Positions 1 through 42,636 of a stretch of 42,636 nucleotides of DNA are shown in pieces. Numbering within the stretch: position 1 is the stretch's first letter; the number at the start of each line of letters is the position of its first letter. The translations under genes and the position numbers were made by a program. The notes below the pieces were generated by a model. It did not search any database. It worked only from the letters and a program-made list of their open reading frames with translations, and was not told the DNA's origin. The DNA is from Candidatus Pacearchaeota archaeon (GTDB lineage Archaea; Nanobdellota; Nanobdellia; Pacearchaeales; GW2011-AR1): positions 1 through 42,636 of the forward strand of contig JAGVWR010000016.1 of NCBI GenBank assembly GCA_018304205.1. The letters are read 5' to 3'.

Positions 1-1
1 T

Positions 2-124
2 TTTGAGTTTAATAGAGATAATGAAAACTTTGAAAGATTTGATACATTTATTCCTACGAAATTTGCTTTTAAAGATTTTGCACACTGTTTTGAAAAGAAA
101 ATTTCTGGTTTAATATTTCTCTGA
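2..124 (+). CDS. Possible 3' end of an upstream gene running off the left edge; product unknown
   Basis: Frame is open from the window edge to TGA at 122-124, with purine-first codons rich in E/D/K/F like real genes here. The opposite strand (141->1) is also open, so strand is uncertain. Confidence 0.25.
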   Translation, partial: FEFNRDNENFERFDTFIPTKFAFKDFAHCFEKKISGLIFL

Positions 125-269
125 TTGTAGTTAAAAAACATTATAGTTAGGGATTTATAATTTAACTTGTTTTTCACATAGAAAGCCGTTGTTACGCTGT
201 CTATGCCTCCTGAACATAGTACAATTGCGTTCTTTTCTTGTTTTTTTACCATCATTCGACAAACTTCCA

Positions 270-282
270 AAACTTTATAAAT
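270..282 (+). promoter_or_regulatory. BRE/TATA-like box AAACTTTATAAAT
   Basis: The 13-mer is identical to the one upstream of the S-layer gene (30566-30578). Its centre is ~25 nt upstream of ATG 303, implying a leaderless transcript. Confidence 0.5.
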
Positions 283-302
283 TTGATTCATCCAGAATTA
301 TT

Positions 303-497
303 ATGAAGAAACAGGCAAAAGACCTAAAAATTGGAGATAAAATAAAAGTAGCTGGAAAAATCGCAATGATAAAGGAATTTGAATTATCTGATATTGGAAA
401 ACAAGGAAGCAAAAAATGTAGAATCGTTGCTGAAATGGATAACTCTGAGAAAGTTGTTATAATAAGGCCAGATAATTATCCTTTTGATACTGAATAA
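303..497 (+). CDS. Small (64 aa) protein resembling only the N-terminal SH3-like/KOW domain of translation factor aIF5A
   Basis: LKIGDKIKVAGKIAMIKEFELSDIGKQGSKKCRIV parallels the aIF5A pattern LKvGqyv.idG.pc.Iv..s.SKpGKHG.AKarv. ATG at 303 is preferred over the TTG at 189 because of the TATA box position. Confidence 0.45.
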   Translation: MKKQAKDLKIGDKIKVAGKIAMIKEFELSDIGKQGSKKCRIVAEMDNSEKVVIIRPDNYPFDTE

Positions 498-498
498 T

Positions 499-1404
499 AT
501 GATAGACATAATAATAACTTCTTATAAAGAACCTAACTCAACTCTTAGAGCGGTTAATGCTTTTTTGAAACAAAAAATAAAGGAAGATTTTAGAATAACT
601 GTTGTTGATCCTTTTCCCGAAGTAGGTGAATTTTTAAAGAAGAAAATAAAAGATACTAGATTTGTCTTTTACTTAGATTCTGGTGAGGGAAAGGCATATG
701 CTTTGAACTTGTTATTTCAAGAATATGGCTCGGATAATAAGAACGATTTATTTATTCTGACTGACGGAGATGTATATGTTTCTGAAAACTCAGTAAAGGA
801 AATAACAGATAAATTTAAAGATGAGAAAATTGGCTGCGTTACGGGAAAACCCTTAAGTGTTGATTCGCGAAATACAAAATATGGATTTTGGACTATAGTT
901 GCTTTTGCGGGAATAGATAAAGTAAGAAAAAGACTTGCAAAAGAGAAAAAATTCTTTGAGTGCTCTGGATATTTATTTGCAATAAGAAAATCTGTAATTT
1001 TTGACTTTCCTTTGGAAACAAGTGAGGACTCTATAATACCCTATTTGTTTTGGAAGAAAGGATACTTAATTGATTATGCGGACAAAGCAAAAGTATATGT
1101 GAAGAACCCTTCAAACTGGAAAGATTGGTTGAATCAAAAAGTAAGAAATGTTAAGGCTCATGAAAACTTAAATAAAATTGCTCCGGAAATGCCTAGAACT
1201 AAATCATTAATGAATGAAATTAAGGAAGGTGCGTTTTTTGCAATTCGTCAGCCTAAAAATTTGAAAGAATTTTTCTGGGTAATACAGCTTTATTTCGCAA
1301 GGCTTTATTTATACATAAAAACTTTCAAGGAATTGAAAAAGAAAGAAGCCTATAAGGATGGCTGGAGAGAGACTGAAATTGAAAGTACGAAACCTTTGGA
1401 TTAA
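499..1404 (+). CDS. Family 2 glycosyltransferase
   Basis: N-terminal IIITSYKEPNS GT-A start and DxD-like LTDGDVYV. ATG 499 lies just after the upstream stop; the ORF-track start at 484 is a TTG. Confidence 0.8.
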   Translation: MIDIIITSYKEPNSTLRAVNAFLKQKIKEDFRITVVDPFPEVGEFLKKKIKDTRFVFYLDSGEGKAYALNLLFQEYGSDNKNDLFILTDGDVYVSENSVKEITDKFKDEKIGCVTGKPLSVDSRNTKYGFWTIVAFAGIDKVRKRLAKEKKFFECSGYLFAIRKSVIFDFPLETSEDSIIPYLFWKKGYLIDYADKAKVYVKNPSNWKDWLNQKVRNVKAHENLNKIAPEMPRTKSLMNEIKEGAFFAIRQPKNLKEFFWVIQLYFARLYLYIKTFKELKKKEAYKDGWRETEIESTKPLD

Positions 1405-1405
1405 T

Positions 1406-1813
1406 TCATTCTTTAATTTTCATTATTTCTTCTTTAAGTTGATCTAGAGAATTAACGATTGTCATGGAAGCAATTAGGATTGCGCTAAGGTATTCAAGTG
1501 CGTCGCTTGGTGATTCGTCTGTCTTTATGCCTATTGCTGGAATGCCTTTTGCATAAGCATAACCTAGTTCCCAGGCTGTACCTGCTCCAACATGAAGTCC
1601 ATCAAGTAAAGCTACTATTAAGTTTGCATCTTCTAAACCTTCTGTAATGTCTCCTTTGAAGATAGTATCTACATCCTCCATTGTTTTTGCAAATCCTATG
1701 TCTCTGTGAGGAAGAAAAGTCTGAAATCCCAAAGATTTACATAAAACCTCTATTTTTTCAAGTGTCTCTCTTTCAGTATCTGTTCCGATCTTGCCTGCTA
1801 TGTATACTTTCAT
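1406..1813 (-). CDS. Nucleoside 2-deoxyribosyltransferase family protein
   Basis: MKVYIAGKI start and GTAWELGYAYAKGIP motif with the catalytic Glu; size of 135 aa fits the family. Confidence 0.75.
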   Translation of the reverse strand: MKVYIAGKIGTDTERETLEKIEVLCKSLGFQTFLPHRDIGFAKTMEDVDTIFKGDITEGLEDANLIVALLDGLHVGAGTAWELGYAYAKGIPAIGIKTDESPSDALEYLSAILIASMTIVNSLDQLKEEIMKIKE

Positions 1814-1883
1814 AATTTTCCTATTATTATCTAAGTTAAAAGGTTTTGGATAACCTTAAAAATAATCCTAGTTATCAAATTAC

Positions 1884-3176
1884 ATGGAAATATTGATTAT
1901 AAAGTTAGGAGCAAAGGGCGATGTAATAAGAACTATTTGTTTAGCAACTGCTTTAAAAAGAAAATATGAAAACTGCAAAATAACCTGGATAACTAAGAAA
2001 AACAATAGAGATTTACTTACTAATCATCCAGACATGGACTCTGTTTTAAGTATGGAAGATAATCCTACTTTTAATATAAATTTCGATCATTTATACAATT
2101 TTGATATAGAAAAGGAAGCTTCTGACTTGGCAATTAGAGCGAAAGCTGGAAAAAAGTATGGGTTTTATGTTGAAAATGATTTTGCGGTTGCATTTAATCT
2201 TGGTGCTGAATACTATATTAATACTATATTTGATGATGAACTTAAGAAAAACAATAAAAAAACATATCAAGAGATGATGTTTGAAGCTGCTGAACTTGGA
2301 TATGAAAAAATATTACCTAAAATATATTTAAATGATAAGGATAAAGAATATGCTGAAAACTTTGCAAAGAAAAATTCTGTTAAAACCGAAAAATTAATAG
2401 GCATTCATATGGGTTCTTCTCCAAGATGGCCATCAAAAATATGGTCTGAGACAAAGATAAAAGAATTCATAAAAAAGGCTAAGAAAGAAGGTTATGAAGT
2501 GCTTTTATTTGGAGGGCCTAATGAATTAGAAAGACAGGATAAATTATTCAATGAACTTAAAAATGAAGAAATAAATATTTTGAGAAATGATGTGAAAAAT
2601 ACTGACCGAGAATTTGCTTCCCTTGTTGATTTATGTAAGGTTATGATTTGCTCTGATAGTTTTGCATTACACGTTGCTCTTGGCTTGCAAAAGAAAACAA
2701 TTGGTTTGTTCTTCTGCACAAACCCTAATGAGATAGAATCTTATGGACTGCTTACAAAAATTGTATCGAAGAAATTATGGGATTTTTTCCCTGAAAGAAT
2801 GGATGAATTTGATGAGGACTTGGTAAATAGTGTAAGTGCGGATGAAGTTTTTAATGAAGTTAAGAAATCTATTACCTTTGACCCATCTATCTTACTAAAA
2901 ATAGATGAAGGAGATATTGTTAATATAAATAACATTTCTTTAGAAGTTCTAAGGATAGACAGCGAAGTAAATGTTGATAGGAGTACTGAAGAAATAAAGG
3001 TAACAGATGCTGGGAGAAATATGTTTCTTAAAGATGGAGATAATAATGAGTACCATATATGGGTAAGCCAAGATTTAAAAGAAATAAACTTGGAAAAAAT
3101 AAAAAGAAAATTCATAAGCGAACCGTGGGATTACGAAATTATTGAGGAAATAAATTTGCTAAATAGCAAACAATAA
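1884..3176 (+). CDS. Family 9 (heptosyltransferase-like) glycosyltransferase with ~100-aa C-terminal extension
   Basis: ILIIKLGAKGDVIRT, SPRWPSKIWS..EGYEVLLFGGPNE and ICSDSFALHVALGL..IGLF match GT9 signatures. Residues ~335-430 extend beyond the GT9 fold. Confidence 0.75.
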   Translation: MEILIIKLGAKGDVIRTICLATALKRKYENCKITWITKKNNRDLLTNHPDMDSVLSMEDNPTFNINFDHLYNFDIEKEASDLAIRAKAGKKYGFYVENDFAVAFNLGAEYYINTIFDDELKKNNKKTYQEMMFEAAELGYEKILPKIYLNDKDKEYAENFAKKNSVKTEKLIGIHMGSSPRWPSKIWSETKIKEFIKKAKKEGYEVLLFGGPNELERQDKLFNELKNEEINILRNDVKNTDREFASLVDLCKVMICSDSFALHVALGLQKKTIGLFFCTNPNEIESYGLLTKIVSKKLWDFFPERMDEFDEDLVNSVSADEVFNEVKKSITFDPSILLKIDEGDIVNINNISLEVLRIDSEVNVDRSTEEIKVTDAGRNMFLKDGDNNEYHIWVSQDLKEINLEKIKRKFISEPWDYEIIEEINLLNSKQ

Positions 3177-3201
3177 AAAGATGGGTTTCTAGAGGATAAT
3201 A

Positions 3202-4695
3202 ATGAATAAGAGTGATGAAAGAAATGAAAAAGTGAAGAATTGGCTTAAACAGCCTCTCAACTTGGCTTTGCTAGGAGTTTTTGCTTTTGCCTTCTTTATT
3301 AGAATGTTTTATTTTAATTTAACTAAATTGCAGCCTTTATGGTGGGATGAGGCTGCTTATGGAATGCTTGCAAAGAATTTTATTTCTCATGCTTGGGATG
3401 CTAGTGATATAGTAATTGGAGAACTTACTATAAGACCTCCGTTTTTCCCTTTGATATGGAGTTACTTACTTAGAATTGGTTTAGATGAAATTGGAGTTAG
3501 GTTCATTTTAGAATTTGTTCCTTCTGTTTTGGCTGTTTTATTTGTTTACTTAATAGGGAAGGAGTTGTATGATCAAAAAATAGGCATAATTTCTGCTGCT
3601 ATTTTTGCTCCTTTGTGGATTCATTTATTTTATTCAAGTAGACTATTAACAGATGTGCCTGCATTAGTTTTTATTTTGGCTGGAATGTTCTTCTTCTTGA
3701 AAAGTACAAAGAATAAATTTGTTCCAAAACTGTTTGTAGTATCATTAATATTAACTAGTATAGGAACATTGTTTAGGTATCCTCATGGATTGATATTTTT
3801 CGTTTATGCTGCATTTATTTTATTGACTGGAAAGATTGTTCTATTAAAAGATAAAAAATTTTGGATAACTGGAATAGCTGGACTTGTTCCAATGTGGATA
3901 TTTTTCTTAGTTAATTATGTAAAAACGGGAAACATATTCCCTGCACTTCTTGGAGGAGGGTATGCTGAGGCAGTTAGTCAAAGTTTTGCGTTTAATATTT
4001 TATCTTTTATTCCTCTTTATTTGAAAGCAATATTCTTCATATTCTTCTTAGTTGGATTGGCTGTTAGTTTATTTGAGATATTCTTAGGATATGATCAATT
4101 AAAAACACATGAAAGGATAAAGAGTCATCTATTTAATATTCTCTCGATTGTTATAATATATTCTTACTTTATATTTAAGATTAGAGGAGCTGAAGATAGA
4201 TGGCTTATGATATTAGGATTTAGTTTTGTAAGCTTAAGTGCGCTTGGAATTGATTATGCTTACGGATTTGTTAAGAAATATAACAAAAATATAGCCGTTA
4301 TAGGACTAATTGTTGTTGTATTGTTTGGAATGTATAGTCAAGTAATATTTGGAAAGGATGTAATAGATCAAAGAAGAGAAAGTTTCTCACAAATGAGAGA
4401 AGGATTTGAGTGGATAGAAGCAAATACTCCTCCTGATGCTGTTATACTCGGGCAGGGAATTGAGGTTTATTCCCTTTATTATTCTGGAAGAATGTATGAG
4501 AAACTTAAGCCAATAGGAAATACAAGCGAATTTGAGCCTGTAAAGGCACAATATTTAGTATTACATGCTTTTGTTCCACAAGATCAATTGCAAGGCTATT
4601 TGAACAATAATTATGATAAGTGGGAAGCAATAAACGCCTTCTTCTTTGATAAAGAGCAAAAACAGGCCGCCTTAATAATTTATAAAGCCAAATAG
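3202..4695 (+). CDS. GT-C fold membrane glycosyltransferase (GT39/PMT / ArnT-like)
   Basis: About 11-12 predicted TM helices followed by a soluble C-terminal domain. The first loop carries the acidic motif LWWDEAAYG typical of polyprenyl-phosphate-sugar-dependent GT-C enzymes. Confidence 0.7.
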   Translation: MNKSDERNEKVKNWLKQPLNLALLGVFAFAFFIRMFYFNLTKLQPLWWDEAAYGMLAKNFISHAWDASDIVIGELTIRPPFFPLIWSYLLRIGLDEIGVRFILEFVPSVLAVLFVYLIGKELYDQKIGIISAAIFAPLWIHLFYSSRLLTDVPALVFILAGMFFFLKSTKNKFVPKLFVVSLILTSIGTLFRYPHGLIFFVYAAFILLTGKIVLLKDKKFWITGIAGLVPMWIFFLVNYVKTGNIFPALLGGGYAEAVSQSFAFNILSFIPLYLKAIFFIFFLVGLAVSLFEIFLGYDQLKTHERIKSHLFNILSIVIIYSYFIFKIRGAEDRWLMILGFSFVSLSALGIDYAYGFVKKYNKNIAVIGLIVVVLFGMYSQVIFGKDVIDQRRESFSQMREGFEWIEANTPPDAVILGQGIEVYSLYYSGRMYEKLKPIGNTSEFEPVKAQYLVLHAFVPQDQLQGYLNNNYDKWEAINAFFFDKEQKQAALIIYKAK

Positions 4696-4707
4696 TTAGG
4701 TGAAAAC

Positions 4708-5451
4708 ATGAAAACTATAGATTATTATGAGCATTGGAATAAGGTTAGAAAGAAAAAGACTGAATTATTGGATAGAGAGAAGATTTCTTTTGGAATGATA
4801 AAAAATATTATGGGAAAGAACAAAAAGTTTATTGACATGGGGTGTGGAAATGGAGATTTCTTAATTTTTTTAAAAAAATACTTTGATAAGACGAAGATAG
4901 ACATCAAATTAAAGGGGATTGATTATTCTCCAAGTGAAGTTAAAGAAGCTAAACATATGGGGCTTGACGTTGAGCAATCTAATTTTGAGGAAGGAATAAA
5001 GCTCAAAGATAGTTATGATGTTGCTTATGCCGGAGAGGTTATAGAACATTTGTATAATCCTGATTTGCTTTTGTCTGAAACAAATAAAATTCTTAAAAAT
5101 GGAGGTTATGTGATAATTACTACTCCAAATTTATGCGCCTGGTTTAATAGGATATTAATGCCATTTGGAGTTCAGCCGCTATTTTTAGAACCTTCAACTA
5201 AATCAAAGCTTGTTGGATCTGGATTTTTGAAGAGATTTAAGAAGGGACACGAACCGGTTGGGCACATAAGAATTTTTACTCTTGCTGCTCTTAAAGATTT
5301 ACTTAAAATGAATGGATTTAAAATCATTGATGTAAAGGGAGCGATATATGATGAAGGTTTTCCTGGAAGTATACAGCTTGTTGATAAGTTCTTCAATCTC
5401 TTCCCGACACTTGCTTCTCACTTTGTTATCTTAGCTAAAAAGGTAAAGTAA
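4708..5451 (+). CDS. Class I SAM-dependent methyltransferase
   Basis: Motif I FIDMGCGNGDF and post-I/II region YAGEVIEHL. GGTGA Shine-Dalgarno-like sequence lies upstream. Confidence 0.8.
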   Translation: MKTIDYYEHWNKVRKKKTELLDREKISFGMIKNIMGKNKKFIDMGCGNGDFLIFLKKYFDKTKIDIKLKGIDYSPSEVKEAKHMGLDVEQSNFEEGIKLKDSYDVAYAGEVIEHLYNPDLLLSETNKILKNGGYVIITTPNLCAWFNRILMPFGVQPLFLEPSTKSKLVGSGFLKRFKKGHEPVGHIRIFTLAALKDLLKMNGFKIIDVKGAIYDEGFPGSIQLVDKFFNLFPTLASHFVILAKKVK

Positions 5452-5452
5452 T

Positions 5453-5893
5453 TTATTTATTATAACTATCAACGTAATCAAAAATAATATCTAAAATTTT
5501 AACACTATCCTTATGAGTTGACTTTCTTTTTGAAATAACTCTTTTAAAAGAAAGTTTATCTGTGAGATAACTTCTATCAATTAATCTCCTATGTTTTCTA
5601 AATATTTCTTTAAATATTTCTTCTTCATGAGCCTTCAAATTTCTCTGGGATAAATACTCAGAAGCTGCACTTTTTATAATTCTGTGTTCTTTACGTGACT
5701 CTTGAGATATTGTTTGATTTAATAAAAATAGGTTCTCTTTGTATGTTCTTACCCATGGAAATATTTTACCGAAAATATTATCACTTTCTATCATTAAAGA
5801 ACGCTCTAGTTCAAGAAAAACTTCTAAGTATATAAAATTGAATGCTTCTCTTGATCTTCTTATTTGTTCTAAACAATTATTCTTTGTATTCAC
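5453..5893 (-). CDS. Hypothetical helical protein (GTG start)
   Basis: Long ORF with no recognisable motif. The start codon at 5893 is GTG; the first internal ATG is at codon 34. Confidence 0.45.
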   Translation of the reverse strand: MNTKNNCLEQIRRSREAFNFIYLEVFLELERSLMIESDNIFGKIFPWVRTYKENLFLLNQTISQESRKEHRIIKSAASEYLSQRNLKAHEEEIFKEIFRKHRRLIDRSYLTDKLSFKRVISKRKSTHKDSVKILDIIFDYVDSYNK

Positions 5894-5982
5894 AAAAAAC
5901 AGTTTTTAAGCTATATTATAAATGTTTAGTTAGATCGAATTAACACAATAATCCTTAAAAATGGCATATTTCTGACATTTTA

Positions 5983-6972
5983 ATGAAAGCTCTTATAACT
6001 GGGGCAGCAGGATTTATGGGAACTAATCTATCTATAAGATTATTAAAAAACCCTAATAATAAAATTATCGGTGTAGACTCTTTAATAAGGAAGGGATCGG
6101 AAGAAAACCTAAAACTTTTTGAAAGGGAGAAGAGATTCAAATTTTACCAAGCTGATATTGATTATATTGAAAAAATAATAAAGAAAACTAAACCAGATGT
6201 TGTTTATCATCTTGCTGCTCAAGTTGCAGTTACATCAAGTGTTGAAAATCCAAAAATGGATTTTGAAATAAATGCTTTGGGAACTTTAAGAGTTGTTAAT
6301 ACTGCTTCACAAATCAAAGCCCCAGTGATTTATACATCTACTAATAAAGTCTATGGGGACAATTTAAATAAAGTTCCAACAATTGAATTAGTGACTAGAT
6401 ATGATTTTGGAGGAAAATTAAGGAAAAAAGGAATTGGCGAAACATTTTCTATTGATGCAAAACATCACACTCCTTACGGATGCTCTAAATTAACTGGGGA
6501 TATTTATGTTAGAGATTTTGGAGGAATTGTTAATAGGTGTTCTTGTATGTACGGTGTTCATCAACATGGAACTAGTGATCAAGGATGGCTTTCATATTTT
6601 GCAAAAAATAAAATTCTTGGAAAGGAAATTACAATATATGGAGATGGAAAACAAGTTAGAGATGCTGTACGCGATACGGATGTTACTAGATTACTTGAAA
6701 TGCAAGGCAAGGCTTTACTTGATGGAAGAAATGAATTGAGAGGGGAGGTATTTAATGTTGGCGGAGGATACAAGAATACTATTTCTTTACTTGAACTTTG
6801 CACTTTGTGGGATATAAAGCCTAAATTTAAGGGCTGGAGACCTAGCGATCAGAAAGTGTTTTATTGTGATACATCAAAGGCGGATAAGATGCTTAATTGG
6901 AGACCGGAGATAGACTTAAAAACAGGTCTAGATGAACTTTTTAGATGGACGAACAGAAATCAATATACCTAA
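5983..6972 (+). CDS. NAD-dependent sugar epimerase/dehydratase (extended SDR; CDP-paratose 2-epimerase-like)
   Basis: Rossmann motif ITGAAGFMGTNL and catalytic YGCSK (YxxxK). HQHGTSDQGWLSYF resembles the paratose/tyvelose epimerase subgroup. Confidence 0.8.
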   Translation: MKALITGAAGFMGTNLSIRLLKNPNNKIIGVDSLIRKGSEENLKLFEREKRFKFYQADIDYIEKIIKKTKPDVVYHLAAQVAVTSSVENPKMDFEINALGTLRVVNTASQIKAPVIYTSTNKVYGDNLNKVPTIELVTRYDFGGKLRKKGIGETFSIDAKHHTPYGCSKLTGDIYVRDFGGIVNRCSCMYGVHQHGTSDQGWLSYFAKNKILGKEITIYGDGKQVRDAVRDTDVTRLLEMQGKALLDGRNELRGEVFNVGGGYKNTISLLELCTLWDIKPKFKGWRPSDQKVFYCDTSKADKMLNWRPEIDLKTGLDELFRWTNRNQYT

Positions 6973-8096
6973 TATATGAATTTTTATCGGAGCAGGGCGG
7001 ATTAGAAAGAGAAATAATAAACCATGCCAATTTTCTTAAGAAAGAGGGATATAAAGTTAAGATTCTAACTTGCCACTTTGACAAAAAGATATTAAAATTA
7101 TTGCCTTTTGATGGATTAAAGATCGAGAGTATCAGTAAAATAAATACTAGAATGGAGACACTTAATCTTGTTCTATGCTTTTTAGGGTTAAACAAACTTG
7201 AAAAATATAATCCCAACGCATTCCTAAGTTATAGTGCGCCATGTAATTTTCTTATTAGAAATAAGAAAACTAAAAGAGTCAATTACATAAATCATTTTCC
7301 TCACTTTCTTTATCTACGGGGAAAAGAAAAAATAGAATGGGCTAAAGGGACTCAAGGAGTAAAAAGATGGATAAGTGTATTTCTTTCTTTTATTTTAGGA
7401 AAATTGCTAAGAAAGGTTGATTTAAAACTTGTGAAAAAAAATAATTTAAACTTTGTAAATAGCAAATTTACTAAGAAAACCCTAGATAAGATTTACAAAC
7501 TTAATTCTATCGTAAGTTATCCTCCTTTAGATCCTAGATTTAGACTATCAAAGAAAAAAATAAATGAAAAATTCATATTTAGTTCAAGCAGAATTATCCC
7601 TGATAAGAAATACGAGTGGCTTATAAAATCAATTAGTTATATGAAAAACAAGTTGCCTTTGTACTTGGCAGGAAGTGTAAATGATAATTATAAAAGAAAA
7701 CTTATTAACACTGCCAAAGACAATAAAGTTAAAATAAAGTTTCTTGGAAAGCTTACAACTGAGGAAATAATAAAATATTATACTTCTGCACTTGCGTTCG
7801 CATTTGCAACACCAAAAGAGGATTTTGGTCTAGTTCCTGTAGAAAGTTTATCGTGTGGAACGCCAGTTGTAATCTGGGGAGATGGGGCTGGGCCTACTGA
7901 GCAGATTATTGATGGTATTAATGGTTACTATGCTAAACCTTATGATCTTAAAGATTTTGCAAATAAATTAGACTTGCTTATTGATAATAATTTAAAATCA
8001 AAGAATAAAAAGAAGATAGTTGATTCAAGTAAGAAGTTTTCTGCGAATTATGTTAAGAAGGATTTTGTAAAGAAGATAAATGAAATATTAAAGTAA
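6945..8096 (+). CDS. GT4-type (Glycos_transf_1) glycosyltransferase
   Basis: N-terminal GGLEREIINHANFLKKEGYKV and C-terminal EDFGLVPVESLSCGTPVV (E-x7-E). Overlaps the upstream gene by 28 nt. Confidence 0.8.
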   Translation: MDEQKSIYLIYEFLSEQGGLEREIINHANFLKKEGYKVKILTCHFDKKILKLLPFDGLKIESISKINTRMETLNLVLCFLGLNKLEKYNPNAFLSYSAPCNFLIRNKKTKRVNYINHFPHFLYLRGKEKIEWAKGTQGVKRWISVFLSFILGKLLRKVDLKLVKKNNLNFVNSKFTKKTLDKIYKLNSIVSYPPLDPRFRLSKKKINEKFIFSSSRIIPDKKYEWLIKSISYMKNKLPLYLAGSVNDNYKRKLINTAKDNKVKIKFLGKLTTEEIIKYYTSALAFAFATPKEDFGLVPVESLSCGTPVVIWGDGAGPTEQIIDGINGYYAKPYDLKDFANKLDLLIDNNLKSKNKKKIVDSSKKFSANYVKKDFVKKINEILK

Positions 8097-8097
8097 T

Positions 8098-9024
8098 TTA
8101 TCTAGCTCGCAGTTTCCAACCTTCTTTTGTTCCAAAGGACTTGAATTTTACATATATGCTTGCTATTGAGGTAAGTGCAATCCAAAAAGTTACTATTGAT
8201 CCTTCAGTTATGTTAGATTTGAATGATTCTCTAAGCATATAGATTATAGAATCAGAGTAATATTTGTTTAACTTAAACTTTTTTTCTTTTTTTATTTGTT
8301 CCCTGGCCATAGCAGTTCTTATTTTTTGTTTGAATAGTTTTTTTATGCTGATATCATCATAAACAGCAATCATTCTTGGCATCTCTATATCATCAAATAG
8401 AACAATATCATAACCTTGACTTTTTATGTCTCTTGTTCTCTCAAAATCGTCTCCAAGAGAAGTGTTTTCTTTGAATAATTTCTTTCTAAATATGTTTGTT
8501 AGAAACATTGTTGGCTCTTTTATATAGTTTACATTGTTTTTTTTGTAAGTCAATCTTTCTTTTTGAAATTTAAACCAATAGAAAGAACTTAGAGCTATCA
8601 TTTTGTATCCTAAATTGGAACTTCCTAATTTTGTTTTTTCAAATTCAACTGGAAAGGATTCTGCTATTCCGCCAATTTTTTCATTTTTAAAGACAGACAG
8701 GAATTTAAGTAATTTTTCTTTAGTTTTTACGGTAAATATCCAGTCAGCGTCGTTAATTATGACTATTTCTCCCTTCGCTTTTTTTATTATATTGTTTATT
8801 ACTGCTGTTTTACCTTGTCTTAAATTTAGATTTATGTGCTTTATTTTTTTGTTGTTTTTTTCATAACTTTTTACTATCTCCTCTGTTTTATCTGTACACC
8901 CATCTAGACCAAGGATAATTTCATAATTCTTGTAAGGTATCTTTGATAGGTCTCGTAATGTTTTTGAGATTATTTTCTCTTCATTGTGTGCTGCGATCAA
9001 AAAAGATAGTTTTGTTTTTTCCAT
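8098..9024 (-). CDS. Family 2 glycosyltransferase
   Basis: LSFLIAAHNEEKII and INDADW (DxD), with a C-terminal hydrophobic segment. Confidence 0.8.
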   Translation of the reverse strand: MEKTKLSFLIAAHNEEKIISKTLRDLSKIPYKNYEIILGLDGCTDKTEEIVKSYEKNNKKIKHINLNLRQGKTAVINNIIKKAKGEIVIINDADWIFTVKTKEKLLKFLSVFKNEKIGGIAESFPVEFEKTKLGSSNLGYKMIALSSFYWFKFQKERLTYKKNNVNYIKEPTMFLTNIFRKKLFKENTSLGDDFERTRDIKSQGYDIVLFDDIEMPRMIAVYDDISIKKLFKQKIRTAMAREQIKKEKKFKLNKYYSDSIIYMLRESFKSNITEGSIVTFWIALTSIASIYVKFKSFGTKEGWKLRAR

Positions 9025-9041
9025 TGTATTGTTTTTGTCTT

Positions 9042-9815
9042 TTATTTGGGTATGAATCCTATAAATTTGTCATAAATCCTCACGAATCTTCTTAAAGGAG
9101 AACTTAGGATTCTTAATCTTATAATTGCTAAGGCCATGAATGGCCCAGAATGCCAGAAATTAATTGTTTGGTATTTTTGATCTGCCCAGATTGTTGGAAC
9201 TTCTTTTATTCTAAACTTTTTTTTTCTTAATTTGTAAATTAAATCTATATCAAATGCAAATTGAGTTATACCTAGGTCATTAACTATACCCTCTATAGCC
9301 TTTCTTTTGAATACCTTTGCACCGCACTGTGTGTCTTTATATGGCAAAAGAAAAACTGCTCTAAATAAAGCATTAAAAAGCCTAGAAGCAAAGATTCTGG
9401 CTAGTGTATTTCTTGGTTTTACAATTGCTCCTTTTATATATCTGCTTGCTATTACTCCATCAACATTATTTACCTTTTTTATTAAATTATAATATTCTTC
9501 TGGTTTGGTAGCCATATCTGCATCAACAAAACCAATCAAATCATTTGATCTTTTTAGGGCGTCTTTAAAACCTTCTTTGATTGCATAGCCCTTTCCGCCT
9601 TTCACTAGATTTAGATATAGAATTCTCTTGTTTTTCTTTACATACGTCTTAACTATTTGTTCTGTTTTGTCTTTTGTATTATTTATGACTATAATAATTT
9701 CGTAGTCTAAGAGATCGTTTTTTCTTAACTCTTCAAAAAATCTACTGTATGCCTCAAGTGTTCTGTCTATTCTTCTTTCTTCATTGTATGCTGGAACAAT
9801 TATAGATACTTTCAT
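9042..9815 (-). CDS. GT2, polyprenyl/dolichyl-phosphate sugar synthase-like (Dpm1/AglD-like)
   Basis: VSIIVPAYNEERRI, FVDADMATKP and QCGAKVF motifs. Divergently paired with the GT-C gene at 9918. Confidence 0.75.
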   Translation of the reverse strand: MKVSIIVPAYNEERRIDRTLEAYSRFFEELRKNDLLDYEIIIVINNTKDKTEQIVKTYVKKNKRILYLNLVKGGKGYAIKEGFKDALKRSNDLIGFVDADMATKPEEYYNLIKKVNNVDGVIASRYIKGAIVKPRNTLARIFASRLFNALFRAVFLLPYKDTQCGAKVFKRKAIEGIVNDLGITQFAFDIDLIYKLRKKKFRIKEVPTIWADQKYQTINFWHSGPFMALAIIRLRILSSPLRRFVRIYDKFIGFIPK

Positions 9816-9917
9816 AAAAAATAGTTATATTGGGCCATTTTAAAGGTTATGTATATTGTGTATATTATTTCTTATTTTAAGAGCATAATTTATATATGTT
9901 AAATACAAGAAATATGA

Positions 9918-11819
9918 ATGAGTGAAGGTGGCAATGACGAGGTTATTGGGAAAGTAATAGATAGAATATTTGAGACTCCTAAGAACTTGGCTTATTTATT
10001 GGCGATCTTTATGGTTGGATTTATATTAAGACTGATCGCTGCAATTAACTTATCTGTTTCTGCTGATGACATGCATTTTGTTACCCATGCGATAAATTTC
10101 TTCTCTGCAGATAGACTTGTTACTTATGATCAATCTTCGGGACTGTGGTTTGCATTTACTAGTGTTATATACAAGATATTTGGGATGACGCAATTGACTT
10201 CTAGAATGGCTCCATTAATATTTGGATCTTTTAGTATTCTAGTTATATATCTTTTGAGTAAGGAGTTTTTTGATGAAAAAACTTCATTGTGTGCTGCTTT
10301 CCTACTGGCTATCGCTCCATTCCACATTAAAAACACTATAGCTGAAATGGATGTTACTGCCATGTTTTTTGTATTAACTGCAATGTTTCTTTTTGTGAAA
10401 TCTTTGAAAAATGACCGATTTCGATATTTTGCACTAAGTGGAATTTTTATGGGACTTGCAATTTACACTAAAGTATATCCTTTGCTCTTTATTCCTTCAC
10501 TTCTATTGTATTTTGCATACTATAATAGAAAACACAATGAAAAAATATTTAAAAAAAGAAACATCAAGAAAATTTTAGTTTTCTTGTTTTTCATATTTAT
10601 TTTTACTATTCCTGCTTTGGCTCATAATTATTTGTTATATAGTGATAAAGGGTTTATGGATCTTCAATTTACTAGAACTTTCGGTATAGGAGAAGATGTG
10701 TCCGCACAGTATTATTCTTGGGATGCACAATTTGAGGCTAAGAATTCATGGGCTGGACTTATATTTGGAGATACTAAACATGTTGCTTCTGGGGCACCAT
10801 TACTTTACACTGCCGTGATGTATATATTTAAGGGGGATCCTCTGAATTTTGTTTTTGGAGTAATTGGAATTTTACTAATATTGTTTTATAGAAAGACAGA
10901 AAAGAATGAGAATCGTGAAAAAGGAAAGGAATACATTAAATTATTTGTTTTGAGCATTTTATTTGTATTGCCTTTCTTGGCATCTATAATATTATTGCCT
11001 AAGCACTACCTATTTTTAGAAATATTACTTATCCCTTTTTCGGCATTCACTTTAATATCGATTAATAATTTAATTTCTAAAGGAAAAAATAAAAATTATC
11101 TGAAGGTTTTTGTTGCAATTATATTTATTTTCTCATTAATATATTTAGGACTTCCTCCAAAGGCAGATATTCATCATTTTTATGGAGAAAGCCACGTTGG
11201 GCAAGTTATAAATTATAAAAATAAAAATATAGCTAAAGATTCTCTAATAATTGCGGACAATAGAATTTACCTGGGTAGGAGTTATTGGATGTTCCAAGAA
11301 AGACCATTTTTAGAAGTGAGCGACTTTTTAGCAGCCGCCCAAGAATCTCAGAAGATAGCTGGGGAAACTAAAAATGTCGGGGTGTATTATTTTGAATGTG
11401 TTATTGATGATTGTGGTTGGGGTTATATAAAAGGTCAGCCAGAATTTAATAAGTCGATGGAAGATTTTACTGCGCTATTTGCAACTAGTGGAAAACTTGT
11501 AAAGGAAATATATGAGCCTATGGAGAAAAAACCATATTATCCCTTATTTGTTGGAGAAAAAGAGCAGATGATAAATGTTTATTATGCTGAAGTGCCACTC
11601 AAGCAGGCAGTTATTGATTACGCAAAAAAACCAAAGGTGTGGTTCCTATATCCGATTGGATATCAGCCTAGTACGGAAGTATTTGATAATTATCAGCCAA
11701 TTAGTCTAACTGAATTGTTAGTTGATAAAACTGCCAGAGGAGTTGTTATTCTAGCACTTATTCTCGCATTTTTAAGTCCAATTTACATATTATATTTACT
11801 CTATAATTCCAAAAAATGA
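9918..11819 (+). CDS. GT-C fold membrane glycosyltransferase (GT39/PMT-like), second copy
   Basis: Multi-TM N-terminal half with first-loop acidic motif SVSADDMHF, plus a soluble C-terminal domain and a terminal TM. Its stop overlaps the next start (ATGA). Confidence 0.7.
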   Translation: MSEGGNDEVIGKVIDRIFETPKNLAYLLAIFMVGFILRLIAAINLSVSADDMHFVTHAINFFSADRLVTYDQSSGLWFAFTSVIYKIFGMTQLTSRMAPLIFGSFSILVIYLLSKEFFDEKTSLCAAFLLAIAPFHIKNTIAEMDVTAMFFVLTAMFLFVKSLKNDRFRYFALSGIFMGLAIYTKVYPLLFIPSLLLYFAYYNRKHNEKIFKKRNIKKILVFLFFIFIFTIPALAHNYLLYSDKGFMDLQFTRTFGIGEDVSAQYYSWDAQFEAKNSWAGLIFGDTKHVASGAPLLYTAVMYIFKGDPLNFVFGVIGILLILFYRKTEKNENREKGKEYIKLFVLSILFVLPFLASIILLPKHYLFLEILLIPFSAFTLISINNLISKGKNKNYLKVFVAIIFIFSLIYLGLPPKADIHHFYGESHVGQVINYKNKNIAKDSLIIADNRIYLGRSYWMFQERPFLEVSDFLAAAQESQKIAGETKNVGVYYFECVIDDCGWGYIKGQPEFNKSMEDFTALFATSGKLVKEIYEPMEKKPYYPLFVGEKEQMINVYYAEVPLKQAVIDYAKKPKVWFLYPIGYQPSTEVFDNYQPISLTELLVDKTARGVVILALILAFLSPIYILYLLYNSKK

Positions 11820-12505
11820 GAATCTCTATTATAATTCCTGTATTTAATGAAGAAAGAACCTTAGAAAAGATATTAGAAAAGATGTCTAAATTAAATCTTG
11901 GAATGAGGAAGGAAATCTTGATTATAAATGATGGAAGCACAGATAATTCTAGAAAAATAATTGAAGACTTTATTAAAGAAAATAAAAAAGAAGATATTAA
12001 GGTTATAAGTAAAAAAAATGAGGGAAAAGGTTCGGCAATAAGAGTTGGAATAAAATTAGCAAGGGGAGAAATTATAACTATACAGGATGCTGATTTAGAA
12101 TATGATCCTAATGATTTTAAAACATTGATTAAACCAATTGTAAATGGAAAGGAAAAAGTTGTTTATGGATCTAGATTTTTAAAAGCACATAAGCCTATGT
12201 ATAAAATTTATTTTTTGGGAAATAAATTTTTGAGTTTCTTAACTAAAGTGCTCTATGGGCATAGAATAACTGATATGGAAACTTGTTACAAAGTTTTTGA
12301 TGCTAAGGTAATAAAAAGTATAGATCTTAGGGCAAATAAATTTGACATTGAGCCTGAAATAACTTCTAAAATTTTGAAGAAAGGAATAAGAATAAAAGAA
12401 ATTCCTATAAGTTATAGTCCTAGAAAAATAGAGGAAGGTAAAAAAATAAACTGGAAAGATGGAATACAAGCTATTTTTACTTTATTATATTGGAGAGCAC
12501 ATTAG
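11816..12505 (+). CDS. GT2, dolichyl-phosphate sugar synthase-like
   Basis: ISIIIPVFNEERTL, QDADLEYDP and ETCYKVF motifs. Translationally coupled to the GT-C gene upstream. Confidence 0.8.
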   Translation: MRISIIIPVFNEERTLEKILEKMSKLNLGMRKEILIINDGSTDNSRKIIEDFIKENKKEDIKVISKKNEGKGSAIRVGIKLARGEIITIQDADLEYDPNDFKTLIKPIVNGKEKVVYGSRFLKAHKPMYKIYFLGNKFLSFLTKVLYGHRITDMETCYKVFDAKVIKSIDLRANKFDIEPEITSKILKKGIRIKEIPISYSPRKIEEGKKINWKDGIQAIFTLLYWRAH

Positions 12506-12512
12506 TTTGGAT

Positions 12513-12788
12513 CTATCTCTTTTCTAAAGCGTAAGGAATATCAAAACTATAAGGACAAATAATACCCTCGCCAATTTTATCTACATTAGGATGTGATGCC
12601 TTACATCTTTGGCCGTGTCCACCAGTATTATAACGACATTCTACATTGCTAGATATAATATTGGTATCTGGACTTTTGTAAATCTTAATTTTAATATCTA
12701 CATCTTCACCTAAACATTCATTTCCTTTAGTATCTCTTCCCTTGCATTTAATGGGGTAAGTTTGTTCAACGTATTGAGTTAATTCCAT
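12513..12788 (-). CDS. Small Cys-containing hypothetical protein (91 aa)
   Basis: ATG-initiated ORF with five Cys plus His (CKG..NEC..ECRYNTGGHGQRC..ICPY). No family recognised. Confidence 0.5.
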   Translation of the reverse strand: MELTQYVEQTYPIKCKGRDTKGNECLGEDVDIKIKIYKSPDTNIISSNVECRYNTGGHGQRCKASHPNVDKIGEGIICPYSFDIPYALEKR

Positions 12789-12857
12789 AATTACTTAGAA
12801 AAGTTACATTATATAAACTTTTTTGTGATGAAAATTAGAATATATCTTCACAATATT

Positions 12858-14075
12858 TTAGTCTAGGACTGCAATAGAACCCCATAAGAAAATTACAGAA
12901 GAAGTTAAGAATGCAATAGAAAATTCTAAAAGAGAGTCATTAAACAAGAAAAGAAGAATTATACCAATCAATAGGAATGCAAAGAAAAATATTATGCTTT
13001 TGTTTGATGGTTTATTCTTTGAAATTTTATAAAGAACGTTCAAATTTGCAAAAGATAAAACTCCTGTTGCTAAACCTAAATAAAACAAAATATTTGCCGA
13101 TTCGTCTATGAATTTTCCTGCAAATATTCTTATTATCCAGTCGGGGATTAGGAAAAATAGAATTAAGGCTGCTGCAACTCCTAGAGTAAGTAAAATCAAT
13201 GCGTTAAGATAAGTGTTATGGTCCTTACTTTTCTTTTTATCTAAGCCCTCTTCCGCTGATATTGGAAACATGGCTCTGCTTATTGGCTGGGTACCCCAGA
13301 AAACTGCCTTTGAAAGGACGGAAGCTAAAGAATAAAGACCTGCGACTTCTTTTGTGAAAACTAATTGAGCTATAAACAGATCAATTGTATAAAATGCAAG
13401 AATAGAAAAAGTAATAAGGAAAACGGATATTGAATCTTTTCTAAATTCTATTGTTTCTGCTTTCTTTTCTTCTGCAGAATAGATTGATTTTATACTTGGA
13501 AAAGAGAAAAACAACGCTACGGCGGATCCTAAAAGTGCTCCTCCTATTGCTCCGTATACTTTCCATCCTAACAATACTAAAGCTACAGAAGCAACTAACT
13601 TAACTGATGATTCTATTATAAGATTTATTCCTAATGAATAAAATTTCTGCCTCCCTTGCATTATTCCTCTTGTTAGGGGAAGGAACAATGCAGTAAAAAT
13701 GAAAAGTCCATTTAAAGCAAGAAGAGTGTACGGAATGCTTTCTAAATATGAGAATGGAATTGCGAAGATTAAATAGACTATAAAGAATAAAACTGTAACT
13801 GAGGATAATTTCTTAAATGATCTATTTAAAAGGTTTTTTAATTTTCCATTATCTTTCTCTCTTGATGATTGTCTTGCAAAAACTGTTTGGATAGCTTCTG
13901 TAAAAATACTTAACACATATATTAAATAGAATAAGGCGGCGAGTATTCCGTAGTCTGCTATTGAAAGGGTGCGTGCCATTGAAGCTTGAAATATAAAATT
14001 AAGAAAACTATAAACATTAAAGACTATTAAAAGAATAAAACTGCCTTTTATAAAATTCTTATTTATAGTAATCAT
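12858..14075 (-). CDS. Wzx-like oligosaccharide flippase (MOP superfamily)
   Basis: About 12 TM helices. Preferred start is ATG at 14075, which overlaps the upstream TGA (ATGA) rather than the ORF-track start at 14141. Confidence 0.7.
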   Translation of the reverse strand: MITINKNFIKGSFILLIVFNVYSFLNFIFQASMARTLSIADYGILAALFYLIYVLSIFTEAIQTVFARQSSREKDNGKLKNLLNRSFKKLSSVTVLFFIVYLIFAIPFSYLESIPYTLLALNGLFIFTALFLPLTRGIMQGRQKFYSLGINLIIESSVKLVASVALVLLGWKVYGAIGGALLGSAVALFFSFPSIKSIYSAEEKKAETIEFRKDSISVFLITFSILAFYTIDLFIAQLVFTKEVAGLYSLASVLSKAVFWGTQPISRAMFPISAEEGLDKKKSKDHNTYLNALILLTLGVAAALILFFLIPDWIIRIFAGKFIDESANILFYLGLATGVLSFANLNVLYKISKNKPSNKSIIFFFAFLLIGIILLFLFNDSLLEFSIAFLTSSVIFLWGSIAVLD

Positions 14076-15088
14076 ATTCCAAATATTCCTTCTCTGAATA
14101 TTAAGAATCCGAGAAGAATTATTATTATTTGGAATGCCCATATCATTAACACTGCTCTTTTCTCAGTAGGTTTAACATTTAATCTTTGCATAATTAAAAT
14201 GGCCAAATGATTTAGGCTGTATATTCTCTCATATTTAAGACCTAACGATCCATCTTGATTTGGCTTTCCAAAACTTTGTTTTATTAATCTTCCACGAAGT
14301 TTTAAGACAGTTTCAAGTATGTATGGAATATAAAAGAATAAAGCTATTTTTTCAAAATTGCCTAAAATTGATAGGATTGCTATTAATGCTCCTACGGAAT
14401 ATGTGAGGGCGTCTCCGGGGAAGACTTTTGCTGGAAAGAAATTATACATAAGGAATGCTAACAAAGATGCAGCCATAATTAGGGCGATGACTGCAAGCCA
14501 AGAACTTCCTGTGAAAAACGACAGGAAACCTAGACCTAAAAGCAAAATAATTCCCTGTCCTGCTTCTAGCCCGTTAAAGCCTGCAAGAATGTTGAATGTT
14601 GTCGTTGCGCCAATTATACCTATTGGAATTACAATTAAAGGATATAATAGACCAAGATCTACTTTTCCTAAAATCGGTATGGCCACTAAAGATTTTCCTG
14701 CATTTATTGCCATAAGAGGAATTGCTGCAATAATTAGTAAAATAACTCTTGATTTTATTGAAAGCCCTCCTTTTCTCCATCCAAATAAGTCATCTATTAA
14801 TCCTATTCCAGATGCAATAAGAATTACTGAAAGAAGCGCCATTAGTTCAATTAAAAAAGTCTGTTTTTGAACTATGAAAACCCTATAAGCTATAAAAATA
14901 AGAGTTCCAACGGTAAATCCTAAAACTGCTATTATTCCTCCGGAACCTGCTATTTTTTCTGATTTTGATTTATTCATATCATCCCAAATTAATCCTATAT
15001 CTTTTGCTTTTTTTATCCAGAACGGAATAACAAATAAAGTAATCAGAAAACTTAGCAGAATTGGTATTAACAACATTATATCTATCAT
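14072..15088 (-). CDS. aglH: Polyprenyl-phosphate GlcNAc-1-phosphate transferase (MraY/WecA/AglH family)
   Basis: Polytopic protein with IDDLFGWR and NFFPAKVFPGD motifs. ATGA-coupled between aglB and the flippase. Confidence 0.8.
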   Translation of the reverse strand: MIDIMLLIPILLSFLITLFVIPFWIKKAKDIGLIWDDMNKSKSEKIAGSGGIIAVLGFTVGTLIFIAYRVFIVQKQTFLIELMALLSVILIASGIGLIDDLFGWRKGGLSIKSRVILLIIAAIPLMAINAGKSLVAIPILGKVDLGLLYPLIVIPIGIIGATTTFNILAGFNGLEAGQGIILLLGLGFLSFFTGSSWLAVIALIMAASLLAFLMYNFFPAKVFPGDALTYSVGALIAILSILGNFEKIALFFYIPYILETVLKLRGRLIKQSFGKPNQDGSLGLKYERIYSLNHLAILIMQRLNVKPTEKRAVLMIWAFQIIIILLGFLIFREGIFGI

Positions 15089-17796
15089 CTTGCTATGTCG
15101 AGTTCTTTTGGATAAAGAGTACTCAAATACTCTTGTTTGAACTCTATATTTCTAGGATATGAAATTTCCCATATTCTTATAGGTCCTCTTACTCCATTGT
15201 AATAAACTATATCTCCTTTAAATGCAGGATTTTGTTCTCTTATGACTTGAACTATATAATCATCTTCTGAATGCACTAATTTGAAGTAAGGATTATTTTC
15301 TCTGTATATATACAGTCTAGTTAGTTGTGATTTTACTGTTCTCCTTGAAAGATAAAGTATTGCTCCATTAGGATCAACGGCGTTTTGATTTACTGCAGGG
15401 AAAATATAAACTCCTACATCTACACCAGAACCATAATCTACAAGTTCAACATCAAATGCATATCTCAGGGGCAAAGTAACTTGCTGATTTTGATATATAA
15501 AGATTCCTTTTGGTTGACTTATTATCTCTCCTGCACTATTCCTTTCTATTATAATAGCTCCAAGTCCTGCTCTTGATGAAGGAAGGAATATTTCTTTTCC
15601 ATCTTGATTGTAAATTATATCTTCATCAAGAGGAGCTCCACCAGTATAGAAATAAGAAGTTGAATTCTTTCCTTCTTGTGTTGCTGAATCATCTTTTAAA
15701 TAAGTAGGAATAAAACTTGCTCGGTCATAATTTGCATCAGAACCTATCGAAGAAAACGCAGAGTATTTTCCTATGTCTGTTGAATCTATAAGGAAATGAG
15801 TCGTATTATGTGCGTAAAGGAATTCAAGGGCCTGAAAATTGTCCGTTCCTGTTAAAGCATAACGGCCCATCATGTGATTCCAGTATGAAATTGCGTTTCC
15901 TCCATCGAGTACTGTTGCTCTTTCTCCTATTGATTGTACCCAGTATCCATAATCCCACCAGTGTCCGAAGACTGCATTCTTATTTGTGTTATCTCTTACG
16001 TAAGCCATTGCTTTCTGCCACTGCTGCGTATAAACTGAAGGGGCATAATTTGCAGCTTCACCTTTTGATTGATTATAGAACACATCACCTGAATATACAA
16101 GTGAAATTATTATTATCGCTGTAATTGCATAACCTGCTAGTTTTGTTGAGTTATCTTTTATTTTTTGCGAGTCAGAGAATACTGCAACAACTAAATATGA
16201 AGCTAAAATTGCTCCTGGGGGAACTAACAACATTACTAATCTTACTGATCCTCTTGCTGCAACAGCAGTCATTAAAAATAGAACAAGCAAAAGAATAAGT
16301 TCAAAATGAATTGATTTAAGTGTTTCTCTTCCTTCTTCTGTTTTATTTTTCTGGAAATAATAATATGCTAAAGATCCAACAAAAAGAATAAATCCTAATG
16401 CATAGAGACCAAGACTAGTAAAATTTGATCCATTTAATGTGCTATTTCCATCATAACGACTAAATATCATTCCGAAAAAGAACAATGTATAAGTTGCAGA
16501 AATTATTATTCTTTCTTTCTTTGCAAATTTAGAAGTCATGAAATAAACGAGATAAATTGATCCTATAAAGAATAACCAGAAGTAAATAGGAATATTTCTT
16601 ATGACTGGGCCAAAACTACCGCCCCATTCAGTAAAAAAGGGTTGCCTGTTTTCTGCTACGGTCTGGATTAATCTAGTGGTTGCTGGCCTTACTAAATTAT
16701 CCACAAGGTAAACTATTTGGGAAGGTATATAGGATAAACCAAATAGAATAGTTGCGAGAATAGAAATTGCAATCATTGCGATTATTGTTGTCTTAATTTG
16801 ATCCGGTATCTTATTCCATTTTTCTAATCTCAATTGATGTTTTAATTTTGTACCAAATAAAACATAATGAAGCAAAATTATAACTAAAACTATTATTGCT
16901 GAGGCTGTTTGTGTTGTTTGGGTTAAAGATCCAATTCCATATCTTGATGAGAAAGGATACATAAGTATGAATGAAGAAAGAAGCCAGATAATGTAGACTA
17001 TAATTTTTTGTTTATTTGTCTTTCCTAATAAAAATGCGATGAAAACTGCTGGGCCTATAGTCAAAAATATGAAAGCATAACCTCCCCATACTAAAGCTGC
17101 GCATGCTGTTGCTGCGCCTGCCAAAACTGCAAATGCGTATGCTTTCTTGTTTGCATTTGATTTCCAGGCGCTTAAGAATGCATAAAATGCAATGAAAATA
17201 AAGAAGAATGCCGCTGCCTCTTTTTCTGGAATTCCTGCTATTGTTCTTGGTAAAAATATTGGAATAACTGCGAAGAAGAATGAGGAAATGATAGCTATAA
17301 CATTTGCTTTTTTAACTCCTAGAGAATCTAAAAATATTTTTCTTACTAAAAAGAAAAAAGCGATAACTGTAATTGCAAAGAAGAAAACTGGATAATAAAT
17401 TGCAGATAAAGTTACGGAGTCTGATCCAAAAAATGTGGCTATATTATGAAACCAGGCCATCATATATGGATGAAGTAATAATTCTGCATTTGTTTTATAG
17501 AATAAAGGAACGTAACGCATTTGGTCTATTGAAAATAAAGATCCGTTTTCTACTATATATTTAGACCAACGCAAGAATAAGAAAGGATCTAAATCTGGAC
17601 CAAGAGTCCAATCTCCTGTTGTTACGTCTTTTAACTTGGAAACATTGAGAGTTCTTAATTTTACAGTTAAGAAAACTATAACTGCTAACATTACGTAGAA
17701 AATCCAATTATAATTCACTTTCAATACTTTTATGACTTTTTCTTTTCTCTGCTCTAAAAGGTCGTTTTCATTCTTAACTTCTTTTTTATCAGTCAT
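15085..17796 (-). CDS. aglB: Archaeal oligosaccharyltransferase AglB (STT3 family)
   Basis: 903 aa, with a multi-TM N-terminal half and a periplasmic-side C-terminal domain carrying the diagnostic GHWWDYGYW (WWDYG) motif. Confidence 0.9.
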   Translation of the reverse strand: MTDKKEVKNENDLLEQRKEKVIKVLKVNYNWIFYVMLAVIVFLTVKLRTLNVSKLKDVTTGDWTLGPDLDPFLFLRWSKYIVENGSLFSIDQMRYVPLFYKTNAELLLHPYMMAWFHNIATFFGSDSVTLSAIYYPVFFFAITVIAFFFLVRKIFLDSLGVKKANVIAIISSFFFAVIPIFLPRTIAGIPEKEAAAFFFIFIAFYAFLSAWKSNANKKAYAFAVLAGAATACAALVWGGYAFIFLTIGPAVFIAFLLGKTNKQKIIVYIIWLLSSFILMYPFSSRYGIGSLTQTTQTASAIIVLVIILLHYVLFGTKLKHQLRLEKWNKIPDQIKTTIIAMIAISILATILFGLSYIPSQIVYLVDNLVRPATTRLIQTVAENRQPFFTEWGGSFGPVIRNIPIYFWLFFIGSIYLVYFMTSKFAKKERIIISATYTLFFFGMIFSRYDGNSTLNGSNFTSLGLYALGFILFVGSLAYYYFQKNKTEEGRETLKSIHFELILLLVLFLMTAVAARGSVRLVMLLVPPGAILASYLVVAVFSDSQKIKDNSTKLAGYAITAIIIISLVYSGDVFYNQSKGEAANYAPSVYTQQWQKAMAYVRDNTNKNAVFGHWWDYGYWVQSIGERATVLDGGNAISYWNHMMGRYALTGTDNFQALEFLYAHNTTHFLIDSTDIGKYSAFSSIGSDANYDRASFIPTYLKDDSATQEGKNSTSYFYTGGAPLDEDIIYNQDGKEIFLPSSRAGLGAIIIERNSAGEIISQPKGIFIYQNQQVTLPLRYAFDVELVDYGSGVDVGVYIFPAVNQNAVDPNGAILYLSRRTVKSQLTRLYIYRENNPYFKLVHSEDDYIVQVIREQNPAFKGDIVYYNGVRGPIRIWEISYPRNIEFKQEYLSTLYPKELDIAR

Positions 17797-17848
17797 TGGA
17801 AATCAAAGAAAAACGGGTTATTTAAATTTATTCGATTAAAACTTCTTT

Positions 17849-18706
17849 CTAAAAGAAAAGAGGAGTTATGAATACTTCCATGAGAGCTGAAATAAATAAT
17901 ATGACTACTGCTAAAATGACTAAATTAATCGAGTCATATAAAATCTTCCAAAATTTATCTGTTCCTGTTTCATGTTTTATCACTGCTACTGAAATTATCC
18001 CTCCAGCTAAAGCGACTATGAAATAGGAGGCTATTTCTGGAATACCATGAATCATAAATCTAAGAAGACCTATTGGAAGAGCGCTTAGCCTTGATTCTGT
18101 AAAAATTCCTATGGCCGCAGCTATTACTGAAGCGTTCCAGGCTAGAATAAAAATAACTCCTGCACCAAAAATTAATGAAAAAACAAGTGTGAAAAGCAAG
18201 ACATAAATATTATTGGTGAAGATTAAAAATAATCTTTCTTTGTTTGTGAGGAAAGGTACGACAGTTGAGACATCATTTATCCCATATTGTTTTACGCAAG
18301 AATCGAACGAGGCAGGACGATTAATTAAGCAGTAAGTTTCTATTTGGGCGCTAAATGACTGGGTTGAAGCTAAAATTGAATACCAAAATGAAAATGCTAT
18401 AACAAAACCTAAAAATAGGAAAAGGAAAGCATAAATTGCCCTTCTGTGCTCTTTAAGTAATTTGAAAGTGCCATCAACGTTAATACTTCTTTTTTCTTCT
18501 AGTTTTATTGTATAAAATATGAATGGAATTGAGAACATTACTGTAAATGTTACAACCAAAATTCCTGAATACTTTGATAAGACTGCATCTTTGGCAAAAA
18601 CCCAATTAACTAAAAGAATGGATAAAGATGCATAAAGAAGCCCTATAAAGAATAATTCCCATGGCTTTCTCTCGGCCTTTCTTGGATTAATAAGCATTTC
18701 TAACAT
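17849..18706 (-). CDS. SpoIIM-like (DUF95) integral membrane protein
   Basis: FTNNIYVLL..GAGVIFILAWNASV..HGIPEIASYF pattern typical of the stage II sporulation protein M family. Confidence 0.7.
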   Translation of the reverse strand: MLEMLINPRKAERKPWELFFIGLLYASLSILLVNWVFAKDAVLSKYSGILVVTFTVMFSIPFIFYTIKLEEKRSINVDGTFKLLKEHRRAIYAFLFLFLGFVIAFSFWYSILASTQSFSAQIETYCLINRPASFDSCVKQYGINDVSTVVPFLTNKERLFLIFTNNIYVLLFTLVFSLIFGAGVIFILAWNASVIAAAIGIFTESRLSALPIGLLRFMIHGIPEIASYFIVALAGGIISVAVIKHETGTDKFWKILYDSINLVILAVVILFISALMEVFITPLFF

Positions 18707-18787
18707 CTACAACCTCCAGCGGGCATCAAGAACTCCTATTCTTGAGTGCGATCAAGATCTGAAGATCTTGACGTTCTAGGAGTCCAG
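18707..18787 (-). promoter_or_regulatory. Structured 5' leader: conserved motif CTGGACTCCTAGAAC...CTGGAGGTTGTAG-ATG split by a 53-nt two-hairpin insert
   Basis: Shares flanking motifs with 22398-22428. The insert at 18720-18772 contains 8-bp (TCAAGATC/GATCTTGA) and 7-bp (TCAAGAA/TTCTTGA) hairpins. Confidence 0.55.
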
Positions 18788-18850
18788 CAACATTTAAACA
18801 ATACATTTTTTCACCTTTTTATATTTTTAAGAAACGACTTATGTTTTTAT

Positions 18851-18867
18851 AGTTAATCTTTCTTTAA
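18851..18867. repeat. 17-bp perfect direct repeat AGTTAATCTTTCTTTAA (left copy)
   Basis: Identical 17-mer at 20044-20060. The two copies bracket the 253-aa orphan gene. Confidence 0.8.
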
Positions 18868-19037
18868 GCTGTAAAGTTAAAGACACCTATTTTAGATAGG
18901 CCATCCAAATTTTATCTTATCCAAAATCGCATCAATAATTTTCTTTTTTATTTTCTCTCTTAGTTTATGCGTGTTTGCCCATTTTGCATAAGCCTGCCAA
19001 CCTTGATAACTTTCTGCTAAAGTTTTAAAATCAATTT

Positions 19038-19058
19038 GGCGCGGCGCGCTTAACGCGC
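19038..19058 (-). other. GC-only hairpin (GCGCG-5 nt-CGCGC) enclosing the stop codon of the 253-aa ORF
   Basis: A 21-nt tract is 17/21 G/C in a ~30% GC genome. The stem pairs 19044-19048 with 19054-19058, and the stop codon at 19050-19052 lies in the loop. Confidence 0.7.
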
Positions 19059-19811
19059 AACAGAAACTACCCTGCCACTGTCACTCGAGTAAGCGAGATT
19101 ATCGTCGTCCGAGTAAACACTGAGGTTCCAGTACAAGCACAACCTCGAAAGTTGTTGATCATTAGTATACCAAGTTCTGTTTCCATTTTCTTTATCTAAG
19201 CTTTTAGGAAGACCTCTTTCGTCTGTTTCATTAAATCTATATTCATTCCATTTAGTGTCAAATCGATCATCATGAATTACTGTAAATTCACCAGTTGGAA
19301 CTAATCTTAGACCGTATCCATTTTTATCTTGAGACCAAGCTTCAACTTTTAAGCCATAGACCATCGCAGGAACTTCTAAACTATCTACTCTTTGAGCCAA
19401 TTCTTCAAATATTGGTAGATTTATTCGATTACCTTTTTTAGTGCCTCTTAGGATAAGAGCTCTTGTGTCAACATAGTGTTTTCCCCTTGTAGCATCAAAT
19501 ACTTTTGCATCATTTAATTCAGCTAAAAGTCCTGTCCTAGCTCCATGAGGTTCTAAAGTTTGATCAGCAAGTATTTGTAAAAATGGTGTTGACCCAGCAG
19601 GACTGCCATCTATTTCATATAAACCAAAAGAATCATTTCCTCCAAATCCTCCTTGTTCAATACTAGCATTTATCTTAGTTCTGAGAGATTCATATAAATA
19701 TCTACCAAAAACTCCTGAAGGAATGGAATGACTTTCTACAACATTTGTTGATCTTCTAGGCAAGAATACAAATTGTGAAAGATCTATTTCGCTACCTACT
19801 GTTTGAGTCAT
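19050..19811 (-). CDS. Hypothetical soluble protein, 253 aa, compositionally GC-richer than its neighbours
   Basis: ATG start 26 nt downstream of an AAAGCTTTAAATA box. No TM segment, signal peptide or recognisable motif; the 3' end is markedly GC-rich. Confidence 0.6.
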   Translation of the reverse strand: MTQTVGSEIDLSQFVFLPRRSTNVVESHSIPSGVFGRYLYESLRTKINASIEQGGFGGNDSFGLYEIDGSPAGSTPFLQILADQTLEPHGARTGLLAELNDAKVFDATRGKHYVDTRALILRGTKKGNRINLPIFEELAQRVDSLEVPAMVYGLKVEAWSQDKNGYGLRLVPTGEFTVIHDDRFDTKWNEYRFNETDERGLPKSLDKENGNRTWYTNDQQLSRLCLYWNLSVYSDDDNLAYSSDSGRVVSVAR

Positions 19812-19831
19812 AAATTTTTTATAGATAAATA

Positions 19832-19845
19832 GTATTTAAAGCTTT
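19832..19845 (-). promoter_or_regulatory. BRE/TATA-like box AAAGCTTTAAATAC for the 253-aa gene
   Basis: Same core AAAGCTTTAA as the pilin-operon box. About 26 nt upstream of the ATG, implying a leaderless transcript. Confidence 0.45.
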
Positions 19846-20043
19846 CCTATTTGTTACTATTAAATAGTTAATGCTGAAAACCTTGCGCTCTTTTTTCATG
19901 TACTGAAAAATATATAATGTCATGTACATGAAAATCAAAAGCATGATGCGGCGCTCATGCTTTGGATGCTAGAAAAATCTTTTATGGTTTTCCGTCAAGT
20001 TTCTTGACATAAAATAGATTGAAGTTGGTGTCGTTTACTTAAC

Positions 20044-20060
20044 AGTTAATCTTTCTTTAA
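20044..20060. repeat. 17-bp perfect direct repeat AGTTAATCTTTCTTTAA (right copy)
   Basis: Identical to 18851-18867. On the minus strand it encodes ..KERLTVK at the end of a small ORF. Confidence 0.8.
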
Positions 20061-20246
20061 CTCTGATTAAAGCAAGTTCAATCTTGCTTTGCTTTTCATC
20101 TACTTGTTTAATTTCCTGCTTTTTTTTCGTAATTGTTCTGATAGTGTTTTATGTAGTGGTCTTCAAGAGGTTTGAGAAACATTAAAGCTGCGAAAGTTGA
20201 TAGTGATGCTAAGTGATACGTTCTATCTGTTTTTGTAATTTCAGTG

Positions 20247-20645
20247 TTATTTCTTATCTTTATTCTTGGTTTCTTCCACTTTCTGAATTATTGAATATAG
20301 CTCAGAATAATACATTTCTCTTTGCGCGCCTATTTGTAGTCTGGCTTCTTCTAGTTTACCTAATTGATTTTCTACAACTTCTAAAGTCTGCTCAGGGGTT
20401 TTCTTTACTACAATTCCAGAACCTACTTCTACAAACATAATTTTCTCTTGGAGCTGTGCTTTAAGAAAAATGCCTCTTCCAAAAGAAGAAAGAATTTCTT
20501 TTTCCTTGGACTCTGAGAAAATTGTTAGATTTTCTCTAAGTGCTGATAAGTCTATAATCTGGGAGTCTAAGAGCTCTATGTGTTGATCTATTTCTCCAAG
20601 CTGTTTTTCTATAAAGGAAGCTCGCATTACTGTTTCTTGATCCAT
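20247..20645 (-). CDS. pfdA: Prefoldin alpha subunit
   Basis: Two coiled-coil arms flank the central beta-hairpin region KIMFVEVGSGIVVKKT. Size fits. ATG at 20645 is preferred over the TTG at 20651. Confidence 0.8.
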   Translation of the reverse strand: MDQETVMRASFIEKQLGEIDQHIELLDSQIIDLSALRENLTIFSESKEKEILSSFGRGIFLKAQLQEKIMFVEVGSGIVVKKTPEQTLEVVENQLGKLEEARLQIGAQREMYYSELYSIIQKVEETKNKDKK

Positions 20646-20690
20646 ATTCAACCTATAAATTAAGGGGATTTAAAGGTTTTTATGAAGGGC

Positions 20691-21347
20691 TTACTTGTAC
20701 TTTTTCTCGAAAAACTTTCTTACCTCTTCATAGATTGTTTCCCAATCTTTACAATTAACTACCTTCAATTTGGTTTTAATAGGCGTTTTATTATAATGGA
20801 AAATTGTGCCCTTATAATTTTTAGATAGAGATTCTATCACACTAGAACTATCATCAATAAAACCAACTATTTTTGGATATAGCTCTTCTATAACTTGTGC
20901 TTTCCATTTATTTGCATCTTTTGTTGGTACTTTATCCGGCCTACAAATTATTGGGGCCATAGGAAAACCGTTCTTTTGTAGCCAGTCTCTTGTTGCAGCC
21001 CTAACTAATTCTGGGCGTATTGTTATGTATGCGGCAATTGGAATTATTTCATTTATTTTATTAAGAAAATGATTTGAATTTTCAATGAGGGGTAATTCTT
21101 TTTGGAATTTAGTTGAATTTCTTTTTTCTTCCATCCATTTTAGGGCTTTTTCTGATTGCCAATAAGGAACATTTTGAGTATAACTATATTTATCAACAAT
21201 TTCTTTAGCTGAAAGATTTTCAGGGTTTCCAAACAATTTTTGCATTTCTTTCGCCCAGCGACCTACAGTCCAAGAAAGAGTTTCGTCTATATCAACTCCT
21301 AGGCCAGTTTCGTTAATCTGGACAAGACTTCGGGTATCACTCTTCAT
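20691..21347 (-). CDS. HAD-superfamily hydrolase (nucleotidase-like)
   Basis: Motif I GVDIDETLS (DxDxT) and motif IV-like GFIDDSS. Confidence 0.65.
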   Translation of the reverse strand: MKSDTRSLVQINETGLGVDIDETLSWTVGRWAKEMQKLFGNPENLSAKEIVDKYSYTQNVPYWQSEKALKWMEEKRNSTKFQKELPLIENSNHFLNKINEIIPIAAYITIRPELVRAATRDWLQKNGFPMAPIICRPDKVPTKDANKWKAQVIEELYPKIVGFIDDSSSVIESLSKNYKGTIFHYNKTPIKTKLKVVNCKDWETIYEEVRKFFEKKYK

Positions 21348-21381
21348 AATAGCTGGATGGGAACTGCCTTAATAAATTAGA

Positions 21382-21918
21382 CTAAGTTTTTATTTCAAGG
21401 AGCTGAATTTTTTCAAAAAAAAGTTTCTCTTCGTCTATGACCTTAAAGGACATTCTTTGTTTTTTTAATAAAGAATCTATATTTCCTCTTGGGGTTAGAG
21501 ATGAAAGAACTAGAAGAATAACTCCTTCCTTTTTTAAGTGATCTTTTGCTTGTTTTAGAAACTTAACTATTATTTCGTCGCCTCTTTTTCCACCAGTCGT
21601 TATTTTTCTTGATTCTTTGTCTTCGCGTTTGTCTCTTGGAAGATAAGGAGGATTAAAAGCAATTACATCAAACTTTTCTTCCTTTTTTATATTTGAGAAT
21701 AGATTTGATTTTACAGTATTGATTTCTTGCTTTTTTAGATCTTTTATTGCTTCTTCATTTATGTCTAATGCAAGAATCGACTTTGCTTCGCATTTTTTTG
21801 CTTCAATTGATTGGATGCCGCTTCCGGTTCCAACATCAAGAAAAATCTTATTTCTTACATAAAACTTTAAATTTCTTTGCAGAAGAAAAGAATCTTCTTT
21901 AGGAACATAAATCATCAT
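21382..21918 (-). CDS. HemK/PrmC/Mtq2-family N5-glutamine methyltransferase
   Basis: SAM motif LDVGTGSGIQSI and substrate motif FNPPYLP. The start overlaps the upstream TGA (ATGA). Confidence 0.8.
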   Translation of the reverse strand: MMIYVPKEDSFLLQRNLKFYVRNKIFLDVGTGSGIQSIEAKKCEAKSILALDINEEAIKDLKKQEINTVKSNLFSNIKKEEKFDVIAFNPPYLPRDKREDKESRKITTGGKRGDEIIVKFLKQAKDHLKKEGVILLVLSSLTPRGNIDSLLKKQRMSFKVIDEEKLFFEKIQLLEIKT

Positions 21919-22397
21919 GCTATCAATTTAAGAAGTTGATCACCAAAGAACACTGCTGCTCCAATTGCTAGAAGAATTAGAACTAAAAGAATAATTAATC
22001 CGATAATTAATATTTTTTTACCTTTACCTGATTTTTGTTGAGTGTTTGGCTGCACCATATAAGGAGGTAGGCTTTGAGCTTGTGGCTGCGGCCTTTGAAT
22101 ATTTACATCTGGCTTTGGCATATCAAAATTATCTGTAATTTTTGGTTTTTCTTGCAATTTATCTAATTTGTCAATTTCGTCTACTCTACTGCCCTGATCT
22201 TGGTCTTCATCTTCTACTTCTTCTCTTTTTATAATGGGACTAGCTAAAATAGATGAAACTCCCTGAGTTAACGACTCTGCTGCAGCTTTAACTTCTGCAG
22301 GATTATAACCTGCATTGATAAACGATCTTGCTGCCGAGTCTAAAGAATAACCCCTTTCTATTGCATTCTTTAACCCTGCGGCTATTTCGTCTCTCAT
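21915..22397 (-). CDS. Tail-anchored membrane protein: small helical N-domain, acidic/Pro-Gln-rich linker, C-terminal TM
   Basis: N-domain is AGLKNAIERGYSLDSAARSFINAGYNPAEV. A low-complexity EDEDQDQ..PQPQAQ linker follows, then TM ILIIGLIILLVLILLAIGAAVFF. Confidence 0.6.
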   Translation of the reverse strand: MRDEIAAGLKNAIERGYSLDSAARSFINAGYNPAEVKAAAESLTQGVSSILASPIIKREEVEDEDQDQGSRVDEIDKLDKLQEKPKITDNFDMPKPDVNIQRPQPQAQSLPPYMVQPNTQQKSGKGKKILIIGLIILLVLILLAIGAAVFFGDQLLKLIA

Positions 22398-22428
22398 ACT
22401 ACAACCTCTCCAGGTTCTAGGAGTCCAG
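22398..22428 (-). promoter_or_regulatory. Short form of the conserved 5' leader (CTGGACTCCTAGAAC-CTGGAGAGGTTGTAGT-ATG)
   Basis: Matches the outer parts of 18707-18787 without the 53-nt insert. The CUCC...GGAG pairing can mask the Shine-Dalgarno-like GGAGAGG. Confidence 0.55.
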
Positions 22429-22467
22429 GGTTTAGATGGAGTTCCAGCGACCGATTTTTATTTTTTA

Positions 22468-23805
22468 TCATAGTTTAAGTTCTTGTCCGTTTTGCATTAA
22501 ATGAACTGTTTTGTTTAATTTGTATCCCATTTCTTGAGCTAAATCCGCGCCAGCTGTGAGCTTTTTAAGTTCTCCATGCGAAGGAATTACATTTTCTGGA
22601 TTTGTGAGTCTTATCAAATCTCTTAAATCCTCTCTTCCACCATGGCCGGAAACGTGAACATTATCAAATATCCTCACTTGATGCTTTCTTAACCTCTTTT
22701 CAAGTTGATCCCTATTCAATTCGTTTATTGGAGTAGGAATTGTCTTTGACGAGAATATAATATGATCGTCACTTGATAAATTTAACGGAAGCTGATTTCT
22801 TGACATCCTATCAAGAATAGATCCTGGTTCGCCTTGGTGTCCAGTACAAACTATAAGATAGTCTTTTTTGTTTTTATTTACTTGTTTAAGCACTTTTTCT
22901 AACTGCCTTCTATATGTTAACAATCTTATTTGATTAGAAAATGGACATTTTCCTATATTTTTTGCTGCAGTTACATATTTGTTTAAACTTCTTCCTAAAA
23001 ATAATACTTGTCTGCCTAATCTATTTCCAAATTCTGCAATTGATTTTAATCTTGCTATATGTGAAGAGAAAGTTGTAATGATCATGCCTGAATTTCTATT
23101 TTCTGTTGTAAAGAATACGTCTTCTAATAAACCTCTAGCAATTTTTTCTGAAGGCGTTTTTCTGTCGTCTTGAGCATATAGACAATCTACAACTAATGCT
23201 TTTATTCCTATTTTTGATAATTCTTTTAATCTTTTATAATTGGGCTTATCTCCAAAAACCGGAGAATTATCAAGTTTGTAATCGTTTGCATATAGTATAA
23301 TGCCTTTAGGGGTATGAACTGCTATAATTGCACTTTGAATAGTTGAATGAGTAATATTGATAAATTCAACTTTGTATTGTTTTCTTCCTTTTGTGAAATA
23401 TGTGCCGTCTGGTTTTATTGGAATAATTCTATTGTTTACATGTCCTTGATTATCTGCACTTAATATTTTTAAGACTTCCATTGTGTAGGGTGTTCCAACA
23501 ACATCTGCCTTATATCGAAAACCGTTATATTGAATTGCTCCAACGTGATCTAGATGGGCGTGTGAAATTAATAATGCTCTTACTTTATCTCTTAAACCTT
23601 TTTTATCTAAATAAATATCATCTGGCAATGCTCCGAGATTTCTCATTCCTTTTTCAGTTGGAATTTTTTCTCTTTCTGCTACCCCTACAATTGCAGGCAA
23701 GAACAAACCATCATCAAAAAGAATAACGTCTTCACCTAAATCCAAGGCAGTCATGTTCTTTCCAACCTCGTTGTAACCACCTATGGCATGTATTTTCATA
23801 TCCAT
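22468..23805 (-). CDS. rnj: Archaeal RNase J (metallo-beta-lactamase/beta-CASP ribonuclease)
   Basis: IHAIGGYNEVGKN start and HxHxDH motif ISHAHLDHVGA. C-terminal HVSGHGGRED beta-CASP His motif; 445 aa. Confidence 0.85.
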   Translation of the reverse strand: MDMKIHAIGGYNEVGKNMTALDLGEDVILFDDGLFLPAIVGVAEREKIPTEKGMRNLGALPDDIYLDKKGLRDKVRALLISHAHLDHVGAIQYNGFRYKADVVGTPYTMEVLKILSADNQGHVNNRIIPIKPDGTYFTKGRKQYKVEFINITHSTIQSAIIAVHTPKGIILYANDYKLDNSPVFGDKPNYKRLKELSKIGIKALVVDCLYAQDDRKTPSEKIARGLLEDVFFTTENRNSGMIITTFSSHIARLKSIAEFGNRLGRQVLFLGRSLNKYVTAAKNIGKCPFSNQIRLLTYRRQLEKVLKQVNKNKKDYLIVCTGHQGEPGSILDRMSRNQLPLNLSSDDHIIFSSKTIPTPINELNRDQLEKRLRKHQVRIFDNVHVSGHGGREDLRDLIRLTNPENVIPSHGELKKLTAGADLAQEMGYKLNKTVHLMQNGQELKL

Positions 23806-23911
23806 GACTTAAATTAGAAATGGTAGTTTAAATATATATTTAAAACCCAACCTTTGATATATACTTTATGATATAATTTTGTTTAAATATGAATTAACTA
23901 TTGATTTTTTT

Positions 23912-24406
23912 ATGGAACAAAGAGACATTAAATTAACAGTTGCTAGGTATGTTGTTGCTAATTCTGTGGCTTTGAAGGGAATGCTTACTAAACCTCATTA
24001 TTTTAACTTTGGAGGAAAAAGTTTAGATGAAACTTCTTGTGGAGGATATAAAACCTTTAAAGGGTATGTAGTTGACATTCTAGCAGAGAGAATTGAGGAG
24101 AGAGATTTTTTCGGGTGGTGCATTCCCGATAGTCCTAACCAAGCAGGTAATTGCGGTAATTCAAAATTAATCCCCCTCACTAAACTTCAATATACTAGTA
24201 TTGTTGTAGGAAACTCCGGAAAAATTACTGAAAAACAAGATGGCCTTTTGATAGTAATCCCTCCTATCAAACAAAGGAATTATTTAGAAGATTTGAAGAA
24301 TAAAAGAGATTTTAGAAAATATTCAGAATCTGTAGATTTGGGCAGTAATTTTGGTGAAAAGGTAGATGTCTTTAAAGGAATAGAAAGACTGTTTTCTAAT
24401 AAATAG
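23912..24406 (+). CDS. Hypothetical protein (164 aa)
   Basis: ATG at 23912; the ORF-track start at 23879 is a TTG. No motif recognised. Confidence 0.45.
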   Translation: MEQRDIKLTVARYVVANSVALKGMLTKPHYFNFGGKSLDETSCGGYKTFKGYVVDILAERIEERDFFGWCIPDSPNQAGNCGNSKLIPLTKLQYTSIVVGNSGKITEKQDGLLIVIPPIKQRNYLEDLKNKRDFRKYSESVDLGSNFGEKVDVFKGIERLFSNK

Positions 24407-24450
24407 TTACATTTCATAAGTTATAAAAAGAAACTTTATCTATTTATTTA

Positions 24451-25317
24451 ATGTCGAAGTATCAGGATGAAAATAGTAGTCATAAAACACACAGAAATGT
24501 GCTATATGGAATTGTTGTAATACTAATTGTATTTCAAACTGTGTCTTTTACAGTTTTAAGCTTGCAAATATCAAAACTTAATATTGAGCTTGAAAGTACT
24601 AGTGCAAATTTAAGTTCTCAGTTTAATTCTAGACTTGAGAGTAATGATGCAAATTATAGGGCAGAATTTAAGGCCATAGGCGAAACACTTGCTCAACAAA
24701 AAGCTGATATAAAACAAGAAATAAATTTAATTAAATCTTCTCAGGAAGATTTTTCTGGAATAATAGAAGATTCTGTTAGGTCTATTGTAAGCGTGGCAAC
24801 GGATAAATCCGTAGGATCTGGATTTGTTGTTAATTCTGAAGGATATATACTAACAAATCAGCACGTTATAGCTGATGCGACTAAAATAAGTGTTCTTACC
24901 TATGATAGAGAGATATTAAGTGCTAAATTAATTGCTTCTGATGAGAAAAAAGATGTTGCATTATTAAAAGTAAGTGAAAATATTGAAGCTCTTGAGCTTG
25001 CAGATTCTTCTAATCTACAAGTTGGGAAAAAAGTAATTGCGATTGGAAACCCTTATGGATTGAGTTTTACGGTAACTGAAGGCATCATATCTGCGCTTGA
25101 TAGATCCGGGCCTGGAGGAAACAATATTTATATTCAGACCGACGTTTCATTAAATCCTGGGAACTCTGGAGGGCCTTTGATAGATACTGAAGGAAAAGTT
25201 ATTGGAATAAATAACTTTAAAGTTGGAGGAGAAGCAGAAGGACTAGGATTTGCCCTGGAAAGCAATGAAATAAAACTAGTAATAAATCAGCTCACAAATC
25301 AAACTATAATAACATGA
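24451..25317 (+). CDS. Membrane-anchored trypsin-like serine protease (HtrA/S1C-like, no PDZ domain)
   Basis: N-terminal TM segment plus catalytic triad contexts TNQHVI, DVALLKV and GNSGGPL. Confidence 0.8.
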   Translation: MSKYQDENSSHKTHRNVLYGIVVILIVFQTVSFTVLSLQISKLNIELESTSANLSSQFNSRLESNDANYRAEFKAIGETLAQQKADIKQEINLIKSSQEDFSGIIEDSVRSIVSVATDKSVGSGFVVNSEGYILTNQHVIADATKISVLTYDREILSAKLIASDEKKDVALLKVSENIEALELADSSNLQVGKKVIAIGNPYGLSFTVTEGIISALDRSGPGGNNIYIQTDVSLNPGNSGGPLIDTEGKVIGINNFKVGGEAEGLGFALESNEIKLVINQLTNQTIIT

Positions 25318-25592
25318 AAATAAAATCAAATATGCAATCGAGGAGAAGATACTTGTTAATTAATGGAACAGAAGAAAGCGTGAACAAAGCAATATTAGAA
25401 GGATTGGGAGCAATAGGGTGGGCTAAAGCATCCCCTATATTTGTTGACGTAAGAAAAGACAAAAAAGAAGGAGAAATTATTCTTGCTATTGACCGAAAAG
25501 AAATAAATAATGTGAGATCTGCTTTTGAATTAAGCGAAGAAAACATTAAGGTGAAAAGAGTTTCCGGGACACTGAAAGGCTTGGAGAAATAA
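25314..25592 (+). CDS. rnp2: RNase P protein component 2 (Pop5/Rpp14 family)
   Basis: RRRYLLI N-terminal signature and C-terminal VKRVSGTLKGL; 92 aa. The start overlaps the upstream TGA. Confidence 0.7.
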   Translation: MKIKSNMQSRRRYLLINGTEESVNKAILEGLGAIGWAKASPIFVDVRKDKKEGEIILAIDRKEINNVRSAFELSEENIKVKRVSGTLKGLEK

Positions 25593-25593
25593 A

Positions 25594-27423
25594 TTATTTA
25601 CCTTTTGAATAAGTCTCAATCGCTTTTCTTACAATTAACTTTCTTTCTTCGAATTGTCTTCTTGGAACTATTGAACCAACAATTTCATTTAAAGTAGTAA
25701 CTCCTTCAAGTACTAAGTCAAGACTTGAATCTAAAAGAGTGGGTAAACCTTTATCTACCATAAGTTTTTGATAAGGAAACATAGATCTTTCTCCTTTTCC
25801 TATTAAATCTCTTTCTTCTTCCCCTATCACCCAAATTTCTGGAACAACTGTTCTACCTTTATAACCAAGGCCATTACAATATGTACAATCTTGCTCTCTG
25901 CTTTTACGTGCTTTATAAAGTTTTAATCCTGAAACTATATCTTCTTTTGCTAATTCGTTTATTTCTGCACTTGCGTCATACTCTTCCTTACAGTCTGGAC
26001 AAAGAACTCTAGCCAGTCTCTGAGCTACAACTCCTGTTAAGCTTGCTTGAATATCAGAATTATCAACGTCAAAGTCACTAAGTCTTGTAAGAACTGAAAT
26101 TGCATCATTGGTGTGCATTGTACTAAATACTAAATGTCCTGTTTTTGCAGCTTCAATTGTTGCTTGTGCTGTTTCTCTATCTCTTGTTTCTCCTACTAAG
26201 ATAATATCTGGATCTTGTCTTAAATATGCCCTTAATGAATTACTAAATCCCCATTCTGCTCTATTATTTACTTGACTCTGATTTATTCCTTCAATTTCCA
26301 TTTCTATTGGATCTTCTATTGTTACAATATTAACGTCTTCTGTATTCAATTCGCTTAACGCTGCGTAAAGAGTTGTCGACTTTCCAGAACCAGTTGGACC
26401 CGTAACAAAGATTAGACCATAAGGATTTTTTATTAAATTTCTAAATTCCTTAAGTGGTCTTTCTTTATGCCCTAATTTTTCAAGCGTAAAAAGCTCTTGC
26501 TTTGAACTTAGCAATCTTATTACCATTTTTTCTCTTCCTCGCGTTGGCATCGTGGCAAGTCTCAGATGATATTCTCTTAATGATTCCTGCGTAGCTAGGA
26601 ACTCTTCTGTAAATTCTATTGAGCCATCTTGGGGTCTTCTCTTTTCATCTATTGCCATTTTTGATTCATTCTTAAATAAGGAAATTACTCTTGGAAGAAT
26701 TTTTTGTGCGTTTCTATAATCTTTTGTAACTAAAGATCCATCTATCCTATATCTTACTCTTGTACTTTTATCTTTCATAGGCTCTAAGTGAATGTCTGAA
26801 GCGTTTAATTTTTCTGCAGTCCTTAATATGGCATTGGCTACTTCTCTTGAATCATTGTCTTCATTTGTTCTTTCCATAACTGTTAACATGTACTCTTTTC
26901 TTGCTGCAGGATCTGCAACTAACTTACTTACAGTATCATATTCTTTTGGAGATAATAGAATAAATTCACGCTTCTCTTTTTCCACATCTTTGTTTAGGAC
27001 TACTATTTGTCTAAAAGAATCTGTGATTTCAAAAGGATCCCTTATTTTAAGATTTTCATTTTCTCTTCCAAAATGAGATCTTATACCATAGAGAGTTGTG
27101 AAGTTATTTTGATAATAAACTAAAGGTTTTATAAGTATTCTATCGAAGTAGGGCATGCGAGAGTAAAGAACCGGTTTGGCATCAATAGGATTTTTATCTA
27201 CTTCTGAAACTAAACTCTCTAAATTTGGAAAGTCTAATTCACCAAGCACCTTTGTTGCTAATTTTTGCTCTTTTGCCAAAGCTGTTCTGAGAGAATCTAA
27301 GTCTGTTAGAGGAATTTGATTTTTGTGTATATTACTGAAAGAACGCATTCCTGGATAAAATCTTGGCATGCCTATTGGATTGATTGAAATATCCTTGCTT
27401 ACTTCATTTGACTTATTAACCAT
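25594..27423 (-). CDS. Type II/IV secretion ATPase of the bacterial PilB/GspE type
   Basis: SDIHLEP..RVRYRIDGSL, Walker A GPTGSGKST, RQDPDIILVGETRD and His box TGHLVFSTMHTNDA. Tetracysteine CPDC..x29..CTYCNGLGYKGR is also present. Confidence 0.85.
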   Translation of the reverse strand: MVNKSNEVSKDISINPIGMPRFYPGMRSFSNIHKNQIPLTDLDSLRTALAKEQKLATKVLGELDFPNLESLVSEVDKNPIDAKPVLYSRMPYFDRILIKPLVYYQNNFTTLYGIRSHFGRENENLKIRDPFEITDSFRQIVVLNKDVEKEKREFILLSPKEYDTVSKLVADPAARKEYMLTVMERTNEDNDSREVANAILRTAEKLNASDIHLEPMKDKSTRVRYRIDGSLVTKDYRNAQKILPRVISLFKNESKMAIDEKRRPQDGSIEFTEEFLATQESLREYHLRLATMPTRGREKMVIRLLSSKQELFTLEKLGHKERPLKEFRNLIKNPYGLIFVTGPTGSGKSTTLYAALSELNTEDVNIVTIEDPIEMEIEGINQSQVNNRAEWGFSNSLRAYLRQDPDIILVGETRDRETAQATIEAAKTGHLVFSTMHTNDAISVLTRLSDFDVDNSDIQASLTGVVAQRLARVLCPDCKEEYDASAEINELAKEDIVSGLKLYKARKSREQDCTYCNGLGYKGRTVVPEIWVIGEEERDLIGKGERSMFPYQKLMVDKGLPTLLDSSLDLVLEGVTTLNEIVGSIVPRRQFEERKLIVRKAIETYSKGK

Positions 27424-27560
27424 CTTTAGCCTGTATAAGTAGTCCTATTTTAATATTTAGGTTATGAGAAAGATAGAAACTAATTTACTATCAATTGATG
27501 AAACATTCTGTTTGAAATTAATTGTTCCTATGTTAAGGATTAAATGAATGATCCTTGCAT

Positions 27561-27581
27561 TAAAGCTTTCAGAAAGCTTTA
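27561..27581. promoter_or_regulatory. Perfect 10+1+10 palindrome TAAAGCTTTC-A-GAAAGCTTTA overlapping the pilin-operon BRE/TATA
   Basis: The right arm continues into CTTTAATTAT (27577-27586), centred ~25 nt upstream of ATG 27607. The left arm is the mirror-image box on the other strand. Confidence 0.55.
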
Positions 27582-27606
27582 ATTATCTCTTTTTGTTAAA
27601 ACTTAA

Positions 27607-28113
27607 ATGAACAAAAGGGGGCAGGATGTTTTTGGGATGTCTTTTGGAATGATTTTTGGAATTATTATTATTGCCGCTATAATTGCTGTAGCATTTTATG
27701 TTATAGCCCACTTCTTGAATTTGCAGAAATGTACAGATACTAGTTTGCTTTATAATGATTTACAAAATGAAGTAGATAAAGCATGGAAATCTACAAATTA
27801 TCAGGATACTTTCTCTGTTAAATTGCCTTCAGGAATTGATTTTGTTTGTTTTGGTTTTCTAAATCAGTCTGCATCAAATTTAAATGATAGAGAAAAACAA
27901 GATTCACTTGATGAAGAATACTCTTCTAGAAGCAAGGATAACTTGTTTTTGTATCCTGCTAAAAAAACATGTAACTTAGATCTCGGAGCTAATAAAATAA
28001 ATCATGTCGAGATTAATGGATTTTTCTGCGTGGAAAAAGAAAACGGAAAACTAGATGTAAAATTATCAAAGAGTAGCAGTGAGGCTCTAGTTAAAATATT
28101 AAATGATAAATAA
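27607..28113 (+). CDS. Prepilin-like protein with class III signal peptide (168 aa)
   Basis: MNKRGQ/DVFGMSFGMIFGIIIIAAIIAV: basic residues, G-Q, then a hydrophobic helix. Cys-containing extracytoplasmic domain. Confidence 0.65.
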   Translation: MNKRGQDVFGMSFGMIFGIIIIAAIIAVAFYVIAHFLNLQKCTDTSLLYNDLQNEVDKAWKSTNYQDTFSVKLPSGIDFVCFGFLNQSASNLNDREKQDSLDEEYSSRSKDNLFLYPAKKTCNLDLGANKINHVEINGFFCVEKENGKLDVKLSKSSSEALVKILNDK

Positions 28114-29053
28114 AAAAGGATTTGAGTTTAGCTTTGCATGGTTATTTGCCATAATTGTTGGAGCAGCCATAATATTCTTCGCTATTTATGCGACAACAAA
28201 TTTAATTTCTACTGAGAGAAGAGTTGGGGATAGTGAAAGTGCAAAACAGATTGGAATACTGCTGAGTCCGATTGAAACAAGTTTGGAAGATGTAAAAACT
28301 GCTGAAATTACATTTCCAACTGAAACAAGACTGCTAAATGATTGTTATGAGAAAGGTAATTTTGGAAGGCAGAATATACAGGTATCAAGTAAACTTGGGG
28401 TTGGAAAAGAGTTTGATTTTCCTGGAGAGCCAAGTACATTTTATAATAAATACATATTTTCAGAAGAGATTGTGCAGGCAAAAAGGATGAAAGTTTTTGC
28501 AAGACCTTTCTCTTTCCCATTTAAAGTGGCAGATCTCACTTTTATTTTTAATGCGGATAGAACTATCTGTTTTATTAATCCTCCTGGTGAAATTGAAGAA
28601 GAGATGACTGACTTAAATCTTGAAAATATAAAGATTGTGGACTCTTTGGACGAATGCGACGAAGGAAGAAAAATTTGTTTTGATCTTGTAAATAGAAATT
28701 GCGATGCAGAGGTATCTACCTTAAGTAATAGTGTTAAGATAGATAATAAAATAATGTATTATGGTGATGATTTTGACAACGCTCTTCTTTATGGAACAAT
28801 ATTTTCAACACCAGAAATTTATGAGTGTCAGTTAAAAAGGTTGATGAAAAGGACGAGTGAACTATCTTTGTTATATCTTGAAAAAACAGAATATTTGACT
28901 GCAAAGGGATGCAGTTCTAATCTTGAGTCTGGTCTAAGAACTCTTGCAGACGGTTCTGCTGCTATTAATAGCTCGTTCGGAATAAGAAATTTGGAAACAA
29001 CAGCAGATGAACTGGGGAGGAGAAATGCACAGCTTATATGCAGATTATTCTAA
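28103..29053 (+). CDS. Prepilin-like protein with class III signal peptide (316 aa)
   Basis: MINKKG/FEFSFAWLFAIIVGAAIIFFAIY, followed by a Cys-rich soluble domain. Overlaps the upstream gene by 11 nt. Confidence 0.65.
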   Translation: MINKKGFEFSFAWLFAIIVGAAIIFFAIYATTNLISTERRVGDSESAKQIGILLSPIETSLEDVKTAEITFPTETRLLNDCYEKGNFGRQNIQVSSKLGVGKEFDFPGEPSTFYNKYIFSEEIVQAKRMKVFARPFSFPFKVADLTFIFNADRTICFINPPGEIEEEMTDLNLENIKIVDSLDECDEGRKICFDLVNRNCDAEVSTLSNSVKIDNKIMYYGDDFDNALLYGTIFSTPEIYECQLKRLMKRTSELSLLYLEKTEYLTAKGCSSNLESGLRTLADGSAAINSSFGIRNLETTADELGRRNAQLICRLF

Positions 29054-29546
29054 AAAAGGACAAGTAAAAATACAGCAAATGGCTTTTGTCTTAGTGGCTA
29101 TAATGATTTTCTTTGGTCTTGTTTCACTTTTTTACTTTTCTATAAGGATCGCTAACCTTGAACAGAGTGCAGTTTCACTAAAAGAGGAAGATGCTAAAGA
29201 ACTTGTAAGAAAACTGTCTTCCTCTCCTGAATTTATTTTTTCTGCTAATGATTGCTCAAATTGCATCGATCTTGATAAAGTTCTAATTTTGGGAGAAAGA
29301 AGAGCATATGAGAATTTCTGGAAACTTGACTATTTAGAGATTGAAAAAGTGGTTTCTAAGACAGATAAACAGTGCAATAGAGGGAATTATCCTGATTGCA
29401 AGTTTATAAAAGTCGTAAATGAAACAAACGACTACGGAAGTGTTGTTTCTGCTTTTGTTTCATTATGTTATTGGGAGAGTAATAAAGGAGGATATGTTAA
29501 ATGCGAGCTTGGGAGAATACATGTGTCTGGGGAGGGAATAAAATGA
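29025..29546 (+). CDS. Prepilin-like protein with class III signal peptide (173 aa)
   Basis: GGAGG lies 5 nt upstream of ATG 29025. Sequence MHSLYADYSKKGQ/VKIQQMAFVLVAIMIFFGLV, with CSNC and paired Cys in the C-domain. Confidence 0.6.
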   Translation: MHSLYADYSKKGQVKIQQMAFVLVAIMIFFGLVSLFYFSIRIANLEQSAVSLKEEDAKELVRKLSSSPEFIFSANDCSNCIDLDKVLILGERRAYENFWKLDYLEIEKVVSKTDKQCNRGNYPDCKFIKVVNETNDYGSVVSAFVSLCYWESNKGGYVKCELGRIHVSGEGIK

Positions 29547-30046
29547 GAATAAATAAGAAAGGACAGGAAGAAATAGTTGGATTTGTACTTGTTATAGTCC
29601 TTGTGGCCGTTATTTTCTTGATATTCGTAGGTATCTTCGTTAGACAGGACTCTAACTCAACAAGACAGGAGAGTATAGAAGTGTACCAGTTTTTAGATTC
29701 ATTTATGCAGCACACAAGCGAATGTGCTATAGGGTTTGAACCTGCTTATTCTAATGTTGGAGAATTAATTCAGCAATGTTACTCTAACTCTGAGTGTACT
29801 ACTGGGAAATCTGCTTGCAGCATTCTGAACGATACTCTTGAAGAAATATTGGATTTAAGCTGGAATGTTGGAGAAGACAGACCAATAAAAGGGTATATCT
29901 TTGAGGCTAAATTTGATTCCAATTTGAGTTCAAATAACATTATTGAGGTTAAAAGGGGTGAATGTGGACAAAGCGTGAGGGGTTCTGAATACTTGATACC
30001 TGCATTTCCCGGAACTATTGTAAGTTCATTTAACTTATGCTTTTAA
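29543..30046 (+). CDS. Prepilin-like protein with class III signal peptide (167 aa)
   Basis: ATGA overlap with the upstream stop and GGAGGG Shine-Dalgarno-like sequence. Sequence MRINKKGQ/EEIVGFVLVIVLVAVIFLIF, with a Cys-rich C-domain. Confidence 0.65.
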   Translation: MRINKKGQEEIVGFVLVIVLVAVIFLIFVGIFVRQDSNSTRQESIEVYQFLDSFMQHTSECAIGFEPAYSNVGELIQQCYSNSECTTGKSACSILNDTLEEILDLSWNVGEDRPIKGYIFEAKFDSNLSSNNIIEVKRGECGQSVRGSEYLIPAFPGTIVSSFNLCF

Positions 30047-30052
30047 TAATTC

Positions 30053-30412
30053 TTAAATGCTTATTTGGAGGTATATGGAGTCCACAACTATTACTGGTTT
30101 AAGTCTTTCTCTTTTACCTGTTTTTTCTGAAAGCATGTCAATAAATCCAAACCTTTCAAGAAGTTTTATATCTTCTGAAACAGATTTAAAGTCCCTTTTT
30201 AGTATTTTTGCCAGCTCATAAATAGATTTTGGATTTTTTGTTTTAATTGTATGGAGAATTTTTGCTTTTTGGTTACTTAATAATTTTCTTAGTGCTGAAA
30301 GACCTTCAAAATCATATTCTTCCTGCTCTCCTGAGAATCTTTTAAAGAAAGTGTTGAAAGTTCCTGCTTTATCGACGATAGTTATTTCCCTTGTTTTTGT
30401 TCTTTGAGCCAT
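30053..30412 (-). CDS. Winged helix-turn-helix DNA-binding protein (putative transcriptional regulator)
   Basis: KILHTIKTKNPKSIYELAKILKRDFKSVSEDIKLLERFGFI is a typical ArsR/MarR-like wHTH core; 119 aa. Confidence 0.55.
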   Translation of the reverse strand: MAQRTKTREITIVDKAGTFNTFFKRFSGEQEEYDFEGLSALRKLLSNQKAKILHTIKTKNPKSIYELAKILKRDFKSVSEDIKLLERFGFIDMLSEKTGKRERLKPVIVVDSIYLQISI

Positions 30413-30565
30413 ATTGTTATATTAATAACTACTTCTGTATTTATATGTTTTTATTCATTAGATAAATAGATATATCTAAATTAAAATACCCTATATAGAC
30501 CCATTTCCTACTTTTTCAATTTTTTTTGTTTTCAAAAATATTGTATTAAATCGTAGTAACAACAC

Positions 30566-30578
30566 AAACTTTATAAAT
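30566..30578 (+). promoter_or_regulatory. BRE/TATA-like box AAACTTTATAAAT of the S-layer gene
   Basis: Identical 13-mer to 270-282. Its position predicts a transcription start near 30600-30605 and a ~165-nt 5' UTR. Confidence 0.5.
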
Positions 30579-30660
30579 AAAAAAATAGGTCTCTTCGACA
30601 CTACTTTCGTTTAATCCTCTTTTTAGGGAAAGCTTTTTAAAGGCACTTGGATTTTAGTAT

Positions 30661-30740
30661 CTTAACCTTAGGCTTATATGCCATGACGGATCTTAATTGA
30701 TCTCCTCAAAGAGGTGCCCTGCGGGGCTGTCAAGGTTAAG
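30661..30740 (+). promoter_or_regulatory. Structured 5' UTR element of the S-layer mRNA
   Basis: A 9-bp closing stem pairs CTTAACCTT (30661-30669) with AAGGTTAAG (30732-30740). It encloses small GC hairpins (CCTC-aaa-GAGG; GCCC-tgcg-GGGC), with AAGGAGG further downstream. Confidence 0.5.
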
Positions 30741-30768
30741 AGCTGAAAGGAGGTTTTATAAAAAGAGT

Positions 30769-33387
30769 ATGTTAATAAATTTCAGAAAAATTGCATCTGT
30801 GCTAAGTAGCGCATTAATGATTGGTTCTACAGTCGGTTTGGCTGCAGCCGCAAACTATCCAGCTCCTTTCATTTCAGGAGGGAATGCTGATGTTGCTGTT
30901 GTATACGGATCAACTGCTGCAACTACAGACTTAGTTGCTGTTACCGATGTTACTGCTAACTTACAAGCTGCTTTAGCAGCTCAGACTGCAACTACTGGAA
31001 CAACAGGCGGAGGATCTGTTAGTGGAGAGGCCGCACCATTATTTACTAGTGGTACAAAATTGTATATCAACGATAGTTTAAATGCTGTAAAAAGTATTTT
31101 AACTGAGACTGAACTTCCAACATTGTTGGCTGACGGAACTTTCTCAGGAAACGTTGATGCTACATATACGCAATCTTTGATACTTGGAACAAATCCATCA
31201 GTAACATTTGCAAAGCAACCAACAAGTTCAGATGATCCTGAATTTGGTTTGACAATGAGTACAACTCAAGCAAACTATATTTACAATGCAACAGTTACTT
31301 TCAATAAAGTAGTTAATTTCACACATGGAGATTCCAAAGGTGAAGATATCACTTTGTTTGGACAAAGATTTACAATTGCATCCGCAACAGACAATACAAA
31401 TCTTGTATTGTTAAAAACAGCTGAGAAATTAAGTTTGACCAGCAATGATCCTACTGCTGAAGTTACACTAGAAGGCGCAACCTACACGGTTGAATTGGTT
31501 TCCGCATCTGATACTTCTGCGACAGTAAAAATTACAGACAGTAACGGAAATAGCGAAACTAAAGAAATCAATGAGAACGCATCTAAGACGATTAACGGAA
31601 TCACTGTTGCTATTACAAATGCAGACGAAACTAACTTAAAGTTATCTGCTTCAGTAATCGCAGGTGCTGAAAAAGTCACCTTAACAGACGGTAGTTCTGT
31701 AACAATTGGGGAAGATGCTGATGTCATTGATGGAACCTTAGCAACATTCTCAAACGCAAGTATTGCATCCGGAACAACAAAGCTTACATTAAGCGTTGTT
31801 GCACCTAACTCTGATGAAGACGCTATCTTGCCAGGAAAGACGTTTATGGATCCTGTCTTTGGAAGTTTCAAAATAGACTTCGCAGGATTAAATATTCCTC
31901 AGGATAATGATGCGAGAGAAACTTTCAGTTTCAATCCATCAGGAGATGATAAAATGGAACTTACATTTACCGATTATAGAGGTAGTGAAAAGAACGTCCA
32001 ATACGCTAGAAACGTTAGCGGATTCAATGTCTTACAAGTAGATTCAGACGGAAGAAATATGAGCGTATTTGAGGCTGCTAGAACTTACAGAAATGAATAT
32101 ATAGTTGTCGGAAATGAAGATGAAGGATACTTGTTAAGAGTTTCCCAAATCACAAACCAAACAACTGGTTTCACGGACGATAAAATAAGATTCGTTGACG
32201 TAATGTCAGGTGGTACTTATGACGCTACGACTCCTTCTGCCGAAGGAACAACAACTGTTACCGTCGGAGGAAAAGTATATTCTCTAACATATTTGGGAGC
32301 TTCCACTGCTTCAGAAGATACAAGATCGATAAGATTGAACTATCCTGATAGCACAGGAACTGGGGCTGCTGTTGTCTATCCAACAATACAAACTAGCAAA
32401 GGATCTAAATTGGCATTTTACAAGCCAATTAATATTACCTTAGCAAATTGGGATGGAGCAACAAACAACCTTACATCATTAAGATTCCCAGATGGAGATG
32501 GATATACAGACGTAGCTATAGTAGATGGAGCTGCTGGAGGAAACTTTAGCTTTGGAGGTTCAGAAGTAAACTTTACTTCAACAAGAAGCGCTGACGCTGC
32601 AGTTGGTAAATTGAGATATAATGCGACAAGCACTCAAATAAACCAATTGTACTTAAGATTGGAAAATCCAACCACGGGCGTTGTACTTGATGTACCTTCA
32701 GTTATTATCTTTGAAGAAAAAGATGATAACAGTGAACATCAGGCAATAGTAATCCCAATGGCAACCGACTCAACAAGTAGTAAAGTTGGAGTTAGTGCTG
32801 TGGTAAGAACATGGGGTGAGGGAGATTATCCTGCAGTTACCTTAGCAAGTGATAGTGATATCACTGAAGAGGCTGACTTGTGGGGTATAATTGCAACTAT
32901 TGATTCTAATGATGCAGATCAGAAGAAGGCAACAGTTACATATCCAGATGAGCAGATTTATGCTCAGCTTTATGTAGGTGAAGAAAGTTCTGCAATAACT
33001 GCAGGCACTACTTCAAGCGGAACAGTCAAAGAATTGGGAAGTGTTTCAGTTGCAGACTCAGAAGTGAGTTCAGTATCAGGTAAGAACTTGATAGTTATCG
33101 GTGGTAGTTGCGTAAATACAGAAGCTGCTAGTTTGCTAGGAGGCTCATCCGCAATATGCGGCGCTGACTGGGAGACTAAGACCGGAGTTGGATCTGGAAG
33201 CTTCTTGATCGAATCATTTAGTAGATCAGGAGGAAAAGTTGCAACATTAGTTGCAGGATACAATGCCGGAGATACATCAAAAGCTGCTAAGTACTTGACT
33301 ACACAGAAACCTGCTACAGACGCTGGCAAGAAATATGTTGGCTCAGTAGCTACAAGTGCTACACTAGTTGAGACACCATCAGCTTAG
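30769..33387 (+). CDS. S-layer protein (Methanococcales-type S_layer_MJ-like)
   Basis: AAGGAGG precedes ATG 30769. Signal peptide ..STVGLAAAANYPAPFISGGNADVAVVYGS, T/S/A/G-rich body with many N-x-S/T sequons, and C-terminal NLIVIGGSCVNTEAASLL. Confidence 0.8.
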   Translation: MLINFRKIASVLSSALMIGSTVGLAAAANYPAPFISGGNADVAVVYGSTAATTDLVAVTDVTANLQAALAAQTATTGTTGGGSVSGEAAPLFTSGTKLYINDSLNAVKSILTETELPTLLADGTFSGNVDATYTQSLILGTNPSVTFAKQPTSSDDPEFGLTMSTTQANYIYNATVTFNKVVNFTHGDSKGEDITLFGQRFTIASATDNTNLVLLKTAEKLSLTSNDPTAEVTLEGATYTVELVSASDTSATVKITDSNGNSETKEINENASKTINGITVAITNADETNLKLSASVIAGAEKVTLTDGSSVTIGEDADVIDGTLATFSNASIASGTTKLTLSVVAPNSDEDAILPGKTFMDPVFGSFKIDFAGLNIPQDNDARETFSFNPSGDDKMELTFTDYRGSEKNVQYARNVSGFNVLQVDSDGRNMSVFEAARTYRNEYIVVGNEDEGYLLRVSQITNQTTGFTDDKIRFVDVMSGGTYDATTPSAEGTTTVTVGGKVYSLTYLGASTASEDTRSIRLNYPDSTGTGAAVVYPTIQTSKGSKLAFYKPINITLANWDGATNNLTSLRFPDGDGYTDVAIVDGAAGGNFSFGGSEVNFTSTRSADAAVGKLRYNATSTQINQLYLRLENPTTGVVLDVPSVIIFEEKDDNSEHQAIVIPMATDSTSSKVGVSAVVRTWGEGDYPAVTLASDSDITEEADLWGIIATIDSNDADQKKATVTYPDEQIYAQLYVGEESSAITAGTTSSGTVKELGSVSVADSEVSSVSGKNLIVIGGSCVNTEAASLLGGSSAICGADWETKTGVGSGSFLIESFSRSGGKVATLVAGYNAGDTSKAAKYLTTQKPATDAGKKYVGSVATSATLVETPSA

Positions 33388-33396
33388 TAAGAAGTG

Positions 33397-33450
33397 AAAA
33401 AAAATTTTTTTATTTTTTTTTTAATATTTTTTTATTTTTTCTATTATTAT
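33397..33450 (+). terminator. Oligo-T termination region after the S-layer gene
   Basis: An A8T7 palindrome is followed by several T6-T11 runs directly after the TAG at 33385-33387. Confidence 0.6.
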
Positions 33451-33525
33451 TTTTAGGAGTTAGTTAGAACTGGGGGCTAAAATAATTAGCGTAACATTTA
33501 TATTAGAAGATATTTTTACTAAAAT

Positions 33526-34266
33526 ATGGGAAAGTTAATTGCAATCGGCGGGGGAGAAATAAAAGATTTAGATACCTTCTCAATTGATAAGGAAATTGTT
33601 AAACTAACTGGTAAAAAACACCCTAAAGCTTTGTTTATTCCCACGGCTAGCGGGGATTCAGAAGGATATTGACAAACATTTCAAAAAGTATATGGCGAGA
33701 TGTTGAAGTGTAAGCCTGAAGTACTTTACTTACTAAGAGAGAACCTTACAAGAGAAGAAATTAAGGAAAAGATTCTAGGGGCTGATTTAATTTATGTGGG
33801 TGGGGGAAATACTATGAAAATGCTTAGAACATGGAGAAAGCATGGAGTAGATAAATTACTTGCAAAAGCGTATAAAAATGGAGTTGTTCTATCGGGTCTT
33901 AGTGCTGGAGCTATTTGTTGGTTTGCATATGGTTGTAGCGACTCACGTAGATTTTCTAACCCTGATGATGCCTCTTTTATGAAGATCAAGGGATTGAATC
34001 TGATAAACCTAACTGTAAGCCCACATCATATACGTGAGAAACATAGAGATAATGGTCTTGTTAAATTGATGCGAAATACTTCAGGAGTTGCGGTTGCGCT
34101 TGATGATAACTGTGCTATTGAAATTGTCGATGATAAATATAGGATGCTCGTATCAAAAAAAGGAGTTGGAGCAAAGAAAGTTTATTATTCAAAAGGAAAA
34201 TCATATAAAAATAAAATAATTATTGATACTAAATATAGTCCTATTTCTGATCTATTAAAAAAATAA
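33526..34266 (+). pseudogene. Peptidase S51 (dipeptidase E/cyanophycinase-like) gene interrupted by in-frame TGA at 33670-33672
   Basis: MGKLIAIGGGE..ALFIPTASGDSEGY-TGA-QTFQKVY.. continues in the same frame into ORF 33700-34266. That ORF carries GGGNT, nucleophile LSGLSAGAICW and SPHH. Confidence 0.75.
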
Positions 34267-34418
34267 TTATGTCAAAGTGCTGATGCAGGAAACCTTGCAC
34301 TTTGAACATCCAGAAGTCTCAAACAAACCATGATTTCAAGTCACGGTAAACGAAAAGACTTCTTGATTATAGAATTAACCTGCAATAGGTTTTTAAATAC
34401 CGTATTTGATAATTTGTG

Positions 34419-34979
34419 ATGAAGATTATAGAAAGTGAGGAGACAAAAGAGAAAAGAAGAAAGAGAAACAGTAAATTTATTACGATCTTACTTTTATTCA
34501 TTCTTTTAGCGAGTACTGCGGGGTTTGCTTTTTCATATAACTCTCTAAATGATTCTACTTCTGGATTAAATATAGAAGAAGGAAAGGCAATTTATGACGA
34601 ATCAACTCAACGATGGTATTTGAGATTAAGTGGTCAAGATTTTGTTTTCTATAACTCTCCAGATAGTATGCAAGATGTACAAATAGATTCGACTAAAGTG
34701 CTTGGAGATTATTATGGAAAAACCTTATATATACAAAGTAGTAATGAACTTATATTTAATGAAATAAGCTCCTCTCTTGGAAGATTTAGTTCAAGAGTGC
34801 AAAAGGCATGTTACGGTGAATGTGAAGAGAATTTACCTATAAAAACGTGCACAGATAACTTTATAATCATTAATAACTCAGAAAATAATATAATAAGACA
34901 GGATAATGGGTGCATTTTTATCGATGGAAACATGGAAACCGTTGACGCGTTTTTATATAATACTCTTGGAATAAATTAA
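34419..34979 (+). CDS. Membrane-anchored hypothetical protein (Lys/Arg-rich N-terminus, one TM, Cys-containing ectodomain)
   Basis: KEKRRKRNSKFITILLLFILLASTAGFAF anchor. ATG at 34419 is preferred over the GTG at 34416. Confidence 0.55.
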   Translation: MKIIESEETKEKRRKRNSKFITILLLFILLASTAGFAFSYNSLNDSTSGLNIEEGKAIYDESTQRWYLRLSGQDFVFYNSPDSMQDVQIDSTKVLGDYYGKTLYIQSSNELIFNEISSSLGRFSSRVQKACYGECEENLPIKTCTDNFIIINNSENNIIRQDNGCIFIDGNMETVDAFLYNTLGIN

Positions 34980-34980
34980 A

Positions 34981-35670
34981 ATGGAAAAAAAGGCAAGAAA
35001 AAAGGGGAAAACCTCTGGGAAGAAAGAGGAAAAAATAGGAAAAAAGGTTGATAATACAAAACAGCTTTATTGGATATTTGGAACTATGGCCTTCCTAATA
35101 GTTGTACTGCTGATTTCATCTTCTGTTTTTCAAAGCCTAAATAGGTTTGAATATGAAGGACTAATTTTTACTAAAGAAAGGTTTGGAGAAATCCCCGTAT
35201 TTCACCATTATTATTTTTATAACTATAACGGGCAACAGTATAAATTTAATTTATACTTAAGAAATGATCCGAGGTCTAACGAGATTCCTATAAATTCTGA
35301 GATAGAATATCCCTTAGGTAAATTTGCTTATATCAGCACAAATATAACTGGACTTGAAGAATGCCCTCAAACGACACTTGCAGTTGCTACTTTATCTGCT
35401 TTTCTTACAAATAATCAGATAATTCCTAAGGGAGCTACTTTTAACAGAGAAGAGGCTGCAAGTTTAGATGTAGAATATGTTGACTGTGGCACTTACACTG
35501 ACAGAACAACTATATTAATTCAGGATGGAAGCGAAACAAAGATTGAACAAAAAACAGAAATGTGCCATGTTATTACAGTAAGCAATTGTCAAATACTGTT
35601 AGCTATAGAAAAGTTTGAAGTTAAATCTATTTTAGACGCCAGAGAAAGAGCAAGAATAGAAAAGAGTTAG
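34981..35670 (+). CDS. Membrane-anchored hypothetical protein with the same architecture as its upstream neighbour
   Basis: [21 protein letters not shown]-terminus, [22 protein letters not shown], and Cys-containing ectodomain. Confidence 0.55.
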
Positions 35671-36308
35671 ATATTATTTCTGTTTTTTAATGTTTTTATA
35701 ACCTGAATTATTACTGGTATTAATGATATGATTATTATAATTAGGATAAAAATGCTAAAATTATCTTTTATTAAAGGTATATTTCCGAATAGGTACCCAC
35801 CAAGAACAAATATTAATACCCATGATAAAGCGCCAATTATATTGTAAACAATAAATTTTGAGTAACTCATACTTCCTAGACCTGCAACGAATGGGGCAAA
35901 TGTTCTTATTATTGGAATAAACCTGGCTATTATTATTGTCTTGCCTCCATGTTTACGATAAAATTCTTCTGTCGAAGCTAAATGTTTACGATTTAACCAT
36001 CTTGCATCTTCTTTAAAAGTATTTCTTCCAAAATAATTTCCTACAGAATAATTGATGCTATCTCCTAAAATTGCTGCAATGATCAATGTAATAAGCAAGA
36101 CTGGGAGGTTTAAACTGCCAATTGCTGCAAAGGCTCCTGCTGAAAACAGAAGAGAATCACCTGGAAGAAAAGGAGTAACAACTAGACCGGTTTCAAGGAA
36201 AATTATCAAAAATAAGATTAAATATACTAAAATACCATATTTTATTATGATTGAATTTAGATATTGATCTAGGTGTAATACAAAATCAATAAAAAACATT
36301 AAATTCAT
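35667..36308 (-). CDS. DedA-family membrane protein
   Basis: [17 protein letters not shown] and [22 protein letters not shown] signatures. Confidence 0.85.
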
Positions 36309-36351
36309 TTATTTTTTAAGACTTGGAAGTTTTTAAATCTCTTCTCAAATA

Positions 36352-36876
36352 TCACTTAGATTTAATTTTACTTGATTTATACAGATAAGATAGGTCTGTA
36401 TAGACTGGTATTCCTTTTATCTTGAATATTTTCACATTAATGAACCATATTAAAACTATAAAGATTGTTGATCCTAAATACCAGGTTACTTTATGGGCAA
36501 AGTCAAAGTATGAAAAGCCATTTGTGAATAAAACAGAGAAGACAAAAATTCTAATTATATTAAGTAAGAGGAATGCGGCAGAGATAAACAAGAGACTATA
36601 TGTTCTTTTATTTAACTTCATTGGTGTCGATAAATTTAGGATAAAAAGCAGGTAATATGCTGCACCAGCAATACATGCATCTATTAAGTATATCGAATTC
36701 CCATTAAATGAAATTATGTTTCCTACTGCTGAATCAATAGTATAAAACAAACTAAGCAAAAACAAAACTGGTTTTACTGTTAAAGGAGTAAATATAAAAT
36801 AGAAGATAAACAAATTAGGCAGAGCAATAATCAATAATATCGAATATCTTATTATTAAATTAACATACATTTTCAT
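36352..36876 (-). CDS. Short archaeosortase/exosortase-family protein
   Basis: 174 aa and polytopic. Ordered Cys-Arg-His contexts: LIDACIAGAAYY, LLLNIIRIFVF (N-x-x-R) and FDFAHKVTWYLG. Confidence 0.65.
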   Translation of the reverse strand: MKMYVNLIIRYSILLIIALPNLFIFYFIFTPLTVKPVLFLLSLFYTIDSAVGNIISFNGNSIYLIDACIAGAAYYLLFILNLSTPMKLNKRTYSLLFISAAFLLLNIIRIFVFSVLFTNGFSYFDFAHKVTWYLGSTIFIVLIWFINVKIFKIKGIPVYTDLSYLYKSSKIKSK

Positions 36877-36917
36877 TAAATGTATAAAATAATAGAGAAT
36901 TTAAAGTTAATTAAAAA

Positions 36918-38606
36918 TCACTTTCTTGATATTCTTACTGCAACAACTATAATCAAGATTATTAATAGAACATTAATTATACCTATTACCCAGATTAATG
37001 TGTTGTCTCCAAGATCAAATGAGAAACCATCTCCACTTGAAGAGTCCGCAGCTTCTATATCAACTACAACTTCTTTTGTTTCTATTTTATCTCCTGATCT
37101 TACCTCAACTATGAATGACTGTTCCCCAGCAGAATCTTCATTTGCGTCAAACGTAAATATAACATCTCTTGATTGTCCTGCTTCAACAGTTAATATTCTG
37201 CTTGAAATAGAGTCTAATGTAGCCCAAGAATCATATCCTTTAGCATCTAAAACAAAACTTTCTGTTTCCTTTCCAATATTTGTTACTTTTGCTTTAACAA
37301 CAACTTGCGATCCTTCTTTAGCTCCTGATTCCAGTGTTGCTGTTACTGAAGATACTCTTCCGCTTGTGCTTCCTGTTCCGCCAGTTGATCCTGTGCCTGC
37401 TTGTGCTTCACAACCAATAACTCTCATCTGGAAAGTTGTAGATTCGTCTGAAGATTGTCTGTAACTTCCTCTATTATAATCATATTCTGCGCCTAGTTCA
37501 AGATTGTAGACTTTATTTTGTGTTCCTTCTGGAATTATAAAGTCAAAGTTAACTGCTTCTTTATCGCCTTGATCTAAGTCGTTTCTTATTTCTCTTTCTA
37601 AGTTCAATTTAAGTTCTGAATTTTCTAATGTAATTTTAACTTGATCTTGATCTTCATCTCCAATATTGAAAACGTCTGTTGATAATCTAACTGTATCTCC
37701 ACATGTTACTTCTTCTGGATTTATTTCCGTATTTTCGAATGCAATAAATCTTCCTTCATCGTTTTCTCTTTCTATATCTAGATCATGATAGAATGTTTGA
37801 TCTAAATCATTTGAAGTGTCTGCACATTCAATGTCTTCTCCAGAATCATCGCTGTAAACTTTAACAGCTAATTTGTAATTTCCATCTTCGAAATCTGCTG
37901 GAACTCTGAATGTGAATGTTACGGTATCATCGTCTCCTTCATTTAAGTCTCCATAATCAAATTGTTCCTCATCAGCGTTCTCAAAATCTAAATCATTAGC
38001 CTGGTTTTTACCAGTTGAATCAATTAATCCTAATTCTACAAAAATATCATTAAGATCGTCATTTCCATTGTTCTCAAAATCAACTTCTATTTCTATTGTG
38101 TCCAAAAGATTCCACGAACTTTCTCTTCCTTCTCCTTGGTTGTCAATATTAATATTTGTTATCTCTAAACTTCCTGTTTCTCCATTTTCACAGAAGCTTT
38201 GGACGAATGTAAGTGTTCTTGTTGCGTTTGCTACACTAACTCCAGTAGATGCATCAACACCAACAGCACTCAATGTTGCTGTGTATGAACCAAACTCAAA
38301 TTCTCCTACAATGCTATTAATTAGTGCCTTTAGAGAGGATGTTCCTGAAACAGCAAAATTATCTACGGCTTGCGGTGTAACCTGCATTAATACTTGATTA
38401 CCTCCACTTACTATATTTGAAACTGATAAGGTTACATTTTGCGCAACTGCATCATTATTTGTTAATGTAACTGTTGCATTATTTGCAGCCATTGTTAAAT
38501 CGTTTGATGGGTTAGATAATGTTAAAGCAGAAGCAAAACTAAGTGATAAAGTTAGTAATGTTAAAATGCTTAAAACGGATAACAATTTCATTGAACTCAT
38601 TTTCAT
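36918..38606 (-). CDS. Acidic secreted surface protein (S-layer-domain/CARDB-like repeats) with C-terminal TM plus basic tail
   Basis: Signal peptide MKMSSMKLLSVLSILTLLTLSLSFASA and beta-rich repeats with N-x-S/T sequons. The tail is ..GDNTLIWVIGIINVLLIILIIVVAVRISRK. Confidence 0.7.
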   Translation of the reverse strand: MKMSSMKLLSVLSILTLLTLSLSFASALTLSNPSNDLTMAANNATVTLTNNDAVAQNVTLSVSNIVSGGNQVLMQVTPQAVDNFAVSGTSSLKALINSIVGEFEFGSYTATLSAVGVDASTGVSVANATRTLTFVQSFCENGETGSLEITNINIDNQGEGRESSWNLLDTIEIEVDFENNGNDDLNDIFVELGLIDSTGKNQANDLDFENADEEQFDYGDLNEGDDDTVTFTFRVPADFEDGNYKLAVKVYSDDSGEDIECADTSNDLDQTFYHDLDIERENDEGRFIAFENTEINPEEVTCGDTVRLSTDVFNIGDEDQDQVKITLENSELKLNLEREIRNDLDQGDKEAVNFDFIIPEGTQNKVYNLELGAEYDYNRGSYRQSSDESTTFQMRVIGCEAQAGTGSTGGTGSTSGRVSSVTATLESGAKEGSQVVVKAKVTNIGKETESFVLDAKGYDSWATLDSISSRILTVEAGQSRDVIFTFDANEDSAGEQSFIVEVRSGDKIETKEVVVDIEAADSSSGDGFSFDLGDNTLIWVIGIINVLLIILIIVVAVRISRK

Positions 38607-38798
38607 GTTGTAACTTTTGAATTACACTACTATTTAAATGTTTCGCTAATCGGTTTATATTATTAATTTTTAGTTAAACTAACTATTATATCAAACTATA
38701 AAAGTTTTTTGTATTCGGTAAAATACAAGGTTTATGATATTAAGAAGATTTAAATAAAACATACTCTTTGAAATGAAATAAATTAAGAGGGAAAAATT

Positions 38799-39161
38799 AT
38801 GCCAATAAAATCAAGAGAAAACTTAATAGCTGCGTGGGCTTTTTTGGCCGGAGTGATACTTGCAGTGCTAGTTGGATTTTTTGCTCAGAAAAGTCCACTT
38901 GTTTTAGGAATTCTTGCGGTGCTTGGACTCGTTGTTGGATATTTCGTTTCTGAAAAAAACGTTCAGACTTTCCTTCTTGCTTCTGTTTCTTTAGTTATTG
39001 TAAGTTTTGCAGGCATTCAGGGCCTTGTACTAAGTGCAGCTATAGGTGGAATAGAATTGGGGAGAATTATTACTTCTATTTTGGGCACATTATTGGTATT
39101 ATTTGTGCCTGCTACTATAATAGTGGCTCTAAAGACGGTTTTTTCTTTGGCAGCAAACTAA
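38799..39161 (+). CDS. Small integral membrane protein (about 4 TM, Gly/Ala/Leu-rich)
   Basis: AAGAGGG Shine-Dalgarno-like sequence upstream; the 120-aa sequence is hydrophobic throughout. Confidence 0.6.
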   Translation: MPIKSRENLIAAWAFLAGVILAVLVGFFAQKSPLVLGILAVLGLVVGYFVSEKNVQTFLLASVSLVIVSFAGIQGLVLSAAIGGIELGRIITSILGTLLVLFVPATIIVALKTVFSLAAN

Positions 39162-39255
39162 CTTTAAGACATACTATATAATAGGACAGGGGTTATTTTA
39201 TGAATGAATTGGATTTCATATAAATGATTAAAAACTGATTTTTTTATTAAATTTT

Positions 39256-40173
39256 ATGTCATCTTCTAAAGTAAGCAATTATTATGATTTAGCGAGAAAG
39301 CTTTTAATTTCTCCCCTAGATTTTGTTAAGAAAACCTTGGAAGAAATTGATCCAATTAATCCTGAAGTTCTTGAGGGCTTCTATAGAGCATATAGACAAG
39401 ATTGGAATCTGAAAATTTCAGGGGTAGATATAGTTGGAACAGGAGGAGATGGAAAAAATATTTTTAATGTTTCAACTGCGGCTTCGTTTGTTTGTGCTGC
39501 TTCTGGTATTCCTGTTGTTAAATTTGGTAATCGTTCTGCAACTTCTTCATCAGGCAGTATGGATGTTTTATCTTGCCTTAATATAAAAAGATCAAAAACT
39601 CCTAGTGAAGCGATGGGTGATTTAGATAATGCTAACTTATCTCTTATTCCAGCCAATGAAGTTTATCCAGCTTTTGCAAGATTTTCTTCTCTACGCAAAA
39701 AAATAAAGAAACCAACAGTTTTCAACTATTTAGGGCCTTTGTTAAACCCTGTTGAAGTCTCTTTGACTGTTCTAGGTGTTTCAAGATTAGAGGCTATAAG
39801 AGCATATACCGAATTTTTTGAGAGAATACAGAAAAAAAGTATTATTTTAACAAGTGATGGATTTGACGAGGCGATCCCATTTCAAGAGAGTATAGTACAT
39901 TCTAGATACAAAGAGAGAAAGATTTTAGCTAGCAAACAGGGAAGCTTAGAGGAATTAACAATTGATACTCCAAGTCAGAGTGCGGAAATTATCATTAACA
40001 TTCTAAACAAAAAAGATAGAAGTATTAGGTACGACTGTGTAGCTTTAAATGCAGGGATTGCTATTGCATATTTCAGGGATGTATCTATTAAGAAAGGTAT
40101 AAAGCTTGCTGAAGAAACTATATATTCCGGAAAGGCATATGAAGTTCTTAGAAAATTACAAGGAACTGATTAG
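39256..40173 (+). CDS. Anthranilate phosphoribosyltransferase-like (glycosyl transferase family 3, TrpD-like)
   Basis: DIVGTGGDGKNIFNVSTAASFVCAASGIPVVKFGNRSATSSSGSMDVLSCL matches the TrpD core, with KFGNR in place of KHGNR. LNAGIAIAY lies near the C-terminus. Confidence 0.7.
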   Translation: MSSSKVSNYYDLARKLLISPLDFVKKTLEEIDPINPEVLEGFYRAYRQDWNLKISGVDIVGTGGDGKNIFNVSTAASFVCAASGIPVVKFGNRSATSSSGSMDVLSCLNIKRSKTPSEAMGDLDNANLSLIPANEVYPAFARFSSLRKKIKKPTVFNYLGPLLNPVEVSLTVLGVSRLEAIRAYTEFFERIQKKSIILTSDGFDEAIPFQESIVHSRYKERKILASKQGSLEELTIDTPSQSAEIIINILNKKDRSIRYDCVALNAGIAIAYFRDVSIKKGIKLAEETIYSGKAYEVLRKLQGTD

Positions 40174-40232
40174 ATGAGTTATTCGTTTTAGATGTGAGAT
40201 AAGTTTATAGCCTAATTTTGGTAGATTAATTT

Positions 40233-40865
40233 ATGACAGAACAGACTTTTGTGGAAAAGCTAAACAAAAAGAATAGAATTAGACAAAGAGCAGAAGAAAT
40301 AAAGCCTTACAGATGTAGATATTTGATTGCAGTTATTGAAAATCCAAAAGATATAAAAAATATTGGAACAGTTATAAGAAATGTGAACGCTCTTGGTGTA
40401 GAAAAAACATACATCATAGATCCTAAGCATGCATTACCGGATAATTGGGAGAAGATGAGAGAGGAAGGACCTATTTTTGGGACATCTGTTTCAGCAGTAA
40501 AATGGAGTTTTGTTAAAAGATTTGACAGTACTGAAGATTGCATTAAACACTTGAAAAAGAATCGTTTTATTTCTATTGTAACATCTTCTCATCTAAAGGG
40601 TAATAAAAATGTAATCTTGCATGAAGGAGATTTTACTAAATATTCTAAACTGGCGGTGTGGTTTGGTAATGAATCCCAAGGCATAAGCGATCTTGCTGTA
40701 AAGAACAGCGATTTGTGTGTGAACATCCCCATGTTTGGTATGATCGAAAGTTTAAATTTAGGAACAACATCTGGAATTGTTTTATATGAAATTACAAAGC
40801 AGAGAAGAGAGTATCAAAGAAAATATAGTCACAAGAATAAGCGAGGAAGAAAGTATATTGCATAA
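40233..40865 (+). CDS. SpoU/TrmH-family RNA 2'-O-methyltransferase
   Basis: NIGTVIRNVNALGV, FGNESQGIS and IPMFGMIESLNLGTTSGIVLYE (SPOUT knot motifs). Confidence 0.85.
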   Translation: MTEQTFVEKLNKKNRIRQRAEEIKPYRCRYLIAVIENPKDIKNIGTVIRNVNALGVEKTYIIDPKHALPDNWEKMREEGPIFGTSVSAVKWSFVKRFDSTEDCIKHLKKNRFISIVTSSHLKGNKNVILHEGDFTKYSKLAVWFGNESQGISDLAVKNSDLCVNIPMFGMIESLNLGTTSGIVLYEITKQRREYQRKYSHKNKRGRKYIA

Positions 40866-40930
40866 ATTCTTCTTAAGACATGGGACAAGATATTCGACAT
40901 ATTTATAAGCCAATTTTTATCTGAATTTAA

Positions 40931-41359
40931 ATGGAACTAAAAGAACCAAAAACACAAGAAGAATTTGAAGGATATTACGATCTTAGGTGGAGAATACTTA
41001 GATATCCATGGAATCAACCTAGAGGGAGCGAGAAAGATAGTTTAGAAGATATGAGTATTCATCTTATTTTAACAGAGGAAGATAAGATTTTAGGTGCTGG
41101 AAGAGTTCATTTTAATTCTAATGACGAAGCTCAAGTGAGATACATGGCTGTGGAAGAGAATCAACAAGGAAAGGGAATAGGCGGAAAGATACTTAGTGGA
41201 CTTGAAGAAAGAGCAAAACAGAGAGGTACAAATTACATTGTACTGAATTCAAGAGATACTGCTGTCCCATTTTACATTAAAAAAGGTTACAGAATAATTG
41301 GCGAAGCACCGACAATGTTTGGAACTATCAAACATAGTAAAATGAGAAAAGATTTGTAA
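40931..41359 (+). CDS. GNAT-family N-acetyltransferase
   Basis: Acetyl-CoA motif A: MAVEENQQGKGIGGKILSGLEERAK. Confidence 0.8.
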   Translation: MELKEPKTQEEFEGYYDLRWRILRYPWNQPRGSEKDSLEDMSIHLILTEEDKILGAGRVHFNSNDEAQVRYMAVEENQQGKGIGGKILSGLEERAKQRGTNYIVLNSRDTAVPFYIKKGYRIIGEAPTMFGTIKHSKMRKDL

Positions 41360-41361
41360 AA

Positions 41362-41748
41362 TTATTGAAGACTACCGTGTATAAAGTCTGACTTTTGCTT
41401 GGTTTCTTGGACTGGTGCTTTATGAATTTCTGCAAATTGTGGTGTAGCAATTATCGTATTTTCTCCAAAACCTGCAATTGAACCTTCAAGAGCATCAACA
41501 GTTTTCTTTATTTTAGCAATTGCTCTCTTAAGTTCTATAACATCTTTTGTTCTAAGGTGCTTAATATCAATTACTGCAATTGTGTATCCTTCTCTTAAAG
41601 AATTCAAAATTTCATTAATATCATCAAATTGTCTGAGGACAAAAGGTTTCACTTTAATTTTAGGATCCTTCACTTTTGCAGATTCAAGATCAATTTCAAG
41701 GTATTCTTCTTCCTCTTTTCCAAAAAGATTTCTTAAGCCAAAAGCCAT
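41362..41748 (-). CDS. sepF: SepF-like cell division protein (DUF552)
   Basis: The N-terminal amphipathic MAFGLRNLFGK is a candidate membrane-targeting sequence. The core VKPFVLRQFDDINEILNSLREGYTIAVIDI..AIAKIK matches archaeal SepF. Confidence 0.75.
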   Translation of the reverse strand: MAFGLRNLFGKEEEEYLEIDLESAKVKDPKIKVKPFVLRQFDDINEILNSLREGYTIAVIDIKHLRTKDVIELKRAIAKIKKTVDALEGSIAGFGENTIIATPQFAEIHKAPVQETKQKSDFIHGSLQ

Positions 41749-41813
41749 GATTTATCTTTAAGTTGGTTAGTATATAAATATTTTGATACTCTTATACTAT
41801 AATTAAGACGGTA

Positions 41814-42161
41814 TTACTCTTTTTTGTTGCTTTTATCGAGTGAAGAAGTTATTTCTTGCCTAAACTCTGAAGCTCTTTTATCGATAATATTTTCTTGTTT
41901 TTCTATTGAAGAAATTCTTAATTCGAACAATTTATTTTTTTCTTCCATCTCTTTTATCAATGATTCTCTTGAAGATTTTATCATTAACCCGGAAATTATT
42001 TTATAAACTTCTTCGCCTGACTTTTTTAACTCGTCTAAAGCATTTTTTACTTCGTTTAGTTCAACTTGAACTGATTGCTTTTGAGCAAAAAGGCTTTGTA
42101 GATTTTGCTCAAGAACCTGTAGCTCCTGTATTTTCTTTGCGGTTGTAGAATTAACATCCAT
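41814..42161 (-). CDS. pfdB: Prefoldin beta subunit
   Basis: 115 aa. Two coiled coils (QELQVLEQNLQSL.. / ..LRISSIEKQENII) flank the hairpin EEVYKIISGLMIK. Confidence 0.8.
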   Translation of the reverse strand: MDVNSTTAKKIQELQVLEQNLQSLFAQKQSVQVELNEVKNALDELKKSGEEVYKIISGLMIKSSRESLIKEMEEKNKLFELRISSIEKQENIIDKRASEFRQEITSSLDKSNKKE

Positions 42162-42162
42162 A

Positions 42163-42300
42163 CTAATTTGCCTTTAATTTAACTGTCTGAGTCCTAGGCT
42201 TGTAAAATATCTTTGAGCCGCAATTTGGACAAACAAATCTTTTCTCTAAGACTTTAGACGAAATTGCTTTTTCGCATTTAAAACATTTGTATTGTGCCAT
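42163..42300 (-). CDS. rpoP: DNA-directed RNA polymerase subunit P (Rpo12)
   Basis: Not in the ORF track (45 aa). MAQYKCFKCEKAISSKVLEKRFVCPNCGSKIFYKPRTQTVKLKAN has the CxxC..CxxC zinc ribbon and the typical position beside rpl37ae. Confidence 0.8.
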   Translation of the reverse strand: MAQYKCFKCEKAISSKVLEKRFVCPNCGSKIFYKPRTQTVKLKAN

Positions 42301-42338
42301 TGTTAAGTATAATTTATTATGATATTTAAAATTACTGT

Positions 42339-42566
42339 TTATTTATTTGCCTCTAAATAGTATGCTGGGCCTGCAAAAACCTTGCCTGTTTTCATACATT
42401 TCCATATTCCTGCTGCAATTCTTTTTACTTTTGCTTTAGCGTAAAATGGTGAAACTTGTCTTTGTCTCTGTAATTCTTCTATTTTATTAAAATTCTTTCT
42501 AGCTCTTGTTCCTATTCCGCCGCTAAATCTTCCTGCTGCCTTTATTTTCTTTGTTTTTGATCCCAT
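42339..42566 (-). CDS. rpl37ae: Ribosomal protein L37Ae (eL43), Cys-poor variant
   Basis: KKIKAAGRFSGGIGTRARK..VKRIAAGIWKC.KTGKVFAGPAY matches eL43. The usual CxxC...CxxC positions read SPFYA and KCMKTG. Confidence 0.8.
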   Translation of the reverse strand: MGSKTKKIKAAGRFSGGIGTRARKNFNKIEELQRQRQVSPFYAKAKVKRIAAGIWKCMKTGKVFAGPAYYLEANK

Positions 42567-42636
42567 TTTATTAAAATATATAAATTTAGTTGATATCTAT
42601 AACTTTGAAAACGAGCTTTTTAAATTATTCTATTCG

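What the first reader, a model, noticed from the sequence alone, without database searches (positions are those of the whole stretch)
25594..30046. Chimeric type IV filament locus: bacterial-type PilB/GspE ATPase divergent from four archaeal-style (K-K-G-Q) prepilin-like genes, with no platform protein
The ATPase carries the hallmarks of bacterial PilB/GspE rather than archaeal FlaI/TadA-like motors. These are TGHLVFSTMHTNDA, RQDPDIILVGETRD and the Zn-binding tetracysteine CPDC...CTYCNGLGYKGR. Its first ~200 residues are not recognisable to me. Divergently transcribed are four tightly coupled genes (two overlaps, one ATGA). Their N-termini are class III signal peptides of the archaeal kind: RGQ/D.., KKG/FEF.., KKGQ/V.., KKGQ/E.., each followed by about 20 hydrophobic residues. 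All four have Cys-rich ectodomains, and none looks like a short major pilin. No PilC/GspF/FlaJ-type polytopic platform protein and no prepilin peptidase lies in the window. The locus abuts a wHTH regulator and the S-layer gene. A bacterial motor driving archaeal-type pilins in a probable episymbiont would be an unusual surface or DNA-uptake apparatus.
Basis: partly seen in the sequence, partly recalled or inferred. Interest (0 to 1): 0.75.

Follow-up and report, generated by a model that had tools for sequence, protein, structure and literature searches.

The report
Stray bacterial ATPase beside pilin-like operon
A tiny symbiotic-type archaeon (Pacearchaeota/Woesearchaeota group) has a bacterial-style pilus motor gene next to four pilin-like surface-protein genes, but comparison with relatives shows the two are separate units that only happen to be neighbours in this one lineage.

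Summary
The sequence observations hold. ORF 25594-27423(-) is an intact bacterial-type PilB/GspE ATPase: GspE E=8e-89 against FlaI E=4e-12. It has a fast-evolving N-domain. Divergent from it lie four translationally coupled genes whose N-termini fit class III (prepilin-like) signals. Position -1 is only G or A in 86/86 homologues, preceded by K/R and followed by a near-invariant hydrophobic helix. The window holds no platform protein and no prepilin peptidase.

The four-gene block is a core operon of Pacearchaeota/Woesearchaeota, with more than 1000 ORF2-family clusters. In 11 related loci it sits in the same place (Pop5 | ORF1-4 | wHTH | S-layer gene), and none of them carries the ATPase. The ATPase subfamily is rare (about 10 clusters). 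It is an orphan at unrelated positions in the other archaeal contigs and in one bacterial contig (PVC-type gene context), and it never lies beside a platform gene or these four genes.

Most likely a horizontally acquired orphan ATPase was inserted at a variable junction next to a native pilin-like operon, which is probably served by archaeal FlaI/J/K-type machinery encoded elsewhere. One hint of local co-option remains: the operon's BRE/TATA promoter element is mirrored as a perfect palindrome facing the ATPase. The four protein families match no Pfam or PDB entry, and ORF2 gives a confident model (pLDDT 91) with no structural match.

The parts
25594..27423 (-). Orphan bacterial-type PilB/GspE-family ATPase, 609 aa. 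aa1-38 predicted disordered. aa39-185 form a lineage-specific alpha/beta N-domain (nt 26869-27309). aa193-581 are the T2SSE core with Walker A, Asp box, Walker B, His box and a tetracysteine motif (nt 25681-26847). aa588-608 form an extra C-terminal helix.
   Evidence: family scores; motif positions; AF2 pLDDT 81.9; Foldseek GspE 4pht 3e-42, PilB/PilF TMt 0.88-0.89, rmsd about 2.7 A; tree; N-domain almost without relatives.
27424..27606 (.). 183-bp divergent intergenic region. It contains a perfect 12+12 nt palindrome ATTAAAGCTTTC-a-GAAAGCTTTAAT at 27559-27583. The right arm is the conserved BRE/TATA-like promoter element of the four-gene operon, about 30 nt upstream of the ORF1 ATG (apparently a leaderless mRNA). 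The left arm is the same element facing the ATPase gene.
   Evidence: palindrome; element GAAA[C/G]CTTTAATTAT conserved upstream of ORF1 in the related loci, where it is not palindromic; single occurrence in the window.
27607..28113 (+). ORF1, 168 aa, pilin-like. Leader MNKRG, then Q and a conserved hydrophobic helix. Ectodomain with 4 Cys.
   Evidence: K-[KR]-[GA]-Q, G/A in 11/11; present in 10 related loci; N-terminal 56 columns homologous to ORF2, hhalign 95%.
28103..29053 (+). ORF2, 316 aa, the large pilin-like member. Leader MINKKG, mature N-terminus F-E-F-S-F-x-W-x-F. Predicted 51-residue N-terminal helix, then beta-sheet domains and a helical C-domain. 8 invariant Cys; ends C-x-L-F.
   Evidence: 1080 homologues, all unnamed, Nanoarchaeota/Pacearchaeota; G/A 55/55, E+2 55/55; AF2 pLDDT 90.7, pTM 0.86, helix 4-54; no structural or sequence match to anything known.
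29025..29546 (+). ORF3, 173 aa from the ATG at 29025, pilin-like. Leader ..YSKKG, mature Q-[LMV]-K-I-Q-[QE]-M-A-F-V-L-V-A. 6 Cys.
   Evidence: G/A 10/10, Q+1 10/10; GGAGG before ATG 29025; 29-nt overlap with ORF2.
29543..30046 (+). ORF4, 167 aa from the ATG at 29543, pilin-like. Leader MRINKKG, mature Q-E-E-I-V-G-F. 6 Cys.
   Evidence: G/A 10/10; Q, E, E 10/10; ATGA overlap with ORF3; 2 of 10 family members give a weak Pilin_N PF07790 hit, E 0.02.
30053..30412 (-). HVO_A0114-family winged-helix regulator. It is tail-to-tail with ORF4 and divergent from the S-layer gene. Its position after the four-gene block is conserved in all related loci.
   Evidence: PF25212, 2.2e-18; 53-76% identical in 9 loci.
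30697..33387 (+). S-layer protein gene (896 aa, signal peptide, no C-terminal anchor), the conserved downstream neighbour of the block.
   Evidence: S_layer_C; synteny; C-terminus without a TM segment.

Best explanation
Two independent units are juxtaposed in this one lineage.

(1) ORF1-4 are a native, vertically inherited operon of Pacearchaeota/Woesearchaeota-type DPANN archaea. It encodes four different type IV pilin-like (class III signal peptide) envelope proteins with disulfide-rich ectodomains.
- Inferred mechanism: a FlaK/PibD-type peptidase cuts after the invariant G/A. The conserved hydrophobic N-helices then let the four proteins assemble in fixed stoichiometry (translational coupling) into a short hetero-oligomeric, pseudopilus-like or minor-pilin-like complex in the space between membrane and S-layer.
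- The archaeal FlaI/FlaJ-type machinery that serves it is encoded elsewhere.
- The function is probably cell-envelope or attachment related.

(2) The ATPase is a horizontally acquired member of a small, distinct subfamily of bacterial PilB/GspE ATPases. This subfamily occurs as an orphan gene in a few DPANN archaea and in at least one bacterial contig with PVC-type neighbours.
- In this lineage it was inserted at the variable Pop5|ORF1 junction.
- It is probably an active hexameric motor, since all catalytic motifs are intact, but its partner is unknown.

Shown: the family identities, the synteny, the rarity of the ATPase and the conservation of the N-termini. Inferred: cleavage, assembly, the machinery used and the function.
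For: ATPase type.

Distinct subfamily:
- The core is 50% identical to DPANN-type relatives, 47% to ordinary Clostridia/Caldiserica PilB and 38% to the Patescibacteria double ATPases.
- In an NJ tree the window, the DPANN-type proteins and P0043/44 (P0044 sits in the bacterial, PVC-type contig) form one clade in 46/60 bootstraps. An archaea-only clade appears in 0/60, and a clade with the Patescibacteria double ATPases in 1/60.

Orphan status: there is no T2SSF/FlaJ platform, no pilin-like block and no A24 peptidase in the window or in L002/3, L004, L005, L017, L018.

The block is core and independent of the ATPase:
- 1080 ORF2-family clusters against about 10 ATPase-subfamily clusters.
- The order Pop5-ORF1-ORF2-ORF3-ORF4-wHTH-S-layer is conserved in the related loci, with no ATPase in 11/11.
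- Other lineages have different insertions at the same or nearby junctions.
- A Peptidase_S51 gene is likewise inserted only in this lineage.

Pilin-like nature:
- Position -1 is G/A only in 55/55, 11/11, 10/10 and 10/10 sequences, with K/R at -2/-3 and Q (F in ORF2) at +1.
- The following ~13 residues are the best-conserved part of each protein.
- ORF2 has a 51-residue N-helix followed by beta-sheet.
- No other ORF in the window shares this N-terminus.

Native machinery: most Woesearchaeota MAGs carry flaB/H/I/J/K (PMC11606122).
Against: - The rest of this genome could not be searched, so a FlaI/FlaJ/FlaK set in this organism is assumed from relatives, not shown.
- The palindrome at 27559-27583 duplicates the operon's BRE/TATA element towards the ATPase. 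That would co-regulate both units and hints at local co-option.
- No homology of ORF1-4 to any known pilin family was found. Foldseek finds nothing for ORF2. The strict FlaFind pattern is not met.
- Synteny in this region is generally high among these genomes, so linkage of the block to the S-layer gene may be historical rather than functional.
- The rarity of the ATPase rests on a word-indexed search that scored only 8000 candidates.
Confidence: 0.6

Rival explanations
1. Functional hybrid. In this lineage the acquired bacterial-type PilB/GspE motor has been recruited to assemble or retract a filament or pseudopilus built from the ORF1-4 pilin-like proteins, using a platform protein encoded elsewhere (for example an archaeal FlaJ/TadC-type protein).
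For: - Divergent adjacency with a 183-bp shared control region. The operon's BRE/TATA element is mirrored as a perfect 12+12 palindrome facing the ATPase.
- All catalytic motifs are intact.
- The same arrangement appears in an independent assembly (L001).
- Conserved acidic residues near the predicted mature N-termini (E+2 in ORF2; E+2 and E+3 in ORF4) recall the Glu5 of bacterial pilins.
Against: - The adjacency is unique: 0/11 block-bearing loci have the ATPase, and 0/5 contexts of close ATPase relatives plus 0/80 other PilB loci have the block.
- The block exists in about 100 times more lineages than the ATPase, so it cannot depend on it.
- No platform lies near any member of the ATPase subfamily.
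- The ATPase N-domain, the usual partner-binding part, evolves very fast.
Confidence: 0.12
2. ORF1-4 are not pilins. They are uncleaved type II signal-anchor membrane proteins that form an S-layer-associated complex (an S-layer anchor or biogenesis factors, working like SlaB). The K-K-G motif is only the positive-inside flank of the anchor. The ATPase is unrelated.
For: - No homology to any pilin family, and the strict FlaFind pattern fails.
- Foldseek finds no pilin-like match for ORF2.
- The position next to the wHTH and S-layer genes is conserved, and the S-layer protein has no membrane anchor of its own.
- No major pilin, peptidase or assembly genes lie in any of the 11 loci.
- Neighbouring conserved N-anchored Cys proteins (34416-34979, 34981-35670) show that anchored envelope proteins are common in this island.
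Against: - Exclusive G/A at one fixed position in 86/86 sequences of four different families, Q at +1 in three of them, and near-invariance of the first ~20 mature residues. Ordinary signal anchors are normally the least conserved part of a protein.
- The neighbouring anchored proteins lack the motif.
- ORF2's N-helix is 51 residues long, as in pilins, not about 22.
- 2 of 10 ORF4 relatives touch the Pilin_N profile.
Confidence: 0.22
3. Assembly artefact: a bacterial PilB gene was joined to an archaeal contig by mis-assembly or binning contamination.
For: The ATPase core is 47% identical to ordinary bacterial PilB, and the insertion is seen only in this lineage.
Against: - The gene lies inside the contig, one base from the Pop5 stop codon.
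- It is found in a second assembly with identical flanks (L001).
- Its GC content matches the surroundings, 0.32.
- Its closest relatives sit in four other unambiguously archaeal contexts, next to Spt4, Nop/fibrillarin, L37ae and FtsZ/SepF genes.
Confidence: 0.02

Closest known systems
Bacterial type II secretion / type IVa pilus assembly ATPases GspE, PilB and PilF (Pfam PF00437; NCBIfam TIGR02533, TIGR02538)
   Same: - Full-length T2SSE core with Walker A, Asp box, Walker B, His box and the tetracysteine Zn motif.
- 42-47% identity to bacterial proteins.
- The predicted core superposes on PilB/PilF at TMt 0.88-0.89, rmsd about 2.7 A.
   Different: - Encoded in an archaeon.
- Scores are below the NCBIfam equivalog cut-offs: 391 against 630 and 371 against 676.
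- The N-terminal region is not a recognisable T2SSE_N/GSPII domain by sequence and has almost no relatives.
- It has an extra C-terminal helix.
- It is never next to a PilC/GspF platform, a PilM/GspL partner or a PilD peptidase.
- It belongs to a separate small clade shared by DPANN archaea and P0043/P0044, of which P0044 sits in a bacterial, PVC-type contig.
Archaeal type IV filament ATPases (FlaI/ArlI and archaeal PilB; arCOG01817-01819, arCOG05609)
   Same: Same secretion-ATPase superfamily, and the expected kind of motor for class III signal peptide proteins in an archaeon (Makarova 2016, PMC4858521; 2026 preprint 10.64898/2026.04.22.720090).
   Different: The window ATPase matches FlaI only around the P-loop (residues 338-454, E 4e-12, 64 bits) against 300-390 bits for GspE/PilB. 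It is not a member of this group.
Sets of accessory or minor pilin-like proteins: bacterial minor (pseudo)pilin quartets (GspH-I-J-K, FimU-PilVWX, ComGD-G) and archaeal pilin-like envelope proteins (bindosome BasABC, FlaF/FlaG, Epd minor pilins). This comparison rests on my own knowledge, not on a test.
   Same: - Four different co-transcribed, translationally coupled genes.
- Each has a short basic leader ending in G/A and a conserved hydrophobic N-helix.
- One member is much larger (316 aa), and there is no short major subunit in the operon.
- The genes lie next to envelope (S-layer) genes.
   Different: - No sequence or structural homology to any of them.
- Residues +2 to +5 are polar, unlike typical archaeal pilins.
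- No assembly genes lie in the locus in any of the 11 relatives.
- Cleavage and assembly are untested.

Membership tests
Bacterial PilB/GspE assembly ATPases | Full-length match to the T2SSE core, scoring far above FlaI, TadA, VirB11 and PilT models | tested here: met
   Pfam T2SSE 365.7 bits over profile positions 9-368 of 370. NCBIfam: GspE 391, PilB 371, PilT 179, FlaI 64, TadA-type 46 bits. PDB: GspE 7.8e-89 against FlaI 3.9e-12.
Bacterial PilB/GspE assembly ATPases | Walker A, Asp box, Walker B and His box intact | tested here: met
   aa342-350, 366-374, 402-415 and 428-441. These positions are invariant across the 11-member subfamily alignment.
Bacterial PilB/GspE assembly ATPases | Tetracysteine (Zn) motif in the C-terminal domain | tested here: met
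   CPDC at 475-478 and CTYC at 513-516. The motif is lost in subfamily members P0043 and P0044.
Bacterial PilB/GspE assembly ATPases | Reaches the curated equivalog cut-off of GspE (TIGR02533) or PilB (TIGR02538) | tested here: not met
   391 bits against a cut-off of 630, and 371 against 676.
Bacterial PilB/GspE assembly ATPases | N-terminal T2SSE_N / GSPII (N1E) partner-binding domain | tested here: inconclusive
   No Pfam hit. hhalign of the subfamily N-domain against bacterial PilB N-regions gives probability 0.3%. AF2 folds aa39-185 as an alpha/beta domain with pLDDT mostly in the 80s, and Foldseek aligns 497 columns with GspE 4pht against about 400 for core-only hits.
Bacterial PilB/GspE assembly ATPases | Encoded with a PilC/GspF-type platform protein | tested here: not met
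   None in the window or within 10 kb in L002/3, L004, L005, L017 or L018. The whole genome was not searchable.
Archaeal FlaI / archaeal PilB ATPases | Best match to FlaI/archaeal secretion ATPase models over the full length | tested here: not met
   FlaI model 64 bits (cut-off 550), matching residues 338-449 only. PDB FlaI E 3.9e-12 over 338-454.
Type IV pilin-like proteins (class III signal peptide) | Short basic leader ending in [KR]-[GA] at a fixed position directly before the hydrophobic segment | tested here: met
   G/A in 55/55 (ORF2), 11/11 (ORF1), 10/10 (ORF3) and 10/10 (ORF4), with K/R at -2/-3.
Type IV pilin-like proteins (class III signal peptide) | About 20 hydrophobic residues after the cleavage site, and the N-terminal segment is the most conserved part of the protein | tested here: met
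   invariant-column lists.
Type IV pilin-like proteins (class III signal peptide) | Strict FlaFind pattern [KRDE][GA][ALIFQMVED][ILMVTAS]x3 (pattern recalled from Szabo et al. 2007, my own knowledge) | tested here: not met
   RGQDVF, KGFEFS, KGQVKI and KGQEEI all fail at +2 or +3 (sequences).
Type IV pilin-like proteins (class III signal peptide) | Long (~50 residue) N-terminal alpha-helix packed against a beta-sheet head | tested here: inconclusive
   ORF2: helix 4-54 followed by beta-strands, pLDDT 90.7, but Foldseek gives no match to any pilin structure. ORF1, ORF3 and ORF4 were not modelled because no admissible alignment was available.
Type IV pilin-like proteins (class III signal peptide) | Sequence homology to a described pilin family (Pfam Pilin_N, Class_IIIsignal, or PDB pilins) | tested here: not met
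   Profiles of all four families against PDB sequences gave nothing significant. Pfam member scans gave only 2 of 10 ORF4 relatives with Pilin_N at E 0.02.
Type IV pilin-like proteins (class III signal peptide) | Cleaved by a prepilin peptidase (PibD/FlaK/EppA) present in the genome | not testable with these tools
   No peptidase in the window. Relatives generally carry flaK (PMC11606122). The genome of this organism could not be searched.
Complete type IV filament locus (ATPase + platform + pilins + peptidase) | Co-localised and co-conserved ATPase, platform and pilin genes | tested here: not met
   ATPase and block are adjacent only in this organism. 0/11 and 0/85 in the reciprocal context tests. 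No platform anywhere.

The most novel reading that the evidence does not exclude
In this Pacearchaeota-type lineage a horizontally acquired bacterial PilB/GspE motor has been wired, through a mirrored copy of the operon's promoter element, to a DPANN-wide quartet of pilin-like proteins. It would work with an archaeal (FlaJ-type) or still unknown platform. That would make a genuine cross-domain hybrid type IV filament machine, used for host attachment or DNA uptake.
Probability: 0.1. Interest if true: 0.8.

Novelty: new variant of a known kind. Interest (0 to 1): 0.4.

Why it matters
Two things survive the check.

First, a four-gene operon of class III-signal, disulfide-rich envelope proteins is conserved next to the S-layer gene in more than a thousand Pacearchaeota/Woesearchaeota-type sequences.
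- It has no Pfam family, no name and no structural relative, even though the ORF2 model is confident.
- For organisms thought to live attached to hosts, a universally kept pilin-like complex is a concrete candidate for the attachment or envelope apparatus. It can be tested by proteomics and cryo-ET.

Second, a small clade of bacterial-type PilB/GspE ATPases exists as orphan genes in DPANN archaea.
- Censuses of archaeal type IV filament ATPases list only FlaI-like arCOGs (PMC4858521; 10.64898/2026.04.22.720090).
- One groundwater study states that type IV pilus components are missing from DPANN genomes (10.1101/2020.05.14.094862).
- What a PilB motor does without a neighbouring platform is an open question.

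The more striking claim, a chimeric machine, is not supported, so the finding is of moderate rather than high interest.

Tried and rejected
- N-terminal 195 aa of the ATPase. The word-indexed search returned nothing, not even the identical protein. Exhaustive phmmer gave 2 weak hits. hhalign against bacterial PilB N-regions was not significant. The domain therefore stays unclassified by sequence.
- Origin from Patescibacteria (CPR). The top-scoring 1000-aa hits are tandem double ATPases whose bit scores are the sum of two domains. Per domain they are only 38% identical, and they grouped with the window clade in 1/60 bootstraps. Rejected.
- Homology of ORF1-4 to known pilins or any solved protein. 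Profile searches against PDB sequences, Pfam scans of every family member, and Foldseek of the ORF2 model against PDB and BFVD were all negative.
- GspK-like or minor-pilin fold for ORF2. Not supported by Foldseek (best E 0.12, TM about 0.1).
- Metagenome scan with the ATPase. It gave 80 loci, nearly all ordinary bacterial PilB matched in the core only, and none with ORF1-4.
- Signs of a mobile element around the ATPase. There is no tRNA in the window and no convincing flanking repeats.
- The palindrome as a repeated operator. It occurs only once in the window, and it is not palindromic in relatives.
- A prepilin peptidase hidden among the 5-TM ORFs. The 174-aa 5-TM protein is a pacearchaeosortase, and the 285-aa 7-TM protein is SpoIIM-like.
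- Structure prediction of ORF1, ORF3 and ORF4 was not possible with an alignment.

Full report
**Organism and setting**

The window has 31-35% GC. It encodes archaeal markers: RNase P Pop5, an aRNase J-type beta-CASP nuclease, prefoldin, AglB/STT3 and an S-layer protein. It also carries a pacearchaeosortase (NF033505, 208 bits) beside its PACE-CTERM substrate (NF033506, 526 bits). Related loci come from MAGs named Nanoarchaeota, Woesearchaeota and Pacearchaeota. The source is therefore a Pacearchaeota/Woesearchaeota-type DPANN archaeon. An independent ENA assembly (L001, 13.3 kb) contains the same region at 99-100% identity.

**Observation check: the ATPase**

- ORF 25594-27423(-) encodes 609 aa.
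- Residues 193-581 match Pfam T2SSE end to end (2.7e-109).
- Against solved structures the best sequence matches are GspE (7.8e-89) and PilF/PilB (about 1e-83 to 1e-73), then BfpD and PilT (about 1e-32). FlaI reaches only 3.9e-12, around the P-loop.
- NCBIfam gives GspE 391 bits, PilB 371, TfpB 357, ComGA 251, PilT 179, FlaI 64 and TadA-type 46. None reaches an equivalog cut-off.
- An AlphaFold2 model built on the 11-member subfamily alignment has pLDDT 81.9. Its core superposes on PilB/PilF at TMt 0.88-0.89, rmsd about 2.7 A.

**The N-terminus of the ATPase**

- Residues 1-38 are predicted disordered.
- Residues 39-185 fold as an alpha/beta domain with pLDDT mostly in the 80s.
- By sequence this domain matches no Pfam or NCBIfam model.
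- It has only two weak relatives among 1.84 billion representatives.
- It is not significantly similar to the T2SSE_N regions of bacterial PilB (hhalign probability 0.3%).
- Foldseek aligns about 100 more columns with full-length GspE (4pht, 497 columns) than with core-only structures. A degenerate N1E-like domain is therefore possible but not shown.

**Observation check: the four genes**

- ORF1 is 27607-28113 and ORF2 is 28103-29053.
- ORF3's real start is the ATG at 29025, preceded by GGAGG; it ends at 29546.
- ORF4's real start is the ATG at 29543, also preceded by an SD-like run; it ends at 30046.
- The overlaps are 11 nt, 29 nt and ATGA.
- Each protein begins with a short basic leader ending in K/R-G, followed by a hydrophobic helix.
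- A six-frame scan found no other ORF in the 42.6 kb with this kind of N-terminus, so there is no short major pilin.
- All large polytopic membrane ORFs belong to other families (SpoIIM, DedA/VTT, two PMT_2, a flippase, GT4, AglB and the sortase). No platform protein and no A24 peptidase lies in the window.

**Are the N-termini class III signals?**

I collected homologues of all four proteins. For ORF2 there were 56 from the protein database. For ORF1, ORF3 and ORF4 there were 10-11 each, taken from related loci.

- In every family the residue before the hydrophobic stretch is only G or A: 55/55, 11/11, 10/10 and 10/10.
- It is preceded by K/R-K/R.
- It is followed by Q (10/10, 10/10, 9/11), or by F in ORF2 (49/55).
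- The next ~13 residues are almost invariant.
  - ORF2: F-E-F-S-F-x-W-x-F-A-I-I-V.
  - ORF3: Q-L-K-I-Q-Q/E-M-A-F-V-L-V-A.
  - ORF4: Q-E-E-I-V-G-F.
- The N-terminus is thus the best-conserved part of each protein. That is characteristic of type IV pilin-like proteins and the opposite of ordinary signal anchors.
- Neighbouring conserved anchored proteins (34416-34979, 34981-35670) lack the motif.
- hhalign links the N-terminal 56 columns of ORF1 and ORF2 at 95% probability.
- ORF2, modelled with a 56-sequence alignment, gives pLDDT 90.7 and pTM 0.86. It has one continuous helix over residues 4-54, then beta-sheet domains and a helical C-domain. A ~50-residue first helix is the pilin hallmark.

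Against this:
- The strict FlaFind pattern fails for all four, because +2 to +5 are polar.
- No family profile hits any pilin in the PDB.
- Pfam scans of all members give only a weak Pilin_N hit in 2 of 10 ORF4 relatives.
- Foldseek finds nothing for the ORF2 model in the PDB or BFVD.

I rate "pilin-like, cleaved class III signal" at roughly 0.75, and "uncleaved anchors" as the main alternative.

**The decisive test: conservation of the arrangement**

Starting from the four-gene block:
- ORF2 has 1080 homologous clusters, 45-57% identical over the full length. All are unnamed, and the named sources are Nanoarchaeota/Pacearchaeota.
- Eleven related loci (L006-L016) were examined by blastp with all window proteins.
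- Wherever the contig is long enough, the order is (RNase J)-trypsin-like protease-Pop5-ORF1-ORF2-ORF3-ORF4, then the wHTH on the opposite strand, then the S-layer gene. After that come the two anchored paralogues, DedA/VTT, the pacearchaeosortase and the PACE-CTERM protein.
- All four genes are present in 8 loci. L012 has ORF2-4 but no detectable ORF1. L010 and L015 break off within ORF2.
- The wHTH and S-layer genes follow in all 9 loci that reach that far.
- None of the 11 loci has a T2SSE ATPase.

Starting from the ATPase:
- Its closest full-length relatives (P0011, P0015, P0039, P0041, P0044; 37-45% identical overall, 45-51% in the core) lie in five unrelated contexts. These are: between VTT and a CCA-adding-enzyme-like (tRNA nucleotidyltransferase) gene; between FKBP and IF5A; next to Nop/fibrillarin; after giant surface proteins; and in a bacterial contig with PSCyt1/DUF1501/sulfatase (PVC-type) neighbours.
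- None of these contexts has a platform gene or ORF1-4 homologues.
- Eighty further PilB-like metagenome loci also lack ORF1-4.
- Only about 10 clusters outscore generic bacterial PilB in the ATPase search, against 1080 for ORF2.

The four-gene block is therefore core and vertically inherited, and the ATPase is rare and mobile. Their adjacency is specific to this organism. The Pop5|ORF1 junction and nearby junctions take other insertions elsewhere:
- a 197-aa ORF in L008;
- an LMW phosphatase gene between ORF1 and ORF2 in L006/L007;
- a nucleotidyltransferase gene and a second unnamed ORF (possibly a toxin-antitoxin pair) between ORF3 and ORF4 in L006.

A Peptidase_S51 gene after the S-layer gene is likewise unique to the window.

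**Origin of the ATPase**

- In the core it is 50% identical to DPANN-type relatives, 47% to ordinary Clostridia/Caldiserica PilB, and 38% to each half of the Patescibacteria double ATPases.
- I built a neighbour-joining tree of 372 core columns, with PilT-like halves as outgroup.
- The window protein, the DPANN-type proteins and P0043/P0044 form one clade in 46/60 bootstraps (P0044 is the one in the bacterial, PVC-type contig).
- Archaea alone are never monophyletic (0/60).
- A sister relation to the Patescibacteria double ATPases is not supported (1/60).
- This is a small, distinct orphan subfamily of PilB/GspE that has moved between domains.

**A residual link between the two units**

Upstream of ORF1, all relatives share a BRE/TATA-like element, GAAA[C/G]CTTTAATTAT, about 30 nt before the ATG. 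This suggests a leaderless mRNA. In the window this element is the right arm of a perfect 12+12 palindrome, ATTAAAGCTTTC-a-GAAAGCTTTAAT, at 27559-27583. An identical element therefore faces the ATPase gene, about 135 nt from its start codon. That would give both units the same core promoter. It is the only positive evidence for co-option, and it is an inference from sequence.

**Most likely mechanism**

Two units are involved.

(1) ORF1-4 are a native quartet of pilin-like envelope proteins.
- Inferred steps: the leader is removed after G/A by a FlaK/PibD-type peptidase. The N-helices then bundle into a defined hetero-oligomer, with stoichiometry set by translational coupling. The complex would resemble a pseudopilus or a minor-pilin tip complex and sit under or within the S-layer.
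- It would be handled by FlaI/FlaJ-type machinery encoded elsewhere. Woesearchaeota MAGs generally carry flaB/H/I/J/K (PMC11606122).

(2) The ATPase is an acquired orphan motor with an unknown partner. Confidence in this two-unit model is 0.6.

Rivals:
- uncleaved S-layer-associated anchors, 0.22;
- true hybrid machine, 0.12;
- assembly artefact, 0.02.

**Comparison with what is known, and novelty**

- The ATPase works like, and belongs to the superfamily of, PilB/GspE. However, it fails the equivalog cut-offs, lacks a recognisable N1/T2SSE_N domain and lacks the platform neighbourhood. I file it as a divergent new subfamily, not as GspE or PilB proper.
- Censuses of archaeal type IV filament systems list only FlaI-like arCOGs (PMC4858521; 10.64898/2026.04.22.720090). 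One groundwater study states that type IV pilus components are missing in DPANN genomes. So the ATPase is little known, but it is an HGT curiosity until a partner is found.
- The four families are new pilin-like families without homologues in Pfam or the PDB.
- Overall this is a new variant of a known kind.

Noticed in passing
window 36352-36876 (-) and 36918-38606 (-): A pacearchaeosortase (NF033505, 208 bits, 5 TM) lies directly beside its presumed substrate, a 562-aa PACE-CTERM 'putative S-layer protein' (NF033506, 526 bits; C-terminal TM plus RISRK tail). The pair is conserved in all related loci that extend that far. A literature search for 'pacearchaeosortase' found no paper.
   Followed up: partly
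window 34416-34979 (+) and 34981-35670 (+): Two conserved N-anchored, Cys-containing proteins downstream of the S-layer gene are distant paralogues of each other (hhalign 94% over 157 columns). They have no family assignment. They lack the K-G-Q motif of ORF1-4.
   Followed up: partly
window 33700-34266 (+): A Peptidase_S51 (PepE/cyanophycinase-like) gene that matches only profile positions 60-205 sits between the S-layer gene and the anchored paralogues. It is absent at this place in the related loci. This is a second lineage-specific insertion in the same conserved envelope island.
   Followed up: partly
L006 9603-10004 and L007 9594-10004: In two relatives a low-molecular-weight phosphotyrosine phosphatase/ArsC-type gene (LMWPc) is inserted between ORF1 and ORF2, with overlapping stop and start codons. 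It is therefore translationally coupled into the pilin-like operon.
   Followed up: no
L006 11766-12712; L008 8712-9305 (-): Other insertions occur in or beside the block. In L006 a nucleotidyltransferase (NTP_transf_2) gene and a 140-aa ORF without a family hit, possibly a toxin-antitoxin pair, lie between ORF3 and ORF4. In L008 an unassigned 197-aa ORF lies at the same Pop5|ORF1 junction where the window has the ATPase.
   Followed up: partly
window 27559-27583: A perfect 12+12 nt palindrome, ATTAAAGCTTTC-a-GAAAGCTTTAAT, lies over the conserved BRE/TATA-like element of ORF1. It mirrors the element towards the ATPase gene. It is not palindromic in relatives.
   Followed up: partly
window 3202-17796: A large protein-glycosylation cluster lies upstream: two PMT_2/GT39-like membrane glycosyltransferases, a polysaccharide flippase, a GT4 (AglH/MraY-like) enzyme, a 903-aa AglB/STT3 and several soluble glycosyltransferase-like ORFs. 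Together with the S-layer, sortase and pilin-like genes it forms a roughly 35-kb cell-envelope region.
   Followed up: partly
proteins P0002-P0016 and P0018-P0037 (homologue list): Patescibacteria encode ~1000-aa proteins made of two tandem PilB-like ATPase cores. Another large group (~968-980 aa) appears to fuse a PilB-like core to a second, more weakly matching secretion-ATPase core that I took to be PilT-like (34% identity to the query) and used as tree outgroup. Such fusions inflate whole-protein bit scores in homology lists.
   Followed up: partly
L017 10001-11803 (P0044) and P0043: Two members of the same orphan ATPase subfamily have lost all four cysteines of the Zn motif. P0044 lies in a bacterial contig with PVC-type neighbours (PSCyt1, DUF1501, sulfatase), again without a platform gene. 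P0043's own context was not examined.
   Followed up: partly
window 21915-22397 (-), 23879-24406 (+), 19050-19811 (-): Three ORFs have no family assignment. The first (160 aa) has a C-terminal TM anchor. Called genes of 133-139 aa occupy the same position in L006 and L008, but their homology was not tested. The second (175 aa) was found only in L001, the same organism. They were not analysed further.
   Followed up: no
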